A stretch of DNA of 64,000 bases from Candidatus Saccharimonadales bacterium (lineage in GTDB: Bacteria; Patescibacteriota; Saccharimonadia; Saccharimonadales; EFPC-124): assembly GCA_050730875.1 (NCBI GenBank), contig JBOHNX010000002.1, positions 2,894-66,893 on the forward strand. The letters are read 5' to 3'. A program made the position numbers and the translations under genes. Positions 1-64,000 of this stretch are shown here, piece after piece. How positions within the stretch are numbered: position 1 is the first letter of the stretch; the number at the start of each line of letters is the position of its first letter. The notes beneath the pieces were generated by a model. The model worked only from the letters and a program-made list of their open reading frames with translations. It was not told where the DNA came from and did not search any database.

Positions 1-18
1 GAGGCTCATGGTAGCGGT

Positions 19-366
19 GTGTCAGATGAAGAAGTGGCCGCTAGGGGTTTGCTAAGGGTATTTATGCCGCCGTCTGACAAGTCCGGCTCCGAAGCAATGA
101 CCACTGACGGAAGAGTGGTAAGAGCCTATGAGATTGGCCGTCGTGTCGTCCCGCAGGGCAACACGCACACTATAGAGGTTGGCGTATTCCATGCACCAAC
201 AATTCCCGAAGACGAAATTGGCGCAACGTTATCGTTCAGTTCATATCGTGTTGCTTTAGCTGGCCCTCACATTCTTGTCGGCGGCTCAACCGAGCCTATC
301 GTGGGCCAGAAGCGGCTCGTCACACCAGAGCAAGCTGCAATGGTGAAAGAGCAACTCACAACCTAA
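19..366 (+). CDS. hypothetical protein (possibly 5'-truncated by window edge)
   Basis: 115-aa ORF from GTG at 19. The frame stays open back to base 1. No motif recognised. Confidence 0.4.
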   Translation: MSDEEVAARGLLRVFMPPSDKSGSEAMTTDGRVVRAYEIGRRVVPQGNTHTIEVGVFHAPTIPEDEIGATLSFSSYRVALAGPHILVGGSTEPIVGQKRLVTPEQAAMVKEQLTT

Positions 367-459
367 GTTTTACAGAAACCAAAATGAAGTATTTAAATTG
401 GCGTGCACAGTATGGTATGCTGTCTCGGCTACAGTTAATCAGAGCTACAGAGGGGACAT

Positions 460-1110
460 ATGGCAGTGCCTGGTGAAGTTATCGCTCCGCAGATTGGCGA
501 TGGCGACGAAATTTTAAGAACACAGATTAGCGGAAGATACAGTCTGGATAATCCAGGTGTTTTTGCATTTAAGCGTCAGCTTGTTGAGGCGGGCATTGAT
601 GTGGCATTCCCGGTCGGGGACGAAATTATAGAACATTCATGCGGTTTTGCTATCACCGTACCCCATGAAGCTGAAACGCCATTCCATACAACTGAAGTGC
701 AGTTCTTAAGGGAGATACGGGCAAATCCTCTACAGGTCACCTACAATATTTGGGGTGACAGGGACGGATACGTGGGCGAAAGTACCGGGCTAGAAACTGC
801 CTATGCCCTTCTACGCAACAAGCCCGTCGTTATGTTACGCGAACCAACAAGTTACTCCTCAACTATAGCGCCACCAATTAAGACCCTGATGGAAAAATAC
901 AAGGGTGCCGTACTCATTGAAAAGCTAGACAGACTAAGCATAACCGATCTTGCCGAGCGTCTGGCAGAGATTGCCCTAACGGAAGTAGACTATGGCCTGC
1001 CTGACGAAGAAGTGGACATTGTGATGAGAAGCGCATTAGCCCTCACTAAAAAATATAAGCGTGACTGGGACCAGTACCAAAATCTGCGACGCCTAGATGC
1101 CATTCGATAG
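460..1110 (+). CDS. nucleoside 2-deoxyribosyltransferase-like (Rossmann-like) protein, tentative
   Basis: 216-aa ORF. The block GYVGESTGLETAYALLRNKPVVML resembles the acidic-G-T-x-x-E-x-G-Y-A motif of NDT-like proteins. The match is weak. Confidence 0.35.
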   Translation: MAVPGEVIAPQIGDGDEILRTQISGRYSLDNPGVFAFKRQLVEAGIDVAFPVGDEIIEHSCGFAITVPHEAETPFHTTEVQFLREIRANPLQVTYNIWGDRDGYVGESTGLETAYALLRNKPVVMLREPTSYSSTIAPPIKTLMEKYKGAVLIEKLDRLSITDLAERLAEIALTEVDYGLPDEEVDIVMRSALALTKKYKRDWDQYQNLRRLDAIR

Positions 1111-1128
1111 TTGGTATACTATACCCAT

Positions 1129-1674
1129 ATGATTGAAATTGAACGAAAATTCCGACTCAACACAGAACAAAAGGGAGCAATAGAGCAGGAGCTTGGCGCT
1201 CACTACGGCTCACTCGAAACGGTCCATCAGGTTGACCAGGTGTTTTTGCATGGGGTTGATTCTTTTGCTGGCTTTACGCGAGGCGACCCGGTAGTACGCC
1301 TGCGTACAACTAACGACGTTACCACTCTGGCGTATAAGCGGAGCATTAACGAGGCTGGCGATACCGTCGAGCATGAGCTAACCGTGGAGTCTGCGGCCAC
1401 GATGGCGGAAATACTAAAAGAAATGGACTACAGGCCGGTAACTACCGTTATAAAAGACCGCACCATCGCCAAAGCGGGGGAAATGGCCATCATGCTTGAT
1501 AGCGTAGTAGGCGCAGGCCATTTCTTAGAAATAGAAATATTGGCGGCCGATGAAAGCACCCAGCCCGTAGCCGAGCGTCAAATCATGGACAAGGCTGCTG
1601 AATTCGGCCTTACCGAGGCAGATATTGAGCTAAGAAAGTACGATCAGCTTGTAAGTATGCCTAACGGCCAATAG
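1129..1674 (+). CDS. CYTH domain protein (triphosphate tunnel metalloenzyme / class IV adenylyl cyclase-like)
   Basis: N-terminal IEIERKFRL (ExExK signature). ATG at 1129 is preferred over TTG at 1111, which abuts the upstream stop. Confidence 0.75.
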   Translation: MIEIERKFRLNTEQKGAIEQELGAHYGSLETVHQVDQVFLHGVDSFAGFTRGDPVVRLRTTNDVTTLAYKRSINEAGDTVEHELTVESAATMAEILKEMDYRPVTTVIKDRTIAKAGEMAIMLDSVVGAGHFLEIEILAADESTQPVAERQIMDKAAEFGLTEADIELRKYDQLVSMPNGQ

Positions 1675-2275
1675 CCGTTCTGACTTGTTCTAGGGCGGCC
1701 GCCTGTTGCTCGTCTTCGTTGGCAATGTAGACCACCTCGTCTTGAGTGGCTATAAAAAGATTGCGGTACAGTTCGGCCTTGCTAAGCCGGAGCGCAATGT
1801 CGTCACTTCCTCGGGCACGTTCTGCCATGCGACGCGCTAAAGCACCTAGATACTTGTCGGGTTCTACTGTCATCGTTTCTTTTGTGCAAGGGCCAATGAA
1901 TAGGCACCTTTGAGCAATTTGTAGGTCGGCCAGTTTGTGTGCCAGAGAAAGCCCTTCCTCGAAGTTGGTGGTTATTGAGGTGTAGCGGTATGTCTCAACA
2001 TCCCCCACTAGAGCACTGCGAGCAATGCCGCTACTCCCCTCAGGGTAATGGGCGTGGTCAATAAATGCATCGTCTTGAACCATTGCATCGAATTCTTCTT
2101 GTGATACGAAGTGATAGGCCTGGCCTTGCACCTCGCCTGGCGCTTGTGCACGGCTTGAATAACGGACGTGCCTAGTGGCATCCGGCTGCGACGCCGTAAA
2201 GGCATTCTCGATAGTATCCTTACCGGCCCCGTGCGGGCCTGCGAATATAACGACCTCATGTAAATCTGCTGCCAC
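1661..2275 (-). CDS. guanylate kinase-like P-loop kinase
   Basis: P-loop FAGPHGAGKDT plus the guanylate-kinase-like block SSRAQAPGEVQGQAYHFVSQEEF. Its 3' end overlaps the convergent CYTH gene by 14 nt. Confidence 0.7.
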   Translation of the reverse strand: MAADLHEVVIFAGPHGAGKDTIENAFTASQPDATRHVRYSSRAQAPGEVQGQAYHFVSQEEFDAMVQDDAFIDHAHYPEGSSGIARSALVGDVETYRYTSITTNFEEGLSLAHKLADLQIAQRCLFIGPCTKETMTVEPDKYLGALARRMAERARGSDDIALRLSKAELYRNLFIATQDEVVYIANEDEQQAAALEQVRTAIGR

Positions 2276-2324
2276 GAAATGTACCTCTGTATAATTTTGA
2301 AGCTATTATAGCATTTTCAACACA

Positions 2325-3074
2325 TTAGGGCTCAAAAGCAAAGCCGTTTCTGCTCCAGAACCATAAGGGCACGTTAAGGTCTGTTGGCGCTATGCCACTG
2401 CCTTGCAGGCGATGTCGCCATCGTTCGGCTACTTTTTCGGTTGGCAGAGAGTTCGCTTCGTCGGCTGCGATGACGCCCAAGACGACGGAGCATTTTAGTA
2501 CATGCGAATCTACAGCTATATCAATGTACTCTTTATTTTTGAATTGGACACCGCATTTTACGCCTAAAATGAAAGCCCAGTAATTAAATAGCTTCGGCCC
2601 GGCCAAGTAGGGGAAGCCCTTTCGGTACATGTGCTGCACTGCCTCTTGTATGGCAAGAAAATCGTAGCCAGTACTTTCCAAGAATCCTTCAAGCGTTCCC
2701 CAATTCTGGTCAACGGTTTTAGCAACCGTACTCCATGTTAAAGTGTGCCTGTTGGGCTGTAGGGCGAGTTTATATTTTGTTAGCCGGCCTTGAAGCTCGT
2801 CCAAAGGAAGCTGGGCTGCCTGCTCGACCGAGAAGACATCTGTCGTGGTAGTATCTTCGCAAGTAGCGCGAGCGGCGTTCCAGGCTTGAGTACTATTCCG
2901 GCGGTAGTTGAGGGCCATTGGCAGGGTGAAATAGGCAAGCTTTGCCTCTATATCTTGTGGGGCAAAGGCTGGTGCATTGTCTTCCGGCAGCTCACAAACA
3001 CCCAGTTCGCCGGTCCGGTAAGCGTTGATTATATTTTCGCACTGGGCGAGAAGGCGGTCGCTTTTTTCGGGCAT
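2325..3074 (-). CDS. hypothetical protein, possibly HhH-GPD DNA glycosylase-like
   Basis: 249-aa ORF. FPYLAGPKLFNYWAFIL and IAVDSHVLKCSVVLGVI resemble the HhH and vDtHv.R..RlG blocks of endonuclease III-like folds. The match is weak. Confidence 0.3.
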   Translation of the reverse strand: MPEKSDRLLAQCENIINAYRTGELGVCELPEDNAPAFAPQDIEAKLAYFTLPMALNYRRNSTQAWNAARATCEDTTTTDVFSVEQAAQLPLDELQGRLTKYKLALQPNRHTLTWSTVAKTVDQNWGTLEGFLESTGYDFLAIQEAVQHMYRKGFPYLAGPKLFNYWAFILGVKCGVQFKNKEYIDIAVDSHVLKCSVVLGVIAADEANSLPTEKVAERWRHRLQGSGIAPTDLNVPLWFWSRNGFAFEP

Positions 3075-3143
3075 CGTAATTCCTCTGCTTTATTGTAAGT
3101 ATACCCGCTCGATGCTTAAATAAGGAGTAATTAAGGAGCGACA

Positions 3144-3641
3144 ATGGGGCACATTCACGAAAAGTATGACTTTGTAATAACTTTATTTGTAGTACATGAT
3201 GGCCACGTTTTGTTCGCCCACCATCCGCGTTATAGCAAATGGGTACCGGTGGGCGGGCATGTTGAGCTGGAGGAAGACCCAGAACAGGCCTTACTTCGTG
3301 AGATAGAGGAAGAAACGGGTCTTGAAGTGGAAATTTTAAGCGACAAGCCAGAGTTTGAGCCCGATGCTGGCACCAAATTATTACATCGGCCTAACTATAT
3401 GGACGTTTACGAAGCTAACCCGCCACACAAACATGTAGCCTTGATTTACTTTGCCCGAGCAAAAAGCGCTGTCTTCAGCAAGTCGGATGAACATTTAGAG
3501 CTGAGATGGATAAAAGAAAAAGAACTTGAGGAGCCTGAATACGGCCTCACTCCTTCGCTAAAATTCTATGCCGTGAAGGCAATTGAGGCCGAGAGGGCGG
3601 CCGTATCTACAAATGAGAAGAAGCACCCTTTCCAACACTAG
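3144..3641 (+). CDS. NUDIX hydrolase
   Basis: Nudix box GGHVELEEDPEQALLREIEEETGL. Confidence 0.85.
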   Translation: MGHIHEKYDFVITLFVVHDGHVLFAHHPRYSKWVPVGGHVELEEDPEQALLREIEEETGLEVEILSDKPEFEPDAGTKLLHRPNYMDVYEANPPHKHVALIYFARAKSAVFSKSDEHLELRWIKEKELEEPEYGLTPSLKFYAVKAIEAERAAVSTNEKKHPFQH

Positions 3642-3933
3642 ATGATGGCGTATAACCGAAAAAAAACGAGATGGACGACCAGCGCTCGTTTATAGTTTCT
3701 AAGATGCTTGGGATATGCCCAGTTCGGGCAAACTACCGCCAAGGTACTCTTTTGCTATGCGTAACTCTTTAGAGATTTGTACAATAGCTTGATAGCACTC
3801 TGTTCGTAATACATCGGGTAGGTGGTACCATTTTTCCCATCATAAAAATACCATCTGCAATCCGTTAATCTTTAGTTCTAACTTTTCCTTAACCTGATAA
3901 GATTCGAACTATTTTTGCTATAATCGAGGAATA

Positions 3934-4566
3934 TTGGAAAAGCGTTATACCGAAGAAGTAATCGAGCAGCAAGTACCCCCAGAAAGCGAGGTGCTTAATT
4001 TAATTGCGGAAGAAATTCCTCTCGAAGATATAACTAGTGAAGAAACGCAATCTCTAGTCAATAAGCTATTCCGGATAGCATATGGCCGTCAGGGCGATGC
4101 CAAGTACCCAACACTTGTAGGCCTTGCCGCTCCGCAAATTGGCGTGTCGAAACGAATCGTAATTATAGGTATAGATGCTGTGGGAAGTGGCGAGCAGCCC
4201 GAATTAAAAGAATTTATAAACCCAGAGGTTATTGAATCATCAGACGAACTAGAAGAAGGTCGTGAAGGCTGCTTTTCTACCAGTAGAGTATGTGGGATTG
4301 TGGAGCGTGCAAAAAGAGTAAAAGTACGAGCCTACAATCGTCAGGGCAAAGTGTTTGAATACGAATTTGAAGGATTTCCTGCCCGTATTGCTCAGCACGA
4401 GATAGATCACCTTGATGGGATTCGTTTCCCAGACCGTATTACAGATGACAGAAATCTCCATTGGGTTGAAAAAAGTGAATTTGGCGATTATCGTGAGAAC
4501 TGGCGCACCTGGCCAGTAAATTGCCCGCGAGAAAAATGGGAATTAATAAAGTCGGGCAAGCAATAA
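3934..4566 (+). CDS. def: peptide deformylase
   Basis: Three PDF motifs: GLAAPQIG, EGCFS, HEIDHLDG. TTG start with GAGGA 4 nt upstream. Confidence 0.9.
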   Translation: MEKRYTEEVIEQQVPPESEVLNLIAEEIPLEDITSEETQSLVNKLFRIAYGRQGDAKYPTLVGLAAPQIGVSKRIVIIGIDAVGSGEQPELKEFINPEVIESSDELEEGREGCFSTSRVCGIVERAKRVKVRAYNRQGKVFEYEFEGFPARIAQHEIDHLDGIRFPDRITDDRNLHWVEKSEFGDYRENWRTWPVNCPREKWELIKSGKQ

Positions 4567-4649
4567 GGTTCTAACTTCAGCTACTAAGTTGTACCGATAG
4601 ACGACTCAAGTTGTCTATTTTTTCGTAACTGCAATAGTATTAAGTATTC

Positions 4650-5054
4650 ATGCAGAGCAAGTACCCAAGCACATATTATCGTGTTTCGATTAAAGCTATT
4701 ATCCGCAACGATAAGGGCGAAGTTTTAGTCGTAAAAGAAGGTGGAAGCAACTGGAGCCTGCCTGGTGGCGGGATGGATCATGGCGAGACCACCCATGAAG
4801 CGCTGAAGCGTGAACTGTATGAAGAGGTACTTGTGACATCTCCGTTCATAGCTAAAATCGTACATACCGAATCCATGTATGTAGAAGAGAACCAGCACTG
4901 GCTGCTGTGGATTGTATATGAAGTCGAGCTGGAAGCATTGGAATACGGCTTGGGTGAGCATGCTGATGAAGTTGCGTTTATGGACCCGCAACTCTTCAAG
5001 GATAGTTCAAGCCGCTCAGAGCGATTAATACACGCGCTTTTAGTTGGCGACTAG
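4650..5054 (+). CDS. NUDIX hydrolase
   Basis: Nudix box LPGGGMDHGETTHEALKRELYEEV. Confidence 0.85.
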   Translation: MQSKYPSTYYRVSIKAIIRNDKGEVLVVKEGGSNWSLPGGGMDHGETTHEALKRELYEEVLVTSPFIAKIVHTESMYVEENQHWLLWIVYEVELEALEYGLGEHADEVAFMDPQLFKDSSSRSERLIHALLVGD

Positions 5055-5274
5055 CTCCTGCTGTTGTAAATTTCAGTTTTGCCGTTACAGGCTGGAACGA
5101 ACACTACCGCCCAAATATTGAGTTGAAGTAATTTCATACTGCATTAGTATGGCATTTTCCTTGTGTCTAGCCCAATGCGTAAATTAGTACGTTTCACCAT
5201 ATTTAGTGTAAAATAAATAAAAACTTTAGTAAATAAATTAAGTTGTGTCGAGAATACTTTTTCGCGATTAACTC

Positions 5275-6960
5275 ATGCTGATAGGGATACGATACGTTGG
5301 AGGGAGAATCTTTGCTTGGTTGCGCCAGGTGACCACTTCTTCGATTATTCTGGCTATTCTGATCTTCATTGTCGTTAACTTTTACATTTTTTCCTCTATC
5401 GTCAGCCTGAACGATTTCTTTTATGCCTTTTTGCTGTTGTCTGTACTGACCGATGGTGCCTTTGTTTTGCTCCACCTGCCTAGGCGGCGGCGACACATAG
5501 AGAAAGTCCATTTCAGCCCAAGCAAGGTAACGGTGATTATCGCCTGCCGCAACGGCGAAGCGGTGATCGAAGAAACCATTAAAAGTGCCGCACGCCAAGT
5601 GCCGCTTAAACAAATAATTGTGGTGTCTGATGCTTCTAATGACCGCACGGCTGAAATCGCCCGCGCTTGTGGCGTACAGGTTTTGGAAAATGAAACAAAT
5701 CTGCACAAGGTGGGTAGTATTAACGTTGCGCTTGCGCACGTGCATACACCCTACGTGTTGATTCTTGATGACGACACGCTTATTGGTGATTCGTTTATTC
5801 CAACCAGCTTGCTCGATGATGGCTACACCGCCGTCGCGTTTAATGTAATGCCGGTGAAAGAAAAGACAGTTATAAACGAGTTGCAGCAGTTCGAATATCG
5901 GCATACCATGCAGCTCGCGAAACATTTGCGGGCCACTGCTGGTGCTATCGGCAATGTCTCAGGTGCAATTGGCTTATATCGTACCGATGACCTCCGCAAG
6001 CAAATCACTTTGCACTCCGGCCAGTTTGCCGGTGAAGATGAACAGCGTACGCTACTGGCCCACATGTACGGTACCGGTAAAGGCATAACCTATACCGATT
6101 CACTTGTACTTACCAAAGCACCTGCCACCTACCGCGACCTATTCCGGCAGCGTGCTTTTAGCTGGAGCTTGGCCGTACCAGAGTTATTTATGTTGTACTG
6201 GCGAGTCATTTTGTCGCCGCGCTTTCACTATCTGCTAAAAGCCGAGAAAGCATACTACATTTATATTTATCTGACGGAACCGCTGCGTATCCTGTTTTTT
6301 TGGACGCTTATTATGCGCCCCAATCATTTTGCGGTGACGTACGCGTTTTATCTGGCAGTCAATGTGGCCATATGGTTTAAGCTTGGGCGTAAAGACAGCC
6401 TGCGTGCCGTTTTGCTCTCGCCCATTTATACATTAGCCCTCACGCTCAGCCGCTTTATTGGTTATTTCTACTGGCTGAAGGTCAAGACCGAATATTTATT
6501 CCGTCGGCTTTATCGCCCTGCAACCAGCCGTTTACTTTTAGTAGAGTACGCCACGACCTTTGTTATTATTGTCAGTTCGTGGGCAACGAGCGTCCAGCAT
6601 TACCGCAACGAAATGCAGCTTTTTGATAAAATCCGCACCGACAATTTAACTAGCAACGAGCAAGCCTTTAATTACGATGTCACTACTAACGCAGCAGCAC
6701 TCCTACTTAACGACCAAGACAACCCCGATAGAATAACAGTACTTGTAGAACAAGGCGACAGCAGTCGGGCGTTAGCCCACAAAGCAATCGATAAGCTTTT
6801 GCTGGAACGGCCGGACCTTAAAATAGAAGAAACAAAGCGGTGGCGTGCCGACATGTGGCTGGCGCAGCAATTACCCGCTTCGGCGATCCATCAGCCAAAC
6901 ACGCCGCTTCATTTACCGCAAGATTTAGTTATTCGAGCAACGGAGCAAACAAATGGGTAA
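5275..6960 (+). CDS. membrane-embedded family 2 glycosyltransferase (processive synthase-like)
   Basis: N-terminal TM segments; GT-A core VTVIIACRNGE...ILDDDT...GEDEQRT...RQRAFSW (QxxRW-like); multiple C-terminal TM segments. Confidence 0.75.
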   Translation: MLIGIRYVGGRIFAWLRQVTTSSIILAILIFIVVNFYIFSSIVSLNDFFYAFLLLSVLTDGAFVLLHLPRRRRHIEKVHFSPSKVTVIIACRNGEAVIEETIKSAARQVPLKQIIVVSDASNDRTAEIARACGVQVLENETNLHKVGSINVALAHVHTPYVLILDDDTLIGDSFIPTSLLDDGYTAVAFNVMPVKEKTVINELQQFEYRHTMQLAKHLRATAGAIGNVSGAIGLYRTDDLRKQITLHSGQFAGEDEQRTLLAHMYGTGKGITYTDSLVLTKAPATYRDLFRQRAFSWSLAVPELFMLYWRVILSPRFHYLLKAEKAYYIYIYLTEPLRILFFWTLIMRPNHFAVTYAFYLAVNVAIWFKLGRKDSLRAVLLSPIYTLALTLSRFIGYFYWLKVKTEYLFRRLYRPATSRLLLVEYATTFVIIVSSWATSVQHYRNEMQLFDKIRTDNLTSNEQAFNYDVTTNAAALLLNDQDNPDRITVLVEQGDSSRALAHKAIDKLLLERPDLKIEETKRWRADMWLAQQLPASAIHQPNTPLHLPQDLVIRATEQTNG

Positions 6961-8008
6961 GCTAGCCTATAAAATATATGCACTTATAACTGCGGCCATC
7001 ATCGTTGCCGGCGGTGCTGGCATAGCATGGGGCATGCACTTCGGCGCCAGTAAATTGCCCCTGCGGCAATATTTTTCCCAAAACTACACCAATGCGGTTT
7101 GGGATTGGTCGAATCCGGCCGCTAAGACTCAGCACGACCTTAACGAGCTATCCGATTTTATGTATTTGCATCAACTGAATGCAGTGTATGTCGACGTTGG
7201 ACAATATGCCGCACTTGTCGATGGGCAGATGGACGATAAAAAAGCCGCGGCTAAACAAACGCTGGAAGATGCGCTAATCAGATACATAACAACGCTTAAA
7301 AAACGCGACGTTAAGGTGTATGCGGCTGCCGGCGATGTCACCTGGAGTAACCCAGACAAGCGCCATATACCAATGGGCGTTTTGCGCGCGGTGCAAGAAT
7401 ATAACCAGCAACACAAAGATGCAGCATTTTCGGGTGTGGAGTTCGATATAGAGTCGTACAACCAAGAGGGTTTTAGCACAGGCTCTATAACCGTTAAAAC
7501 ACTGGTTCTGACAGATTATCTAGACATGGTCGATGAGCTCGCGGCGGCGGCCCAAAGCTATGTTGAACAAACAGGCGCTTCGCTGGAGCTGGGTTTTGCT
7601 ATTCCCTACTGGTTCGATAATCAAAATGGAAATATTCCTTCGGTAACCTGGCGCGAAAAGACCGGACCAACACTGTACCACCTGCTTGACCGACTCAATA
7701 CATTGCCACAAAGCAACGTGGTGGTTATGGCCTACCGCAATGCCGCGCGCGGCAATGATGGCGTGCTTGCGCACTCGCGTACCGAAGTCGAGTATGCGCA
7801 GGCTAAAGCGCCAAACGTAGCGGTGCTTATTGGACAAGAAGTTAACGACGTCAAACCTGCCAAAATCACCTACTTTGGCCAGTCGACCACCGAGCTTTCT
7901 GCGCAGGTTAAAGCGATCGAGGACGCTTACACGCAAATTCCGACCTTTCGGGGCATCGCAATTAATGACCTGGCTGCATTAAAAGAATTAGAGCGCCAAA
8001 AAGGCTAG
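6953..8008 (+). CDS. membrane-anchored protein, possible glycoside-hydrolase-like TIM barrel
   Basis: ATG overlaps the GT2 stop (6953-6960). One N-terminal TM segment. Alternating beta/alpha pattern (VYVDVG, KVYAAAGD, GVEFDIE, VVVMAYRN). No firm family call. Confidence 0.3.
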   Translation: MGKLAYKIYALITAAIIVAGGAGIAWGMHFGASKLPLRQYFSQNYTNAVWDWSNPAAKTQHDLNELSDFMYLHQLNAVYVDVGQYAALVDGQMDDKKAAAKQTLEDALIRYITTLKKRDVKVYAAAGDVTWSNPDKRHIPMGVLRAVQEYNQQHKDAAFSGVEFDIESYNQEGFSTGSITVKTLVLTDYLDMVDELAAAAQSYVEQTGASLELGFAIPYWFDNQNGNIPSVTWREKTGPTLYHLLDRLNTLPQSNVVVMAYRNAARGNDGVLAHSRTEVEYAQAKAPNVAVLIGQEVNDVKPAKITYFGQSTTELSAQVKAIEDAYTQIPTFRGIAINDLAALKELERQKG

Positions 8009-8811
8009 CCGTCTTCTTCTACCGCATCTTCGATAGATAATTGCCGCTTGCTTTCCAAAGTCGCCCGCAAAGCTGCCAGAAGTTCTTGGTCGGGTGTGGC
8101 GTGCGGTGAAACAATTCGTCGGCGTGGTGGTGGCAAGCCCTTCTTTTTCCTGGTAATGAGGTCTAGCAGACGCTCGGACTGTTCATCGTGATAATCTTCA
8201 ACAAAGAATGGCCCGCTCAGTCGCTGCAGCACTGCTAGAGCGGCGCCAATTTCGGCTGGATTTGGTTGCGGCAATGGTGGTGTGTCAATATCTGTTCTCG
8301 GCACGATTTCTGCGGCAAAGCGCATTTGGTGCAGCACAATAATGTCTTGCCGTACCTGCAAAGCGCCAAGATGCTCTTTGTTATACAGGACAAATTGCAC
8401 GATCGCTACCTTATTGCCGCGTACCAGCACCTCGCGCAGCAACGCGTAGGCGCGTTCGCCACCCTTACTCGGCACGACATAATACGGTTTTTCGTAATAA
8501 ATGGGGTCAATTGCGCTCACGTCGCAAAACTGACGCACCTCGATACTTTTTAGCCTGGTTGCTGCGGTGCGTTCTAGCTCTTCATCGCTTATCACTACGT
8601 AGCTGCCCGGTTCAGATTCGGCTGCGCGGATTGTCTCGCTATTTGGTATTTCTTTACCTTCGGCCTGGCACTTCACAGCTTGTTCAGTGGGCGAATTGTC
8701 CTTTTCGTGTAATCGAGTAAAGCGTGGACGAATAGTTTTGGTTGCCCCATAGAGTCGGACTGGAATTGTCAGCTGGCCGATAGTTACATATCCTTGCCAT
8801 GTTGCCTTCAT
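8005..8811 (-). CDS. ku: Ku protein (NHEJ DNA end-binding), copy 1
   Basis: MKATWQGYVTIGQLTIPVRLYGA is a typical Ku N-terminus. AGGAGGGA RBS lies before the ATG at 8811, so the longer ORF to 8898 is rejected. Confidence 0.9.
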   Translation of the reverse strand: MKATWQGYVTIGQLTIPVRLYGATKTIRPRFTRLHEKDNSPTEQAVKCQAEGKEIPNSETIRAAESEPGSYVVISDEELERTAATRLKSIEVRQFCDVSAIDPIYYEKPYYVVPSKGGERAYALLREVLVRGNKVAIVQFVLYNKEHLGALQVRQDIIVLHQMRFAAEIVPRTDIDTPPLPQPNPAEIGAALAVLQRLSGPFFVEDYHDEQSERLLDLITRKKKGLPPPRRRIVSPHATPDQELLAALRATLESKRQLSIEDAVEEDG

Positions 8812-8870
8812 ACTCCCTCCTCTTACGAAGGGTAGTTGACGCCGAGATTTTTTACAGCGAGATTTTTCGC

Positions 8871-9554
8871 CTAGGCTTCGAGGTGTCCGGTGAACCAATC
8901 GCGCTTTAGTTGCGCTTTGGGCAGAGCATAATTGCGTAGCAGCGAGTCGCCAATTTCGTCAACCATGGCGCTCGGGCCAGAAACATAGATGAGACTATTG
9001 GTCATAGTTGGCACATGGGTGGCCACAAGCTCGCTAGTCAGGCGTTTTCCGGTGACATACACAACCTTAAAATTAGGATCAGCCGCCTGCCAGGCGTCGA
9101 GTTCGCCCTTAAAAGGCATGTCGTCGGTCCTGGCTGCATAGAGTAAAATCGCCGGTATTGGCTGCCTCTCGTGCACACGCTGCTTTAATATGGCATGAAA
9201 CGGCGTGATGCCAATACCACTTGCTACAAAAATTTTTTGTGTAGAATCATCGTTCCAAACAAAATCGCCTTCAATTGCGTAGCCGTCGACTTCGTCACCA
9301 GGTTGAAGATTCTTTAGCGCCTGCTTAAATTCGCTCTTACTTACCTTGGTAGTAATTGCAATTTCCTTTTCATATGGCGCAGAAGAGACGGTAAACCGGC
9401 GCTCTTCCACGCCGTAGCCCGCGGGAATTTCTATACGAATAGATTGACCAGCCTGCCACTGCAATGGTTCGGCCGGTAAAAATATAAACGAATAAACATC
9501 GCCTGCTTCAGGTTGTACGCGCTGGAATATAAGTTTCATGTGCTCGTTCATCAT
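8871..9554 (-). CDS. FNR-like FAD/NAD(P)-binding oxidoreductase
   Basis: RRFTVSS (RxYS-type FAD motif) and GIGITPF (NAD-binding) in a 227-aa protein. Confidence 0.7.
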   Translation of the reverse strand: MMNEHMKLIFQRVQPEAGDVYSFIFLPAEPLQWQAGQSIRIEIPAGYGVEERRFTVSSAPYEKEIAITTKVSKSEFKQALKNLQPGDEVDGYAIEGDFVWNDDSTQKIFVASGIGITPFHAILKQRVHERQPIPAILLYAARTDDMPFKGELDAWQAADPNFKVVYVTGKRLTSELVATHVPTMTNSLIYVSGPSAMVDEIGDSLLRNYALPKAQLKRDWFTGHLEA

Positions 9555-9589
9555 ACCAAAGCGGTCAAAAGTCGTATAATAATCGCATA

Positions 9590-10237
9590 ATGAACTTCCG
9601 CCTCACTAGCATAGTCATCCGTCCTTCATTTTTTAGTTTTATTACTTGTGCCGTTTTGGCAACCATTATTCTAGGAGTATTCACCTGGGCGTCGCTATTA
9701 GAAGATCCGCTGTTTTACGATTACTTTTGGGGTCCGTTTGGCGTCGTGACTATCCTTGAGACATCACCCGACAGCCTGTCCGCAATTATGGCTGCGATTT
9801 CGGCCCACCCGCTTACCTATAATGCCGTTATCTTTGTAGCGGCACTGTTAGCCGGAATCATTGTCTACATCGTACTGCAAACTATCACCCGAGCAACTGC
9901 CGGTATTTCGAACACCCTCGACGAGATGCACCGCGCCAACCAAACGCTAGAACGCGAAATGGGAACACGAATCGCCTTTAGGGTTGGTATTGCCTTGCTT
10001 TGGGTGCTATATCTTATATTCTTCGTGAAAGTACTAGTGCCCTTTTGCACACTTATAGCTCAAAGTGGCTTCACGCAGTTTTACGTTGATTTTTCATCTG
10101 CTTGGGGGTCCATTGCGCTTGGTCTCGGCCTCCTCGTACTCGGTCTCCATGTACACGTTATTTTTATGCGACTACTTGCGCTAAGACCACGCGTTTTTGG
10201 CAATAATGCAGTTATCGTGAGTGAACTGTACGACTAA
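9590..10237 (+). CDS. hypothetical integral membrane protein
   Basis: 215-aa ORF with several long hydrophobic segments. Confidence 0.5.
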   Translation: MNFRLTSIVIRPSFFSFITCAVLATIILGVFTWASLLEDPLFYDYFWGPFGVVTILETSPDSLSAIMAAISAHPLTYNAVIFVAALLAGIIVYIVLQTITRATAGISNTLDEMHRANQTLEREMGTRIAFRVGIALLWVLYLIFFVKVLVPFCTLIAQSGFTQFYVDFSSAWGSIALGLGLLVLGLHVHVIFMRLLALRPRVFGNNAVIVSELYD

Positions 10238-10336
10238 TTTGTAGCATTTTTTACAAAAAGTCCTTGACTTTCTCTGCGATATTGCACACCATCAAAACAT
10301 AAACATTTAAAAAAATTAAACAAAGTCAGTAAAAAC

Positions 10337-11920
10337 GTGAACACACTTCATATACCTACGAAGGTGATCGGTAAGGCATTTACTCTAATAGTCGCAGGCG
10401 TCGTAGTTGGCTTGGCTGCAATGCTAGTACCGCTACAGGCACAAGCCGCCGCTTGCACGCCGCCTTCGACCGATTATGGAACGGTATCGGCTAGCCTCAC
10501 CGTGCCATCAACAGCGACATACCGTATTTGGAGCCGCATTATGGCACCTGATACCAGCAACAACAGCTATTTATTAGAAATTGACGGAGCCAACTGCTAT
10601 GTCGTTGGCGGTAAGAGCATCTCTGCAAATGCGTGGACGTGGGTCGATTACCAAAACGGTAACACCGCATCAAAAGTGAACTTGTCGCTCACCAAGGGTA
10701 CTCACAGTGTCAAGTTTATTGGCCGTCAGCCGAATGTAAAACTTGACCGCCTTGTTGCAACCTCCGACCTTACCTGCATGCCAACAGGCAACGGCGACAA
10801 CTGTAACACGCCTTCCGACACTACACCGCCTTCTGTTGACATTACCGATCCCAAAGAAGGCACAATAGTTTCTGGCACGGTTGCCATTACGGCCAATGCG
10901 AGCGATAACATCGGGGTATCGCGTGTCGAATTCTTCGTCGACAGCCAACTCATTACAACCGATACTAGTGCTCCCTACAGCGCCAGCTGGGATTCAAAAA
11001 GCTCATCAAACGGCTCTCATCGTCTGACTGCGAAAGCGTTCGATGCTGCCGGAAACCAAAGCACCGACAGCTACTTGGTGACAGTCCGCGACGGCGACAG
11101 CCAACCGCCAGCGCCACCAAGCAATGTTGTTGCCACGCCCACTCATAATAGCGTAACTGTCGGCTGGGGTGCTGTATCTGGTGCCGTCGGCTATACCGTC
11201 AGTCGCGATGGCGTACCGATGGCAAATGTTGGTAATACGACAACCTTTACCGACACAAGCGTGTTGCCTAACACCCAGTACATCTATCACGTAACCGCGT
11301 TCGATGCTGCCGGAAACAAGTCGCTGCCGTCTGAAAAAGTCACGGTAAAAACTCTTGACGTCCCCGATACAGAGGCGCCGAGCGCACCGACAAACCTCAC
11401 CGCCACAGCAGCCAACTCTACACAAGTCAACCTCAGCTGGAACGCCAGTACTGACAATGTTGGAGTTGCCGAATATGAAGTGTACCGCAAGACCGCCAAC
11501 AAAACAGCTGAAAAAGTTGCAAGTGTCGCCTCAACGAGCTTCGGCGACACAAATCTTAAAAAATCAACTGCTTACACCTACTACGTAATCGCCAAAGATC
11601 CTAAGGGCAATACAAGCGGGCGATCACCAGAGGTAACAGTAAAAACGCCTGCCGCACAGCGTAAAGGAGTCCTGCGAGGCACCGTACTTAGCGGCAAGAC
11701 CAATAAACCGACAGCTTATGCCAAAGTGCGAGTAGTTGTTGGCAATAACGAGCTCACGTCCGTCACCAACTCTCAAGGTAGGTACCAGATACGTAAGCTT
11801 GATCCTGGCCGGTACAACGTTACCTACAGTAAGGGTAGTACCTACTTCCCGCGGTCGCTGTCAGTTCGAGTAAACAACAACGTGGTGACCCAAGATGTCA
11901 CACTTAAGTACAGGCAATAA
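10337..11920 (+). CDS. secreted multidomain surface protein (CBM-like + Ig-like + 2 FN3 + carboxypeptidase-regulatory-like)
   Basis: Signal/TM at the N-terminus. Ig-like block ITANASDNIGVSRVEFFVD. Two FN3-like repeats (PSNVVATPTHNSVTVGW; PTNLTATAANSTQVNLSW). C-terminal GRYQIRKLDPGRYNV. Confidence 0.65.
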   Translation: MNTLHIPTKVIGKAFTLIVAGVVVGLAAMLVPLQAQAAACTPPSTDYGTVSASLTVPSTATYRIWSRIMAPDTSNNSYLLEIDGANCYVVGGKSISANAWTWVDYQNGNTASKVNLSLTKGTHSVKFIGRQPNVKLDRLVATSDLTCMPTGNGDNCNTPSDTTPPSVDITDPKEGTIVSGTVAITANASDNIGVSRVEFFVDSQLITTDTSAPYSASWDSKSSSNGSHRLTAKAFDAAGNQSTDSYLVTVRDGDSQPPAPPSNVVATPTHNSVTVGWGAVSGAVGYTVSRDGVPMANVGNTTTFTDTSVLPNTQYIYHVTAFDAAGNKSLPSEKVTVKTLDVPDTEAPSAPTNLTATAANSTQVNLSWNASTDNVGVAEYEVYRKTANKTAEKVASVASTSFGDTNLKKSTAYTYYVIAKDPKGNTSGRSPEVTVKTPAAQRKGVLRGTVLSGKTNKPTAYAKVRVVVGNNELTSVTNSQGRYQIRKLDPGRYNVTYSKGSTYFPRSLSVRVNNNVVTQDVTLKYRQ

Positions 11921-11929
11921 GGACCGACC

Positions 11930-12376
11930 ATGGAATTTACACCACAGTCTACGCAATCACCTTTCCCTGCGGTTACGGGCGGCGAACCATCACCTGCGAA
12001 AAGCAAGTTTCGATTAAATAAAAAGGTGGTCGCCATTGCAGCCGTGGTCTTGGTTGTTGTAGCACTGATTTTCGCAGGTTGGACCCTCTTCTTCGCCCAG
12101 GATGATACAGCAGCAGGCGCAAACGTCACCATTACCGACAAGAGTTTTATACCGAATACTGTAAAAATCAAAAAGGGTCAAAACGTTACGTGGACAAACC
12201 TCGATACCGCCGCGCATGAAGTCGCCAGTGACGAAACGTCATTGAAGGAATTTACCAGCAACGAATCTCTTGAGCCAGGCGATGTGTATATATTCCCATT
12301 CGAGCAACCTGGCACCTACAGCTATTACGACCCCCTCAATCCCGCACAGTATAAAGGCACGGTGATTGTGGAATAA
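11930..12376 (+). CDS. membrane-anchored cupredoxin-like protein lacking the Cys/Met copper ligands
   Basis: TM anchor followed by the cupredoxin pattern VTITDKSFIPNTVKIKKGQNVTWTN..AAHEV...GTYSYYDPLNPAQYKGTVIVE. The usual C..H..M positions read Y..L/N..Y. Confidence 0.5.
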   Translation: MEFTPQSTQSPFPAVTGGEPSPAKSKFRLNKKVVAIAAVVLVVVALIFAGWTLFFAQDDTAAGANVTITDKSFIPNTVKIKKGQNVTWTNLDTAAHEVASDETSLKEFTSNESLEPGDVYIFPFEQPGTYSYYDPLNPAQYKGTVIVE

Positions 12377-12407
12377 TGGCATGCAAAGACGAAGGGGAAA
12401 AGGCACA

Positions 12408-13460
12408 ATGATAAAAAAGCTCGGAGCACTTCTGAAACCGACCCGTACCAACTTGATAATCGCTGTATCAGTTGCTGCGATAGTGTTGGTTGCGGGGTAC
12501 TTTTTAATGCAAACGAACGCTGCGGGTTTTTTTGTAGCACACGAAGTTGAACAAGGTAGCCTAAGTGGCAATGCCAACATCATTTCAGATAGCGGCGCTT
12601 CAAACGGCAAAGCTGTCCAGTTTACTGCACCTGCAGCTCCGCCACCTCCCCCACCACCGCCGCCACCATCAGGCGGTAGTGGTTGTTTAACGAAACCAAG
12701 CGGCTGCGGCTACCCAGACGCCACCAATACTGGCGTGCCTGCTGGCACAAAACTCACACCCAGTGGCGGCCTGACGCTCAAGACTCCCGGCCAAGTTATC
12801 TCTAACCTTGATGTCTTAGGCGACGTGGCTGTGTATGCGGCAAATGTCACTATTAAAAATTCACGTATTACCAACAATGGTAATACTGTGGCTGCAATCC
12901 GCTTGTATGATGGTGCGAGTGTGACGATTGAAGACTCGGAAGTTGACGGTAAAACAGCAAAAGTTGCAATCGGCTACGGCAACTTTACCCTGCGCCGCGT
13001 GAATATGCGGGGCGGCGTGGATGCAGTGCGTGCCGATGGCAACGTGACCATTGTTGATTCGTATATACATGACCTGGAGCGCATCCCGGACTCGCACAAT
13101 GACATCCTTCAGACTATTCAGGGCAGCAACATAACGGTTAAGCACAACACGCTCTTTGCCTTCAAAGATACGCCTGGCAGCTGGCCTTCCTCTGGCGATC
13201 CAATGAACGCCATATACCAGTTTGGTAACTTTATTGGTAACTCCAGCAATATCTTGGTTGAAAACAACTTGGTGAATGGTGGCAACTATTCATTTAACGC
13301 TAACTGGTTAAACGTTGATGCTGGCAAATCGTCAGTTTCGGGTATACGCATTATTAATAACAAATTTGGCCGCGATTTCCGCTACGGCCCAGCAGCTAGC
13401 ATGAGCCACGGTATTCAGTTTACTGGTAACGTGTACGTAGATACGGGCAAGTCGCTATAA
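12408..13460 (+). CDS. secreted right-handed beta-helix repeat protein
   Basis: AAGGGGA RBS before the ATG at 12408. TM/signal, an 11-residue poly-Pro linker, then repeated N/G/V-rich beta-helix turns (VTIKNSRITNNGN, VTIEDSEVDG, VTIVDSYIHD, ITVKHNTLF). Confidence 0.55.
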   Translation: MIKKLGALLKPTRTNLIIAVSVAAIVLVAGYFLMQTNAAGFFVAHEVEQGSLSGNANIISDSGASNGKAVQFTAPAAPPPPPPPPPPSGGSGCLTKPSGCGYPDATNTGVPAGTKLTPSGGLTLKTPGQVISNLDVLGDVAVYAANVTIKNSRITNNGNTVAAIRLYDGASVTIEDSEVDGKTAKVAIGYGNFTLRRVNMRGGVDAVRADGNVTIVDSYIHDLERIPDSHNDILQTIQGSNITVKHNTLFAFKDTPGSWPSSGDPMNAIYQFGNFIGNSSNILVENNLVNGGNYSFNANWLNVDAGKSSVSGIRIINNKFGRDFRYGPAASMSHGIQFTGNVYVDTGKSL

Positions 13461-15443
13461 CTCTTGCCTTCGAAGAAACTGAGCATTGATGGCGACGATG
13501 ATCGTCGAAAGCGACATAAGCACTGCTCCTACTGCCGGCGAGAGTATAAAGCCGGTAGCCGTTGCGACGCCGGCGGCCAGCGGTATGGCAATGGCATTGT
13601 AGCCAGTTGCCCAAACTAAATTTTGGAACATTTTGCCGTAGGTCGCTTTTGACAGCCGCACAATCTTTACCACCCCGCGTGGGTCGTTCGATGCCAGCAC
13701 AATATCGGCCGATTCAATTGCTACATCGGTGCCAGCACCAATTGCAACACCAATGTCGGCTTGCACTAGAGCCGGCGCATCGTTCACGCCGTCACCAACC
13801 ATTGCCACTTGGCTCCCATCGGCTTGCAGTTTCTTCACGGCTTCCGCCTTATGCGCGGGCAATACCTCAGCAAAATATTCAGTAATGCCCAGTTCTTTGG
13901 CTACCCACGCTGCAACGCCTTTTTCATCGCCCGTCAGCATAGCAACGCGCTTCCCCGCTTTTTGAAGCTCGGCAATTGCTTCTTTCGATTCTTCGCGGAT
14001 AACATCGGCGAGCATGATTGCACCATGAACATTTTTACCTTCAAGTACATACACGACTGTCTTGCCCTCTTTTGAAGCTTGAGTAGCCGCCTGTTTGATA
14101 GTTTTGGGCACGGCGGCTTGTAGTTCCTCGATAAGCTTAGGACCCCCGACATGAATAAGCGCGCCATTAATTGTTGCTTTTGCGCCGCGACCCGAAAGCG
14201 CCGAAAAATTAGTCGCCTGGGCAACGGCAAGGCCTTGCTCTTTGACAGATTTGACGATTGCACGCGCAATTGGATGTTCCGATTCAGCTTCGACCGCGGC
14301 AGCAAGCGCGAGCATTTTTTTGGCATCGCCGCCACTGGCGATCATGTCTACCACCCCTTGCTCGCCTTTGGTGAGTGTGCCGGTTTTGTCAAACAAGATA
14401 ACATCGACATTTCGGGCAGCTTCCAACGCCATGCGCTGGCGTATAAGCAAACCATTTTTTGCGGCTAATGTAGTAGAAATAGCCGTAACCAGCGGAATCG
14501 CCAAGCCCAGAGCGTGCGGACAGGCAATTACCAGCACAGTGACAATGCGCTCCAGAATAAAACCAGCGGTTTGTTGGCTGAGCAGCGCCCAACCAGCCCA
14601 GGTCACTAACGCCGCACCAATCGCCACAAACACAAGGTAAAACGCAGCTTTATCGGCCAATATTTGCGTTTTAGATTTGCTGCTTTGTGCTTCGGCGACC
14701 AACTTCATAATGCCGGCAAGTGCACTGTCGCCGCCTACTTTTGTAACCTGTATGGTGAGTGAACCGCTGCCGTTAATCGTACCGCCAATAACCTGAGCTT
14801 TTGCGTGTTTGCTCACCGGTTTTGATTCGCCTGTTAGCATGGCTTCATTTACATCCGACTCACCCTTAATCACTTCACCATCGGCAGGAATTTGCGCTCC
14901 GGGTCGAACCAGCACCACATCGCCAACTTTCAGCTCAGAAACAGGGACCTTTTTACTACCTTCGTTGGTTAGTAATTCGGCTTCATCTGGTAAAAGTTTG
15001 GCAAGTTCGTGCAGCGCCCCTTGCGCGCTCGTGACCGAGGCCATTTCTAGCCAGTGACCCAGCAGCATGATAGTGATTAACGTCGCTAGCTCCCACCAAA
15101 AGTCCATACCATCAACTAGTTTGAGTGTAACCGCCAGGCTATACAGGAACGCCACGGAAATCGCCAACGAAATCAGCGTCATCATGCCAGGTTGCCGGTT
15201 GGCAAGTTCGACTTTGGCGCTTTTTATAAAAACTAATCCACCGTACAGAAAGATACCTACACCAAAGATGGCTGGAATATATTCGCTACCAGGAAAAACC
15301 AGGCTAAACCCAAGCCAACTCTGGACTGCCTCTGAAAAAACAAGGGTCGGGATGGTCAGAACTAAACTCAGCCAAAACTTTTGCCGAAACATCTCAGGGC
15401 TATGCCCAGCGTGCTTGTCGTGCTCGTGGTGTCCATGCTCCAT
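13455..15443 (-). CDS. copB: copper-transporting P1B-type ATPase (CopB-like, His-rich N-terminus)
   Basis: MEHGHHEHDKHAGH N-terminus, TGES, CPH in TM6 (IACPHALGLA), DKTGTLT, GDGVNDAPAL. Confidence 0.9.
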   Translation of the reverse strand: MEHGHHEHDKHAGHSPEMFRQKFWLSLVLTIPTLVFSEAVQSWLGFSLVFPGSEYIPAIFGVGIFLYGGLVFIKSAKVELANRQPGMMTLISLAISVAFLYSLAVTLKLVDGMDFWWELATLITIMLLGHWLEMASVTSAQGALHELAKLLPDEAELLTNEGSKKVPVSELKVGDVVLVRPGAQIPADGEVIKGESDVNEAMLTGESKPVSKHAKAQVIGGTINGSGSLTIQVTKVGGDSALAGIMKLVAEAQSSKSKTQILADKAAFYLVFVAIGAALVTWAGWALLSQQTAGFILERIVTVLVIACPHALGLAIPLVTAISTTLAAKNGLLIRQRMALEAARNVDVILFDKTGTLTKGEQGVVDMIASGGDAKKMLALAAAVEAESEHPIARAIVKSVKEQGLAVAQATNFSALSGRGAKATINGALIHVGGPKLIEELQAAVPKTIKQAATQASKEGKTVVYVLEGKNVHGAIMLADVIREESKEAIAELQKAGKRVAMLTGDEKGVAAWVAKELGITEYFAEVLPAHKAEAVKKLQADGSQVAMVGDGVNDAPALVQADIGVAIGAGTDVAIESADIVLASNDPRGVVKIVRLSKATYGKMFQNLVWATGYNAIAIPLAAGVATATGFILSPAVGAVLMSLSTIIVAINAQFLRRQEL

Positions 15444-15537
15444 ACTTTCTTCATTGTAGCGGACTCATTGCTCTTTGTCGGCCTCTAAACACTACAATCG
15501 CTCGCCTGGCCACTAATATCTAGGCTATTATAAGATC

Positions 15538-15960
15538 ATGATTCAAATTGTCGTTCGTGCGATTATTGCACAGGAAGATAAGCTCCTACTGGTCCGTAAC
15601 AAGAGCACTGACTTTTGGTGTTTGCCCGGCGGCAAGGTCGACGAAGACGAACAAATAATCCCGGCGCTAAAGCGCGAGATTACCGAGGAGCTCGGTGTCG
15701 AACCGGTGCTTGGCAAGCTGCTCTACGTTCAGCAATTATTCTTGCCGACCGAACAACGACTCGAATTCCTTTTTGCTGTCGAAAACAGCGCCGATTACGC
15801 GAATCTTGACCTCACCAAAACTACGCATGGCGAATTAGAGCTAGACGATGCAGGTTTTTATGATCCGCAAAAACTAAAAGTCCTGCCTTCGTTCCTTACG
15901 GAATTCAGACAGGACATGTCCAAAGATTTACCTCTATTTAAGGTTGAATCTAAAGTTTAG
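15538..15960 (+). CDS. NUDIX hydrolase
   Basis: Nudix box LPGGKVDEDEQIIPALKREITEELGV. Confidence 0.8.
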   Translation: MIQIVVRAIIAQEDKLLLVRNKSTDFWCLPGGKVDEDEQIIPALKREITEELGVEPVLGKLLYVQQLFLPTEQRLEFLFAVENSADYANLDLTKTTHGELELDDAGFYDPQKLKVLPSFLTEFRQDMSKDLPLFKVESKV

Positions 15961-17129
15961 TACTTGTCGACAAACGTCAACGCGTAACCAGTTTTGCCTG
16001 CGCGACCAGCGCGGCCAATGCGGTGCACGTAGTCGTCGTATGTTTGAGGTGTGCTGTAGTTGATAACGTGTGTCACGTCCGCAACATCGATACCGCGAGC
16101 GGCAACGTCAGTTGCGACTAGCACGTTAATTTCACTGCGCTTAAACTTATCGAGCGCACGTTGGCGCTGGCCTTGGCTCTTGCCACCGTGGATAGAATCT
16201 ACCTTAAAACCTCGTTCTTGCAGCATATTGCTCAGACGATCGACACTACGCTTAGTTTCGTCAAAAACAAGCGCTTTTTTAGTGTTTTCGTGAATGAGAG
16301 CATCGTGCAGTTGGTCGAGTTTATCGGCAGGGCTTTGGTAACGAACAATATTTTGTTCGACATTTTCGCTTGTATCGCCTGTTTTAACCGATACGGTAAC
16401 CGGGTTGTGCAAGAAACCGCTTATAAGCCCACGGATATTCGCGTCCATAGTTGCCGAAAAAAAGTACGATTGGCGCTGCTCGGCAAGTTCACCAAGCAGG
16501 AAGCGTACGTCTTTAATGAAACCCATGTCGAGCATGCGGTCTACTTCGTCGAGTACTGCAATGTTGAAATGTGAGAGTTTGAGCGTACCACGTTGCACGT
16601 GATCTTTAAGACGACCAGGTGTGCCAATGACGACACTTGGGTTTGCTTTAAGGTCACGCAATTGAGCACCCATTGAAGCGCCGCCGATAATCAGCACGCC
16701 ACGAAGACCGCTACCTTTCGCGAACGAACGGCATTCATCTTCAATTTGCTGAGCAAGCTCGCGTGTTGGCGCGACAATCAGCGCTTTCGATTGCGGTTCT
16801 TCCATCAAACGGTGAAGTAAAGGCAGCGCAAAAGCGGCTGTCTTACCAGTACCAGTGTTGGCAATACCAACAACATCAGTACCCTCTAGACCCAGCGGGA
16901 TTGCTTGGTCTTGGATTGGCGAAGGAATTACAAAGCCTTTAGTGGCAATGTTTTTCTTTAAAAGCTCATTAAGCTTAAAGTCCTCAAACTGGTGAAGAGG
17001 CGTATACTCCACTTGTTCAGTCTGCATTGCAGGCTTTACGAACATTTGTGGGTTAATATATTGTTTACGACTTTTGCTCTTCGAGGCTTGGCGCTTCGGA
17101 GAGAAATGTCGAGTTTTTTGATAACGCAT
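15957..17129 (-). CDS. DEAD-box ATP-dependent RNA helicase
   Basis: Q motif region, GTGKTAAF, DEVD (motif II variant), SAT, HRIGRAGRAG. Confidence 0.9.
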   Translation of the reverse strand: MRYQKTRHFSPKRQASKSKSRKQYINPQMFVKPAMQTEQVEYTPLHQFEDFKLNELLKKNIATKGFVIPSPIQDQAIPLGLEGTDVVGIANTGTGKTAAFALPLLHRLMEEPQSKALIVAPTRELAQQIEDECRSFAKGSGLRGVLIIGGASMGAQLRDLKANPSVVIGTPGRLKDHVQRGTLKLSHFNIAVLDEVDRMLDMGFIKDVRFLLGELAEQRQSYFFSATMDANIRGLISGFLHNPVTVSVKTGDTSENVEQNIVRYQSPADKLDQLHDALIHENTKKALVFDETKRSVDRLSNMLQERGFKVDSIHGGKSQGQRQRALDKFKRSEINVLVATDVAARGIDVADVTHVINYSTPQTYDDYVHRIGRAGRAGKTGYALTFVDKY

Positions 17130-17149
17130 AAAAAAGAATCCTCTGTTAA

Positions 17150-17206
17150 TTAGTTAGTTATTTGCGTCGATTGCCCAAATGAAATCGAGAAATAACGACT
17201 AACTAA
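17150..17206 (-). promoter_or_regulatory. long imperfect hairpin in the MarR/DEAD-box intergenic region (5' UTR structure or terminator)
   Basis: TTAGTTAG/TTATTT/TCGATT pair with AATCGA/AAATAA/CTAACTAA around a 10-nt loop. It lies about 20 nt upstream of the helicase RBS AGAGGA. Confidence 0.4.
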
Positions 17207-17262
17207 CTCGGATTCATCAAACAATGTGCTTATATTAACATAACTATATAACGTGGTCAAGG

Positions 17263-17679
17263 TTATTTTAAATTCTCAATCACCTGCTGCAGCACTCGTA
17301 TAACTGCGTTATATTCCTCTTCGCTAATACCTTTGACGGTTTGCTGACGAACCTGTTTTTGAATTTCGAATGCTTGATCGTGTTTTTCGTTCCCTGCATC
17401 AGTTAGCGCTAACTGGCCTTGCTTCTCGGCGATCCAACCATCCCCTGTAAGCCGCTGCAATAGTTTATTGAAAGTTTGCTCATCGATGAAATCTTTTAAC
17501 GACTGCCGCACGCTTTCTTTTGAAATAACCCGCGCTTCATGTACTATGCGAAGCATTTGCCATTGAGTACGGTCAATACCTACTTCTTGCAGCGCTTTTG
17601 AAGCGTAGGCTGTAATTGCTGCATCTGCCCGTTTTAGAAACAGGCCAATTGGCACTTGCGAGGTAACATCTCTAGTCAT
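17263..17679 (-). CDS. MarR family transcriptional regulator
   Basis: 138-aa winged-helix pattern typical of MarR. It starts 12 nt after the ligD stop. Confidence 0.75.
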   Translation of the reverse strand: MTRDVTSQVPIGLFLKRADAAITAYASKALQEVGIDRTQWQMLRIVHEARVISKESVRQSLKDFIDEQTFNKLLQRLTGDGWIAEKQGQLALTDAGNEKHDQAFEIQKQVRQQTVKGISEEEYNAVIRVLQQVIENLK

Positions 17680-17691
17680 ATGACTCCTATT

Positions 17692-20139
17692 TTAACCTTC
17701 AATTTTCTTAATGATAGCAGCTAGGTTGATCCCTTTGCCAACTACCGGCTTCCATAAATCACCCACACGCTTAAGCCGCGTTGGCGTGTTTTTGATAGTG
17801 AAATCGGTCGGTTTTAGTTTCGGAGTTACTTCGTCCCAATGCAGCGGCATCGATACCGTGGCATCTGGTGTTGGGCGCAAACTATATGGCGCGGCCAGCG
17901 TTTGGCCTTCGCGATTCTGCAAAAAGTCTACATAGATTTTGTGCTGTCGTTTTTTTGGCATACGTTCTACACTGGTGATTTTCGGTTGACGCCTATTTAT
18001 TTCGATCGCAATGAGGTGAGCAAGATTTTTGCATTGTTCGTGCGTGTACTTTGCACCCGCCGGAATGTACACATGCAGGCCGGTTTTGCCCGATGTCTTG
18101 GGGTACGTTGGTATCTTCCATTCGTCGCACACCGCTTTTACTGTATGTGCGACTTCCACTACTTTTTTAAACGAAACGCCCTCTGGATCGAGGTCTATCA
18201 CAATCCAGTCCGGGTTATCCAAATGGCCAACGCGTGAATTCCAGGGGTTAATTTCGACACAGCCAAGTTGCACCATGTACAGCAACGTATCTAAATTATC
18301 GCTTACAATCCAACGAATGTTTGCGTTGTTGGACTGGGAAAAAATATCGGCGTGCGGCACCCAATCTGGCAAATGCTCATTATTTTTCTGGAAGAACGAC
18401 TCGCCTTTAACGCCGTTTGGCATGCGGTTGAGCGAGCACGCACGGGCCTTAATGTACGGCAGAATGTACTCGGCAATCGAGCGATAGTAATCGGCGATAT
18501 CGCCTTTCGTATATTTGTGTTTCGGGAAGAAAACCTTATCGGCGTGAGTGAACTCAAACGGTAAGTCACCTGGGTTGCCAGGGCTTTTTTTCGGCACAAC
18601 TGCTTTTGGTTTTTCGCGGTGGATGTCTTTTGCATTTTTGTCTGGCCGTAAGCCTTCAAATTGTGGTTGGCGCATATACCCTTCTTTCGTCCATTCGCTA
18701 AAACTCATCTCACATACCAGCTCTGGCTTCACCCAGTGCACTGGCGCATTTGGTTTGGGTTCAACTTTAAATGGCGATTGTTTACGTTCACGCTTAGCCA
18801 GCTTGTCTCGCAGCAACCGCCGTTGATCGTCAGGAATACCACCGCCAGAATGGCCGACGTAGTGCAACTCGCCTTTTTCGTAGACGCCCACTACCAGCGA
18901 TCCAAGGTATTTTCGTCCACCGCGTGGCTCGGTGTAGCCGCCGATTACAACTTCTTGTCGCAAGTGTGTTTTCATCTTTAGCCATTCCCTGCCACGCACA
19001 TTTTCGCGGTAGGGACTGTCTGCCTTCTTGGCAACCATACCCTCTAAATGACGCTCTCTCATTTCTTCAAAAAGCGCGACGCCCTTTGTTTCTACGTGGT
19101 CGCTATAGCGAAGCACATCGTTCTTTGGCAAAATGCTTTTTAGTAACTTTTTACGTTCAGTTAAGGGCATGGTTCCGAGGTCCCGACCATCGCACCACAA
19201 GATATCAAACAAAAAATAATGGAGCGTACCGTGCGGGCCGCGGTGCCAGTTTTGCAGCCATTCAAAACGGGCGGTGCCATTTTCGTCCACCACCACAATT
19301 TCGCCATCGACAATTACATCGTGTTTAAACGCACGCATGGCTTCGGCAACGGGAGGATACTTGGCGGTAAAGTCGAGGTCGTTACGCGAATAAAGTTCGA
19401 TGTCATCTTTGCGTTTGCTACCGATAGCGCGGTAGCCATCCCACTTAATTTCGAAAAGCCAGCCAACTCTATCGAACGGCTCTTCGACCAATGTGCAGAG
19501 CATTGGCTTCACCATCCAGAGCTTAGCTTTTTTTGGATAATCAGAGAGGTCCGGCAGCTTGTTCTTCGCGCCAAGCTCGTCGACTTTCTTGTGGCTTTTA
19601 ACCGATTCGTCCTGCTTGGTTATGTCTTCTTTTGATGCGAATTCATCACCTTTTTTAACAAGCAGCCATGCGTCTTCATCCGTGGCGTTATGCATTTTTA
19701 TGAGCGCGAATTCACCCTTTAGTTTTTTGCCATGCAGAATAAAGGTCAAATGGCCCTTTTTCAGTTCTTTCCGTAAGGTTTTTTCGCTGTCTGCAGGGTC
19801 ACCTTTACGGGCAACGTAGCTACCTTCGTCCCAAATAATCACGTTGCCGGCGCCGTAGTTGCCTTCCGGAATGACCCCTTCGAACTTTCGGTATTCGTAC
19901 GGGTGATCTTCGGTCCGGATTGCCAAATGGTGCTCGTGCGGGTCAAGGCTTGGGCCTTTTGGCACAGCCCAGCTTTTTAGCACGCCATCGAGCTCTAACC
20001 GGAAATCATAATGCAGTCGCGAAGCGTGATGTTCTTGCACGACGAACGCCAGTTTTTTGCTTTTGGTATGCTTGAGCTTACCTTTTGGTTCGGGAGTTTC
20101 TTTGAAGGATCGTTTCTTAAAATACTTCCCGAGGCCCAT
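17692..20139 (-). CDS. ligD: multifunctional NHEJ ligase LigD (phosphoesterase - ligase - polymerase order)
   Basis: PE domain FVVQEHHASRLHYDFRLELDGVLKSWAVPKGPS; ligase adenylation motif EIKWDGYR; C-terminal primase-polymerase domain (VIDLDP, LHVYIP). Confidence 0.9.
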   Translation of the reverse strand: MGLGKYFKKRSFKETPEPKGKLKHTKSKKLAFVVQEHHASRLHYDFRLELDGVLKSWAVPKGPSLDPHEHHLAIRTEDHPYEYRKFEGVIPEGNYGAGNVIIWDEGSYVARKGDPADSEKTLRKELKKGHLTFILHGKKLKGEFALIKMHNATDEDAWLLVKKGDEFASKEDITKQDESVKSHKKVDELGAKNKLPDLSDYPKKAKLWMVKPMLCTLVEEPFDRVGWLFEIKWDGYRAIGSKRKDDIELYSRNDLDFTAKYPPVAEAMRAFKHDVIVDGEIVVVDENGTARFEWLQNWHRGPHGTLHYFLFDILWCDGRDLGTMPLTERKKLLKSILPKNDVLRYSDHVETKGVALFEEMRERHLEGMVAKKADSPYRENVRGREWLKMKTHLRQEVVIGGYTEPRGGRKYLGSLVVGVYEKGELHYVGHSGGGIPDDQRRLLRDKLAKRERKQSPFKVEPKPNAPVHWVKPELVCEMSFSEWTKEGYMRQPQFEGLRPDKNAKDIHREKPKAVVPKKSPGNPGDLPFEFTHADKVFFPKHKYTKGDIADYYRSIAEYILPYIKARACSLNRMPNGVKGESFFQKNNEHLPDWVPHADIFSQSNNANIRWIVSDNLDTLLYMVQLGCVEINPWNSRVGHLDNPDWIVIDLDPEGVSFKKVVEVAHTVKAVCDEWKIPTYPKTSGKTGLHVYIPAGAKYTHEQCKNLAHLIAIEINRRQPKITSVERMPKKRQHKIYVDFLQNREGQTLAAPYSLRPTPDATVSMPLHWDEVTPKLKPTDFTIKNTPTRLKRVGDLWKPVVGKGINLAAIIKKIEG

Positions 20140-20142
20140 GGC

Positions 20143-20907
20143 CTATTCCTTTAAGCTCGCCTTAAGGGCAGACATAAGATCTTTCGAGGTCGTGGCTTTT
20201 GGTGCTTTGCCGCCCTTTTTTGGTTTTTTGCCCTTTGTTTTTGCTTTAATCATTTCTTCGAGTTCTTCGGTGTAGGTATCGCGCAAGTCTTCAGCAATGA
20301 ACGGCTTTGTTTCTTGGCGAACCAACTTCACTGCCATTTCTAACTCTTTGGCAGTCACTTCCTTATCTGTTGGTAGATTAAGTTCGCCTGGCTCGCGCAA
20401 GTCTGACGGATAGCGCATTTGGTTGAGTACCAAGGCACGTCCGAGCGGCTTAATAACTGCTATATGTTCGCGCTCATGCAGCACAAACTTAGCCAGCGCA
20501 AGCTTGCCGGATTTTTGCAGAGCACTGCGCAAAAGCGCATAGGCCTTATCGCCGCCTTTTACAACTTCTAGATAATACGGCTTTTCAAAATAACGAATAT
20601 CGATATCGCCAATGTCGACAAATTGCTGGATATCGATTGTCTGTGTTCTCTTAACATCCAGACTCTCAAGCTCTTTTTGTGTCAGTACAACGTAGTCACC
20701 ATCTTGGTATTCGTACCCTTTGACGATATCGTTCCATGGAATTTCCTCGCCATCTTTGCGGCAAATGCGCGCGTAGCGAATTGGCGCGTGGTCTTCCTTG
20801 TGCAGCATGTCGAGGTCAATGCCCTCGCGCGGATTCACCGCGCTGTACATGCGCACTGGGATGTTAATAAGTCCAAAGCTGATTGATCCGTTCCAGATTG
20901 CCCTCAT
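20143..20907 (-). CDS. ku: Ku protein, copy 2, with Lys-rich C-terminal tail
   Basis: MRAIWNGSISFGLINIPVRMYSA begins at the internal ATG at 20907 of the 490-aa ORF. The tail is KAKTKGKKPKKGGKAPK. The gene ends 3 nt before ligD. Confidence 0.9.
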   Translation of the reverse strand: MRAIWNGSISFGLINIPVRMYSAVNPREGIDLDMLHKEDHAPIRYARICRKDGEEIPWNDIVKGYEYQDGDYVVLTQKELESLDVKRTQTIDIQQFVDIGDIDIRYFEKPYYLEVVKGGDKAYALLRSALQKSGKLALAKFVLHEREHIAVIKPLGRALVLNQMRYPSDLREPGELNLPTDKEVTAKELEMAVKLVRQETKPFIAEDLRDTYTEELEEMIKAKTKGKKPKKGGKAPKATTSKDLMSALKASLKE

Positions 20908-21040
20908 ACTACTTATGGTACCAGAGTTTCCATCAACGAAAAAAGCTTTCGGCAAGCCAAAAGCTGAAGTAGACCAGAAGCGCAGTTTGGATGGGGCGAG
21001 GTTGAACGCCCCGCCCCATCCGTACAACCGTTCAGGCAGA

Positions 21041-21615
21041 TTAACGCTCCACCCGGTTGTACCATTTCCAGAATGGCACGCCATACTTCCAATGGCGAGC
21101 CAGCACGTTGGCGGCGTGGTAGCGCTGGTTTTCGGTAGTCCCGAAAGACACCCTAGTCTCAATGGTATCGGCCATGGCGCCAAAGCTTTGGCCCAGCAGC
21201 AAATGCCGCTGCATAAGCCTTGCCCAACGGATCGCAAAGTCAACGATCGAATCGTTGTACGCTTCGCGGAGCATTGTTTCGGCCAACTTCCATTCGTCGG
21301 GATGTGTCGGCTTGAACTCCGGCGGCTGACAATCTCCTTCTCGAGTTCTTGGCGCCGCCGTAAAAGATTCGGCTTATCCCTTAGCTTCATCTTTTCTTCC
21401 TGCCGCCGCCAGTCTGCTAGCACGTGCTGCATGTCCGAACTCGCCTCGACGCTCGTCTTCTGCTGATTGTGTTCAAACTGAACATCCGCTTCGAGGTTGA
21501 AGGCGAGCCGAACGGCATCGCGGAGACCATTTTCAACGTTAGCATCCGGCCGCAGCCGGACACTGTAGTGATGTGGACCCTTCTTCCTGATTCGAGTCAG
21601 ATTAGGGTACTGCAT
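21041..21615 (-). pseudogene. hypothetical gene interrupted by a -1 frame change near 21314-21330
   Basis: The protein-like reading MQYPNL...RRRQELEKEIVS continues only in another frame (PPEFKPTHPDEWKLAETMLREAYNDSIVDFAIRWARLMQ...WYNRVER*). In the original frame the text degrades to Cys/Trp/Ser/Arg-rich junk until the Ku start. Confidence 0.5.
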
Positions 21616-21826
21616 GGCTTCCTCCAGAAAATATGGGAACAGCTCGGACTTTCTGGTCTACATGTCAAAAAAATACGCCTTCGGAGCGATCTCGACGAAG
21701 GTAAAAGTAATCATACCACAAAGCCATAAAAGAGCTAGGGGAAAGGCCCGAGGCCCAGGGAATCGAGGTGTGGTATGTCTACCGTGACAAAAAGACTCCA
21801 AAGACTCCTTGGTAGAGCCATGAATT

Positions 21827-22363
21827 TTAAGAAAGATATTCTTCTAGTTCAGAGCTTGCTAATGTTAGGTTATTGATTCTCTCAGGTAGCTGTCTTTGCA
21901 AGACAGCTAAATCGGCTTCATCATTGCCAGTGAGTTTCATAGAAGCGGTTAGCTCTTCAAGTGCCCTAGCAATTTTAGCATTTCCGCACCCCACAACAAG
22001 CTGTCCATCTTTTATTCTTATATTCCATGAGTAGCCCCGGTCATCCACCATGTAATTCCCACTCAATACCCAGTACGAAGGATAAAAGTTACCACTTAGG
22101 TAGTCGCTAACTATCTTTTTAAATCTTTCAAGTGCTTCAACATGGTCAGTGCCAGAAAAGAAAGGGTCAAGTTCGTCAAACATAACTCCCGTGTGTACTT
22201 CGGCTAGCATTAGATTTTTTGGCTGAGTGTAATCAGGGTAATACCTTATTCCAGTTGCATACAACTTCTTCTCAATATCCTCAGGGCTTAGATTTTCAGC
22301 ATCGTCAATAATTGCCTGGCAGGCATGAGCGTATGCTTTATCAATAGGATCGTCAGTAACCAT
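21827..22363 (-). CDS. hypothetical protein (low-GC)
   Basis: 178-aa ORF, no motif recognised. By eye about 38-40% GC. Confidence 0.5.
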   Translation of the reverse strand: MVTDDPIDKAYAHACQAIIDDAENLSPEDIEKKLYATGIRYYPDYTQPKNLMLAEVHTGVMFDELDPFFSGTDHVEALERFKKIVSDYLSGNFYPSYWVLSGNYMVDDRGYSWNIRIKDGQLVVGCGNAKIARALEELTASMKLTGNDEADLAVLQRQLPERINNLTLASSELEEYLS

Positions 22364-22645
22364 AACTACATGATAACAAAAGAGCCATTTATCGCTCTCT
22401 TGGTCTAGTATTCTACGGTGGCCCTTAAGGTATTACTTGTACTTTCCTGCAATTCGCTAGTGGGTTGGGCATTATCTGGACCAGGATAAGCGTCAGAACC
22501 GTCAGGGGCTCGAATCTTTTTAACAGACAAAAAGTGCCTCTCCAATTTGAGAGGCATAGGCACGAACTAAAATCACATCTGAATGTATATTATTAGAGGG
22601 CCATAGTGGTTGCTATCGCAACTAGAGTGATGGCCACGGACAGTA

Positions 22646-23455
22646 TTGTATAATCGCTTCATGACAGCCACCAAAGGATCAAGCGGCTTTGAATATAGAA
22701 ACAAGCAAGATGAGTCTCCCTTTGAAACCTTCTTAAGATACACGAATCAAAAAGAGGCCTCATCCAAACAACTCTCTAAAATCCTTCAAACCCTTAATAG
22801 TGAATCCAAGATTTTAGATATTGGCACGGGCAACGGCGAGTATCTAAGACTCACCCTATCTCAGCTAAAAGATACTGAGAATATTCATCTTACCTTGATA
22901 GAGCCTAGCATAGACCTGGTGAAGCAACTTGAAAATCGATTTAAAAATACACTTCCAAAAGACAACGTTACAATTATCCATTCCGATTTAGATAGCTTTT
23001 CGAGTAATGAAAGATTTGATGCAGTCATTGCCGCTCATCTTTTCTACCATATTCCTCGCTCTGAGTGGCCTCGACAGTTAGAAAAGGTGATGTCACTCTT
23101 GAAACCCGAAGGCAAACTGATTATTGTCCTTCGCGATAAGGATGATGCATACAACTTTAAGATGAAGTTTAAACCACTCCTTTCGGATAAGCCCTTCTCG
23201 GCAATGACCATTAACGATGTTATATCGGTGCTTCCGAATCTCAATAAGTTGAACGTTACTCAATACTCAAGTGAATCTGAATTAAAGATTCCAATTAATA
23301 ATACGGATGACACAGAATCTATTATAGAATTCTATCTCAATGAGCAATGGCAAGATATTCCAATTGCTATTCAGCAACAAGCGCTCGATTTCATTAATAG
23401 TAAGCACGGCGTGTTTAAACAAGTCGATGGTATAACTGTGATAGAAAAACGTTAA
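22646..23455 (+). CDS. class I SAM-dependent methyltransferase (low-GC)
   Basis: Motif I ILDIGTGNGEY and motif post-I LIEPS. Confidence 0.75.
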   Translation: MYNRFMTATKGSSGFEYRNKQDESPFETFLRYTNQKEASSKQLSKILQTLNSESKILDIGTGNGEYLRLTLSQLKDTENIHLTLIEPSIDLVKQLENRFKNTLPKDNVTIIHSDLDSFSSNERFDAVIAAHLFYHIPRSEWPRQLEKVMSLLKPEGKLIIVLRDKDDAYNFKMKFKPLLSDKPFSAMTINDVISVLPNLNKLNVTQYSSESELKIPINNTDDTESIIEFYLNEQWQDIPIAIQQQALDFINSKHGVFKQVDGITVIEKR

Positions 23456-23476
23456 ATAGATATACTTTTCCATAAC

Positions 23477-23500
23477 AAAAGACTTCCGAGAAGTCTTTTT
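23477..23500. terminator. bidirectional intrinsic terminator hairpin
   Basis: AAAAGACTTC-CGA-GAAGTCTTTT with T-runs on both strands. It follows both the methyltransferase gene and the tRNA-Lys 3'-end copy. Confidence 0.5.
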
Positions 23501-23515
23501 TGTGTAATAAATTCT

Positions 23516-23702
23516 TGGAGGGCCATCTGGGGCTCGTTCATTTCTGGCTCACTCCAGCTAAAGCTTCCGTTCGGCTTAACGAGGATTCTTCGGACTGCCG
23601 CTGGCAGCCCTCAACCCAAGGACACCTAAAGGTGTCTTGGGCAAGCCTAGAAGATCATGCCATAGAAAAAGGACCTACGCTAAAAGGTAGGTCTTTTTTC
23701 TA
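23516..23702 (-). repeat. tRNA-associated miniature element, copy A (ends in 21-nt copy of the tRNA-Lys 3' end)
   Basis: 23516-23536 is identical to 23703-23723. There is an internal terminator hairpin at 23666-23699, a conserved 49-nt core at 23547-23595 and a hairpin at 23592-23610. Confidence 0.7.
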
Positions 23703-23779
23703 TGGAGGGCCATCTGGGGCTCGAACCCAGGACACCCTGCTTAAGAGGCAGGTGCTCTAACCAGCTGAGCTAATGGCCC
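23703..23779 (-). tRNA. tRNA-Lys (anticodon CTT), CCA encoded
   Basis: Manual cloverleaf: GGGCCAT/TA/GCTC..GAGC/A/CCTGC-CTCTTAA-GCAGG/GTGTC/CTGGG-TTCGAGC-CCCAG/ATGGCCC/T/CCA. Confidence 0.95.
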
Positions 23780-23864
23780 AAACATTACTCGAACGGATAA
23801 AATTGTATACTAATTTACCTCTGTTGTAAACCGGTTATAATAAAAGCAGTTATAAGGAGCTACC

Positions 23865-24116
23865 ATGGCAGACGCTAAGCCTCAATCAAAACCATACCAA
23901 CGTAATTACTTTATCGCTTTGGTTTTAAGCATTTTTGTAGGGGAATTCGGGATTGACCGCTTTTACATGGGTAAAATCGGCACGGGCATACTCAAGCTGC
24001 TCACCTTTGGCGGCCTGGGTATCTGGTGGATTATCGACATTGTGTTGATTGCCACTGGTGAAATGCGCGACAAAAATGGCAAGCGCTTAACGCGCGATTT
24101 TAACCTTCCCGGGTAA
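23865..24116 (+). CDS. TM2 domain membrane protein
   Basis: FVGEFGIDRFYMGKIGTGILKLLTFGGLGIWWIIDIVLI is a typical TM2 domain. Confidence 0.8.
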   Translation: MADAKPQSKPYQRNYFIALVLSIFVGEFGIDRFYMGKIGTGILKLLTFGGLGIWWIIDIVLIATGEMRDKNGKRLTRDFNLPG

Positions 24117-24383
24117 TTCCACTTCCATTTCGTCAATATAGCACCACTTAAAACGGTGTTTGGTTTTGTAACCTCGCATTATCGGGTGCCCGACTGTTTT
24201 GAAGTGTTTCGTTGCATGCTTGTTTTTAGAGCTATCGCAGCAGCCAATATGACCACAGGTCAAGCACATGCGGAGACTTACCCAAGTGTCCCCCAGTGCT
24301 AAGCACTCCTCGCAACCATTTGGTGTTTTTGGCTTAACGCCTTCTTTAATCAAACCGATGTGTGTGCATTGTTTTTGTGCCAT
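24087..24383 (-). CDS. UBP-type zinc finger protein
   Basis: CEECLALGDTWVSLRMCLTCGHIGCCDSSKNKHATKHF shows the Cys/His pattern of zf-UBP. Confidence 0.75.
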   Translation of the reverse strand: MAQKQCTHIGLIKEGVKPKTPNGCEECLALGDTWVSLRMCLTCGHIGCCDSSKNKHATKHFKTVGHPIMRGYKTKHRFKWCYIDEMEVELPGKVKIAR

Positions 24384-24392
24384 GGTTTTATT

Positions 24393-24602
24393 TTAATCGA
24401 ATATCTTGGCCTGGCTACGTAATTTAATTTCTTCGGTAATCATTTGGGCATGTTTTTTCTCGTCTTCCAGGATCTTTTTGAGCGTATCTACGCTATGGCA
24501 CTTCACTTCTTCCGCGTCCTTGATATAGTGATTCTCGAGCTGCCACACAATATCAAGCGTTTGGTGCAATAATTTCACCAAATCGTAATTGATATCTTTC
24601 AT
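24393..24602 (-). CDS. hypothetical small helical protein
   Basis: 69-aa ORF directly upstream of the zf-UBP gene on the same strand. Confidence 0.45.
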   Translation of the reverse strand: MKDINYDLVKLLHQTLDIVWQLENHYIKDAEEVKCHSVDTLKKILEDEKKHAQMITEEIKLRSQAKIFD

Positions 24603-24705
24603 AGATACCTCCCACCTAATTAGTTAAACGCACTCAGTATATAAATTGCTGCGCTATAAATATGCCGAAAATCTCACATTCAGAGATCTAGGTCGGCAAC
24701 TTGTT

Positions 24706-24804
24706 TTAGTAATTCAGAGTGGTAATCCAATCAAACCCGATTATAAAAGCCAGGCCTGCAAGAATTACAAGTAAGAGGATAACGGTGCGCTGCCATTCTT
24801 TCAT
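24706..24804 (-). CDS. possible 32-aa single-TM peptide coupled to the sortase gene
   Basis: Not in the ORF track (<60 aa). Its ATG overlaps the sortase stop (ATGA). Sequence: MKEWQRTVILLLVILAGLAFIIGFDWITTLNY. Confidence 0.3.
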   Translation of the reverse strand: MKEWQRTVILLLVILAGLAFIIGFDWITTLNY

Positions 24805-25385
24805 GGTGCGGTCTCCATAAGTTGTGCTTGTACGACTAAGCGCCGCTCAGACGTCCACAAAGGTGTACATGTATACAAGGTCAGCAAAGGCTCATCAGTA
24901 TCCGCTTCTATTTCAACTGCCGTAGGTTTTACTTCTTTTATAGCGGTCACCTTATAGCTATAACGAGCCTTGTCCCAATATACGATAATTTCGTCACCCT
25001 GGCTCATTTTATCTAGATGATAAAAGGGTGTCTTTTCGCGGTACGCAAACCTGTGGCCAGCTAATACAGTGTTGCCCCCTATATCTGGGGTGCTAGTTTG
25101 TGGACGTCGCCAAACGCCCAATGCCAGTGTTTTCGCACTCTCCCCTTCATATATCTGGGTTTCGAGATTAAGTTTAGGAATAACTAGGGTGCTCTTGTCT
25201 GGAAAGTTAGCAGGATCTGCTTTTGACTCTATAGATTTTACTGCGTTTACTCCGGTTTGGGCGGTCACCCAAAAAGTAAACTGCGGCAGCAAGGGCATTA
25301 GTAAAATATACACGCCAAGCAGCACGGCAATTCCAGTTAAGAAGTCGTTGAACCGACGTAAGCTAAATGACAGCTTATTCTTCAT
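24801..25385 (-). CDS. sortase (class E-like)
   Basis: TM anchor, catalytic His in LAGHR, Cys in TLYTCTP, Arg in RRLVV. ATG at 25385 is preferred over 25424. Confidence 0.8.
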   Translation of the reverse strand: MKNKLSFSLRRFNDFLTGIAVLLGVYILLMPLLPQFTFWVTAQTGVNAVKSIESKADPANFPDKSTLVIPKLNLETQIYEGESAKTLALGVWRRPQTSTPDIGGNTVLAGHRFAYREKTPFYHLDKMSQGDEIIVYWDKARYSYKVTAIKEVKPTAVEIEADTDEPLLTLYTCTPLWTSERRLVVQAQLMETAP

Positions 25386-25509
25386 ATCGAAAAATATTTT
25401 ATATCTGTTGTCAAGGATATGCAAGCGTAAGCATAATAATAAATATACTTGTTTATTTGTAAATATTAGTGTATAAGTAAATCATTCATCTTAAGGAATG
25501 GAGTCTCAA

Positions 25510-25677
25510 ATGAGTGTAGATAGCCCAATTCTCGGCATCTCTACAGTCGCTGGCCTTGGTGGTGGTGCAGCATCTGTATTAGCTGACACCGGCAACCCAT
25601 TGCTGGTTGGCGTGGTAGTTGGCGCCCTAATGCTTATTGTATTAGGTTTCGTAACTCGCGCAGCACAACAGCGCTAA
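25510..25677 (+). CDS. 55-aa protein consisting almost only of a LAXTG-type sorting signal
   Basis: Not in the ORF track (<60 aa). AAGGAATGGAG RBS. Sequence: MSVDSPILGISTVAGLGGGAASV-LADTG-NPLLVGVVVGALMLIVLGFV-TRAAQQR (motif + hydrophobic span + basic tail). Confidence 0.5.
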   Translation: MSVDSPILGISTVAGLGGGAASVLADTGNPLLVGVVVGALMLIVLGFVTRAAQQR

Positions 25678-25733
25678 ACAATTTGGTAAAAGGGTGTTGA
25701 GAGGGAACGCCGTTCCCTCTTTATTTTTTAGAC

Positions 25734-33940: not shown

Positions 33941-34480
33941 TTAGCTAGCGCCAAGTGCTTTGGCGAGGACGTCGCCGAGCAAGTAGGCCACTGCGGCGGC
34001 GATACCGCCCAAAGCCAGCGTTTCAAATGCCGCTTTTAGCTGGCTGGTCTTTGTCATTTGGCCTTTTATGATGCCGATGGCCATAAAGGCTGCACCGGTT
34101 AAGAAACAGCTGCTTGCAAACAGAGAGGTAGGTTCAAGACCAAGCCCAAAAAGCGCGTCCACTACATACATAAGCACTGGAATAAATCCAACAACCACGA
34201 ATGCTGCAAATGTTGCGAGGCCATCACCAACCGGCGTCTCGCCTCCCTCGTGCTCTTCGTTCTTACTGACTTTTAAGTCGCGTTCTGACTTTGCTGAAAG
34301 GTAGGCACTGGCCCCCATCGAAAAACCATCGGCTATTAAGTTTGCGAAGCCCAAAATAATAATGACTGTCGAGCTAAGCTTGGCACCTGCCGAAGCTGCA
34401 ACGACCGCAAATGTTGTTACGGTGCCGTCGATGGCGCCGTACACTAACTGTCCTAAATATTGTTCGAATTTTGCTTTCAC
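33941..34480 (-). CDS. VIT1/CCC1 family iron/manganese transporter
   Basis: YGAIDGTVTTFAVVAASAGA plus five hydrophobic spans. Start overlaps the upstream gene stop (34477-34480). Confidence 0.8.
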   Translation of the reverse strand: MKAKFEQYLGQLVYGAIDGTVTTFAVVAASAGAKLSSTVIIILGFANLIADGFSMGASAYLSAKSERDLKVSKNEEHEGGETPVGDGLATFAAFVVVGFIPVLMYVVDALFGLGLEPTSLFASSCFLTGAAFMAIGIIKGQMTKTSQLKAAFETLALGGIAAAVAYLLGDVLAKALGAS

Positions 34481-36873
34481 TGTTTTAATGCCTCATCTAC
34501 ATCGGACAATGTTACCTGAATCACATCGCCCGGTGCAACCTGCCCAGCCAGTAAGCGTTTAGCGACGATATTTTCGACGGTTCGCTGTACTACTCGACGA
34601 AGTGGGCGAGCGCCAAGGCGCGGGTCGTTTCCGACTTCGACCAACTTAAGTTTGGCATCATCGGCAACTTGCACGCTAATTTGTTGTTGCGCGAGGGTTT
34701 TGTTGACGCTGCCCAGCATAAGGTCAACAACCTGCAGCAGTTCTTCGGCAGTGAGTGGTCGGAAGGTCACGATTTCGTCAAAGCGGTTCAAAAACTCGGG
34801 CTTGAACTGTTGGCTGTTAATAAGTTGGTCGATAAATTGCGGTTCGAATTGCTCGAGACTTTGCCCTGCTTCTATAGCTTTGCGAATAGCATCTGCGCCA
34901 GCGTTACTGGTCGCGATAATAATTGCATCGCGAAAGCTGACTTCACGGTTGTTAATGTCGCGCAAAATGCCTTCGTCGAGCAACTGCAGCAGGGTGTTAA
35001 GCACATTGCCGTGCGCCTTTTCGATTTCGTCCAGCAGCACAACACTAAACGGCTGTTTGGCAATTTGCGCGGTCAGGCTGCGCGGGTCGGTTGCCCCGTC
35101 GGCAATCAGGCGTTTTACGTCACTAGCGCTACCAAATTCGTTCAAATCGAGACGCACTAAACGATCTTCGCCCCCAAAATAAACTGCCGCCAGCGCTTTG
35201 GCGAGTTCGGTTTTACCAACACCAGTCGGGCCTAAAAACAAGAAGCTGCCGATTGGCCGATTTTGGTTGCGCACACCGCTGCGGGCGCGGCGGAGTGCGT
35301 TTGCTACTACTGTTACAGCTCGCGTCTGATTGACCATTCGCTCGTGCAGTAACTGCTCCAAATTGAGCAAAGTCTGTCGTTCATCACCCTGACGTGCAGT
35401 CGCAACTTTAACACCAAAGGTCTGCTCAACCGCTTGTTCAACGCTTGCCGCAGTCACCAAACCACCCTGCGCGTTTTGCGCAGCTGCTTCGAGCAGTGTT
35501 AAGGCCTGGCCTGGCATGGCTTGGTCTGGCACATAACGCTGACCGAGGCGATAAGCCGCTTTGAGGGTTTGATACATGTAGGTCACTTTGCGGTGGAATT
35601 CGTGCATCAGCAACTGGTCTTCACTTACAAGCAGCGTGTCTGCTTCGCCTAGGCTTGCGACGGTGATGCGATTAAGTTTTTGAGCAAGGCTCGGTGTCGC
35701 GCGGCTCAAGCGCAGCCATTGTTGCTCGTCCATAGCTAAGATCATGCGCAGTCCGCCGCCTTCTAGTACTGGCAAAAGCACGTTGCGCAGATCCACCGCG
35801 CCGGTTTCGTCACTAAAGAAAAGTTCGGCATTATCGAAAAATAGAATAACATTTTTTGCGTGGTAGGCTTCGATTAAGATTTGATTGAGTAATCCTTCCA
35901 GCTCTCCTCGACCTCTAGCATTACTAATTAGGCTAGCTGGGTCGAGCGCCATAACTTGGCGGTAGCGCAACTCGCTTGGCACGCCAGCTTCGTCGTGTAG
36001 TAGTTTTTCAGCAAAGGCATAGACTAGCGTTGTTTTACCAACGCCCGATGGACCAACCAGCACAGCATTCTGGCGACCGCCCTTACCTAATTGCTGCATC
36101 AGTTGGCCAAGCAGCGCTTGGTGACCTTCGAGTTTTCGTGTTAACGCACCTCCCCCGCCCGCAACTTGGTCGCTCACATTTACTGCGAATCGGCTCAAAA
36201 GTGGCGTATAACCAAAGCTCAAGTCACGTCCAATACCACCGCCAAGTTTGCGTTGTTTTTCGGCCGCAATAAGATCTTGTAGATGGTGGTACCAGCGTAC
36301 GCCGGCATGTATATCGTCTAACTTGAGTTGCAGCTGAGCGAGGAGTTGGTCACGACCTGGCATTACCTCTACCAGCGCAGCCGTAACAACCGCGGTTGAA
36401 ATAGTGGGCAGTTGTAATTTAGAACGCAAATCCAGCGCAACATTCCAAATTTTTTCAGTGTCTGCTGCATTTGAACTGCTGAGCGTGCCGAGAAAATTTG
36501 GCCCAATGCCAAACCGAATCGCAAAAAATAGTCCGCCATTGGTGCGCATAGTAAGTTCAGCTAATTGCTTGGGCGAAACATCGTGCGGCAATTGCTCCAA
36601 TAACTGGCCGTCGAGCAAATCATCGATAGAATTAGCAGTTTTAGCCGGCGGTAAATCCTTTAGCCACCATTCATGCCAAACCAGCGGCATCAGCGGCCAA
36701 GCAGCAAGTGTTACTACAAGCCAACCTACTGACTGAGCTTGCAGGATTAACAGCAAACCAAATAGTACTAGAACACCGACAACTGCAACAATTGTGGGCT
36801 TAAACCACTTTTGGCCAAATAACTTGCCGCTACGTGCTTGACGAGCGCGAACACTTTGGAGGTTAACCTGCAT
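34477..36873 (-). CDS. membrane-anchored double-ring Clp/Hsp100-family AAA+ protein (atypical)
   Basis: Two N-terminal TM spans. D1 has Walker A GPSGVGKTT and Walker B ILFFDNAE (DE to DN). D2 has Walker A GPTGVGKTE and Walker B VVLLDEIEKAH. C-terminal ARPLRR. Confidence 0.8.
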   Translation of the reverse strand: MQVNLQSVRARQARSGKLFGQKWFKPTIVAVVGVLVLFGLLLILQAQSVGWLVVTLAAWPLMPLVWHEWWLKDLPPAKTANSIDDLLDGQLLEQLPHDVSPKQLAELTMRTNGGLFFAIRFGIGPNFLGTLSSSNAADTEKIWNVALDLRSKLQLPTISTAVVTAALVEVMPGRDQLLAQLQLKLDDIHAGVRWYHHLQDLIAAEKQRKLGGGIGRDLSFGYTPLLSRFAVNVSDQVAGGGGALTRKLEGHQALLGQLMQQLGKGGRQNAVLVGPSGVGKTTLVYAFAEKLLHDEAGVPSELRYRQVMALDPASLISNARGRGELEGLLNQILIEAYHAKNVILFFDNAELFFSDETGAVDLRNVLLPVLEGGGLRMILAMDEQQWLRLSRATPSLAQKLNRITVASLGEADTLLVSEDQLLMHEFHRKVTYMYQTLKAAYRLGQRYVPDQAMPGQALTLLEAAAQNAQGGLVTAASVEQAVEQTFGVKVATARQGDERQTLLNLEQLLHERMVNQTRAVTVVANALRRARSGVRNQNRPIGSFLFLGPTGVGKTELAKALAAVYFGGEDRLVRLDLNEFGSASDVKRLIADGATDPRSLTAQIAKQPFSVVLLDEIEKAHGNVLNTLLQLLDEGILRDINNREVSFRDAIIIATSNAGADAIRKAIEAGQSLEQFEPQFIDQLINSQQFKPEFLNRFDEIVTFRPLTAEELLQVVDLMLGSVNKTLAQQQISVQVADDAKLKLVEVGNDPRLGARPLRRVVQRTVENIVAKRLLAGQVAPGDVIQVTLSDVDEALKQ

Positions 36874-37240
36874 TAAGGCCTCCAGACATTAGCATAAAAC
36901 CAATAATTGGCGCCAGCGGTATAAGCGGCCAGGCAACAACCAGTAGTAAACCGACAAGGCCTGTAATTGCCGCCAGCAGCAACCCGGCTAAAATAAGCAG
37001 CATGCGTACAATTGCGCCGATCACTCTCGAAAATTGACGGTCAAACCATGCACTCAGCTGAACGCCCAAAGGTCCTTGCACACGCCCGGCAGATATCTGG
37101 CGAAACGGTGCGAACAAACTACCTGCCAAAAGTCCGACCGAAAAGAAATTCAACACGCCTTGCACGCGCCCACCGACACGAGTCATTAGCTTGAGCCAGC
37201 CAGGGCCGTACCACCACGAAATGAGCAGGGGGACAAACAT
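36863..37240 (-). CDS. hypothetical integral membrane protein
   Basis: 125-aa ORF, 3-4 hydrophobic spans. It overlaps the AAA+ gene start by 11 nt. Confidence 0.5.
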   Translation of the reverse strand: MFVPLLISWWYGPGWLKLMTRVGGRVQGVLNFFSVGLLAGSLFAPFRQISAGRVQGPLGVQLSAWFDRQFSRVIGAIVRMLLILAGLLLAAITGLVGLLLVVAWPLIPLAPIIGFMLMSGGLNAG

Positions 37241-37257
37241 AAGCTTATTGTAGCAGC

Positions 37258-38466
37258 CTATCGCTCAAAAACGACACAGAGCGGTGTGCATTCACTCCCT
37301 TGCCCAAGCGGATTGTCGGCAAAAATGGCTTCGAGCTGTTCTTCGCCATCAACGGTGTCGTGGCCTAGTACATTACGGCCGAGGTCGTTGGCATCGATCA
37401 CCACCACGCCGCGGAAATTGGCCGTTAGCTCTGGATGCAAGCGCTTTTTCAATAATTCGGATAGCTCGACTGCGACTTTTTGTGGGTCTTCTGGCGGCAA
37501 TTTGGCGGAAACGTTTGAAGGGTACACCGAATATTCAGTTGGCCCATCGATCGCTCGTACGTCTGAGCCAGCTAAAATGTAAAACCAGCCTTTTTTGCCT
37601 ACCATTTTGCCTAGAATTCCGCCAGCCGCCGCAAACATAATGCGCGGCAAACCAGCTTCCTGGATTGCTAGCTGCATGGTCCACGGGCTGCCTAGCCCAA
37701 TGCCGTATGGCGTACGTACCACAAATCGGCTTAGCAGACGCGCCCAAACGCCGGGTTTAATATCCCAAATAAAATACGAGCGGCCTTGGGTAATTGCGAC
37801 TATTTTTTCGCTGACGAACAGCTGCCAAGGTCGCATTAATAGATCGGAATGTTCTTTGGGCGCTTTTTTGAGCGTTTCAAAAAACTGCTCAACGCGCTCT
37901 AGAATGTACGGCTGCAAATCATCTTCGGCGCTGACCATCTTGGTTTTCAATGGATAGCGGCAAAAGGTCTGCTCGCCAACAGTAAGATCAAGTTTTTTAC
38001 CTTCATTTGGTACTAAATCCGATTTTGGCGGCAGCTGCAGCGCGGTTAAATCTTGCACTACTTGCTTGGCATGCTTTTTCGGATCAAGGCGCGCGTACTC
38101 TTTTACAATTTCGCCATTTGGGTCGATAATGCACGTCCGGCGCAGTAAATCAGTGTCTTTGAGACCTGTTGCGCGGTACGCATTGAGCACTTCCCCATCT
38201 GGATCACTCAACATTGTAAACGGCAGCTCATGCTCTTTTACAAACTGTTCATTCGCCGCGACTAATCCTTCCGAAACACCCAAGATTGTGACGCCGAGCG
38301 CCTGAAAATCGTTATGTTCATCTCGAAACGCGCGCGCTTCTGCAACGCAGCCTTTGGCCAAATCTGCCGGACAGAAATATAAAACCAGCCATTTGCCGCT
38401 GTAATCGCCCAGGGTATGAGTTTTACCGTTTTGATCTTTCAAAGAAAATTTTGGTGCTTTTGCCAT
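37258..38466 (-). CDS. fusion of a peroxiredoxin (Bcp-like) domain and a CofE-like (F420-0:gamma-glutamyl ligase family) domain
   Basis: N-terminal KFSLKDQNGKTHTLGDYSGKWLVLYFCPADLAKGCVAE (Prx fold with peroxidatic Cys). The C-terminal approx. 230 aa contain EKIVAITQGRS...IDGPTEY, resembling CofE-family proteins. Confidence 0.6.
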   Translation of the reverse strand: MAKAPKFSLKDQNGKTHTLGDYSGKWLVLYFCPADLAKGCVAEARAFRDEHNDFQALGVTILGVSEGLVAANEQFVKEHELPFTMLSDPDGEVLNAYRATGLKDTDLLRRTCIIDPNGEIVKEYARLDPKKHAKQVVQDLTALQLPPKSDLVPNEGKKLDLTVGEQTFCRYPLKTKMVSAEDDLQPYILERVEQFFETLKKAPKEHSDLLMRPWQLFVSEKIVAITQGRSYFIWDIKPGVWARLLSRFVVRTPYGIGLGSPWTMQLAIQEAGLPRIMFAAAGGILGKMVGKKGWFYILAGSDVRAIDGPTEYSVYPSNVSAKLPPEDPQKVAVELSELLKKRLHPELTANFRGVVVIDANDLGRNVLGHDTVDGEEQLEAIFADNPLGQGSECTPLCVVFER

Positions 38467-39637
38467 GTTAGCATTCTACCTTGCCAGCGCCTCAACACGA
38501 AGCTTGACCTTCTGTATAATAGTCACGGTGGACAAACTAGCCCGCCAACTGTTTTCGCAGCGGCTTCTGAGCATTGATATGCTAAGAGGTTATTTTTTAC
38601 TTGTTATTATTATTGACCACCTGGAGCGCTGGCCCGGTTTCTTCGAACTTATCACTGGCGAGGGTAAGCTTTGGGTATCGGCGGCCGAAGGATTCTTTAT
38701 TATCTCTGGTTTGATGGTTGGTTTGATCCGTGGCCGCAAGGCGATGGATAAACCACTACACCAGGTAGCCCGCTCGCTCCTGAAACGCGCAGGGCTACTG
38801 TACGTTTGGGGCGTTGGTATATCGTTCGCGTTTTTAGCACTCGCTTTGGCTCTCAATAGTTATGGCTATGTACCGGCTGGTTATCAGAACGCACTCGGGG
38901 ACCTGCCAGGGACTATTTTCAATACTTTGACTCTTCAGTACTCGTATGGCTGGACTGGATTTTTGAAGTTCTACTGTGTATTTTTGGCTATTTCGCCACT
39001 GACTATTTGGCTGCTGCGCCGTGGTTTTTGGTGGCCGATTTTGGCCGTGTCGATCGCTATTTGGACGCAAGGCTGGGATAACTGGTACCTCAGCTGGCAA
39101 CTGTTATTCTTTAGCGGTACGGTGGTTGGGTACTATGCGCCCGAAATCGTCAATTGGTGGCGCAAACTTGCGTCAGTCACCCGCTGGAGTCTAGCTAGTT
39201 CAATTTTACTACTGGCGACTGCAACTGTACTAGTGAGCACGTTCTTCACTTTTGGCTGGGAAATCACCAAACAACCTGGCGCAGTAATGCCATTCGACAC
39301 CTTTGCGTCCATTAAGGCTCAGCTCGATCCATACTTCCATAAAACTTCGCTGCCCTTACCACGGATGCTCCTAGGCGCACTTTGGTTCACCGCCCTTCTG
39401 CTGCTATTTGTGAAACTTGAACCAATACTTAAACGTTTACTCGGATGGCTACTCATCCCATTCGGTCGCGCCTCGCTGTACGTGTACATTACTCATGGAT
39501 TCTTGGTATTCGCGCTGGATATTTTGATCCCGGATAAGACGTTACTATGGCTCAACGTCGTTGCCGTCAGTGCCACCATATTCATTGTGTGGCTATTAGT
39601 TAAGCGACGCTTCTTGTTTTCGGTGATTCCTCGGTAG
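38465..39637 (+). CDS. OpgC/acyltransferase-3-like integral membrane protein
   Basis: LLSIDMLRGYFLLVIIIDHL N-terminal motif and about 10 TM spans. The true start may be GTG at 38528, because 38465 overlaps the divergent gene's start. Confidence 0.55.
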   Translation: MLAFYLASASTRSLTFCIIVTVDKLARQLFSQRLLSIDMLRGYFLLVIIIDHLERWPGFFELITGEGKLWVSAAEGFFIISGLMVGLIRGRKAMDKPLHQVARSLLKRAGLLYVWGVGISFAFLALALALNSYGYVPAGYQNALGDLPGTIFNTLTLQYSYGWTGFLKFYCVFLAISPLTIWLLRRGFWWPILAVSIAIWTQGWDNWYLSWQLLFFSGTVVGYYAPEIVNWWRKLASVTRWSLASSILLLATATVLVSTFFTFGWEITKQPGAVMPFDTFASIKAQLDPYFHKTSLPLPRMLLGALWFTALLLLFVKLEPILKRLLGWLLIPFGRASLYVYITHGFLVFALDILIPDKTLLWLNVVAVSATIFIVWLLVKRRFLFSVIPR

Positions 39638-39753
39638 CGACATCGAACACAATTGGCAGATGGTCGGATGCCTGTATTCCAACTCATCATTCGCAGAACA
39701 GCTCATCCGTTTAGACTTGCTAGTATTATATCGCGTATGAGGAGGGGATTGTG

Positions 39754-40155
39754 CTAGGAGAGCTTGTTGATTGCCGCGTGTACCGCATTGCGTTCTTGAA
39801 TAGTCAACTTATCGCAACCTAAGGCCTCGGGCAATGCAGCAATGATGTCGTTAATAACCTTGTTTCCTCTTTCGGTCAGCTGGAGGGTTTTAACGCGGCG
39901 GTCTTGCTCGCTTTCGGTACGGGTGACGAGGCGTTGAGTGACAAGGCGATCAATAATCCCGGTTGCATTCGAAGCGTCGCAATGCAGCTTTTGTGCCACC
40001 TCGCCCATTGTGGTGCCCCCTTGCTTAATCGCATAGAGTGCGCTCACCTGCGGAGGAGTAAGATCATAGCGTTCGGCAAGTCCAGCTACCGCAGTCTTCA
40101 TGACTCTCATCAGGGTATACAGGTCTTGGCATAGTTGTGAAGCACTGACTTCCAT
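39754..40155 (-). CDS. MarR family transcriptional regulator
   Basis: Winged-helix block LTPPQVSALYAIKQGGTTMGEVAQKLHCDASNATGIIDRLVTQRLVTR. Divergent from the MFS pump gene. Confidence 0.8.
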   Translation of the reverse strand: MEVSASQLCQDLYTLMRVMKTAVAGLAERYDLTPPQVSALYAIKQGGTTMGEVAQKLHCDASNATGIIDRLVTQRLVTRTESEQDRRVKTLQLTERGNKVINDIIAALPEALGCDKLTIQERNAVHAAINKLS

Positions 40156-40179
40156 GGTCGAATTATACTATAGGTTTAT

Positions 40180-40202
40180 AATATTTGACTACCTCAAATA
40201 TT
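40180..40202. promoter_or_regulatory. perfect 9-bp inverted repeat, candidate MarR operator
   Basis: AATATTTGA-CTACC-TCAAATATT in the 95-bp MarR/MFS divergent intergenic region. Confidence 0.4.
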
Positions 40203-40250
40203 TAGATATACTGGTTTCTGTATGTTCGAGAAATTAACAAAAGGAAACGT

Positions 40251-41735
40251 ATGATCGAAAAAGTAAAACATAAAGGCTTGGCATTGGCGGTACTTGCCGC
40301 TGCGCAGTTTATGGTGATACTCGATGCCACCATCGTGAACGTTGCCCTGCCTGCTATTAAAGAGGCTCTGCAATTTACAACCGACGCTCAGCTGCAATGG
40401 GTGGTTACTGCCTACGCCCTGCTCTTTGGTGGTTTTTTGCTGCTCGGTGGACGGCTAGCTGACCTATTTGGACGTCGTAAGATGTTTCTCGCGGGTGTTG
40501 TTGTATTTGCTGCTGCATCTCTGCTCGCTGGCGTGGCCCAGGATCCAACTCAAATTATTGTGTTCCGTGGGCTACAAGGTTTGGGTGGAGCATTGCTTGC
40601 GCCATCTGCCCTCTCGCTGGTTCTTTCTATTTTTAAAGAAGGTCCGGAGCGCAACAAAGCACTTGGACTTTGGGGTATGGTTGCCGCCGGTGGTGGTGCC
40701 GTAGGACTTATTGTGGGAGGTTTGCTGACTGAGTTTGTCGATTGGCGCTGGATTTTCTTCATCAATATACCTATTGCCGCAGCCGTGGTCACAGCCTCGC
40801 TTAAATACGTACCCGCAGTAAATCCTCAAGAAAAACAGCGAGTTGACGTGTTAGGCGCACTCACCATTACCGGTAGCTTAATGAGCTTGGTGTACGCACT
40901 TGTAATGGCTGCGGAAAATGGTTGGGGCGGCGCAAGCACCCTCATATCGTTTGCAGTTTCTGCGGTATTGATGACTGCCTTTATTGTGAACGAACTTCGT
41001 GTGCGTCACCCACTTATCGAGCTCAATATTTTTAAACGTCGCAACGTTACAGGTGGAGCACTGCTGCAGCTACTTATGCCAGCTGCGATGTTCGGCATGT
41101 TCTTCTACCTATCCATCTACTTACAGCAGATTCTTGGTTACTCACCTACTCAAACCGGCGTAGCTAACCTGCCGTTTACCCTCATGATTATCGTAATCGC
41201 CGGCTTCCTTTCTAAGAACATCGCCAAAGTTAATGCCAAGGCTGTATTGGTTATTGCGCCGCTGGTTATTGCTGCTGGTTTGCTCTTTTTTGCACGCATA
41301 CCACTCCAAGCAGATTATTGGACCGACATTTTGCCCGGCATTATTTTGCTAGCCAGCGGTATGGCGGCGGTGTTTGTTGTGACGACTATGGTTGCTGCTA
41401 GTGGTGTATCCCATAAAGAGTCTGGTTTAGTCTCCGGAATTCTAAACACCGGGCAACAAGTTGGTGGTGCGATTGGACTTGCAGTGCTCACAGTGGTTTC
41501 AACTGCGGCCACTGAATCTGAGATGGCAAAAGCATTCGGTAGTCCAAACCTTATTCCTGCTGCATTAGTGCACGGCTTTCAGCAAGGTTTCCAATTTGCC
41601 GCGCTGTTTGCTGTAGCCGCCAGCATTGTTGCACTTGTAGTGCTCAAACCTGCAAAATTCACCAAGAAGGATCTCGAACGGGAAGCCGAGGCCGAGGCCG
41701 AGGCAGAAGCTTTGCCGGCTATTCCAGGCGCATAG
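40251..41735 (+). CDS. MFS transporter, DHA2 (EmrB/QacA-like, 14-TMS) drug:H+ antiporter
   Basis: LDATIVNVALPAI, GRLADLFGRRKMF (motif A), 14 hydrophobic spans, acidic EAEAEAEA tail. Confidence 0.85.
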   Translation: MIEKVKHKGLALAVLAAAQFMVILDATIVNVALPAIKEALQFTTDAQLQWVVTAYALLFGGFLLLGGRLADLFGRRKMFLAGVVVFAAASLLAGVAQDPTQIIVFRGLQGLGGALLAPSALSLVLSIFKEGPERNKALGLWGMVAAGGGAVGLIVGGLLTEFVDWRWIFFINIPIAAAVVTASLKYVPAVNPQEKQRVDVLGALTITGSLMSLVYALVMAAENGWGGASTLISFAVSAVLMTAFIVNELRVRHPLIELNIFKRRNVTGGALLQLLMPAAMFGMFFYLSIYLQQILGYSPTQTGVANLPFTLMIIVIAGFLSKNIAKVNAKAVLVIAPLVIAAGLLFFARIPLQADYWTDILPGIILLASGMAAVFVVTTMVAASGVSHKESGLVSGILNTGQQVGGAIGLAVLTVVSTAATESEMAKAFGSPNLIPAALVHGFQQGFQFAALFAVAASIVALVVLKPAKFTKKDLEREAEAEAEAEALPAIPGA

Positions 41736-41798
41736 CTCCATAAAAGACCACCCACGGTGGTCTTTTATGTCACATAATGACAACTTTGGACGCTACCG

Positions 41799-42359
41799 CT
41801 ACTTACCACAGACAAGGTAGGCCACGCCTTGCCCCTGATAAGGCTCGACCTTGCTAAACAACTCAAGTAGCTCAGCAGTGGCTTGCTCAAGGTCAACCGC
41901 TATACCTGCCTTTTCAGGTGGTACATCGCTTAATAAGGGCGTAATGACTACAAACTTACCCCCCTCGGAAAGCAATGCTGCTACTTTATGCAAGAAGGTG
42001 GGCTTCTCTTTTATGAATGCGTACACCAGTTTGCAGGTAATAAGCGAATAAGGGTGTTTGGGCAGCTCTGTAGGGTTACCGACCTCGATGTCAAAGTGTT
42101 GGTACTCCAAACCTTCACGCACTGTTAGTGACCTAGCAATCTCAACGGCCTTGGCCGAAGCGTCAACACCAACGCAACTGTAACCCCGATGGTAAAGCTC
42201 GCGGGTAAGTTGGCCTGTGCCACAGCCAATGTCGAGGTTTGTCTTAGGTATCCCGCCATCAACATAGCTAAGCAGCTTCGTGAGTGCTTGTGAGGTCATA
42301 AGGCCAAAGTCTTTGCCTTGATTGTAGTAGCCGCTCCAGTGTTGGTCTGTATTTGTCAT
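41799..42359 (-). CDS. class I SAM-dependent methyltransferase
   Basis: Motif I NLDIGCGTGQLTREL. ATG at 42359; the longer ORF to 42578 extends into the high-GC block. Confidence 0.75.
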   Translation of the reverse strand: MTNTDQHWSGYYNQGKDFGLMTSQALTKLLSYVDGGIPKTNLDIGCGTGQLTRELYHRGYSCVGVDASAKAVEIARSLTVREGLEYQHFDIEVGNPTELPKHPYSLITCKLVYAFIKEKPTFLHKVAALLSEGGKFVVITPLLSDVPPEKAGIAVDLEQATAELLELFSKVEPYQGQGVAYLVCGK

Positions 42360-42444
42360 AAGTTCAGTATAGCGTATACAAAGTGCTGTAACCCGCCCGG
42401 CACCATACCCGAAGGAATGGGCCGAGCGGGTGCGACCAGCAGGG

Positions 42445-42951
42445 TCAGCGCCCGCCACCCGAGCAGGAGTCGCCCGAGCAGTAGGCAGAGCAATCGTGGC
42501 CGGTGTTGGCCCACAGCGGCTCGTCCACACCGATGCCGCGCTGCTTGAGGGCGGCGACAGTCCGGGCGATGTTGCCACTGCCGTAGTCGATGCCGTCCTC
42601 GTCCGACGGCGCGTGGTGGATGAACTGGCCGTTCAGCCCCTGACAGAACGCCGCGTACTCGCGGGTGTAGAGGATGAAGGTGTGCCAGCCGATGTCCACC
42701 AGCGGCGACGGCGAGTAGGACTCGGTGCTCGGCTCGGCGCAGAGCCGCAGGAAGGCGAGTGCCTGGTCCATGATGCGCTCGGCGAGCGCGGGGTCCAGGT
42801 TCTCGTCCTTGGCGATGCGGTTCGTCAGCCGGACCCAGAGCTGGTTGCTGACGAGGCTCTTGTTGGTCAGCTCGACGCTGGCCGGAGCCACGGAGGAGGT
42901 CACGGTCACGACCGTGGTCCTTTCTCTCGGTTTTACCCAGTGCGAATGCAC
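42445..42951 (-). CDS. hypothetical protein encoded in a high-GC block (actinobacterial-type composition)
   Basis: GC3-rich codons. GAGAAAGGA RBS suggests the GTG at about 42909 as start. Contains DIGWHTFILYTREYAAFC and a Cys/Gly-rich C-terminus (CSAYCSGDSCSGGGR). Confidence 0.55.
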   Translation of the reverse strand: MHSHWVKPRERTTVVTVTSSVAPASVELTNKSLVSNQLWVRLTNRIAKDENLDPALAERIMDQALAFLRLCAEPSTESYSPSPLVDIGWHTFILYTREYAAFCQGLNGQFIHHAPSDEDGIDYGSGNIARTVAALKQRGIGVDEPLWANTGHDCSAYCSGDSCSGGGR

Positions 42952-43200
42952 AAGGCTCCAGCTATCCTATGACAGTTTAAGGTACAATGTCAACACTTTG
43001 AAGTATCGACGAACGCTTCGCCAAAATACCGCCTGGGGCTTATACATATTACCTTGACGAAGTGCGCAGCTTGAGCGGCCAGCAGAAAACAGCGCTACGC
43101 GGCAAACTTACAAGTGCTCAAAAGGGCTATAAGCAAAAATAAGAAGATCTATCCTTGCTCTTGGCTGGACGCCGAGCGACAAGAGACGCTCATGATCCAA

Positions 43201-43357
43201 TTGGTCGGGGATAGCAGATTTGAACTGCGACATGTCTTGCTCGCTCGTAGTTCGCTACGCTCACCTCGCTCGGCCAAGCTAGGATTCCGTAAACTGCCAC
43301 TGGCAGTTTACGCCTCCGCGTCCCGAACGCGGCGCGCTCTCCCTACGCTACACTCCG
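43201..43357 (-). repeat. tRNA-associated element copy C: tRNA-Pro(CGG)-like 5' part + conserved insert + T-arm/acceptor/CCA (pseudo-tRNA)
   Basis: The 5' part folds as acceptor CGGAGTG, D arm GCGT-AGGGAGA-GCGC and anticodon arm CCGCG-TTCGGGA-CGCGG. A roughly 95-nt insert holds the hairpin at 43289-43311. The 3' part is CGCAG-TTCAAAT-CTGCT-ATCCCCG-A-CCA. The acceptor strands pair at only 4 of 7 positions. Confidence 0.6.
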
Positions 43358-43361
43358 CAAT

Positions 43362-44018
43362 CTATTCGCTCTCTTGTTTGGCTTGTTTGTCCAACTCTCG
43401 CAGATTAGTAGTAATCGGATTAGTTTTCAGTAACTTTGCAACAGCTAATGTATTGGCTACCATGTATCGAACTGTGCGATTTGTGTATAGATGTTTTTGG
43501 CCGGCCTCGATGTAGCTTGGCCCTGGGCCAGCTTCGCCCACCCAGTAGGTGTCTGAGTTAGGTGGGATTGTGCAGCCAAGGTGCATTAAGTTGCCAACAG
43601 TATGCGCCACTACGTTGTGTGCGCCGTCTTCGTTTCCGGTTACAATGACGCCCGCAACTTTATTGTAAAGCGGATACTGGCCGGTGGTTTTGTCACCTTC
43701 CATGTACGTGCCGTCGAGTCGCTCTACAACCATTTGGGCTACCGATGATCGCACACCGAACCAGATAGGCGAAGCCATAATTAAAATGTCGCAGGCTTTA
43801 ATTTTTTGCAAGATTGCCGGCCACTCATCGCCTTTGCCTTCATCCGAAGTGACGCCAAATTTTACATTGTGGTCAACCACTCGCACGACTTCGCACGTAG
43901 CACCTTGTGCTTCATAGAGCTTGATGGCTTTTTGAATGAGCACGTTTGTGTTAGATTCGGTCGGCGATCTTTTCAGGGTGCAGTTTAAAAATAGTACCTG
44001 TATATTCTGTTTACTCAT
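43362..44018 (-). CDS. NADPH-dependent FMN reductase / flavodoxin-like fold protein
   Basis: VLFLNCTLKRSP...ILIMASPIWFG pattern of flavodoxin-like NAD(P)H:FMN reductases. Confidence 0.8.
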   Translation of the reverse strand: MSKQNIQVLFLNCTLKRSPTESNTNVLIQKAIKLYEAQGATCEVVRVVDHNVKFGVTSDEGKGDEWPAILQKIKACDILIMASPIWFGVRSSVAQMVVERLDGTYMEGDKTTGQYPLYNKVAGVIVTGNEDGAHNVVAHTVGNLMHLGCTIPPNSDTYWVGEAGPGPSYIEAGQKHLYTNRTVRYMVANTLAVAKLLKTNPITTNLRELDKQAKQESE

Positions 44019-44197
44019 GACTCTACTCCGCTCGATTAAGTTCTATATTTATTATCCAACAAAATCACTATATTAATAGAATTGACGTTGTAAATTCTAT
44101 TTTGTCATAATGCTTATGGTTTACGTTAGTTAAGTTCCTTAACAGTGAGCTGCGGATTCACTGCAGCTCTGGTTTCACATGCCCTCCGGGAGGAATT

Positions 44198-44830
44198 GTG
44201 CGTAAGATCAGCAAGCTGTTCGCCTTGGCCGCTCTGGGCCTTGGCATGATGCTCGTCCCGGCGACGGCCACTTCGGCTGCGCCGGTGAGCGACAACGACG
44301 GCAACAAGCAGGCGGGCGTCAGCGCCGCTGCTGCAGATGTGTGCGTCCGGTATCTCAACCTCAACGCCGCCGGCCGCGTGTACGTCAGCACCTACGCCGA
44401 ACCGCGGACGTACACGTCCACGTCGTGGACAAACGTCAAGTGCGGTGGTACCACTGTCGCCGTGCCGCGTGGACGACAGGCGCTCCTCGACGTAAGCGTC
44501 GATGCCGAAGTCGACTGCAACGGCACCTCGGGCCAGTGGTGCCAGGGCCGTGTGGTGGTGAGCGGTGTCGAGGCCGACCCGGTGGCCGCCGAGCCCAGCT
44601 CGTTCAGCTGGGACAGCTCGTCCAGCGCGGTCAACGAGTGGGGAGCCCACGGCTTCAGCAGGTACGCGCGTGCGTCCTGCCCCAGCAACAACTCGTCGGC
44701 GTACTGCTACTACCGGCTGTACGTCCAGACCCGCAACCATGCCTCCGGCATGTCGCTCTGGCTGGACGATCTGACGGTCGACGTCGAGGTGCTGTACGGC
44801 ACGACGTACAAGTACACCACCTCGTCCTGA
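44198..44830 (+). CDS. secreted hypothetical protein encoded in a high-GC block
   Basis: GGGAGGA RBS + GTG start. Signal peptide MRKISKLFALAALGLGMMLVPATATSAAP. Strongly GC3-rich codons and several Cys pairs. Confidence 0.6.
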   Translation: MRKISKLFALAALGLGMMLVPATATSAAPVSDNDGNKQAGVSAAAADVCVRYLNLNAAGRVYVSTYAEPRTYTSTSWTNVKCGGTTVAVPRGRQALLDVSVDAEVDCNGTSGQWCQGRVVVSGVEADPVAAEPSSFSWDSSSSAVNEWGAHGFSRYARASCPSNNSSAYCYYRLYVQTRNHASGMSLWLDDLTVDVEVLYGTTYKYTTSS

Positions 44831-45004
44831 GCACTACCCAGTAGCAAGTAGCAAACTAACGTGAATCAGCGTCAAAAATTTTGCGTTTTTCTAATCATCA
44901 GAGTGGGAAGACGCGAACGGACGACAGGGGTGCTCCGCGATCCTTCGGGAATGCGGAGCACCCACTGCCAACTTGATTTTAGCATGTGGGAAAGTAGGCT
45001 TTTT

Positions 45005-45211
45005 TGTGATGTCGGGGATAGTTATTTCCCCTAGACGTTAGAGGACTCGAACCTCCGCATTGTTTTGCTTCGTAAAAATGCGTGCATTTTTACTACGGCC
45101 AAGCAAGGAAAACGTAAACATCCACTGGATGTTTACGCCTAACGGTCGGAGGTGCGAGCACTGCAGTCCCAGCAAGTAAAAAGAACGAGCACAAGACTCG
45201 TTCTTTTTACT
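45005..45211 (-). repeat. tRNA-associated element copy D (decayed, directly 3' of tRNA-Pro)
   Basis: Terminator hairpin 45176-45210, conserved hairpin 45114-45136, T-arm copy 45040-45057 and acceptor copy 45011-45021 separated by about 18 nt. Confidence 0.6.
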
Positions 45212-45288
45212 TGGTCGGGGATAGAGGACTCGAACCTCCGACCTCGCGGTCCCAAACCGCGCGCGCTAGCCAACTGCGCCAATCCCCG
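45212..45288 (-). tRNA. tRNA-Pro (anticodon TGG), CCA encoded
   Basis: CGGGGAT/TG/GCGC-AGTTGGCTA-GCGC/G/CGCGG-TTTGGGA-CCGCG/AGGTC/GGAGG-TTCGAGT-CCTCT/ATCCCCG/A/CCA. Confidence 0.95.
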
Positions 45289-45373
45289 AAATTGCCAGTG
45301 GCAATTTCGGTTTTCCTTGCTTGGCCTCGAGTGGAGGGGCTTGCCCCGAACGAGAGCAAAACAAGACGAAACT
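45286..45373 (+). repeat. tRNA-associated element copy E (partial, inverted relative to tRNA-Pro)
   Basis: Hairpin CCGAAATTGCC-AGT-GGCAATTTCGG (45286-45310, overlapping the tRNA 5' end), then TTTTCCTTGCTTGGCC, a hairpin and AGCAAAACAAGAC, matching copy D read on the opposite strand. Confidence 0.45.
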
Positions 45374-45401
45374 GCCTATAACAGGGCAAATTATACCGTA
45401 T

Positions 45402-46217
45402 TTACCTCAGTTTCTCAATAACCAAATTCACCGGCTTTATACTTTTGGCTAGGCCGGTTTTTGCATCGGCCGTTACTAACGCGGCGTTCAACTGGTATGG
45501 GCCGCCTTCGGCTATGTCGTTTTTTATTTTGACACCGTCGCGCCAACGCGAGATAATAATTTCTTTGGTAACACCGAGCGACGAATGCAGGGTGCCACAC
45601 ATGCCAACATCTGTTATGTGCGCGGTACCGTCTGGCAAGATCATTGCGTCAGCCGTAGGCACGTGCCAGTGGTCGCCGATTACCGCTGTTACACGGCCGT
45701 CGAGATAGTAGCCGATTACCCGTTTCTCACTTGAAAAATCACCGTGAAAGTTCACAATAATTGCGGCAAAATGCTGGTTAGATACCTGGGCTAAAAGCGT
45801 GTCGATTGCCGCAAGTGGATTGCTTGCTGGCACCACAGCCGGGAAAACCGTGCCGAGTAAGCTCACCATTAACACTGGCCCGGCATCGGTTGCCAGCACC
45901 TTCGCTCCCCAACCGGCTTCACTTCCCTGCTGATTTAAGGGTGCGACGACTGGCTCGCCTGGCTCTGCCAATAATTCTTTGATGCTTGGGCGTTCGATAG
46001 TGTGGTTGCCACCGCTAAAGCCGTCGACACCAGCTTTTTGCAACTCGCGCATGTGTGCGGTGCTCATACTTTTACCGTGGCTGACGTTTTCGGCCTGGGC
46101 AATAACAACATCTACTTTATATTTTTCGCGCAATTTGGGCAGTTCCTGGGCGATCACTTGCCGGCCGGGACGGCCCATAATGTCACCGATATATAAAATC
46201 CGCAGGGTTCCCGCCAT
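45402..46217 (-). CDS. ymdB: YmdB-family metallophosphoesterase (2',3'-cyclic-nucleotide phosphodiesterase-like)
   Basis: LRILYIGDIMGRPGR N-terminus, GGNH, FHG and HWH metallophosphatase motifs. Confidence 0.85.
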   Translation of the reverse strand: MAGTLRILYIGDIMGRPGRQVIAQELPKLREKYKVDVVIAQAENVSHGKSMSTAHMRELQKAGVDGFSGGNHTIERPSIKELLAEPGEPVVAPLNQQGSEAGWGAKVLATDAGPVLMVSLLGTVFPAVVPASNPLAAIDTLLAQVSNQHFAAIIVNFHGDFSSEKRVIGYYLDGRVTAVIGDHWHVPTADAMILPDGTAHITDVGMCGTLHSSLGVTKEIIISRWRDGVKIKNDIAEGGPYQLNAALVTADAKTGLAKSIKPVNLVIEKLR

Positions 46218-46619
46218 CTACTGCTGCCCTTGCCCAGGAGTTTGTGTTTGTGGTGGTTGCTCGCCCTGTGGCGGCGAAAGTCTTTCCTGCACGGTGTTTA
46301 CGTATTCGCTCATGTCAGTGGCAAACTGTTCGAGTGCGGCAAGTCGCTGATTCAAACCCAAAATTGAGGCGTTTAATTGCTGGACAGCCGAAGGAATTGC
46401 CGCAGTGGTGTGCGTGTTGGCTTCGATTCTGAGCAAAGTTTGTTGAAGAGTTGAAATATAGCGCTCCACGTTTGCCATTCGGTTTTGTAAGTCGTTGAGC
46501 TGAGGTGTTTGCATCCTCATGCTCTGGATGGAGTTACGGAGATCATTTATGGCCGACTGTAAGCCAGTAACTGCATCGGTTGCAGCCCGGCGAACATCTT
46601 CGTAACTTAGCTCCGCCAT
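46218..46619 (-). CDS. hypothetical coiled-coil protein with Gln/Pro-rich tail
   Basis: 133-aa ORF with heptad-like Leu/Gln repeats. Its stop abuts the ymdB start. Confidence 0.5.
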   Translation of the reverse strand: MAELSYEDVRRAATDAVTGLQSAINDLRNSIQSMRMQTPQLNDLQNRMANVERYISTLQQTLLRIEANTHTTAAIPSAVQQLNASILGLNQRLAALEQFATDMSEYVNTVQERLSPPQGEQPPQTQTPGQGQQ

Positions 46620-46658
46620 GCTTTTATTATGGCAGATGGGATAGTGGTTGAATAGAGG

Positions 46659-47255
46659 TTACGCTTTTCTTGCGCTTGCCAGCCATTCGGGTGCTGGATC
46701 ACTAAAGAGGGCTCTAGGATTCTTGGCCACTTTTTCGGCGGGTACGTCATATTCTGCCAGGTAGGCAACAGTTACGTCGCCGAAGGCAGCATCGCCCCAG
46801 TCAAAACCGAGCAATTTGGCTGTTTCGCGCAACAACATCTCGCTTGGTCCTTCAATTTCGATGTAGGGCTTAAGCCATGGCCATTCGTCGAGCACCACTT
46901 CGCACTCACCCAATTGCCAAGCTTCACGTTTTGACTCTTGCTGCGAACACACAGTAAGCCCGACGGCCTCTAGGAGTTTAATAGTTGTGTCGTAATCGTC
47001 TACAACTGCAGCTAATTCTTTGGCGCCATCTACGCTCTGGGCGTGGAATTTCTTAAATGTAAGGGTTATTTTATCCCCTTCGTCCCGTACGCGAATGTAT
47101 GAATTGTCTTTTTGCAGACGCTCATCTTCGTAATCCATGATTGAACGACGCATTAACCTCATTGGGTACTCTAACAGGGCGCCAAGTTCTTTCAGCTTAC
47201 TGCGAATTTCGTCGTGATCGACGTTGAGAAATTTTACTTCGATTTCGGTTTGCAT
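46659..47255 (-). CDS. CYTH domain protein
   Basis: MQTEIEVKFL (ExExK). Its start shares a base with the rny stop region at 47255. Confidence 0.75.
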   Translation of the reverse strand: MQTEIEVKFLNVDHDEIRSKLKELGALLEYPMRLMRRSIMDYEDERLQKDNSYIRVRDEGDKITLTFKKFHAQSVDGAKELAAVVDDYDTTIKLLEAVGLTVCSQQESKREAWQLGECEVVLDEWPWLKPYIEIEGPSEMLLRETAKLLGFDWGDAAFGDVTVAYLAEYDVPAEKVAKNPRALFSDPAPEWLASARKA

Positions 47256-48772
47256 TACTTCGCGTATTCAACCGCGCGGGTTTCGCGAATGACGTTTACC
47301 TTGATTGTACCGGGGTACTGCATGGTCGATTCAATCTTTGTGGCGATATCGCGTGCTAGTTTGATGGCGTTGAGGTCATCAATGCGTTCTGGTTTGACAA
47401 TAATGCGGACTTCGCGGCCGGCGCTAATGGCGTAGGCTTTGTCGATGCCTTCGAAGCTAGTGGCAACGTTTTCGAGTTCGCGCATGCGTTCTACAAAGTT
47501 TTCGGCACTGATGTTGCGGGCACCTGGGCGAGCAGCGCTGAGGGCGTCAACGACACGAACAATCAATGCTTCCGGTGTTGTTGCTTCAACATCGTCATGG
47601 TGAGCTTCGATAGCATGTGCAATTTCGTCGCTCAGGCCATACTTACGCGCCATTTCACCACTAATGTGGTGGTGCTTGCCTTCCATTTTGTGCGTGAGCG
47701 CTTTGCCCACATCGTGCAGTAGGGCTGCGACTTTCACTGTTCGTACATCGGCACCGATTTCTTCAGCAATAAGCGCGGCGATGTGCGCCATTTCGGTCGA
47801 ATGTTTGAGTACGTTTTGGCCGTAACTGGTGCGGAATTTCAGCTCACCAAGTAAGCGAACCAATTCTTTTGGCACCAAACCAACCACACCGACTTCGCGT
47901 ACAGCATCTTCACCGGCTTGGTCGATTTCTTTGTCGATTTGTTTGCGAGCCTTAGCAACTACTTCCTCGATGCGGGCTGGGTGGATGCGGCCATCCTTCA
48001 TTAACATCTCGAGGCTCAGGCGTGCAACCTGGCGGCGAATCGGGTCGAAGCTCGAAAGCACAACCATACCAGGCGTGTCGTCAACCAAAATGTCGACGCC
48101 GGTTTCGCGCTGGATAGCTTGAATATTGCGGCCCTCTTTGCCGATAATGCGGCCCTTCATTTCATCATCGGTAAGCTTGACGGCGGTTACAGTCTTTTCA
48201 CTGGTAACTTCGCTCGCCATGCGCTCCATGGCGCTGACCAAAATAGTTTGAGCACGCTCTTCAGCATCTTTTACTGCGTCAGCTTGCAGCTTGTTTATGA
48301 GTCCAAGCACGTCTTGGCTAACGTCTTTTTCGGTCATTTGCATGAGCTTGTCGATGGCATCTTTTTTGTTGAGGCCAGCGATTTTCTCTAATTTTTCTAG
48401 CTGGCGTCCACGAATGTCTTTAATTTCGTGCTTGAGTGCTTCGACTTCGCTTTCGTCTTTGCGTAACTTATCGCCGCGCTTGTCGAGCTCTTCTAGCTTT
48501 TTATCGAGGCTAGTTTCACGTTCGGCTGTACGCGATTCGATCGCTGCTAATTCTTTGCGGCGTCTTTGCTCTTCCTTCGTTGCTTCGTCGGTAATTTTGA
48601 GGGCTTTATCTTTCGCCTCAATTTCGATGTTTTTAGCTTTATTCTTAGCGTCAGCAATTAGTTGTTCTGCCTTTGCCGCCCCTGTTGCGCCGCGGCGCTG
48701 GTTGACGACAAAAACACCACCAGCTCCGGCTGCTATGCCTACGGCGGCGGCTAAGAGTACTCCTAGCTCCAT
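47255..48772 (-). CDS. rny: ribonuclease Y
   Basis: N-terminal TM, long Lys/Glu coiled coil, KH domain GRIIGKEGRNIQ, HD domain LLHDVGK. AAAGGA RBS before the ATG at 48772. Confidence 0.9.
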   Translation of the reverse strand: MELGVLLAAAVGIAAGAGGVFVVNQRRGATGAAKAEQLIADAKNKAKNIEIEAKDKALKITDEATKEEQRRRKELAAIESRTAERETSLDKKLEELDKRGDKLRKDESEVEALKHEIKDIRGRQLEKLEKIAGLNKKDAIDKLMQMTEKDVSQDVLGLINKLQADAVKDAEERAQTILVSAMERMASEVTSEKTVTAVKLTDDEMKGRIIGKEGRNIQAIQRETGVDILVDDTPGMVVLSSFDPIRRQVARLSLEMLMKDGRIHPARIEEVVAKARKQIDKEIDQAGEDAVREVGVVGLVPKELVRLLGELKFRTSYGQNVLKHSTEMAHIAALIAEEIGADVRTVKVAALLHDVGKALTHKMEGKHHHISGEMARKYGLSDEIAHAIEAHHDDVEATTPEALIVRVVDALSAARPGARNISAENFVERMRELENVATSFEGIDKAYAISAGREVRIIVKPERIDDLNAIKLARDIATKIESTMQYPGTIKVNVIRETRAVEYAK

Positions 48773-48943
48773 AGAGATCCTTTCTTTAGCAGATTCCGCC
48801 CGTGCACAAGCGAGCAGTATATTCACTGGGAAAAACTAGGGCAGTATCTGAATTTGTACGATAAATAAATTATTGAAATGTCGGATGGTTTAATACAGAA
48901 AACCTACCTTTATTGTACGCCGGCTTGGTTTTTGAAACAACGT

Positions 48944-49336
48944 TTATTTCCGCGGTTGAGTAATATGTGCATCCGCGCCGTAATGTGGCAGTGCAATGCG
49001 GTCGTTTTCTTCATTTTTGAGACGATTAAGACCGTTTTGAATCCAGCGATCACCCTGCGAAGCAACAATTGGAATGTTAAGCGAATAAGATAATGTGTTT
49101 GCGACAGTTATGCCGATGCGCAGGCCTGTAAACGAACCTGGGCCCTCAAAAACGACGATACCGGTGAGTTTTTCCCAGTCAGCATCTGCAGCGTTTAGCT
49201 CATCGCGAATAGTCGCAAGTAGTGTTTTTGCTAGCTGACGATCGGCCTGCCATTGGTGGTAGCGCAATTGTTCACCTTCTTCGCTAAATAAGCCAATTTC
49301 AGCCTCGGGCTTGTCGGTTCTAACAGTTAAAATCAT
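48944..49336 (-). CDS. tsaB: tRNA t6A biosynthesis protein TsaB, short (N-terminal-half) form
   Basis: GPGSFTGLRIGITVANTL. Only 130 aa, versus roughly 230 aa for typical TsaB as I recall it. Confidence 0.7.
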   Translation of the reverse strand: MILTVRTDKPEAEIGLFSEEGEQLRYHQWQADRQLAKTLLATIRDELNAADADWEKLTGIVVFEGPGSFTGLRIGITVANTLSYSLNIPIVASQGDRWIQNGLNRLKNEENDRIALPHYGADAHITQPRK

Positions 49337-49818
49337 GCTATCTTGCGCTCCTGCTGATAGTGCGTTAAGGCTTCGCGAATGTGATCGTACTTTGTAGGGA
49401 CAGCAATACGCACAATGCGCGTTTCGTCATCGTCCGCTACCGCCAAGCTTATACTCATTCGTTCGGCCGGCAAAACATCGTGCACGATCTCGCCCCACTC
49501 GACAGCCACGATAGCATTGGTTTGCGCCAGTGATTCTGCCAGCTCGGCACTCATAACCCCGGCATCTTGTAGTCGATAAAAATCAAAATGGTGCAACTCT
49601 AAGCCGCGACCGCCTTTGTGAATCTGGCTGATAGTAAATGTCGGACTTTGGACAACGTTTTTTACCAGCATGCCCTCTGCTAACCCTTTTACAAAGGTAG
49701 TCTTGCCGCCGCCAAGGTCGCTACTGAATTCCAGCACTTCCCCGCCTTTAACTGCCGCGCCAATTGCACGAGCTAAACTTTTTGTGTCGTCAGCTGTTTT
49801 ACAAGAGAACTCAAACAT
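49333..49818 (-). CDS. tsaE: tRNA t6A biosynthesis ATPase TsaE
   Basis: Walker A-like SDLGGGKTTFVKG, SPTF, HFDFYRL. ATG at 49818 is preferred over 49932. Confidence 0.8.
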   Translation of the reverse strand: MFEFSCKTADDTKSLARAIGAAVKGGEVLEFSSDLGGGKTTFVKGLAEGMLVKNVVQSPTFTISQIHKGGRGLELHHFDFYRLQDAGVMSAELAESLAQTNAIVAVEWGEIVHDVLPAERMSISLAVADDDETRIVRIAVPTKYDHIREALTHYQQERKIA

Positions 49819-50010
49819 TGTCGTTATTATACCGCACCTCCACGTGTCTCTACTCGGATGCAGCGCAAGGCGACAGTGAAGCGCGGACGGAGCCGTATCT
49901 GTAATACGGTGCAGGAGCACTGGAGCTGGCAACGCAGCGATGTGCCGAGTAGTGATACGTGGAGCAAAACATTAGCATTTTTGTTTATTAATCCTTACAA
50001 TAAAGCAAGT

Positions 50011-51798
50011 ATGCGCATATCCGATGCGGCCCTGGTTGAACTTCTGAAAAAAGCTGGCAAGATTACTGATGCCGAGCTCGATCGCTTGCGCGCCGAAGAA
50101 AAAAAGACTGCCAAGCCCTTGCAAGATTTGGTTTTACGCCGCGAACTTCTGAGCGAAAAGGAGCTGACCCAGCTCTACGCCAAAGATATTGGCGTGCCGT
50201 TTATAGAACTTGACCCGAAGGCCATTGACCACAAAACGCTTAAATTGCTGCCCGAACGCATAGCCCGCCAGTACAATGCGGTACTTTTTGACGTCAAAGC
50301 TGGCGTCAAGCAGTTGGCAATGGAAGACCCAGACGACGTGCAGGCCGTGGACTTCATCCAAAAGTACATTGGTCCGAACTTTAAGATGCACATTGCCACC
50401 AAGCAGAATATTCTGGCGGCGCTTGATGAATACCGCGAAGGTATTAGCACCGAACTTGGCAAAGTCATAGACGTTGAGGTCCAAAAGGAAGAGCAAAAAG
50501 AAGAAACCGTCACCGAAGAGGACATTGCCGAAGACTCGCCGATTGCCCAAACGGTTAATTTGCTGCTGGAATACGCCATTCGTGCCGGTGCATCAGACGT
50601 GCACATCGAACCACGCGAAGATTTTGTACAAGTCCGCTACCGTATTGATGGTGTACTGCGCGAGGCCAACAAGTTGCCTCGCAATGTGCTTTCTGCACTC
50701 GTTTCGCGTATTAAAATTTTGTCCAACCTAAAAATCGACGAACGCCGCGTGCCACAAGATGGCCGTTTCAAGGTGTCTGTTAGCGGTAAGTTGTATGCCC
50801 TGCGTGTTTCCACCCTCCCCATCACCGATGGCGAAAAAGTGGTTATGCGTGTGCTCGACGAATCCAACAAAGCGCTCACACTCGAGCAACTCGGTTACTG
50901 GGGTTTCAGTCTGCGCACTATTAACAATGCCATAAAACAACCGCACGGCATGCTTTTGGTCACTGGTCCGACTGGCTCTGGTAAATCTACCAGCCTGTAC
51001 AGTGTACTAAGTTTGCTCAACAGCTCAAGTGTTAATATCTCTACCGTCGAAGACCCGGTAGAATACCGCATTGTCGGCACTAACCAAACCCAGGTAAACC
51101 CCAAGGCTGGCATGACTTTTGCGAACGGCCTACGCGCCCTGCTGCGCCAGGACCCAAACATTATCATGGTTGGTGAGATTCGTGACGGCGAAACAGCCGA
51201 CCTTGCTGTACAGGCCGCCCTCACTGGCCACTTAGTATTTAGTACATTGCACACGAACAACGCCGCAACTTGTTTGCCACGTTTGCTCGATATGGGCGTT
51301 GAGCCATTCCTTATCGCCAGCACCGTCCGTGCAGTAGTTGGCCAACGCTTGGTCCGACGCTTGTGCTCGAAATGCAAGGAAGAATACAAGCCGGAAGCCG
51401 CTGAGCTCACAACAATTCTTGAAATGTTTAACCTCAAAGATAAAGCAACCATGGGCCGTCTGGCCGATCTTGAGGAAGAAGCTACAAAAGAAGGTATCGG
51501 CGAGGATGTCGGCAAAGATGTATCCATAAAAGGTGATTCTATTGGGCGACTGTGGCGACCAAAAAAAGGTGGCTGCGAAGCCTGTGGCCACTCCGGTTAC
51601 AAAGGGCGCATGGGTATTTACGAAGTATTGCCATCCAGCCAACCTATTCAAAAGCTTATTGTGTCTAACGCCACCAGCACTACAATCCAGGAAGAAGCTA
51701 TTGCCGAAGGCATGGTTACCATGCAGATGGACGGCTTGGTAAAAGCGTTGCGTGGCCAAACCAGTATTGAGGAGATCTTGCGCGTCACGCGTGAATAA
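50011..51798 (+). CDS. pilB: type IV pilus assembly ATPase PilB (GspE family)
   Basis: T2SSE N-domain, Walker A GPTGSGKST, Asp/His boxes, tetracysteine CSKC...CEAC. ATG at 50011. Confidence 0.9.
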   Translation: MRISDAALVELLKKAGKITDAELDRLRAEEKKTAKPLQDLVLRRELLSEKELTQLYAKDIGVPFIELDPKAIDHKTLKLLPERIARQYNAVLFDVKAGVKQLAMEDPDDVQAVDFIQKYIGPNFKMHIATKQNILAALDEYREGISTELGKVIDVEVQKEEQKEETVTEEDIAEDSPIAQTVNLLLEYAIRAGASDVHIEPREDFVQVRYRIDGVLREANKLPRNVLSALVSRIKILSNLKIDERRVPQDGRFKVSVSGKLYALRVSTLPITDGEKVVMRVLDESNKALTLEQLGYWGFSLRTINNAIKQPHGMLLVTGPTGSGKSTSLYSVLSLLNSSSVNISTVEDPVEYRIVGTNQTQVNPKAGMTFANGLRALLRQDPNIIMVGEIRDGETADLAVQAALTGHLVFSTLHTNNAATCLPRLLDMGVEPFLIASTVRAVVGQRLVRRLCSKCKEEYKPEAAELTTILEMFNLKDKATMGRLADLEEEATKEGIGEDVGKDVSIKGDSIGRLWRPKKGGCEACGHSGYKGRMGIYEVLPSSQPIQKLIVSNATSTTIQEEAIAEGMVTMQMDGLVKALRGQTSIEEILRVTRE

Positions 51799-51806
51799 GG
51801 ATAACC

Positions 51807-53030
51807 ATGGCAAAGTTTTCGTATAACGCAATGAATGCTCAGCATAGACCCGTAACCGGTAGTATCGAAGCAACCGACCGCAACGCCGTGGCAGCCTTGC
51901 TCGCCAAACAAGGATTGCAGCCAATCAGTATCAAGGAAGAAGGTAAGAAAAAAGGTAGCCTTGATATCCCATTCCTTAAGCCCAAGGTGAAGTCGAAGGA
52001 TCTCGTAGTATTTACGCGCCAGCTCAGCACTATGGTAAGTGCGGGTGTGCCACTGCTGCGCGCACTTACAACCCTAAAAGAACAATCCGAGAGTAAAGCC
52101 TTGCAAGAGGTAATGGAAGTCGTTAATAAAGATGTCCAGAGCGGCACTAGCCTAGCGGATGCCTTTGCCAAGCACCCCAAAGTTTTTGGCGATATTTACG
52201 TCAACATGGTGCGCGCCGGTGAGGCGGGCGGTATTTTGGAAGACATTTTGAAACGTCTGGCTTTGCAGCAGGAAAAGAGCGAGTCGATCCGTAAGAAAGT
52301 AAAAGGTGCCATGACCTACCCGACTGTACTAATAATTATTACCATTGGCGCGTTCTTTGGCCTGATGCTCTTTGTGGTGCCGCAGATCGGTAAAATCGTG
52401 AAGGATTTAGGTGGCCCGGATGCTGAGCTGCCGGCGTTAACGCAAGTTATGCTTGGTATTAGCGAGTTTCTGCAGACTAAATGGTACATATTTATTGCGG
52501 TCGTAGTGCTGATAGCATTTTTTGGCACACGCTACATTCGCACACCCAAGGGTAAACTACAATTCCACACGGTTATTCTTAAAGTTCCCGCTATCGGGCA
52601 AATTGTGCGCAAACTTGCGGTTGCGCGCTTTGCCCGAACCTTCTCTGCCCTACTTGGCGCCGGGGTTAGCGTGCTCGAGGCGCTTAAAGTAACCGGCAAT
52701 GCTGTTGGCAACTTAGCGTATAAAAAAGAGTTGGAAAAAGCGGCCGAGGGTGTAAAAAACGGTAAACAGCTGTCCGAAACGCTCACCGGTAACCCGCTCT
52801 TCCCACAAATTGTGCCGCAAATGCTCGCCGTCGGTGAAGAAACCGGCCAAACAGACACAATTCTTGTTAAAGTCGCCGAATTTTACGAAGAAGAAGTCGA
52901 TACCATGATCGGCAGCCTCAGCTCAATCATCGAACCAATCATGATCGTCGTCATGGGCGGCATGGTCGGCCTCATCGCCGCCAGCGTCCTCGGCCCAATC
53001 TCTAGTCTGTCTCAAAACATCCAAGGCTAA
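51807..53030 (+). CDS. pilC: type IV pilus platform protein PilC (T2SS F family)
   Basis: Two T2SSF repeats, three TM spans, typical 407-aa length. Confidence 0.9.
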   Translation: MAKFSYNAMNAQHRPVTGSIEATDRNAVAALLAKQGLQPISIKEEGKKKGSLDIPFLKPKVKSKDLVVFTRQLSTMVSAGVPLLRALTTLKEQSESKALQEVMEVVNKDVQSGTSLADAFAKHPKVFGDIYVNMVRAGEAGGILEDILKRLALQQEKSESIRKKVKGAMTYPTVLIIITIGAFFGLMLFVVPQIGKIVKDLGGPDAELPALTQVMLGISEFLQTKWYIFIAVVVLIAFFGTRYIRTPKGKLQFHTVILKVPAIGQIVRKLAVARFARTFSALLGAGVSVLEALKVTGNAVGNLAYKKELEKAAEGVKNGKQLSETLTGNPLFPQIVPQMLAVGEETGQTDTILVKVAEFYEEEVDTMIGSLSSIIEPIMIVVMGGMVGLIAASVLGPISSLSQNIQG

Positions 53031-53092
53031 ATTGAAGAACCCCCGAACGCTTCACGCAATTCGGGGGTCTGCTCTTCAGGATTCAGCGATGA

Positions 53093-55333
53093 CTACGCCA
53101 GCGCAGCCATCACCAGTTCATAGATCTTTTGCACACCAGCGGCGTTGGGGTGGTAACTGTACTCCTCGTTCTGCAGGTCCACCCCATTCACCCAAGGAGT
53201 GGAGCTGCACATTGTGTGCTCACCAAACGACTCCGCAAGTGGGACGAACGTGAAGCCCGCCTGTATAGCCTCTGTTTCGATGATTGAATTGAGCGTAGTG
53301 CCGATATCATCGACCAGATTTTCCTCAGTCGAAGTCATGGAATGCAGCAGCCAGTCGCAATGCGGTTGACCCGGCAAGCCCATGAACATCGGATACCCCA
53401 CCGCGATCACCAAGGCATTAGGTGCCTTTGTGGCAATCGCGGCATAAGTGTCCTCGATCTTCTCTTCGAACCCTGGCGCGTGCACATTACTGTTGATGAC
53501 GCTCAGTGTGTTCTCACACACCTGCGCGTCCACTGTCAGCGTGCACGCAAGCATGCCGTTTGCAAAATCGATGTCATTGCCACCGATGCTCAGCACAATC
53601 ACATCAGCATCAGTCGGTACGGCATCGAGCTGCTTGGGCTCACCCCACTGTCCAGCACCCGTAATATTCTGCGTTGTCGCACCAGAACACGCAGGGAAAC
53701 TGACCAAATTGAGGTGGAGCGCGGGATTGTAGTCGAGTTTGAGTGGATACGCCTTCTTACTCCGATGGCACTCATTCGAGTTATCGATGTCCGTCCCAGC
53801 CAGAAAATCCGGTACACCTTCGCCGGAAATATACGAATCCCCTGCGGCAACCATCTTCTTCGGCGCAGGCGCTCCAGGCTGATAGCCCATGAACAACCCC
53901 CGCGGATAGTCGATGGTAACTGGCGCATCAATCTTGTAGAGCTTCTGCGGGTTCGAGTTCACGTCACATTGGGACGAATTGAAGGTATTCCTGCAAACCG
54001 CCGCATGGATACTGCCCGGCGACAAGCCGAATGGCGTAGCCTTGCTCTCGAGCGAACCGTCGGTACTAACGTGAAAGTATTCTCGACTGCTCGCTCCAAT
54101 TTCGTCCGTCGAAAAACTGAACGTCTGATTGCCTGCCGCATCGTAAACGAGAATCTTAATCATACGGTCAAGATCACCGTTCAATTTGTACCCGTACATC
54201 GGCACAACAATATTGCCATCCAGGTCGACTTGTGCATGATAGTAGACGATCGGATAGTTAGAGTTACCTACCACTAATCCAGTGGTTTGAATGGTGTGCG
54301 TTACGACACTACCATCCGCTTCCAGTTTCACAAGCTTGTCGACTTGCGGACTGGTCATTTGGCGACCAACGAACGCATAACCGCCATCCGGCGTAACGAC
54401 GCTCGCATACCACGGCACCGTAATACACAACGGCGTCATGTCGAAGGTTGAAACAGTACCGTTAAAGCTCCTCTTGGTGATGGCGCGAATGTGGTCCTGC
54501 CGTGCCGTACATGGGTCCAGCGAACTAGAAGCCTTGTTTTGCCGAATTGCAAAGAAAACGTCGCCATCTACATCGAAGGTCGTCCCCGCCACTATTTGGC
54601 CGCTTGGAAGCGTCGGCAGCGTGTAGGTCTTAGATGTATCTTCCACGCCGTCATAGTCGAAGTAGCGCAGCGTTGGTTCGTCGAAGACGACCAAACCGGT
54701 CGCATGCACACCAAAACGCCAGTAATTGTAGGGACTGGGCGGAGTACTGATAACCTTTTTGAACTTGAGTTGCCCGCTCTGAGCGTCGATTCCGAACATT
54801 GTGGGGTTGTCAGAGCCATTGCAACCGACGGTACCCATCACGTATACGTCACCGTCAGCACCAACCTGCACCTCGCGAACCGAATACGGATAACCAGCAC
54901 ATGTGCCGAGGTGGTATTGCCACAACAACTCATTGTTCTTATAGGCAGCAACGATAGGCATATCTCCACCGCTACGCTTCTTAGTGAAGATAGTTCCATC
55001 TGCAGCCACCGCCCCATCGTTGCACATAAGAGCAGCGATGTTCCAGGAGCTGGGCTGTGGAACTTGAGTAATCGTATTACCCAAACCATCGATCGTTTTC
55101 ACCCATGTTGCAGATTGAGATCCCTCCCCCCTACATCTATTCAGCGTCGCCATGCCGTTGCCGTGCGTGTAGATACTATTAACGTATATGTCCGTCAGGG
55201 TAGCAACATGCTTCACCCCAGCATGTGCCGGCTGCGCCGGGCTGACCACAAGTACAAGGCTCGTTGTTCCAAGCACGGCCGCGACTAGCAAGGCTAGCCG
55301 GGTGTACCAACTGTGTCGAAACACAGCTCTCAC
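53093..55333 (-). CDS. secreted protein: N-terminal beta-rich (propeller-like) region + C-terminal SGNH/GDSL hydrolase
   Basis: Signal peptide. GDSL block AAGDSYISGEG, block II SIGGNDI, and a C-terminal H in SYHPN. Confidence 0.65.
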   Translation of the reverse strand: MRAVFRHSWYTRLALLVAAVLGTTSLVLVVSPAQPAHAGVKHVATLTDIYVNSIYTHGNGMATLNRCRGEGSQSATWVKTIDGLGNTITQVPQPSSWNIAALMCNDGAVAADGTIFTKKRSGGDMPIVAAYKNNELLWQYHLGTCAGYPYSVREVQVGADGDVYVMGTVGCNGSDNPTMFGIDAQSGQLKFKKVISTPPSPYNYWRFGVHATGLVVFDEPTLRYFDYDGVEDTSKTYTLPTLPSGQIVAGTTFDVDGDVFFAIRQNKASSSLDPCTARQDHIRAITKRSFNGTVSTFDMTPLCITVPWYASVVTPDGGYAFVGRQMTSPQVDKLVKLEADGSVVTHTIQTTGLVVGNSNYPIVYYHAQVDLDGNIVVPMYGYKLNGDLDRMIKILVYDAAGNQTFSFSTDEIGASSREYFHVSTDGSLESKATPFGLSPGSIHAAVCRNTFNSSQCDVNSNPQKLYKIDAPVTIDYPRGLFMGYQPGAPAPKKMVAAGDSYISGEGVPDFLAGTDIDNSNECHRSKKAYPLKLDYNPALHLNLVSFPACSGATTQNITGAGQWGEPKQLDAVPTDADVIVLSIGGNDIDFANGMLACTLTVDAQVCENTLSVINSNVHAPGFEEKIEDTYAAIATKAPNALVIAVGYPMFMGLPGQPHCDWLLHSMTSTEENLVDDIGTTLNSIIETEAIQAGFTFVPLAESFGEHTMCSSTPWVNGVDLQNEEYSYHPNAAGVQKIYELVMAALA

Positions 55334-55478
55334 TTCCTTCCATCAACTAATTTTTAAAGAACGAGGCCTAGCCGGATGACTAAAGCCTTTCCCGAAGAGC
55401 GTTTTCACAGTACATGACTTTGGTTATGGAGTGCAAGTCGTTTTCACCACATTTTTCTCCACAGGTAACATCAACATA

Positions 55479-55506
55479 TTGACGTTATGTCGGTTATGGT
55501 TATACT
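55479..55506 (+). promoter_or_regulatory. candidate sigma-70-type promoter of the major pilin gene
   Basis: TTGACG - 16 nt - TATACT, about 70 nt upstream of the pilin ATG. Confidence 0.35.
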
Positions 55507-55577
55507 TAAGCTCAAGACGCGATAAAGATCTCGCGGCTATGGCATTATTAATACAGCCGTAACTAAAGGGGGGCATA

Positions 55578-56042
55578 ATGCTCAAAAAATCAATGCAAAA
55601 AGGCTTCACGATCGTCGAACTTCTGATCGTGATCGTGGTCATCGGTATCTTGGCCGCGTTAGTGCTTAACACCTTCAGTGGTGTACAGCAACGAGCTCGT
55701 GATACTGAGCGACAAACCGATATAAATAACCTTGCTACACAGCTTGAGGCATATTACAACGGTGATGGAAACGGAACATATCCTCGTGCTGACGAATTCG
55801 ACACCGACGCTGAGCTAACTGCTCTATTCCCGGGTGTTGACGCTGGAGTAATTAGTGCGCCAAATGACGCAACTCCACCAAGCCTTCAAAACACAGCAGC
55901 AACAGTAGCGGATCAATACGGGTATGTTGCCCTCGACTCTGCTGGCACAGCCTGTGACGGCACCGACGACTGCGTAAGCTACACCCTTTCTTACTTTAAG
56001 GAAGATGGCGGTGCACAGACAAAAGCAAGCCTTAACAAGTAA
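55578..56042 (+). CDS. pilA: type IV major pilin
   Basis: Prepilin leader MLKKSMQKG|FTIVELLIVIVVIGILAAL with Glu5. Confidence 0.85.
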   Translation: MLKKSMQKGFTIVELLIVIVVIGILAALVLNTFSGVQQRARDTERQTDINNLATQLEAYYNGDGNGTYPRADEFDTDAELTALFPGVDAGVISAPNDATPPSLQNTAATVADQYGYVALDSAGTACDGTDDCVSYTLSYFKEDGGAQTKASLNK

Positions 56043-56062
56043 TCTACTTGCACTAATGCGCG

Positions 56063-56088
56063 AACGACCCTCGTTACCGAGGGTCGTT
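56063..56088 (+). terminator. hairpin after the major pilin gene
   Basis: AACGACCCTCG-TTAC-CGAGGGTCGTT, followed by only a short T tract. Confidence 0.5.
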
Positions 56089-56120
56089 TAGTATGTAGAA
56101 CTATGCTAGCATAAGCATTA

Positions 56121-56603
56121 ATGGGCAAAGTGACTCGTTCGTTATCGGCAGGTTATACAATTGTCGAATTTATCGTTGTAATAGCGGTGATCGGCATTTT
56201 AGCAGCTCTAGCGTTTACTGGTATCACAAATTCACAAGCGAGAGCACGCGATGCCGAGCGAGTGGCAGATATGAACACCCTTCACAGCCGGCTCGAGGAG
56301 TACCATAACGACAAAGGCGGTTATCCAAACACGTTTACGGCTACTACATTTGCCGGGATTGACCCGGAGGCGTTGAAGGATCCGAACGGCAACAGCATTA
56401 CTATAAGCTCAACTGTTTCCGACCAAGCAGCGGCGCGGGCAGTTGCCAGTCCGACTGGCTCAGGAGCGCAGTATATTTACATCCCCTACCCCACAGGCTG
56501 CACGGCAATTACTTGCACTGGCTATGTACTAAAAAGCTACATAGAGCAACCTAACGGCGACATTCCCAACCCCTACGCTCGCTACGGCCTGAACAATAAT
56601 TAA
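56121..56603 (+). CDS. type IV pilin-like protein
   Basis: Leader ...SAG|YTIVEFIVVIAVIGILAALA with Glu5. Confidence 0.8.
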   Translation: MGKVTRSLSAGYTIVEFIVVIAVIGILAALAFTGITNSQARARDAERVADMNTLHSRLEEYHNDKGGYPNTFTATTFAGIDPEALKDPNGNSITISSTVSDQAAARAVASPTGSGAQYIYIPYPTGCTAITCTGYVLKSYIEQPNGDIPNPYARYGLNNN

Positions 56604-56639
56604 CTTAAGCGATATGCTATTATAAGGCCAAGTAACTCT

Positions 56640-57044
56640 TTGATTATGCCCAAAACAAAGGCCGAACTTGGCTTCACTATTACCGAGCTACTAGTCACGA
56701 TTGCGTTCTTTGCAATCACTATTCCGGTGCTGGCCGGTTTGATTTCTATGTTAGATGGTGTGAACGACCGTGCGCGCGACATTGCCAGTATTAACGGCGT
56801 TGTCGAAAACAAAATTGAGGGACTACGCAGCATTAGTTTTGCCGGCCTCACCGATGGTACGACCGATTTTACCAATGAGCTCCCCGCCTCTATCGGCGTG
56901 CCGCGTTCGGCAAACTACACCATTGCTGCAGTCAATGCAGCTATCAAACAAATTGACGTAACGGTTATTTACAACGATCACGGCAACACGCGAACGCTAA
57001 CGTACAGAACGTACATAGGAGAACTCGGTGTCGGCCAATACTAA
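56640..57044 (+). CDS. minor pilin / pseudopilin
   Basis: Leader ...ELG|FTITELLVTIAFFAI. Confidence 0.7.
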   Translation: MIMPKTKAELGFTITELLVTIAFFAITIPVLAGLISMLDGVNDRARDIASINGVVENKIEGLRSISFAGLTDGTTDFTNELPASIGVPRSANYTIAAVNAAIKQIDVTVIYNDHGNTRTLTYRTYIGELGVGQY

Positions 57045-57699
57045 TAAAGAATCTGGAACGACGTTGGTCGAGCTCCTTATTGCTACGGCGATTATCGGCT
57101 TGCTTATTGTGCCGACAGTTGTGGTGATGGTCTACTTTTACGGCGGCACGGTTAAAAACAGCACCTCTGCAAAGCTGGCTGTCGAATCGCAAAACGTGCT
57201 ACGTTTGATGGTCGAGGAGTTACGCGTGAGCTCTGGCGTGCGCGATACCAACACTATTTTTGATGCTAACGGCCCATCTGGCGGCTGGACAACTAGTGTT
57301 GCGAACCTGGTGCTGATTGTGTCCACGCCTGTCATGGATAACAACAATAACTATGTCATGAACCCTGCCACCGGCGCGCCTTACCAAAACGAAACAGTGT
57401 ATTTTGCGAGCAATGGCACGCTCTACAAACGCTACTTAGCAAATGCCAGCGCGCCAGGTAACCGCTTTAAAACCAGCTGCCCAGAAGCCTCCGCCACCGC
57501 TACATGCCCTCCCGACGTTGTATTGAGCAATCATTTTAAAGATATGACCTTTATCTTTTACGACCAAGATAATATCCAAACGAGCACGCTAGCAGCTGCC
57601 CGTTCTATTCAAATGGCTATTCAAATGGAGCAAAAAGCGTACGGGCACACCATTACATTCGATAACAACATCCGCATAACACTGAGGAACACGTTATGA
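57028..57699 (+). CDS. minor pilin / pseudopilin
   Basis: Leader ...ESG|TTLVELLIATAIIGLL. It overlaps the previous gene. Confidence 0.7.
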   Translation: MSANTNKESGTTLVELLIATAIIGLLIVPTVVVMVYFYGGTVKNSTSAKLAVESQNVLRLMVEELRVSSGVRDTNTIFDANGPSGGWTTSVANLVLIVSTPVMDNNNNYVMNPATGAPYQNETVYFASNGTLYKRYLANASAPGNRFKTSCPEASATATCPPDVVLSNHFKDMTFIFYDQDNIQTSTLAAARSIQMAIQMEQKAYGHTITFDNNIRITLRNTL

Positions 57700-59066
57700 G
57701 GCAAGAGCGCGGTTTCGTCTTAGTCGCCCTGCTCGTTACTACGTTCTTTATTGTTGCGGCAGGTGTCGCGACCGCACAGTTAGCGCTGACGAACCTGCAG
57801 GCTGCCAGTGTTGATCAACATCGTGTAAATGCGCAGTTCGCCGCCGATGCCGGACTAGACCGCGCCATTTACGATCTCAACCAAGATGATAACTGGACCG
57901 GCTCTGGCAGCGAGGTGATTTTGTACGAAGACAGTAAAGTGAGAACCACCTACGAAACTACTGTAGTTAACGATGCGACTGACGAATACAAAAAGTACAT
58001 TCGCGTCACTGGCCGCACTTATGCGCCAAAAACTAGCTCGACTGCCCGTGTAGAGCGTAAGTTTGAAGTAGCTATGCGAGCCATTACTGCCGGTAACTTC
58101 TCAGTTGTTACAGGTGTGGGCGGTTTGATTATGACCAATAACTCTAAGATCGTTGGCGGTAACGTATACGTGAACGGTGAAATTAATATGAGCAACTCAG
58201 CTCAGATCGGCCTTACTACTTCGCCCGTGAGCGTAAAGGCTGCGCACCAAAGCTGTCCATCGCCGCCCGATTCTAACTACCCTCGTGTTTGCAGCTCTGG
58301 CGAAAATGGTCAGCCAATCACACTTAACAATCTGGCGAAAATTTATGGCGAGGTGCAGGCCACCAACCAAACAAATGGCTCTGGCATGTCGAACCCTGGT
58401 TTAGTAGGAGGCAGTGTCGCACCCTCTGCACTGCCGACCCACGACCGCGTGGCGCAAGTAAATGCTGTGGCGAACACGCAAACAGGCGCCTCTGCTGGTT
58501 GTTCGAGTGGTACCAAGATATGGCCAGCCAACTTAAAGATAACCGGGGATGTTACAATCTCGAACACGTGTAATGTGACGGTTGAAGGTGATGTCTGGAT
58601 TACCGGTAGGCTGACGCTCAGCAACTCGGCCGAGTTAGTTGTAAATAACGGTTTGACGACTGCGCCAGTTCTGATGAGCGATGGCCAAAACGGGCTTCGC
58701 CTTAACAACGGTACTATTTTACGCTCGAACGCGAATGCTACACCTGTTGGTTTCCGGGTTGTGACGTACTGGAGTACTAACTCATGCACTATTTCCACCA
58801 CCAGCCCGTGTGAACTTACTGGGACCGACCTCTACAATAGCCGCAATACGACCACAATCGAACTCAACAACAGCTCATCTGGTCCGCAAACAGAATTTTA
58901 CGCCAGGTGGAGTCGTGTAGCCTTAGGCAACTCTGGCAACGTTGGCGCGGTTGTGGGACAGACAGTGCAGTTGAGCAACTCGGGTACGATTAGCTTTGGT
59001 ACGAGTGTGAGCGGCGTAGGTGGTATTTCGGCTTGGGTCGTCGATTCCTACAAGCGTACATTTTAG
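57696..59066 (+). CDS. PilX-like large minor pilin / tip-associated protein
   Basis: N-terminal RGFVLVALLVTTFFIV (no Glu5, as I recall is typical of PilX-like proteins). Long Gly/Asn/Thr-rich beta region. Confidence 0.6.
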   Translation: MRQERGFVLVALLVTTFFIVAAGVATAQLALTNLQAASVDQHRVNAQFAADAGLDRAIYDLNQDDNWTGSGSEVILYEDSKVRTTYETTVVNDATDEYKKYIRVTGRTYAPKTSSTARVERKFEVAMRAITAGNFSVVTGVGGLIMTNNSKIVGGNVYVNGEINMSNSAQIGLTTSPVSVKAAHQSCPSPPDSNYPRVCSSGENGQPITLNNLAKIYGEVQATNQTNGSGMSNPGLVGGSVAPSALPTHDRVAQVNAVANTQTGASAGCSSGTKIWPANLKITGDVTISNTCNVTVEGDVWITGRLTLSNSAELVVNNGLTTAPVLMSDGQNGLRLNNGTILRSNANATPVGFRVVTYWSTNSCTISTTSPCELTGTDLYNSRNTTTIELNNSSSGPQTEFYARWSRVALGNSGNVGAVVGQTVQLSNSGTISFGTSVSGVGGISAWVVDSYKRTF

Positions 59067-59109
59067 CGCTTATGCTATAATTGGCTTAAGTTACACTAGT
59101 GGGCATCGC

Positions 59110-60168
59110 ATGTCAAAATTGTTCCATAAAGACAAACCTATTGCCGGCATTGATATAAGCACGACAGGCGTCAAAATGATGGCCATTCATCCAAAACGAA
59201 TGACCGTTATTGGCTATGGCTCGGTGGATCTTGACCCGAACAAGGTACAAGGCAGCTTAAGTAAAAGTGATGATTACATTGCGTTAGGGATCAAAAAATT
59301 AGTCCATGAAAAACTGGTAGGTCACCTGCCAAGTAACCAGGTAGTAGTAAGTGTACCAACAAACCGTACCTATAGCCGTACGATGAATTTGCCCATGGAT
59401 GCCGAAGGCAACCTCGATGAAGCCGTGCAACTCGAGGCAGATCAATATATTCCTATTGCGACGTCCGAACTTAACATCGATTACGAAATTATCGACCGCA
59501 CTAAAAAGAATCTCACTGTTCTAATTTCGGCTGTCCCGAAAAAGGTTGTCGAATCTGTTGTGTCATCGTGCGAAAAGGCCGGCTTCGAGCCCGTACTGGT
59601 TGAACCGGGCATTAACGCGGCTGCGCGATTGGTGGGCGCGACCGAAGAAGGCCATTTGCCGAGTATCATTGTAGACGTCGGTGCAGCGACAAGTGATATT
59701 GCTTTACTCGACCAAGGTATTATTCGCGTCACTGGCGGCGCTGCTGTTGGTGGACACACTTTCACTTTCCGAATTTCCGAGAAGCTTAAAGTTAGCCTTG
59801 AAGAAGCCCATCAACTGAAGGTGCACAGTGGCCTAAACGTTGGCCCGCATCAGGCTAAGCTCCAGTCGGCGCTTTCGCCCCTGCTGGACCAAATCGCGAC
59901 CGAAACTCGCAAAATTATCCGCTACTATAACGAACGCCTGGAATCAAAGACTAAAGTCGAGCAGATAATTATCGTCGGTGGTGGCTCGAACCTCCCAGGT
60001 CTTGGCGAATTTATGACTGAAGCCATGCTTATGCCTGCACGTGTTGGTAACCCATGGCACGCGCTGAGTTTCGGTAAACTTCAGCCTCCAACCAAGCAGT
60101 TTAAGCCACGTTACGTTAACGCGGCCGGCTTGGCACTGGTAGACCCAAAGGAGGTGTGGTCGTCATGA
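59110..60168 (+). CDS. pilM: type IV pilus assembly protein PilM (actin-like ATPase fold)
   Basis: IAGIDISTTGVKMMAI N-terminus and IIVGGGSNLPGL. ATG at 59110. Confidence 0.85.
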   Translation: MSKLFHKDKPIAGIDISTTGVKMMAIHPKRMTVIGYGSVDLDPNKVQGSLSKSDDYIALGIKKLVHEKLVGHLPSNQVVVSVPTNRTYSRTMNLPMDAEGNLDEAVQLEADQYIPIATSELNIDYEIIDRTKKNLTVLISAVPKKVVESVVSSCEKAGFEPVLVEPGINAAARLVGATEEGHLPSIIVDVGAATSDIALLDQGIIRVTGGAAVGGHTFTFRISEKLKVSLEEAHQLKVHSGLNVGPHQAKLQSALSPLLDQIATETRKIIRYYNERLESKTKVEQIIIVGGGSNLPGLGEFMTEAMLMPARVGNPWHALSFGKLQPPTKQFKPRYVNAAGLALVDPKEVWSS

Positions 60169-60269
60169 TTTTTCCTTTGCAAGAATGTCGTAATGCTGCC
60201 AGAGGACGTAGTCCTATGATTTTTCCTTTGTGTAACAATAATATGCTGCCAGGAGCCAACGGCTCGTGA
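60165..60269 (+). CDS. possible 34-aa micro-ORF with internal duplication, overlapping the pilM stop and pilN start
   Basis: ATGA overlap with the pilM stop and GTGA overlap with the pilN start. Sequence: MIFPLQECRNAARGRSPMIFPLCNNNMLPGANGS. The underlying DNA is a roughly 50-bp tandem duplication. Confidence 0.25.
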   Translation: MIFPLQECRNAARGRSPMIFPLCNNNMLPGANGS

Positions 60270-60862
60270 TTAACCTACTACCTCTTGAAACCAAGCATCA
60301 AATTCGTGCCGCTCGTACAAACCGAGTACTTCGCCGCTACTGTGTACTGTTGGTTCTGACGGGTTTGCTACTCGGCAGTGTGTTTGCCGGAGGTTTCTGG
60401 GTCGCCGCAGAAGAAAAGGCGCTCGCCGAATCACTAAAAGCAAGTAGCCAGCAATCTGCACAGGAATACGCTCAGACCCGCAAGGCAGCCGAGGATTTCG
60501 CAAAAGATCTAGCCACAGCTAAGACAATCCTGGCTAGTAACGTGAGCTTCAGTAAGGTCGTACTCGATATTGCAGGCGTCGTGCCATCTGGTGTTATCCT
60601 CAATAACCTCACCCTTGGCGGAAGCGCTAAGCCAGATGCACCAATCGATATCAGCGGCCGCGCAAAATCGTACGATAACGCGATAAATCTAAAAAATAGC
60701 TTGGAAGAATCGCCTATATTCGAAAATGTCAGCATCGTAAACATCACTACCAATACGGCCGAGCAAACACCCGGCACTAAGGTTGACCCAGTCACCCAAG
60801 AATATCCTTTTACACTCAGCCTGAAAGTGCAGTTTAGCAAGAAACCAGGAGGTAGCCAGTAA
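60266..60862 (+). CDS. pilN: type IV pilus assembly protein PilN
   Basis: GTG start, INLLP motif, a single TM, then a periplasmic-type domain. Confidence 0.75.
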   Translation: MINLLPLETKHQIRAARTNRVLRRYCVLLVLTGLLLGSVFAGGFWVAAEEKALAESLKASSQQSAQEYAQTRKAAEDFAKDLATAKTILASNVSFSKVVLDIAGVVPSGVILNNLTLGGSAKPDAPIDISGRAKSYDNAINLKNSLEESPIFENVSIVNITTNTAEQTPGTKVDPVTQEYPFTLSLKVQFSKKPGGSQ

Positions 60863-61404
60863 TGAACGCTGTGATTCTGCGCTACATCCTTTTGGGCGTT
60901 CTTGTGCTAATGCTACTGGGGCTTGGCGCTGGTGGCTGGTGGCTACAAGATACTCTGACCGCCAAAATGCGCGAGACCGACCACGCCCGTATAGATGCCG
61001 AGCTCAGCCAACAAGAAGTCGAATACCTCAAACAACTTAAAGAACGCTTGGCTCAGCAGAAAGATATCGTTGAGCGCACTAAACAAATCGCCGCAACAGC
61101 AGACCAATACGGTTACCAAGACCAAGTGGTTGGCGACATATCTACCTATGCACGCCGTCACGGTATTACTATTAGTTCGTTCGATTTTAGCGCCGCAGGT
61201 CAAAAAACAGACGCCGCCAAAACCCCTTTTGCCGTAACGTTAAAAGGACCTCTGGCATACATAACCTTCTTGCGGTTCTTACAGGACATCGAGAAAAACC
61301 TGACCAAAATCCAAGTCACCAGCCTAGCGCTTTCGCCAGATACCAAAAACCCTAACAACATCACAAACCCCACGGTCGGGCTTGAGGTGTACTTGAAGAA
61401 ATAA
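60862..61404 (+). CDS. pilO: PilO-like pilus assembly protein
   Basis: TM + coiled coil + alpha/beta domain. Position after pilN, with an overlapping stop/start. Confidence 0.55.
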   Translation: MNAVILRYILLGVLVLMLLGLGAGGWWLQDTLTAKMRETDHARIDAELSQQEVEYLKQLKERLAQQKDIVERTKQIAATADQYGYQDQVVGDISTYARRHGITISSFDFSAAGQKTDAAKTPFAVTLKGPLAYITFLRFLQDIEKNLTKIQVTSLALSPDTKNPNNITNPTVGLEVYLKK

Positions 61405-61406
61405 TT

Positions 61407-61718
61407 ATGAAACCACCCATTAAACTTCCTCCAGTCGTAGTAGCGTATCTCATAAAGCTGAAGCCATTGGCTCTGCACCATTATTTTGTGTTTTTGCTTT
61501 TACTACTGCTTGGCCTTACTTTGGCGGTTTATCAGGTCAATCAAATACTCAGCATGCCGACAGATGAAAATTACAGGCAAGAAAAACTGAGCTCTGGACT
61601 AAAGGTCAGGTTTGATCAAGACACAATCGAAAAGGTAAAAAGCCTGCAAAAAAGTAGCGAGCAAGCTACCGGCTCTGAGCCTCTGCCCGCTGGCCGCATC
61701 AATCCGTTTGCAGAGTAA
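61407..61718 (+). CDS. small single-TM protein, last gene of the pilus cluster
   Basis: 103-aa ORF starting 2 nt after pilO. One TM span. Confidence 0.4.
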   Translation: MKPPIKLPPVVVAYLIKLKPLALHHYFVFLLLLLLGLTLAVYQVNQILSMPTDENYRQEKLSSGLKVRFDQDTIEKVKSLQKSSEQATGSEPLPAGRINPFAE

Positions 61719-61723
61719 TTAGT

Positions 61724-63139
61724 TTATTTTTCGCCGCCGGTCGTTGCCGACCATGCTTTGCGGATACCGCGAGCAATATTCTGGCGGTATTCATATGCCG
61801 CGTAACCTGCTGCCATTGTCCCCACTGTGCCAAGCAACCAATAATTTGGCCCTGGAGGAATGGTCGCTGGCGTAGCCGCAACAGTTTGCGCGGTGTCTTT
61901 TGATTTTTGTGATTTCTTTTTACCTGCGACCTTCTTTGACGTAGCTTTTTTGGCTGTTTTCTTTTTGGCAGCAGTTTTCTTTGGAGCTTTAGATTTGGCA
62001 CTTGTCGTCGCCGCTTGCACCGGCAATGTAAGAGTGTTTAGTAGGCCAGGTGTGGGCGTTGTAGTCCAATGCCAGCCCGAATCGTCCTTCATCCAGCTCT
62101 GGCCTTCTTTAGCTTTGTCATAATTTGGAGCTTCGTCTACAATCTCTCCTGTCGGACTAAGAATGCGCACTGGGCTGCCGCTATTGCTGAGGCTTAACTT
62201 TGATTGCGCGGACGTAATTGCGATATAGCTGTGCGGTTCGATTGTAAGGTCGCCTATCGTAAATTTATAGCGAAAATCACTCCTTGTTTGCACCACATAA
62301 TCCTTAATGTTCACTGGCAGGTCATTGGGGTTATACAGTTCTATAAATTCGTGCTCGGCATCGGTTTGCGGACTTGCCGGATCTGGCAGCAGCTCGGTTA
62401 TGTGCACCGGTAAGTACTGGGGCGGATCTACCCCACCTCTGCCCGGGTCAACGGGTGGTTCAGGTTCAGGTTCGGGGTCAGGATCGGCCGGAGGTTCGTC
62501 TGGCTCGCATTCGCTTGTGTCGTCCGCCACACCAGTCAGGCCTGGTGTCGGGAGCTCACAACCAACTATAAAATCAGCTTGGTTATTATCGGTGTCAATA
62601 AACAAGCCGCCTTCGTTAACCTGGCGTTTTAGGCTCTTTCCGAACGGCGGCGCAGGGGCAGGTTGCGTTTCGGCCGACACCGCGGTACCGTAGCCAAGCA
62701 AGTCGTGTACACCAGCGGGGTCGGTATTCATTATTCCAGTACCAAAACGTATCTGACCGCCAGCATCACTGAAACCAAGCGGAGCGATAATCTCCCCTTC
62801 GACATCTAGTATGTCATAGCTCGCAATGACCAAGTGACTAAATGGTGGTATCTCGACTTTGCAGGCATCAATCGGTTCGCACGAAATAGTCTTTTTGGTA
62901 GTCCAGCTGCCAGTACTGGCTGCCGACCGGTATTGCAGTTTCCAGCCGGTTATATCTACAGTGGCAGCATTAGGATTGTAGATTTCAATAAAATCATTGC
63001 CCTTTTTATCCTCTGCTTCCGCCGTTTGCAGCTCGACAATCAAAAGATTGTACAGTGCTGGTGATTCAGCGGCCACCGGCTGTGCGCTACCAAAAATCAG
63101 CGCAAAAATAGCAATAGCTACTTTAAAGCTTGTTTTCAT
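61724..63139 (-). CDS. surface protein with two lamin-tail-like domains, Lys-rich tract and C-terminal TM anchor
   Basis: Signal peptide from the ATG at 63139. FIEIYNPN and FIELYNPN LTD signatures. Acidic/Pro linker, KSKAPKKTAAKKKTAKKATSKKVAGKKKSQKSK, then a hydrophobic span. Confidence 0.65.
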   Translation of the reverse strand: MKTSFKVAIAIFALIFGSAQPVAAESPALYNLLIVELQTAEAEDKKGNDFIEIYNPNAATVDITGWKLQYRSAASTGSWTTKKTISCEPIDACKVEIPPFSHLVIASYDILDVEGEIIAPLGFSDAGGQIRFGTGIMNTDPAGVHDLLGYGTAVSAETQPAPAPPFGKSLKRQVNEGGLFIDTDNNQADFIVGCELPTPGLTGVADDTSECEPDEPPADPDPEPEPEPPVDPGRGGVDPPQYLPVHITELLPDPASPQTDAEHEFIELYNPNDLPVNIKDYVVQTRSDFRYKFTIGDLTIEPHSYIAITSAQSKLSLSNSGSPVRILSPTGEIVDEAPNYDKAKEGQSWMKDDSGWHWTTTPTPGLLNTLTLPVQAATTSAKSKAPKKTAAKKKTAKKATSKKVAGKKKSQKSKDTAQTVAATPATIPPGPNYWLLGTVGTMAAGYAAYEYRQNIARGIRKAWSATTGGEK

Positions 63140-63218
63140 ACCATAAGCAGTATGCCTTGTTTTGGTTTTGTTTGTAAAGCACAATCTTTTCCACAAACAA
63201 CTCGGCTATAATGGGGCT

Positions 63219-63800
63219 ATGCTTGCACTGAAAGACCGTCTTGTTGATGTGCCGATTATGAGCCTGCAAACGGGTAGCGAGGTTGCTCGGACCGAGGGTC
63301 CTATTATTGATCCCCGTCAGCTTATTGTGCCGGCGTTTTACTGTGAGGGCCCTATGTTGGATATCAACCCTGCGATACTGCACACCAGCGATATCCGCGA
63401 AGTCAGCAATATCGGGTTTATTGTCGATAGTTCTGACGATCTTATGTCGCCCGACGATTTGGTGCGGCTACAAGAAGTTCTGGCATTTAAATTTGAGTTA
63501 GATGGCAAACAAGTTATCGAAGATACTGGCCGCAAAGTCGGCAAAGTCGTAAATTACGCTGTCGATACCGACTCGTTTTATATCATTAAACTGCACGTTA
63601 AACCCGGCATGCTGCACGCATGGCAAACGGCAGAACTTATTATTGACCGTACTCAGGTCCGCGAGGTCACCGATACTCACATTGTCGTCAAGTCGGCCGT
63701 GATCAAAGACGAAGAGCCAGCCAAGGCAGATCTTAAACCAGTAGTAGAGAACCCGTTCCGGCGCCCTCAGGCCGAGGCATCACGCTTGGACGAAACTTAA
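63219..63800 (+). CDS. PRC-barrel-like domain protein (two repeats), tentative
   Basis: ATG at 63219 avoids overlap with the LTD gene. Two similar beta-rich halves (VPIMSLQTGSEVAR; VIEDTGRKVGKV). Confidence 0.4.
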   Translation: MLALKDRLVDVPIMSLQTGSEVARTEGPIIDPRQLIVPAFYCEGPMLDINPAILHTSDIREVSNIGFIVDSSDDLMSPDDLVRLQEVLAFKFELDGKQVIEDTGRKVGKVVNYAVDTDSFYIIKLHVKPGMLHAWQTAELIIDRTQVREVTDTHIVVKSAVIKDEEPAKADLKPVVENPFRRPQAEASRLDET

Positions 63801-63802
63801 TC

Positions 63803-64000
63803 CTATTCGCTCAGCGTCCGTCTAATGTCATCGTAACTAAAACCTTGCCGGGCTAAGTATTGCATGAACTTTTGTTCGTCTGGGTAGCGGCGGCGTTTTT
63901 TGGCGATTATTTCTTTGAGTGCAGTCAATTCGTTGTATTCGCTCTCGTCCAGTACTTCGTTCACGATGTCGTCGCTCACCCCTTTTTGTCGTAATTCAAG
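63803..64000 (-). CDS. recX: RecX C-terminal fragment (5' end beyond window)
   Basis: My own translation of the minus strand gives LELRQKGVSDDIVNEVLDESEYNELTALKEIIAKKRRRYPDEQKFMQYLARQGFSYDDIRRTLSE*, a typical RecX repeat 2-3. Not in the ORF track because the start is missing. Confidence 0.65.
   Translation of the reverse strand, partial: LELRQKGVSDDIVNEVLDESEYNELTALKEIIAKKRRRYPDEQKFMQYLARQGFSYDDIRRTLSE

Follow-up and report, generated by a model that had tools for sequence, protein, structure and literature searches.

Small hairpin-rich inserts behind tRNA genes of Saccharibacteria: a 187-bp example bounded by a copy of the tRNA-Lys 3' end as a candidate miniature integrative element

Why should the 3' end of a tRNA gene be present a second time, letter for letter, a short distance behind the gene itself? 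The question is raised by the tRNA-Lys(CTT) gene (positions 23703-23779, minus strand; identified by ARAGORN and by Rfam, with 67.6 bits for the Rfam tRNA model) in a 64-kb window of a Candidatus Saccharimonadales MAG, the window being the whole stretch of DNA that we analyzed. The gene is intact and encodes its CCA, and the window has exactly two occurrences of its last 21 nt, CGAGCCCCAGATGGCCCTCCA: the gene's own (23703-23723) and a second one at 23516-23536, likewise on the minus strand. The two copies are 166 nt apart and bound an insert of 187 bp. Identity runs from C56 in the T loop (TTCGAGC) to the terminal A of the CCA, which makes the distal repeat an exact copy of tRNA-Lys nt 56-76, and the next base after the two copies differs (T vs A). 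In 100 dinucleotide-preserving shuffles no match arose, even when three mismatches were tolerated, and the exact T-loop-to-CCA copy reported in a preliminary description of the locus is thereby confirmed.

Read on the tRNA strand, the CCA is adjoined by a hairpin terminator (23660-23702, minus strand; -24.4 kcal/mol), the stem of which extends into the CCA through CCA..TGG pairing and the U-run of which lies on the tRNA strand; hairpins of this type are also found in sister inserts, and the hairpin is absent from the unoccupied tRNA-Lys site of another genome, L005. Behind it lies a decayed inverted copy of the tRNA-Lys 3' half (23631-23659, minus strand), in which CCCAAGACACC is complementary to tRNA index 44-54. 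The pairing partners of this inverted copy are the beginning of the distal repeat and a direct copy of tRNA-Lys index 44-60 (23610-23626, minus strand; GGTGTCCTTGGGTTGAG). The direct copy spans the variable loop, the 5' T stem and a portion of the T loop, and it is also present in the Lys inserts of L052, L023 and L003. The remainder up to the distal repeat is a shared core (23537-23616, minus strand), composed of the hairpin GCTGCC-AGC-GGCAGT, TCCTCGTTAAGCCGA and the bases that follow, with a covariance-model score of 52.8 bits. Behind the distal copy stands a second hairpin with a T-run (23474-23501; -10.0 kcal/mol), apparently the original tRNA-Lys terminator, which is bidirectional and also terminates a methyltransferase gene (22646-23455). 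The two terminators noted earlier behind the tRNA and behind the distal copy are thus both in place, as is the antisense reading frame, the sole ORF of at least 50 aa across the insert being the antisense one at 23500-23760. Among the 50 largest ORFs in the window, Pfam scans detected neither an integrase nor a transposase, reverse transcriptase or Cas-like protein; PF00589 (tyrosine integrase) had no match among them, in line with the earlier statement that the 64 kb hold no integrase, and there is no integrase gene in the 187 bp or beside the tRNA. The window genes that the scans did identify include two Ku genes, LigD, type IV pilus genes, sortases and RNase Y.

Which part of this arrangement is native and which is extra can be judged from sites that carry no insert. 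Behind the distal Lys repeat, the flank can be aligned at 83% with what directly follows tRNA-Lys in the insert-free L005, the neighboring genes of which have nothing in common with those of the window, so L005 is not a close relative. The same type of flank directly follows tRNA-Lys in L037 and L039 as well; the distal flank in L023 resembles, by eye, the one directly after tRNA-Lys in L047, and tRNA-His is without an insert in L070 and L071. The match to insert-free sites indicates that, at tRNA-Lys, the adjoining hairpin and the interior are extra DNA, while the native terminator lies behind the distal repeat. The attL/attR-like geometry proposed in the preliminary description therefore holds, and the distal repeat is probably the displaced original 3' end of tRNA-Lys.

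The arrangement recurs in the same window. A sister insert behind tRNA-His (gene 33414-33490; insert 33491-33695, plus strand) consists of a terminator (33491-33528), an inverted T-arm copy (33531-33540), a core (33556-33664) and an exact 19-nt copy of the tRNA-His 3' end (33677-33695), all on the plus strand, with about 140 nt between the inverted T-arm copy and the 19-nt repeat. The His and Lys interiors are identical at 51 of 54 positions (33611-33664 vs 23547-23600), right up to the repeat boundary. Behind tRNA-Pro(TGG) (45212-45288) lies an older, decayed sister (45011-45211, minus strand) that begins with a terminator and retains, on the same strand, an inverted copy (45144-45158), a core (45087-45140), a 19-nt T-arm copy (45039-45057) and an 11-nt acceptor copy (45011-45021).

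Beyond these three inserts, the covariance model locates two further cores, for a total of five in 64 kb. One of them, inverted, adjoins the 5' end of tRNA-Pro(TGG) (45289-45345, plus strand; E 0.002), where it sits between the likely promoter of that gene (TATAAT near 45381) and +1, with CCCCG on either side. The other (43262-43315; 59 bits) interrupts a degenerate tRNA-Pro(CGG)-like gene (43202-43357, minus strand; Rfam tRNA 23.4 bits, E 0.018, whole model) at the junction of variable loop and T arm and is flanked by (T)CG. Cores outside the window, in L023, L052, L026 and L073, are all tRNA-linked, and in about 540 kb searched with the covariance model no core was found away from tRNA-related DNA. 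An independent Logan assembly contig of the same genome (L069), which matches window positions 24381-43310 at 100%, ends inside a core.

Inserts of this kind are also present in other Saccharibacteria. A scan for the exact 21-mer, with one genome per species, returned 29 loci: 25 in Candidatus Saccharibacteria/Saccharimonadales MAGs, where the 21-mer is the common 3' end of tRNA-Lys(CTT) and tRNA-Lys(TTT), and four that are chance matches in GC-rich coding DNA. Exact repeats 19-22 nt long, located 165-320 nt behind their tRNAs in the other genomes, follow tRNA-Lys(CTT) in L052 and L062, tRNA-Lys(TTT) in L023 and also in L034 and L060, tRNA-Arg(TCG) in L052 and tRNA-Leu(CAG) in L023. Decayed inserts were found in L001, L003, L015, L018, L020 and L026, the one in L018 comprising hairpin and repeat without a core. 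At tRNA-Leu in L023, two units stand in tandem, the proximal repeat perfect and the distal one decayed, and the same genome has a relic third unit at tRNA-Lys, preceded by 12 nt that remain of a tRNA-Lys 3' end. L073, with a methyltransferase 72% identical to that of the window, bears a related insert at tRNA-Lys(CTT), the terminator stem of which is almost unchanged; the distal repeat there has decayed, and the inverted and direct copies agree with the T arm of L073 itself, which is a different one. The interiors of the L062 Lys and the L052 Arg inserts are similar by eye.

A significant downstream copy of the gene's own 3' end accompanies 16 of 97 non-redundant tRNA genes, or about 14 after discounting Arg in L021 and Ala in L035, which we took as matches to a neighboring tRNA gene (for L035 without checking); seven of the roughly 14 have a repeat that is perfect over at least 19 nt. 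Insert sizes in the family range from about 80 to 320 bp, most copies measuring 165-190 bp. On these comparisons, the 187-bp insert is real and is one member of a small hairpin-rich non-coding family behind Saccharibacteria tRNA genes.

The members share an order of parts that, on the tRNA strand, reads CCA, hairpin terminator, inverted host copy, core, T-loop-to-CCA repeat and native flank. The terminator stem pairs the CCA with TGG, the inverted host piece is an imperfect copy of the T arm or the acceptor, and Lys inserts additionally hold the direct copy of nt 44-60 before the core; it is the repeat and the inverted and direct copies that match the host. By eye, at least two interior types can be told apart, type A with a CTGCC-NNN-GGCAG hairpin and TCCTYGYTWRGCCGA, and type B with GGAGCGATGTC...CAGCGAGAC. 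In six inserts with exact repeats, identity ends at the CCA plus at most two bases. At its other end, with host T loops other than TTCGA (His and Leu; TTCAA), identity begins only at A57/A58 and is preceded by a (T)CG that belongs to the insert, so the host-derived repeat is probably about 19 nt long (A58-A76) rather than 21. The start of the repeat in the T loop, as first described, thus stands at C56 for the identity seen at Lys and probably shifts to A58, in view of the His and Leu inserts, for the stretch derived from the host.

The tRNA-Lys 3' end is, judging from the recombinase genes of relatives, a site used by integrative elements in the phylum. In L076, which has a TM2 protein 83% identical to that of the window and the same divergent TM2/tRNA-Lys(CTT) layout, the gene for a 361-aa tyrosine integrase (PF00589) runs into the 3' end of tRNA-Lys(CTT), and a large serine recombinase is present at the same tRNA in L017 and L028. 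The ends of the L076 integrase element are without evident similarity to the insert, and its far end lies off the contig. Our searches found no full-length element that shares the insert ends, and neither the 21-mer nor the core motif matched anything in the viral contigs of IMG/VR.

We favor, tentatively and at somewhat less than an even chance, the reading that the inserts are integrase-less miniature integrative elements resembling CIMEs, that is, satellites or stripped-down derivatives of tRNA-targeting elements. The tRNA gene would undergo recombination within its T loop, at about nt 55-58, and the element would supply a replacement T-loop-to-CCA segment together with a hairpin terminator, leaving the tRNA intact and properly terminated. 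The original 3' end and native terminator would be displaced downstream, the former persisting as the distal repeat, so that, of the two repeats, the proximal one would have come with the element. New copies would enter at the live tRNA while older ones shift outward and decay. Since the window has no recombinase and the insert no ORF of its own, any mobilization would have to occur in trans, by a recombinase encoded elsewhere, and the core and the host-derived inverted copy may be the recognition or folding parts of the element.

This reading draws on the layout, the occupied and unoccupied sites, the kinship of inserts across tRNAs, the tandem arrays with their decay gradient and the integrase at the site in a relative, all of which are observed. 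It is supported by the exact repeat from T loop to CCA and by identity that stops within two bases of the CCA, as an element-supplied 3' end predicts; by the native flank behind the distal repeat and the existence of unoccupied Lys and His sites; by tandem units with repeats that grade from perfect to decayed; and by the tyrosine integrase in L076 and the serine recombinases in L017 and L028 at the same tRNA-Lys.

Two known systems come close. Tyrosine-integrase islands and prophages at tRNA genes are said, in work by Williams from 2002 in Nucleic Acids Research, to include a T-loop sublocation class. As in that class, the insert is accompanied by a direct repeat of the tRNA 3' segment from the T loop, here identical at 21 of 21 nt up to the CCA; the tRNA is restored and the native flank displaced; and the same tRNA-Lys site bears an integrase gene in L076. 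In contrast to such islands, the inserts carry no integrase or cargo (the tRNA-Lys one being only 187 bp), and the family serves several tRNAs with host-matched repeats and extra tRNA-derived pieces. CIMEs are cis-mobilizable, att-flanked, recombinase-less derivatives of ICEs, known from Streptococcus thermophilus, and those described run to kilobases, each belonging with a single ICE and a single att site. The tRNA-Lys insert is likewise recombinase-less DNA flanked by att-type repeats, for which mobilization in trans is proposed. The inserts differ from CIMEs in being two orders of magnitude smaller and in that no clearly cognate autonomous element was found.

Several observations weaken the miniature-element reading. 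Kindred interiors stand at different tRNAs, each with a host-matched repeat, which a fixed-att integrase would not predict: the Lys/His pair and the L062 Lys and L052 Arg pair both depart from the one att specificity per lineage that is a feature of integrase islands. Ordinary attP arms give no explanation for the extra inverted and direct host pieces, and in L073, the fact that these pieces track that genome's own T arm points to co-evolution or target copying. The core also occurs in the tRNA-Pro pseudogene and at a tRNA 5' end. The empty sites could reflect precise deletion between the repeats, which the site patterns would fit as well as they fit insertion. The lack of a full-length element with the same ends and of any viral-contig match also counts against it, and a 187-bp circle is an awkward recombination substrate. 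The CIME-like element put forward in the preliminary description is thus sustained by the geometry, the native flank and the L076 integrase, and as a single att-specific element it sits poorly with a multi-tRNA family, the host pieces and cores found elsewhere.

The folding of the inserts invites a different reading, which we consider unlikely: that they are tRNA-linked structured RNAs, produced by read-through from the tRNA promoter and acting as a mimic, decoy or processing module that co-evolves with the tRNA. The inverted copy could pair with the terminal repeat into an acceptor/T-arm-like helix ending in NCCA, to be processed or stabilized by tRNA 3'-end enzymes. The 187-nt insert does fold far more stably than its shuffles (z = -4.4, 0/200), a signal to which the terminator hairpin contributes a part. 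In 9 of 12 inserts the tRNA strand, which carries the G.U pairs, has the better fold of the two strands, and the terminator hairpin has its U-run on the tRNA strand in every insert. Six of the ten pairs of the core hairpin are changed on both sides, a level that none of 500 shuffles reaches, although such covariation can look the same for a palindromic site of a dimeric DNA-binding protein. In a swap test, the cognate tRNA 3' end is the best pairing partner for the left part of 8 of 11 inserts, but the left part of the three window copies shows no preference for the cognate tRNA. Further points in favor of an RNA are the L073 pieces that follow a different T arm and the perfection of the distal repeat between two flanking terminators that differ strongly from each other.

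Against a functional RNA stands the sense-oriented intrinsic terminator directly before the insert, which leaves no room for a promoter. Closing helices are predicted in the test for a tRNA-like 3' structure, yet the CCA is often paired with TGG, fully so in the predicted folds of several inserts and hence not in a tRNA-like manner; many copies have lost the CCA or acquired indels in the repeat, implying that the 3' tail is not consistently conserved. The existence of at least two unrelated interior types also speaks against it, as does Rfam 15, in which only tRNA reaches the gathering threshold, nothing credible appears up to E = 10 over 23400-23860 and eight sister loci yield no match. The small RNA gene with a tRNA-like tail that had been suggested as the other possibility has no promoter: a sense terminator stands directly before it, and the downstream flank does not belong to the element. 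As a read-through product it is conceivable.

The distribution of the core suggests a two-layer history, which likewise strikes us as rather improbable. The first layer would be a direct-inverted-direct duplication of the tRNA 3' half, due either to snap-back or template switching at the hairpins of terminator and T arm or to an old integration that left it behind; the second would be a separate MITE-like core that landed in the pseudo T loop, at TCG(A), where it was tolerated because the live tRNA remained untouched. The Lys inserts can indeed be read as tRNA, hairpin, inverted 3'-half copy, direct nt 44-60, core and nt 56-76. The core stands alone at other TCG/CG sites, namely in the Pro(CGG) pseudogene with its (T)CG flanks and at the tRNA-Pro 5' end with its CCCCG flanks, and L018 offers the converse, hairpin and repeat without a core. 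Five cores per 64 kb and the Logan contig that breaks within one also suit this history. Like MITEs and REPIN-like repeats, the inserts are small, non-coding, hairpin-rich, multi-copy and intergenic, and they break short-read assemblies; unlike them, they have no clear terminal inverted repeats of their own and no fixed short target duplication, their ends being derived from the host tRNA, with a flanking repeat of 19-22 nt that matches the host, and they are strictly tRNA-linked, with no parent IS or RAYT seen. For the core itself, terminal inverted repeats and a parent IS were not found either, and its CG or CCCCG flanks are ambiguous as a target duplication. The two-layer history would moreover require the same rare rearrangement at many tRNAs in many genomes. 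At tRNA-Lys, the proximal hairpin is not the native terminator, since the native one is still behind the distal repeat, and in seven inserts the repeat is perfect while the adjoining pieces are decayed.

A further idea, distinctly unlikely in our estimation, is a tRNA-directed element with a target set by base pairing, in which the inverted segment would pick the tRNA and the roughly 19-nt A58-A76 repeat, which always ends at the CCA, would be copied off either the target gene or the mature tRNA upon each insertion. Such an element would account for near-identical interiors at Lys, His, Arg, Leu and Pro. Some affinity exists to integron attC sites and to elements that exploit Xer, such as CTX phage with its folded single-strand sites: the imperfect inverted repeat could fold into a target mimic, and, as with integron cassettes, units stand in tandem arrays at one entry site and some have no ORF. 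Unlike integron cassettes, the inserts present GTTCGAG/CTCGAAC, which does not conform to the attC consensus RYYYAAC / GTTRRRY; no IntI was found in the window; and the target is the T loop of a tRNA gene, not attI or dif.

Copying from the target by an RNA-templated step, with either the target or the 3' end of the mature tRNA serving as the source of the terminal repeat at each insertion, is very unlikely, and we know of no bacterial precedent for it. The boundaries near A58 and at the CCA would then mark the tRNA-templated step, and the inverted segment would guide it by base pairing. This would suit repeats that match each host tRNA around common interiors, the insert's own (T)CG retained ahead of A58 even with a host T loop of TTCAA, a repeat that always ends at the CCA and an inverted segment complementary to the host. 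Neither the window nor the loci yielded a reverse transcriptase or other candidate enzyme, however; the CCA is encoded in the genome, so an end at CCA is not diagnostic; and the inverted copies are imperfect even beside perfect repeats.

It is just as doubtful that the insert is an inert scar, left when a kilobase-scale tyrosine-integrase island at tRNA-Lys lost its interior and brought attL and attR to within 166 bp of each other. The repeat geometry fits, as do the integrase- and serine-recombinase-bearing elements at the same tRNA in relatives. This reading is already strained by the family data, however: independent deletions would not yield the same size class (165-190 bp) and order of parts at Lys, His, Arg, Leu and Pro across several genomes, the interiors are homologous at different tRNAs, and tandem copies exist. 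The preliminary description had tied an old inert scar to a lack of empty sites and of further copies, among other conditions, whereas empty sites and further copies both exist.

Other candidates can be dismissed briefly. A tmRNA or permuted tmRNA on either strand is excluded by unpaired 5' and 3' ends, by insufficient length and by the lack of an ARAGORN or Rfam call. As a separate observation, the repeat, read as its reverse complement, is similar to the 5' end of a tmRNA. An sRNA on the opposite strand that begins with sequence antisense to the tRNA 3' end, in the manner of a primer-binding site, fails in that the exact complement is absent in other members, the hairpin U-run is consistently on the tRNA strand and the would-be promoter flank is native DNA. 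SRP, 6S, RNase P, Y RNA and self-cleaving ribozymes gave no Rfam signal. A TnpB/IscB guide RNA, made up of a scaffold and a 20-nt guide, lacks any such protein, and a self-targeting guide is implausible; an IS200/IS605-type miniature element is at odds with the absence of TnpA/TnpB from the window, with left hairpins that differ between copies and with the presence of the repeat. A phage or attP source was rejected as well, the 21-mer and the core having no IMG/VR match and the phage BLAST matches being to tRNA only. A group I intron in the T loop is incompatible with an intact upstream tRNA and with the lack of an Rfam intron; the known introns of Patescibacteria tRNA genes are in the same phylum and are likewise structured RNAs that interrupt tRNA genes, whereas they lie at 35/36 of the anticodon loop, are longer and are self-splicing, and the inserts follow an intact tRNA (PMC13011429). 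Those introns are also the sole related report (PMC13011429) that our full-text searches of the Saccharibacteria/Patescibacteria literature returned, with nothing on the present arrangement among the results.

The family of inserts is thus apparently undescribed so far, and there is a real chance that a new mechanism is involved. In practical terms, the inserts break short-read assemblies, and their pseudo-tRNA pieces can mislead annotation as well as island finders that rely on tRNA-fragment repeats. Saccharibacteria genomes are about 1 Mb in size and have little non-coding DNA, and yet roughly one tRNA gene in seven of our sample carries an insert. If the inserts are RNAs, they would be tRNA mimics of a new class, in a phylum that does not lend itself easily to study. 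If they are mobile, they would be the smallest tRNA-gene-linked integrative elements known to us, with tRNA targets that are apparently switched easily; they would then bear on the evolution of att specificity and may offer a compact way to target conserved tRNA sites.

The tRNA-Pro loci of the window carry copies of the core, the segment common to the small hairpin-rich inserts behind several of its tRNA genes. Directly after the stop codon of an FMN-reductase gene lies a degenerate tRNA-Pro(CGG)-like gene (43202-43357, minus strand), which scores 23.4 bits against the Rfam tRNA model, is not called by ARAGORN, and is interrupted by ~85 nt of the shared core, which separate its variable loop from its T arm. 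Because three of its seven acceptor-stem pairs are mismatched, we consider this gene probably a pseudogene. At tRNA-Pro(TGG), an inverted core copy lies within the leader (45289-45400): on one side of it is a TATAAT box near 45381, on the other the 5' end of the mature tRNA, and CCCCG flanks the copy at both ends. This leader, at ~85 nt, is unusually long. The contig of an independent Logan assembly of the source genome (L069) ends exactly inside a core copy, at window position 43310, and such repeats therefore fragment short-read assemblies.

GC falls to 41-43% at 22001-26000, versus ~49-50% elsewhere, in a stretch that covers the tRNA-Lys locus together with methyltransferase, TM2, zf-UBP, and sortase genes. 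The methyltransferase and tRNA-Lys genes are adjacent in the window, unlike in the comparison locus L073, where two YoeB/Phd toxin-antitoxin pairs (5396-5914 and 7906-8422), a YunG-like gene, and an APH gene separate them; the locus is thus variable. Behind tRNA-Lys(TTT) of locus L023, a P-loop kinase-like ORF of 178 aa (4590-5160, 318-883 nt behind the tRNA) lies between two inserts, one fresh and one a relic, and a similar gene lies directly behind tRNA-Lys in L004 and L041. The metagenome contig L030 has the last 21 nt of tRNA-Lys(CTT) on each strand, at a spacing of 1.2 kb. These copies lie in inverted arms that are near-identical, with single-base indels between them, and ARAGORN calls an odd tRNA there; this arrangement may be a fold-back assembly artefact.

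Recombinase genes occur behind tRNA-Lys(CTT) in relatives. A tyrosine integrase gene (L076, 2256-3360) is convergent with the tRNA, and the ORF called for it extends into the 3' end of the tRNA; the orthologous tRNA-Lys(CTT) site of this relative holds an integrated element, whose far end lies beyond the contig. Two further Saccharibacteria genomes (L017, downstream 3-1691, and L028) encode a 563-aa large serine recombinase directly behind their tRNA-Lys(CTT). At the place of the window's tRNA-His insert, locus L071 has a high-GC ORF of 131 aa (10735-11130) with a foreign-looking composition, between convergent tRNA-His and tRNA-Gly genes.

The window also encodes two Ku homologues and LigD (8005-8898, 17692-20139, and 20143-21615), a complete end-joining kit in a reduced genome. 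One Ku homologue, of 490 aa, has a long extension at its N terminus, and LigD is full, comprising phosphoesterase, ligase, and primase-polymerase. This kit possibly bears on the fixation of foreign DNA.

Follow-up and report, generated by a model that had tools for sequence, protein, structure and literature searches.

Several described systems share particular features with the small tRNA-linked modules documented here. Tyrosine-integrase islands and prophages of the T-loop sublocation likewise duplicate the 3' part of a tRNA gene from the T loop to CCA, also use tmRNA genes (probable ones in the case of the modules), leave the functional tRNA intact and have accessory genes accumulating nearby; the T loop is reportedly the classic sublocation of integration sites in both tRNA and tmRNA genes. 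MITEs and the REP/BIME, Correia, RUP/BOX and Rickettsia palindromic elements are, like the modules, non-coding, hairpin-rich, about 100 nt long and devoid of an enzyme of their own, and they too occur in many copies per genome, in both orientations, nested, in tandem and occasionally inserted into genes. Class C group II introns also insert a few nucleotides downstream of a terminator hairpin. The mobile tRNA introns and split tRNAs of archaea (Thermoproteales, Nanoarchaeum) provide a parallel in the presence of related sequences at differing tRNA positions, including the variable and T loops, and of leader segments complementary to parts of the tRNA. In the bridge RNA of IS110 and the omega RNA of TnpB/IscB, as in the modules, a structured scaffold is placed between target-complementary and target-identical segments, which here lie on either side of the T-loop junction.

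The locus examined lies in a 64-kb stretch of DNA (the window) from a Candidatus Saccharimonadales MAG; Saccharibacteria have tiny genomes and single-copy tRNA genes. A covariance model applied to the entire window identified five copies of the module, A to E, and no others. Three of these, C, D and E, are located at tRNA-Pro, and we interpret them as insertions of a small, non-coding and non-autonomous repeat element specific to tRNA and probable tmRNA genes of Saccharibacteria, with a probability of about 0.55. The features concerned are as follows.

23516-23642, minus strand: copy A, behind tRNA-Lys, with leader hairpin, P1, box GAATCCTCGTTAAGCC and P2 (covariance model, 46.5 bits)
33530-33695, plus strand: copy B, behind tRNA-His, a composite module (covariance model)
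43202-43230, minus strand: 3' part of copy C, tRNA positions 47-76, with T arm CGCAG/CTGCT, acceptor ATCCCCG, A and CCA
43231-43312, minus strand: module of copy C, 82 nt, with P1 at 43288-43312, box GAATCCTAGCTTGGCC at 43272-43287, and P2 with AGCAAGACATG at 43231-43271 (covariance model, 66.0 bits)
43313-43357, minus strand: 5' part of copy C, tRNA-Pro(CGG) positions 1-46, with acceptor CGGAGTG, D arm, CGG anticodon arm and AGG (Rfam tRNA alignment)
43362-44830, no strand assigned: accessory segment, comprising the next two genes
43362-44018, minus strand: FMN_red gene (Pfam, 2.8e-17)
44198-44830, plus strand: gene for a 210-aa protein with a signal-peptide-like N-terminus; the interval has about 57% GC
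44994-45009: truncated second terminator, after the right flank of copy D
45010-45057, minus strand: right flank of copy D, with direct T-arm copy, insert and acceptor 3' strand (sequence match to tRNA-Pro)
45058-45137, minus strand: module of copy D, with P1 at 45113-45137, box at 45097-45112, and P2 with AGCAAAACAATG at 45058-45096 (covariance model, 68.2 bits)
45138-45158, minus strand: leader of copy D, CTCGCACCTCCGACC, the reverse complement of tRNA-Pro positions 45-59 (14 of 15), followed by GTTAGG (sequence match)
45174-45211, minus strand: intrinsic terminator of tRNA-Pro(UGG), a 38-nt hairpin whose stem includes the ACCA end of the tRNA (sequence)
45212-45288, minus strand: intact tRNA-Pro(UGG), DNA anticodon TGG (ARAGORN; Rfam, 63.4 bits)
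45286-45368, plus strand: copy E, inverted relative to the tRNA, with P1 at 45286-45310, box TTTTCCTTGCTTGGCC at 45311-45326, and P2 with the 3' end at 45327-45368 (covariance match 45283-45329, 59.3 bits)
45390-45418, minus strand: promoter-like site of tRNA-Pro(UGG), TTGAGA, 17 nt, TATAAT (11 of 12 consensus matches)

The module proper of copies C, D and E comprises 80-83 nt and consists of an 11-bp hairpin with an AGU loop (P1), a conserved, single-stranded box common to all three (UUUUCCUUGCUUGGCC) and, after it, a second, variable hairpin (P2), which is closed by UGC/GCA and ends in AGCAAGAC. Part of the near-invariance of the box stems from the search pattern itself, and a variant box occurs in L002. 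The initial annotation had described four parts shared by C, D and E and had assigned the three to one element family tied to tRNA genes. All four parts were found in each, and the covariance scores of 59-68 bits (E-values 1e-19 to 8e-17, far beyond chance) bear out the assignment. Compensatory changes affect 8 of the 11 pairs of P1, a level of covariation reached by none of 500 shuffles, and P2 also covaries. The forward strand forms a more stable fold than its complement in 38 of 40 copies (p = 6e-8), and G·U and tandem G·A pairs are present in this fold. The modules thus combine the covarying helices and strand asymmetry expected of structured RNAs in general. Nothing beyond tRNAs was detected in copies A-E with Rfam 15 at gathering score or at E < 0.01, nor was a description of the family found in the literature; these structured, non-coding units of about 80 nt, widespread in Saccharibacteria, are apparently undescribed.

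More than 60 further copies were recovered by pattern scan and covariance model from Saccharibacteria MAGs and unclassified metagenome contigs, and each of the 46 metagenome matches to a 32-nt degenerate pattern proved to be a true family member. The targets represent at least 13 tRNA species (Trp, Leu, Pro, Glu, Ala, Arg, Lys, Met, Gln, Ser, Thr, Tyr and His), and modules also adjoin probable tmRNA 3' ends. The usual order is tRNA, terminator, inverted T-arm copy, module and direct tRNA copy, the last spanning the T loop (or variable loop) to CCA and sometimes extending through the terminator. Most modules are followed by an exact direct copy of 17-29 nt (29 nt and intact in L004 and L033), and many copies are closed by a terminator of their own (copy A, L004, L125). 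As with integrative elements at tRNA sites, the insert is therefore bounded by a direct repeat of the tRNA 3' part, and the repeat-bounded unit measures about 110 nt. The gap between tRNA and module is constant at 62-76 nt, and the space between terminator and module, always 10-30 nt, contains no cargo. Both the leader (left flank) and the right flank fit the cognate tRNA above other tRNAs (p = 2e-8 and 1e-12, respectively). At L125, a 65-nt direct repeat (64 of 65 identical) surrounds a 112-nt insert in which 13 nt of the T arm recur, inverted and without mismatch. A scheme in which the entire 3' end of the tRNA is copied as a mirror image about the terminator was rejected on reading the sequences, since it holds in L149 only; the recent L125 insertion inverts only those 13 nt of the T arm. 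Within the window, copy A ends with a 21-nt exact copy of the tRNA-Lys 3' end and has terminators on both sides, and in copy B a second, partial P1 is nested in the outer P1 and is followed by a 19-nt exact copy of the tRNA-His 3' end.

The distribution of the modules is irregular. Near-identical modules occur at different tRNAs (L116, Arg; L130 and L150, Met; L127, Ala), both orientations are found, and copies may be tandem, nested or truncated (L138, copy B, L033) or lie within pseudo-tRNAs that look dead (copy C and L151). In L121, L110, L120 and L139 the direct tRNA copy is unlike the adjacent tRNA, which argues that some flanks travel with the module rather than being copied locally. Among 80 tRNA-Pro loci of relatives (species loci, fetched as YmdB ±10 kb), a copy lies just behind the tRNA in 7, with module matches in 9 overall, so that presence at the orthologous site is patchy; a simple regular expression for the box gave only chance matches in these loci, and the copies there required the covariance model for detection. 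An exact-protein look-up of YmdB for strain variants returned one contig, with the same arrangement. The module family also breaks assemblies and can confuse tRNA annotation; Logan contig L153, for example, ends near copy C.

The tRNA-Pro(UGG) gene, annotated initially as intact, was confirmed as such by ARAGORN and Rfam. Homologues of its terminator are present at both a filled and an empty site, in the relatives L063 and L053, a distant comparison rather than one of near-identical strains, and the terminator is therefore taken as a resident feature of the gene. Behind it, copy D shows the usual layout, with a T-arm copy (45040-45057) of 18-19 nt identical to tRNA-Pro, an insert of 17-20 nt at about 45020-45039, and an acceptor copy, ATCCCCGACA, at about 45010-45021, followed by TCA where CCA is expected. 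This split 3' copy without CCA had been noted correctly at the outset; it is the ordinary right flank of a family member. The P2 of copy D is nearly identical to that of the copy behind tRNA-Pro(UGG) in L004, which is among the closest relatives, and between these two copies at the same site the box and P2 are kept while P1 is changed by compensatory pairs. This combination could mean long-term selection rather than selfish spread. On the other side of the gene, the hairpin of copy E overlaps the tRNA 5' end by 3 nt, in agreement with the overlap first reported; no tRNA 3' copy follows copy E, and L138 presents a parallel, with two inverted modules abutting the 5' end of tRNA-Pro. The promoter-like site upstream of copy E would serve tRNA-Pro(UGG), and its position implies that the antisense of E falls inside the 5' leader of the pre-tRNA.

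Copy C interrupts a second proline tRNA gene. The insertion point lies between tRNA positions 46 and 47, G46/U47 (43313|43312 and 43231|43230); the initial placement of the module between the variable loop and the T arm was accurate, and its size, estimated there at about 95 nt, is revised to the family's 80-83 nt. The anticodon arm is identical to that of tRNA-Pro(CGG) in L013 and L027, the 5' acceptor strand is of the L002/L036 type, the T arm reads CGCAG-TTCAAAT-CTGCT, and the terminal 14 nt, TTGGTCGGGGATAG, are shared with 45211-45224. In 15 of the 80 relatives' loci, tRNA-Pro(UGG) is succeeded on its own strand by a tRNA-Pro(CGG) gene; copy C occupies the position of this second gene and is colinear with it apart from the module, contrary to the earlier suggestion that it is an attachment scar. 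The description of C as a chimeric pseudo-tRNA with a CGG anticodon and only four of seven acceptor positions paired was upheld. The Rfam tRNA model (RF00005) spans its full length only if 78 nt are treated as an insert, and the resulting 23.4 bits fall short of the gathering score, 29. ARAGORN, which had been proposed as a check, makes no call, and the T stem contains a C·U mismatch. By its sequence, copy C is thus a chimeric pseudo-tRNA, predicted to be non-functional, in which the module apparently destroyed the tRNA-Pro(CGG) gene. That C is instead a working gene, its 82-nt insert a removable intron or a tolerated giant variable arm, is highly improbable: the insert does coincide exactly with the variable loop, a part of the structure that tolerates additional arms, and none of D arm, anticodon arm, T arm and CCA is missing, but the defects just listed oppose this, features of bulge-helix-bulge or group I introns are not evident by eye, and most copies carry the same module outside the tRNA body.

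Between copies C and D, the FMN reductase gene and the high-GC gene for a secreted protein named in the initial annotation were both recognized, the latter by its N-terminus. The two tRNA-Pro genes are separated by a hypervariable spacer of 1.85 kb: comparison of 43201-45211 across relatives, a check suggested with the initial annotation, showed that it is not conserved in the same form, and relatives carry from 50 nt to 6.6 kb of unrelated content there, with FMN reductase absent from every fetched locus. The segment is thus accessory, as had been claimed. The further claim, that the modules are retained ends of this 1.6-kb cargo, is contradicted by more than 50 members elsewhere that are solitary, each bearing target-derived repeats of its own and following its tRNA without intervening cargo; in copy D, too, the cargo falls outside the repeat-bounded unit. 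The two genes occupy the spacer and are part of no module.

A search for a cognate autonomous element covered about 2 Mb of loci. When the ORFs lying up to 4 kb from 46 copies were clustered, no recurrent protein family emerged, syntenic housekeeping genes alone recurring, and no integrase gene or remnant was found, the neighbours recognized by Pfam in the window being only methyltransferase, FMN_red, APH, MFS, MarR and YmdB. In IMG/VR, the A/B-type pattern had no match, and the gapped general pattern had 25, all without the hairpin and attributable to chance. No match to phages or plasmids was obtained with blastn, in collections that sample Saccharibacteria episomes poorly, and no free or viral attP form appeared in any of these collections. 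Taken with the hypervariable spacer, these results mean that the initial view of serial integration and accretion at one tRNA is only partly supported: a single tRNA-linked family and an accessory segment are present, but no integrase was found near the modules, and these are not island ends. Other candidates were also discarded. Integron attC sites (no R/L boxes), IS91-type targeting (the junction does not follow GAAC), antisense-strand coding (an ATG in some P1 variants only) and a terminator function of P1 (U tract not conserved) were rejected by reading the sequences, and Pistol and other small ribozymes gave no Rfam signal. A class C group II intron was likewise rejected, domain V/VI and a 5' GUGYG being absent on direct reading and Rfam returning no intron match.

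The modules depart from each of the systems introduced above. Unlike tyrosine-integrase islands, they have neither integrase nor cargo inside the repeat-bounded unit, use one core for many tRNAs, carry an extra, inverted T-arm copy, display RNA-like strand asymmetry and are absent from viral and plasmid collections. They differ from MITE- and REP-type repeats in that the element itself bears no terminal inverted repeats and makes no short target duplication of fixed length: the inverted segments that flank the module follow the local tRNA and not the element, the duplications range from 17 to 65 nt, and both flanks come from the target tRNA, one as an inverted and the other as a direct copy. 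The modules are also strictly tied to tRNA and probable tmRNA genes and keep a constant distance from the terminator that precedes them. Compared with class C group II introns, they are far too short, and group II domains, GUGYG/AY ends or a reverse transcriptase ORF are not evident by eye. The archaeal tRNA introns differ in that the modules' host is bacterial, with no known splicing endonuclease, that a bulge-helix-bulge is not evident by eye, and that the interrupted genes in C and L151 look dead, most modules lying outside tRNA bodies. With bridge and omega RNAs the likeness is one of logic only, there being no adjacent recombinase or nuclease gene and no sequence or Rfam similarity.

Two broader alternatives and a related conjecture bear on the same evidence. 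The modules could be host-functional small RNAs, each paired with one tRNA and combining an initial T-arm antisense segment, a two-hairpin scaffold and a mimic of the tRNA 3' part (T arm, acceptor 3' strand, CCA); such an RNA might act as a decoy or supply a spare 3' half to damaged tRNAs, assist RNase P in the manner of an external guide, or regulate with the UCCUUGCUUG linker as seed. This we consider somewhat unlikely. Strand-specific folding with its G·U and tandem G·A pairs, the single-stranded box conserved between the hairpins, the co-variation of both flanks with the cognate tRNA, the terminators that close many copies, and the maintenance of box and P2 in D and L004 amid compensatory P1 changes all fit such a function, whereas the patchy presence among relatives, the inverted, tandem, nested and truncated copies and those inside pseudo-tRNAs do not. 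Nor is there a conserved promoter between the upstream terminator and the module; moreover, the direct copies are often decayed (D) or of another allele (L121, L139), and the acceptor 3' strand lacks a partner strand.

The view taken in the initial annotation, that the modules are conserved attachment-site arms of tyrosine-integrase islands or phages, left by serial T-loop integration and later mostly deleted, appears quite unlikely. It accounts for the direct repeat from T loop to CCA, the use of probable tmRNA genes, the displaced 3' part in L121 (another allele than the intact tRNA), the terminator duplication in L125, L004 and L115, which fits Campbell-type integration, and the accessory genes adjoining D and C. 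Yet no integrase lies near any of the approximately 60 copies, the terminator-module space is invariably short and cargo-free, the family is missing from IMG/VR, phage and plasmid collections, and the tRNA-adjacent terminator is homologous at the empty site; a single core serving at least 13 tRNA targets is unlike integrase-specific attP arms, and the inverted T-arm copy and strand asymmetry are left unexplained. It is also conceivable, though unlikely, that the modules are the RNA or single-strand part of a nucleic-acid-guided system aimed at the T arm that tRNAs and tmRNA share, either as a programmable, guide-bearing mobile element or as tRNA-specific "spare 3' half" RNAs for tRNA repair or monitoring. 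In the guide-bearing form, by analogy, the left arm (antisense to the T arm) and the right arm (identical to the target from T loop through CCA) may specify the insertion junction.

We favor insertion of a non-autonomous element, whose mobility is argued from distribution alone because no transposase, integrase or reverse transcriptase was identified. The left end, complementary to the T arm, would pair with the T arm of the target; the element would be attached at one end within the T loop or variable loop and at its other end behind the terminator, gap repair would duplicate the intervening 20-65 nt, and the enzyme would be supplied in trans. Copy D would represent the standard product behind tRNA-Pro(UGG), probably of the same lineage as the L004 copy at that site, and copy E an inverted copy in the 5' leader of the same gene. 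Copy C could have arisen when a module inserted directly into the resident tRNA-Pro(CGG), at its variable loop, or from a standard copy by subsequent deletion of about 100 nt between AGG repeats; either route would yield a chimeric, dead tRNA.

A family that colonizes tRNA flanks, and sometimes kills a tRNA gene, bears on the tolerance of selfish DNA in tiny genomes, and on the question of why downstream tRNA flanks are hot spots for accessory genes even without integrases. Standard schemes of transposition and integration do not explain target-matched inverted and direct flanks around a conserved scaffold. Such flanks may indicate that targeting proceeds by a new mechanism, or that the Candidate Phyla Radiation has small RNAs of a new, tRNA-linked class.

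Five tRNAs were recognized in the window by ARAGORN and Rfam. A covariance model built from the first hairpin (P1) and the conserved box of the repeat, and run with filters off, matched exactly five copies, A to E, there; the module is their conserved core of about 80 nt, comprising P1, the box and a variable hairpin, P2.

45212-45288, minus strand, tRNA-Pro(UGG), called by both ARAGORN and Rfam
43231-43312, module of copy C, 82 nt
45058-45137, module of copy D, 80 nt
45286-45368, module of copy E, 83 nt
23516-23642, minus strand, copy A, behind tRNA-Lys
33530-33695, plus strand, copy B, behind tRNA-His

Scores were 68.2 bits for D, 66.0 for C, 59.3 for E and 46.5 for A; B appeared as two partial matches, owing to its composite build: the loop of its outer P1 encloses another partial hairpin plus box (33560-33590). 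Copies A and B each follow the terminator of their tRNA and end in an exact copy of its 3' end (21 nt in A, 19 nt in B). No Rfam family matched any of the five.

Eighty loci from relatives, nearly all Saccharibacteria/Saccharimonadales MAGs, were retrieved with a YmdB-like gene adjoining tRNA-Pro (best YmdB protein identity, 69%). Module matches to the covariance model occurred in nine, seven of them with a copy just behind a tRNA-Pro, including L002 and L004, among the closest relatives. Forty-six unclassified metagenome contigs matched a degenerate 32-nt pattern that accommodates A, C, D and E, every one with the full architecture and several with RNase Y / YmdB / tRNA-Pro synteny, and the covariance model found extra copies in the metagenome loci. 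No description of the family was found in the literature searched, which is weak evidence of novelty.

Read on the tRNA strand, the standard layout starts with the tRNA and an intrinsic terminator that has the ACCA end in its stem, and after the terminator comes a leader (25-30 nt) ending in GACC, which contains the reverse complement of the T loop, the 5' strand of the T stem and often the variable loop too. There follow GATAGG or GAGAGGG, P1, the box UUUUCCUUGCUUGGCC and P2, which is closed by UGC/GCA and ends in AGCAAGAC or GCAGAAUAAC; the right flank is a direct copy of the tRNA to CCA, 17-24 nt long when it begins in the T loop and 28-29 nt long when it begins at C48, often with a second terminator behind it. 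Of 32 standard copies, 27 have their module 62-76 nt beyond the tRNA end. Target tRNAs include Trp, Leu, Pro, Glu, Ala, Arg, Lys, Met, Gln, Ser, Thr, Tyr and His, to which are added tmRNA-like 3' ends in three loci (L114, L125 and L129), where ARAGORN called no tmRNA. Each flank matches its own neighbouring tRNA specifically: leaders scored 11.7 against the reverse complement of the cognate tRNA 3' 32 nt and 8.1 against non-cognate ones (p = 2e-8), and downstream flanks scored 17.1 and 8.2, respectively (p = 1e-12).

The tRNA terminators, in the window (23660-23702, 33491-33526 and 45174-45211) and in many loci, are long A-tract/T-tract hairpins whose stems take in the tRNA's own ACCA end (ACCA...TGGT), so that terminator formation would compete with the acceptor end. 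In one further locus, L149 (approximately 1990-2230 and 4136-4300), each of two tRNA-Ser genes has a perfect inverted duplication of its own 3' half, at least 26 nt long and mirrored around the terminator, ahead of the module.

Compensatory changes occur at 8 of 11 pairs of P1, a covariation reached by none of 500 column shuffles, and a tandem G·A/A·G replaces two pairs near the P1 base in 26 of 43 sequences; P2 covaries also in the largest subfamily. Wobble pairing takes the form of G·U on the module strand, and 38 of 40 copies fold more stably on this strand than on the other (mean -30.9 versus -27.2 kcal/mol, p = 6e-8). The covariation, the G·U pairs and the strand-biased folding together imply that selection acts on the structure of a single strand, whether RNA or single-stranded DNA. 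That the box hardly varies is due in part to the search pattern. A variant subfamily in L002 (2320-2400 and 7357-7440) has the box TTTTCCGATTTTACGCC, the 3' part of which is complementary to the 5' AGGCGTAAA, making an alternative helix possible.

At the tRNA-Pro locus, sequence reading and local BLAST of the three copies bore out nearly all that the initial annotation had described. In D, a T-arm copy of 18-19 nt (45040-45057) is separated by a 17-20-nt insert from a 10-11-nt copy of the acceptor 3' strand (approximately 45010-45021), which terminates in ACATCA, versus ACCA in the tRNA. Copy D has the standard family layout: its leader CTCGCACCTCCGACC is the reverse complement of tRNA-Pro positions 45-59 (14 of 15 matches), the direct copy on its right has decayed, and its second terminator (44994-45009) is cut short where accessory DNA starts. 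Its P2 is almost exactly that of the L004 copy behind tRNA-Pro(UGG), with compensatory differences in P1, and in each genome leader and direct copy track the resident T stem (GGAGG/CCTCT in the window versus GAAGG/CCTTT in L004). Copy E is inverted and adjoins the tRNA-Pro 5' end, with which its hairpin shares 3 nt, as had been noted. A sequence strongly resembling a promoter (TTGAGA, 17 nt, TATAAT; 45418-45390, minus strand) stands upstream of it, so transcription would give pre-tRNA-Pro a 5' leader antisense to E; an E-like arrangement, there with two modules, is found in locus L138.

Copy C calls for a different reading from the attachment scar proposed initially. As then described, it shares its last 14 nt with the true tRNA-Pro 3' end, it has its own T arm, the anticodon in its anticodon arm is CGG, and 4 of the 7 acceptor-stem positions are paired. 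In relatives tRNA-Pro(UGG) comes after YmdB, and in 15 loci it is itself followed, 50 nt to 6.6 kb away, by tRNA-Pro(CGG) on that strand; five more have both genes within 10 kb, arranged otherwise. Copy C is found on the strand of tRNA-Pro(UGG), 1.85 kb behind it; it has exactly the anticodon arm of the CGG tRNAs of two relatives (L013 and L027) and is colinear with those genes except for the module, placed exactly between G46 and U47. The acceptor strands are mixed, the 5' strand CGGAGTG being of the L002/L036 type (partner CACTCCG) and the 3' strand ATCCCCG of the L013/L027 type. Synteny, anticodon-arm identity, colinearity and mixed acceptor strands thus identify C as the resident tRNA-Pro(CGG) gene, interrupted and chimeric, rather than a scar. 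It is very probably non-functional as a tRNA; an end-to-end alignment to the Rfam tRNA model requires a 78-nt insert and reaches 23.4 bits, short of the gathering score of 29, and a working, intron-containing tRNA is most improbable. The module may have inserted directly into the variable loop, or a standard copy behind tRNA-Pro(CGG) may have lost about 100 nt (T arm, acceptor, terminator and leader) between the variable-loop AGG and the AGG before P1. Such a deletion would also account for acceptor strands from different alleles; the direct copy is sometimes of another allele than the intact tRNA elsewhere (L121, L110, L120 and L139).

The stretch separating the two tRNA-Pro genes is a hot spot of variation in this lineage, with modules present or absent. 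The FMN reductase encoded there has no counterpart among the fetched relative loci (YmdB ±10 kb). For the 210-aa protein, whose N-terminus resembles a signal peptide, a search of 5.8 billion proteins gave three distant homologues, and L001 and L002 have weak matches beside tRNA-Pro. The MarR-MFS pair beyond C (39754-41735 in the window) also adjoins the tRNA-Pro locus in five relatives (L018, L024, L034, L042 and L138) and is conserved there, but its order and orientation vary, which suggests repeated rearrangement around the two tRNA-Pro genes. Intervals of 1 kb with 57-59% GC, versus about 49% for the genome, contain two ORFs and a 5' extension to a methyltransferase ORF; these lie immediately downstream of tRNA-Pro(UGG)/D and pseudo-tRNA-Pro(CGG)/C, respectively, and may have been acquired horizontally.

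44198-44830, plus strand, high-GC ORF of the 210-aa protein
42445-42951, minus strand, high-GC feature
42380-42578, high-GC feature

An accessory-looking APH-family phosphotransferase gene (32340-33266, minus strand) is lodged between tRNA-Arg and tRNA-His. Five contigs with Saccharimonadales YmdB / tRNA-Pro synteny (L001, L018, L034, L036 and L080) are filed as Magnetospirillaceae, Pristimantibacillus, Nevskiaceae, Limnocylindria and Dormiibacterota MAGs and are probably mis-binned. An independent assembly of the same locus (L153, Logan contig SRR27067773_25642) ends approximately 2.1 kb beyond YmdB, near C, consistent with repeats breaking short-read assemblies.

Several observations speak for mobility. 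The same tRNA-Pro site is occupied patchily among species (filled in L063; with a homologous terminator and no module in L053), and nearly identical modules stand behind different tRNAs (Arg in L116, Met in L130 and L150, Ala in L127). Copies occur in tandem inversion (L138), nested (B), as a truncated second copy (L033) and inside pseudo-tRNAs (C and L151). In L151 (230-480, minus strand) a module splits the T loop of a pseudo-tRNA-Leu(UAG) between T54 and C56, and the anticodon loop of this pseudo-tRNA holds another hairpin resembling a module; an intact tRNA-Leu(UAG) directly adjoins it. In L125 a 65-nt direct repeat (64 of 65 identical), spanning T loop through CCA and the whole terminator, flanks a 112-nt insert composed of 6 nt, an inverted T-arm copy, AGAGGG, the module and a linker; the inverted copy is a perfect 13 nt from the unusual T arm of the probable tmRNA at this locus, and the insertion looks recent.

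That these modules are integrase scars, the retained ends of the serial integration initially proposed at one tRNA, is improbable. The cargo genes lie outside the repeat-bounded unit of D; a vector-borne origin is disfavoured, because no protein family recurs within 4 kb of modules except syntenic housekeeping genes, and the family was not found in IMG/VR or in phage and plasmid collections. A host-functional small-RNA family mimicking tRNA 3' halves is a serious rival, somewhat unlikely though better placed than integrase scars. The best fit (probability about 0.55) is a non-autonomous, structured repeat element that targets tRNA and tmRNA genes, with flanks generated from or matched to the target. 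For such an element, the inverted T-arm segment would pair with the target, joining would take place both behind the terminator and in either the T loop or the variable loop, and a long target duplication would result.
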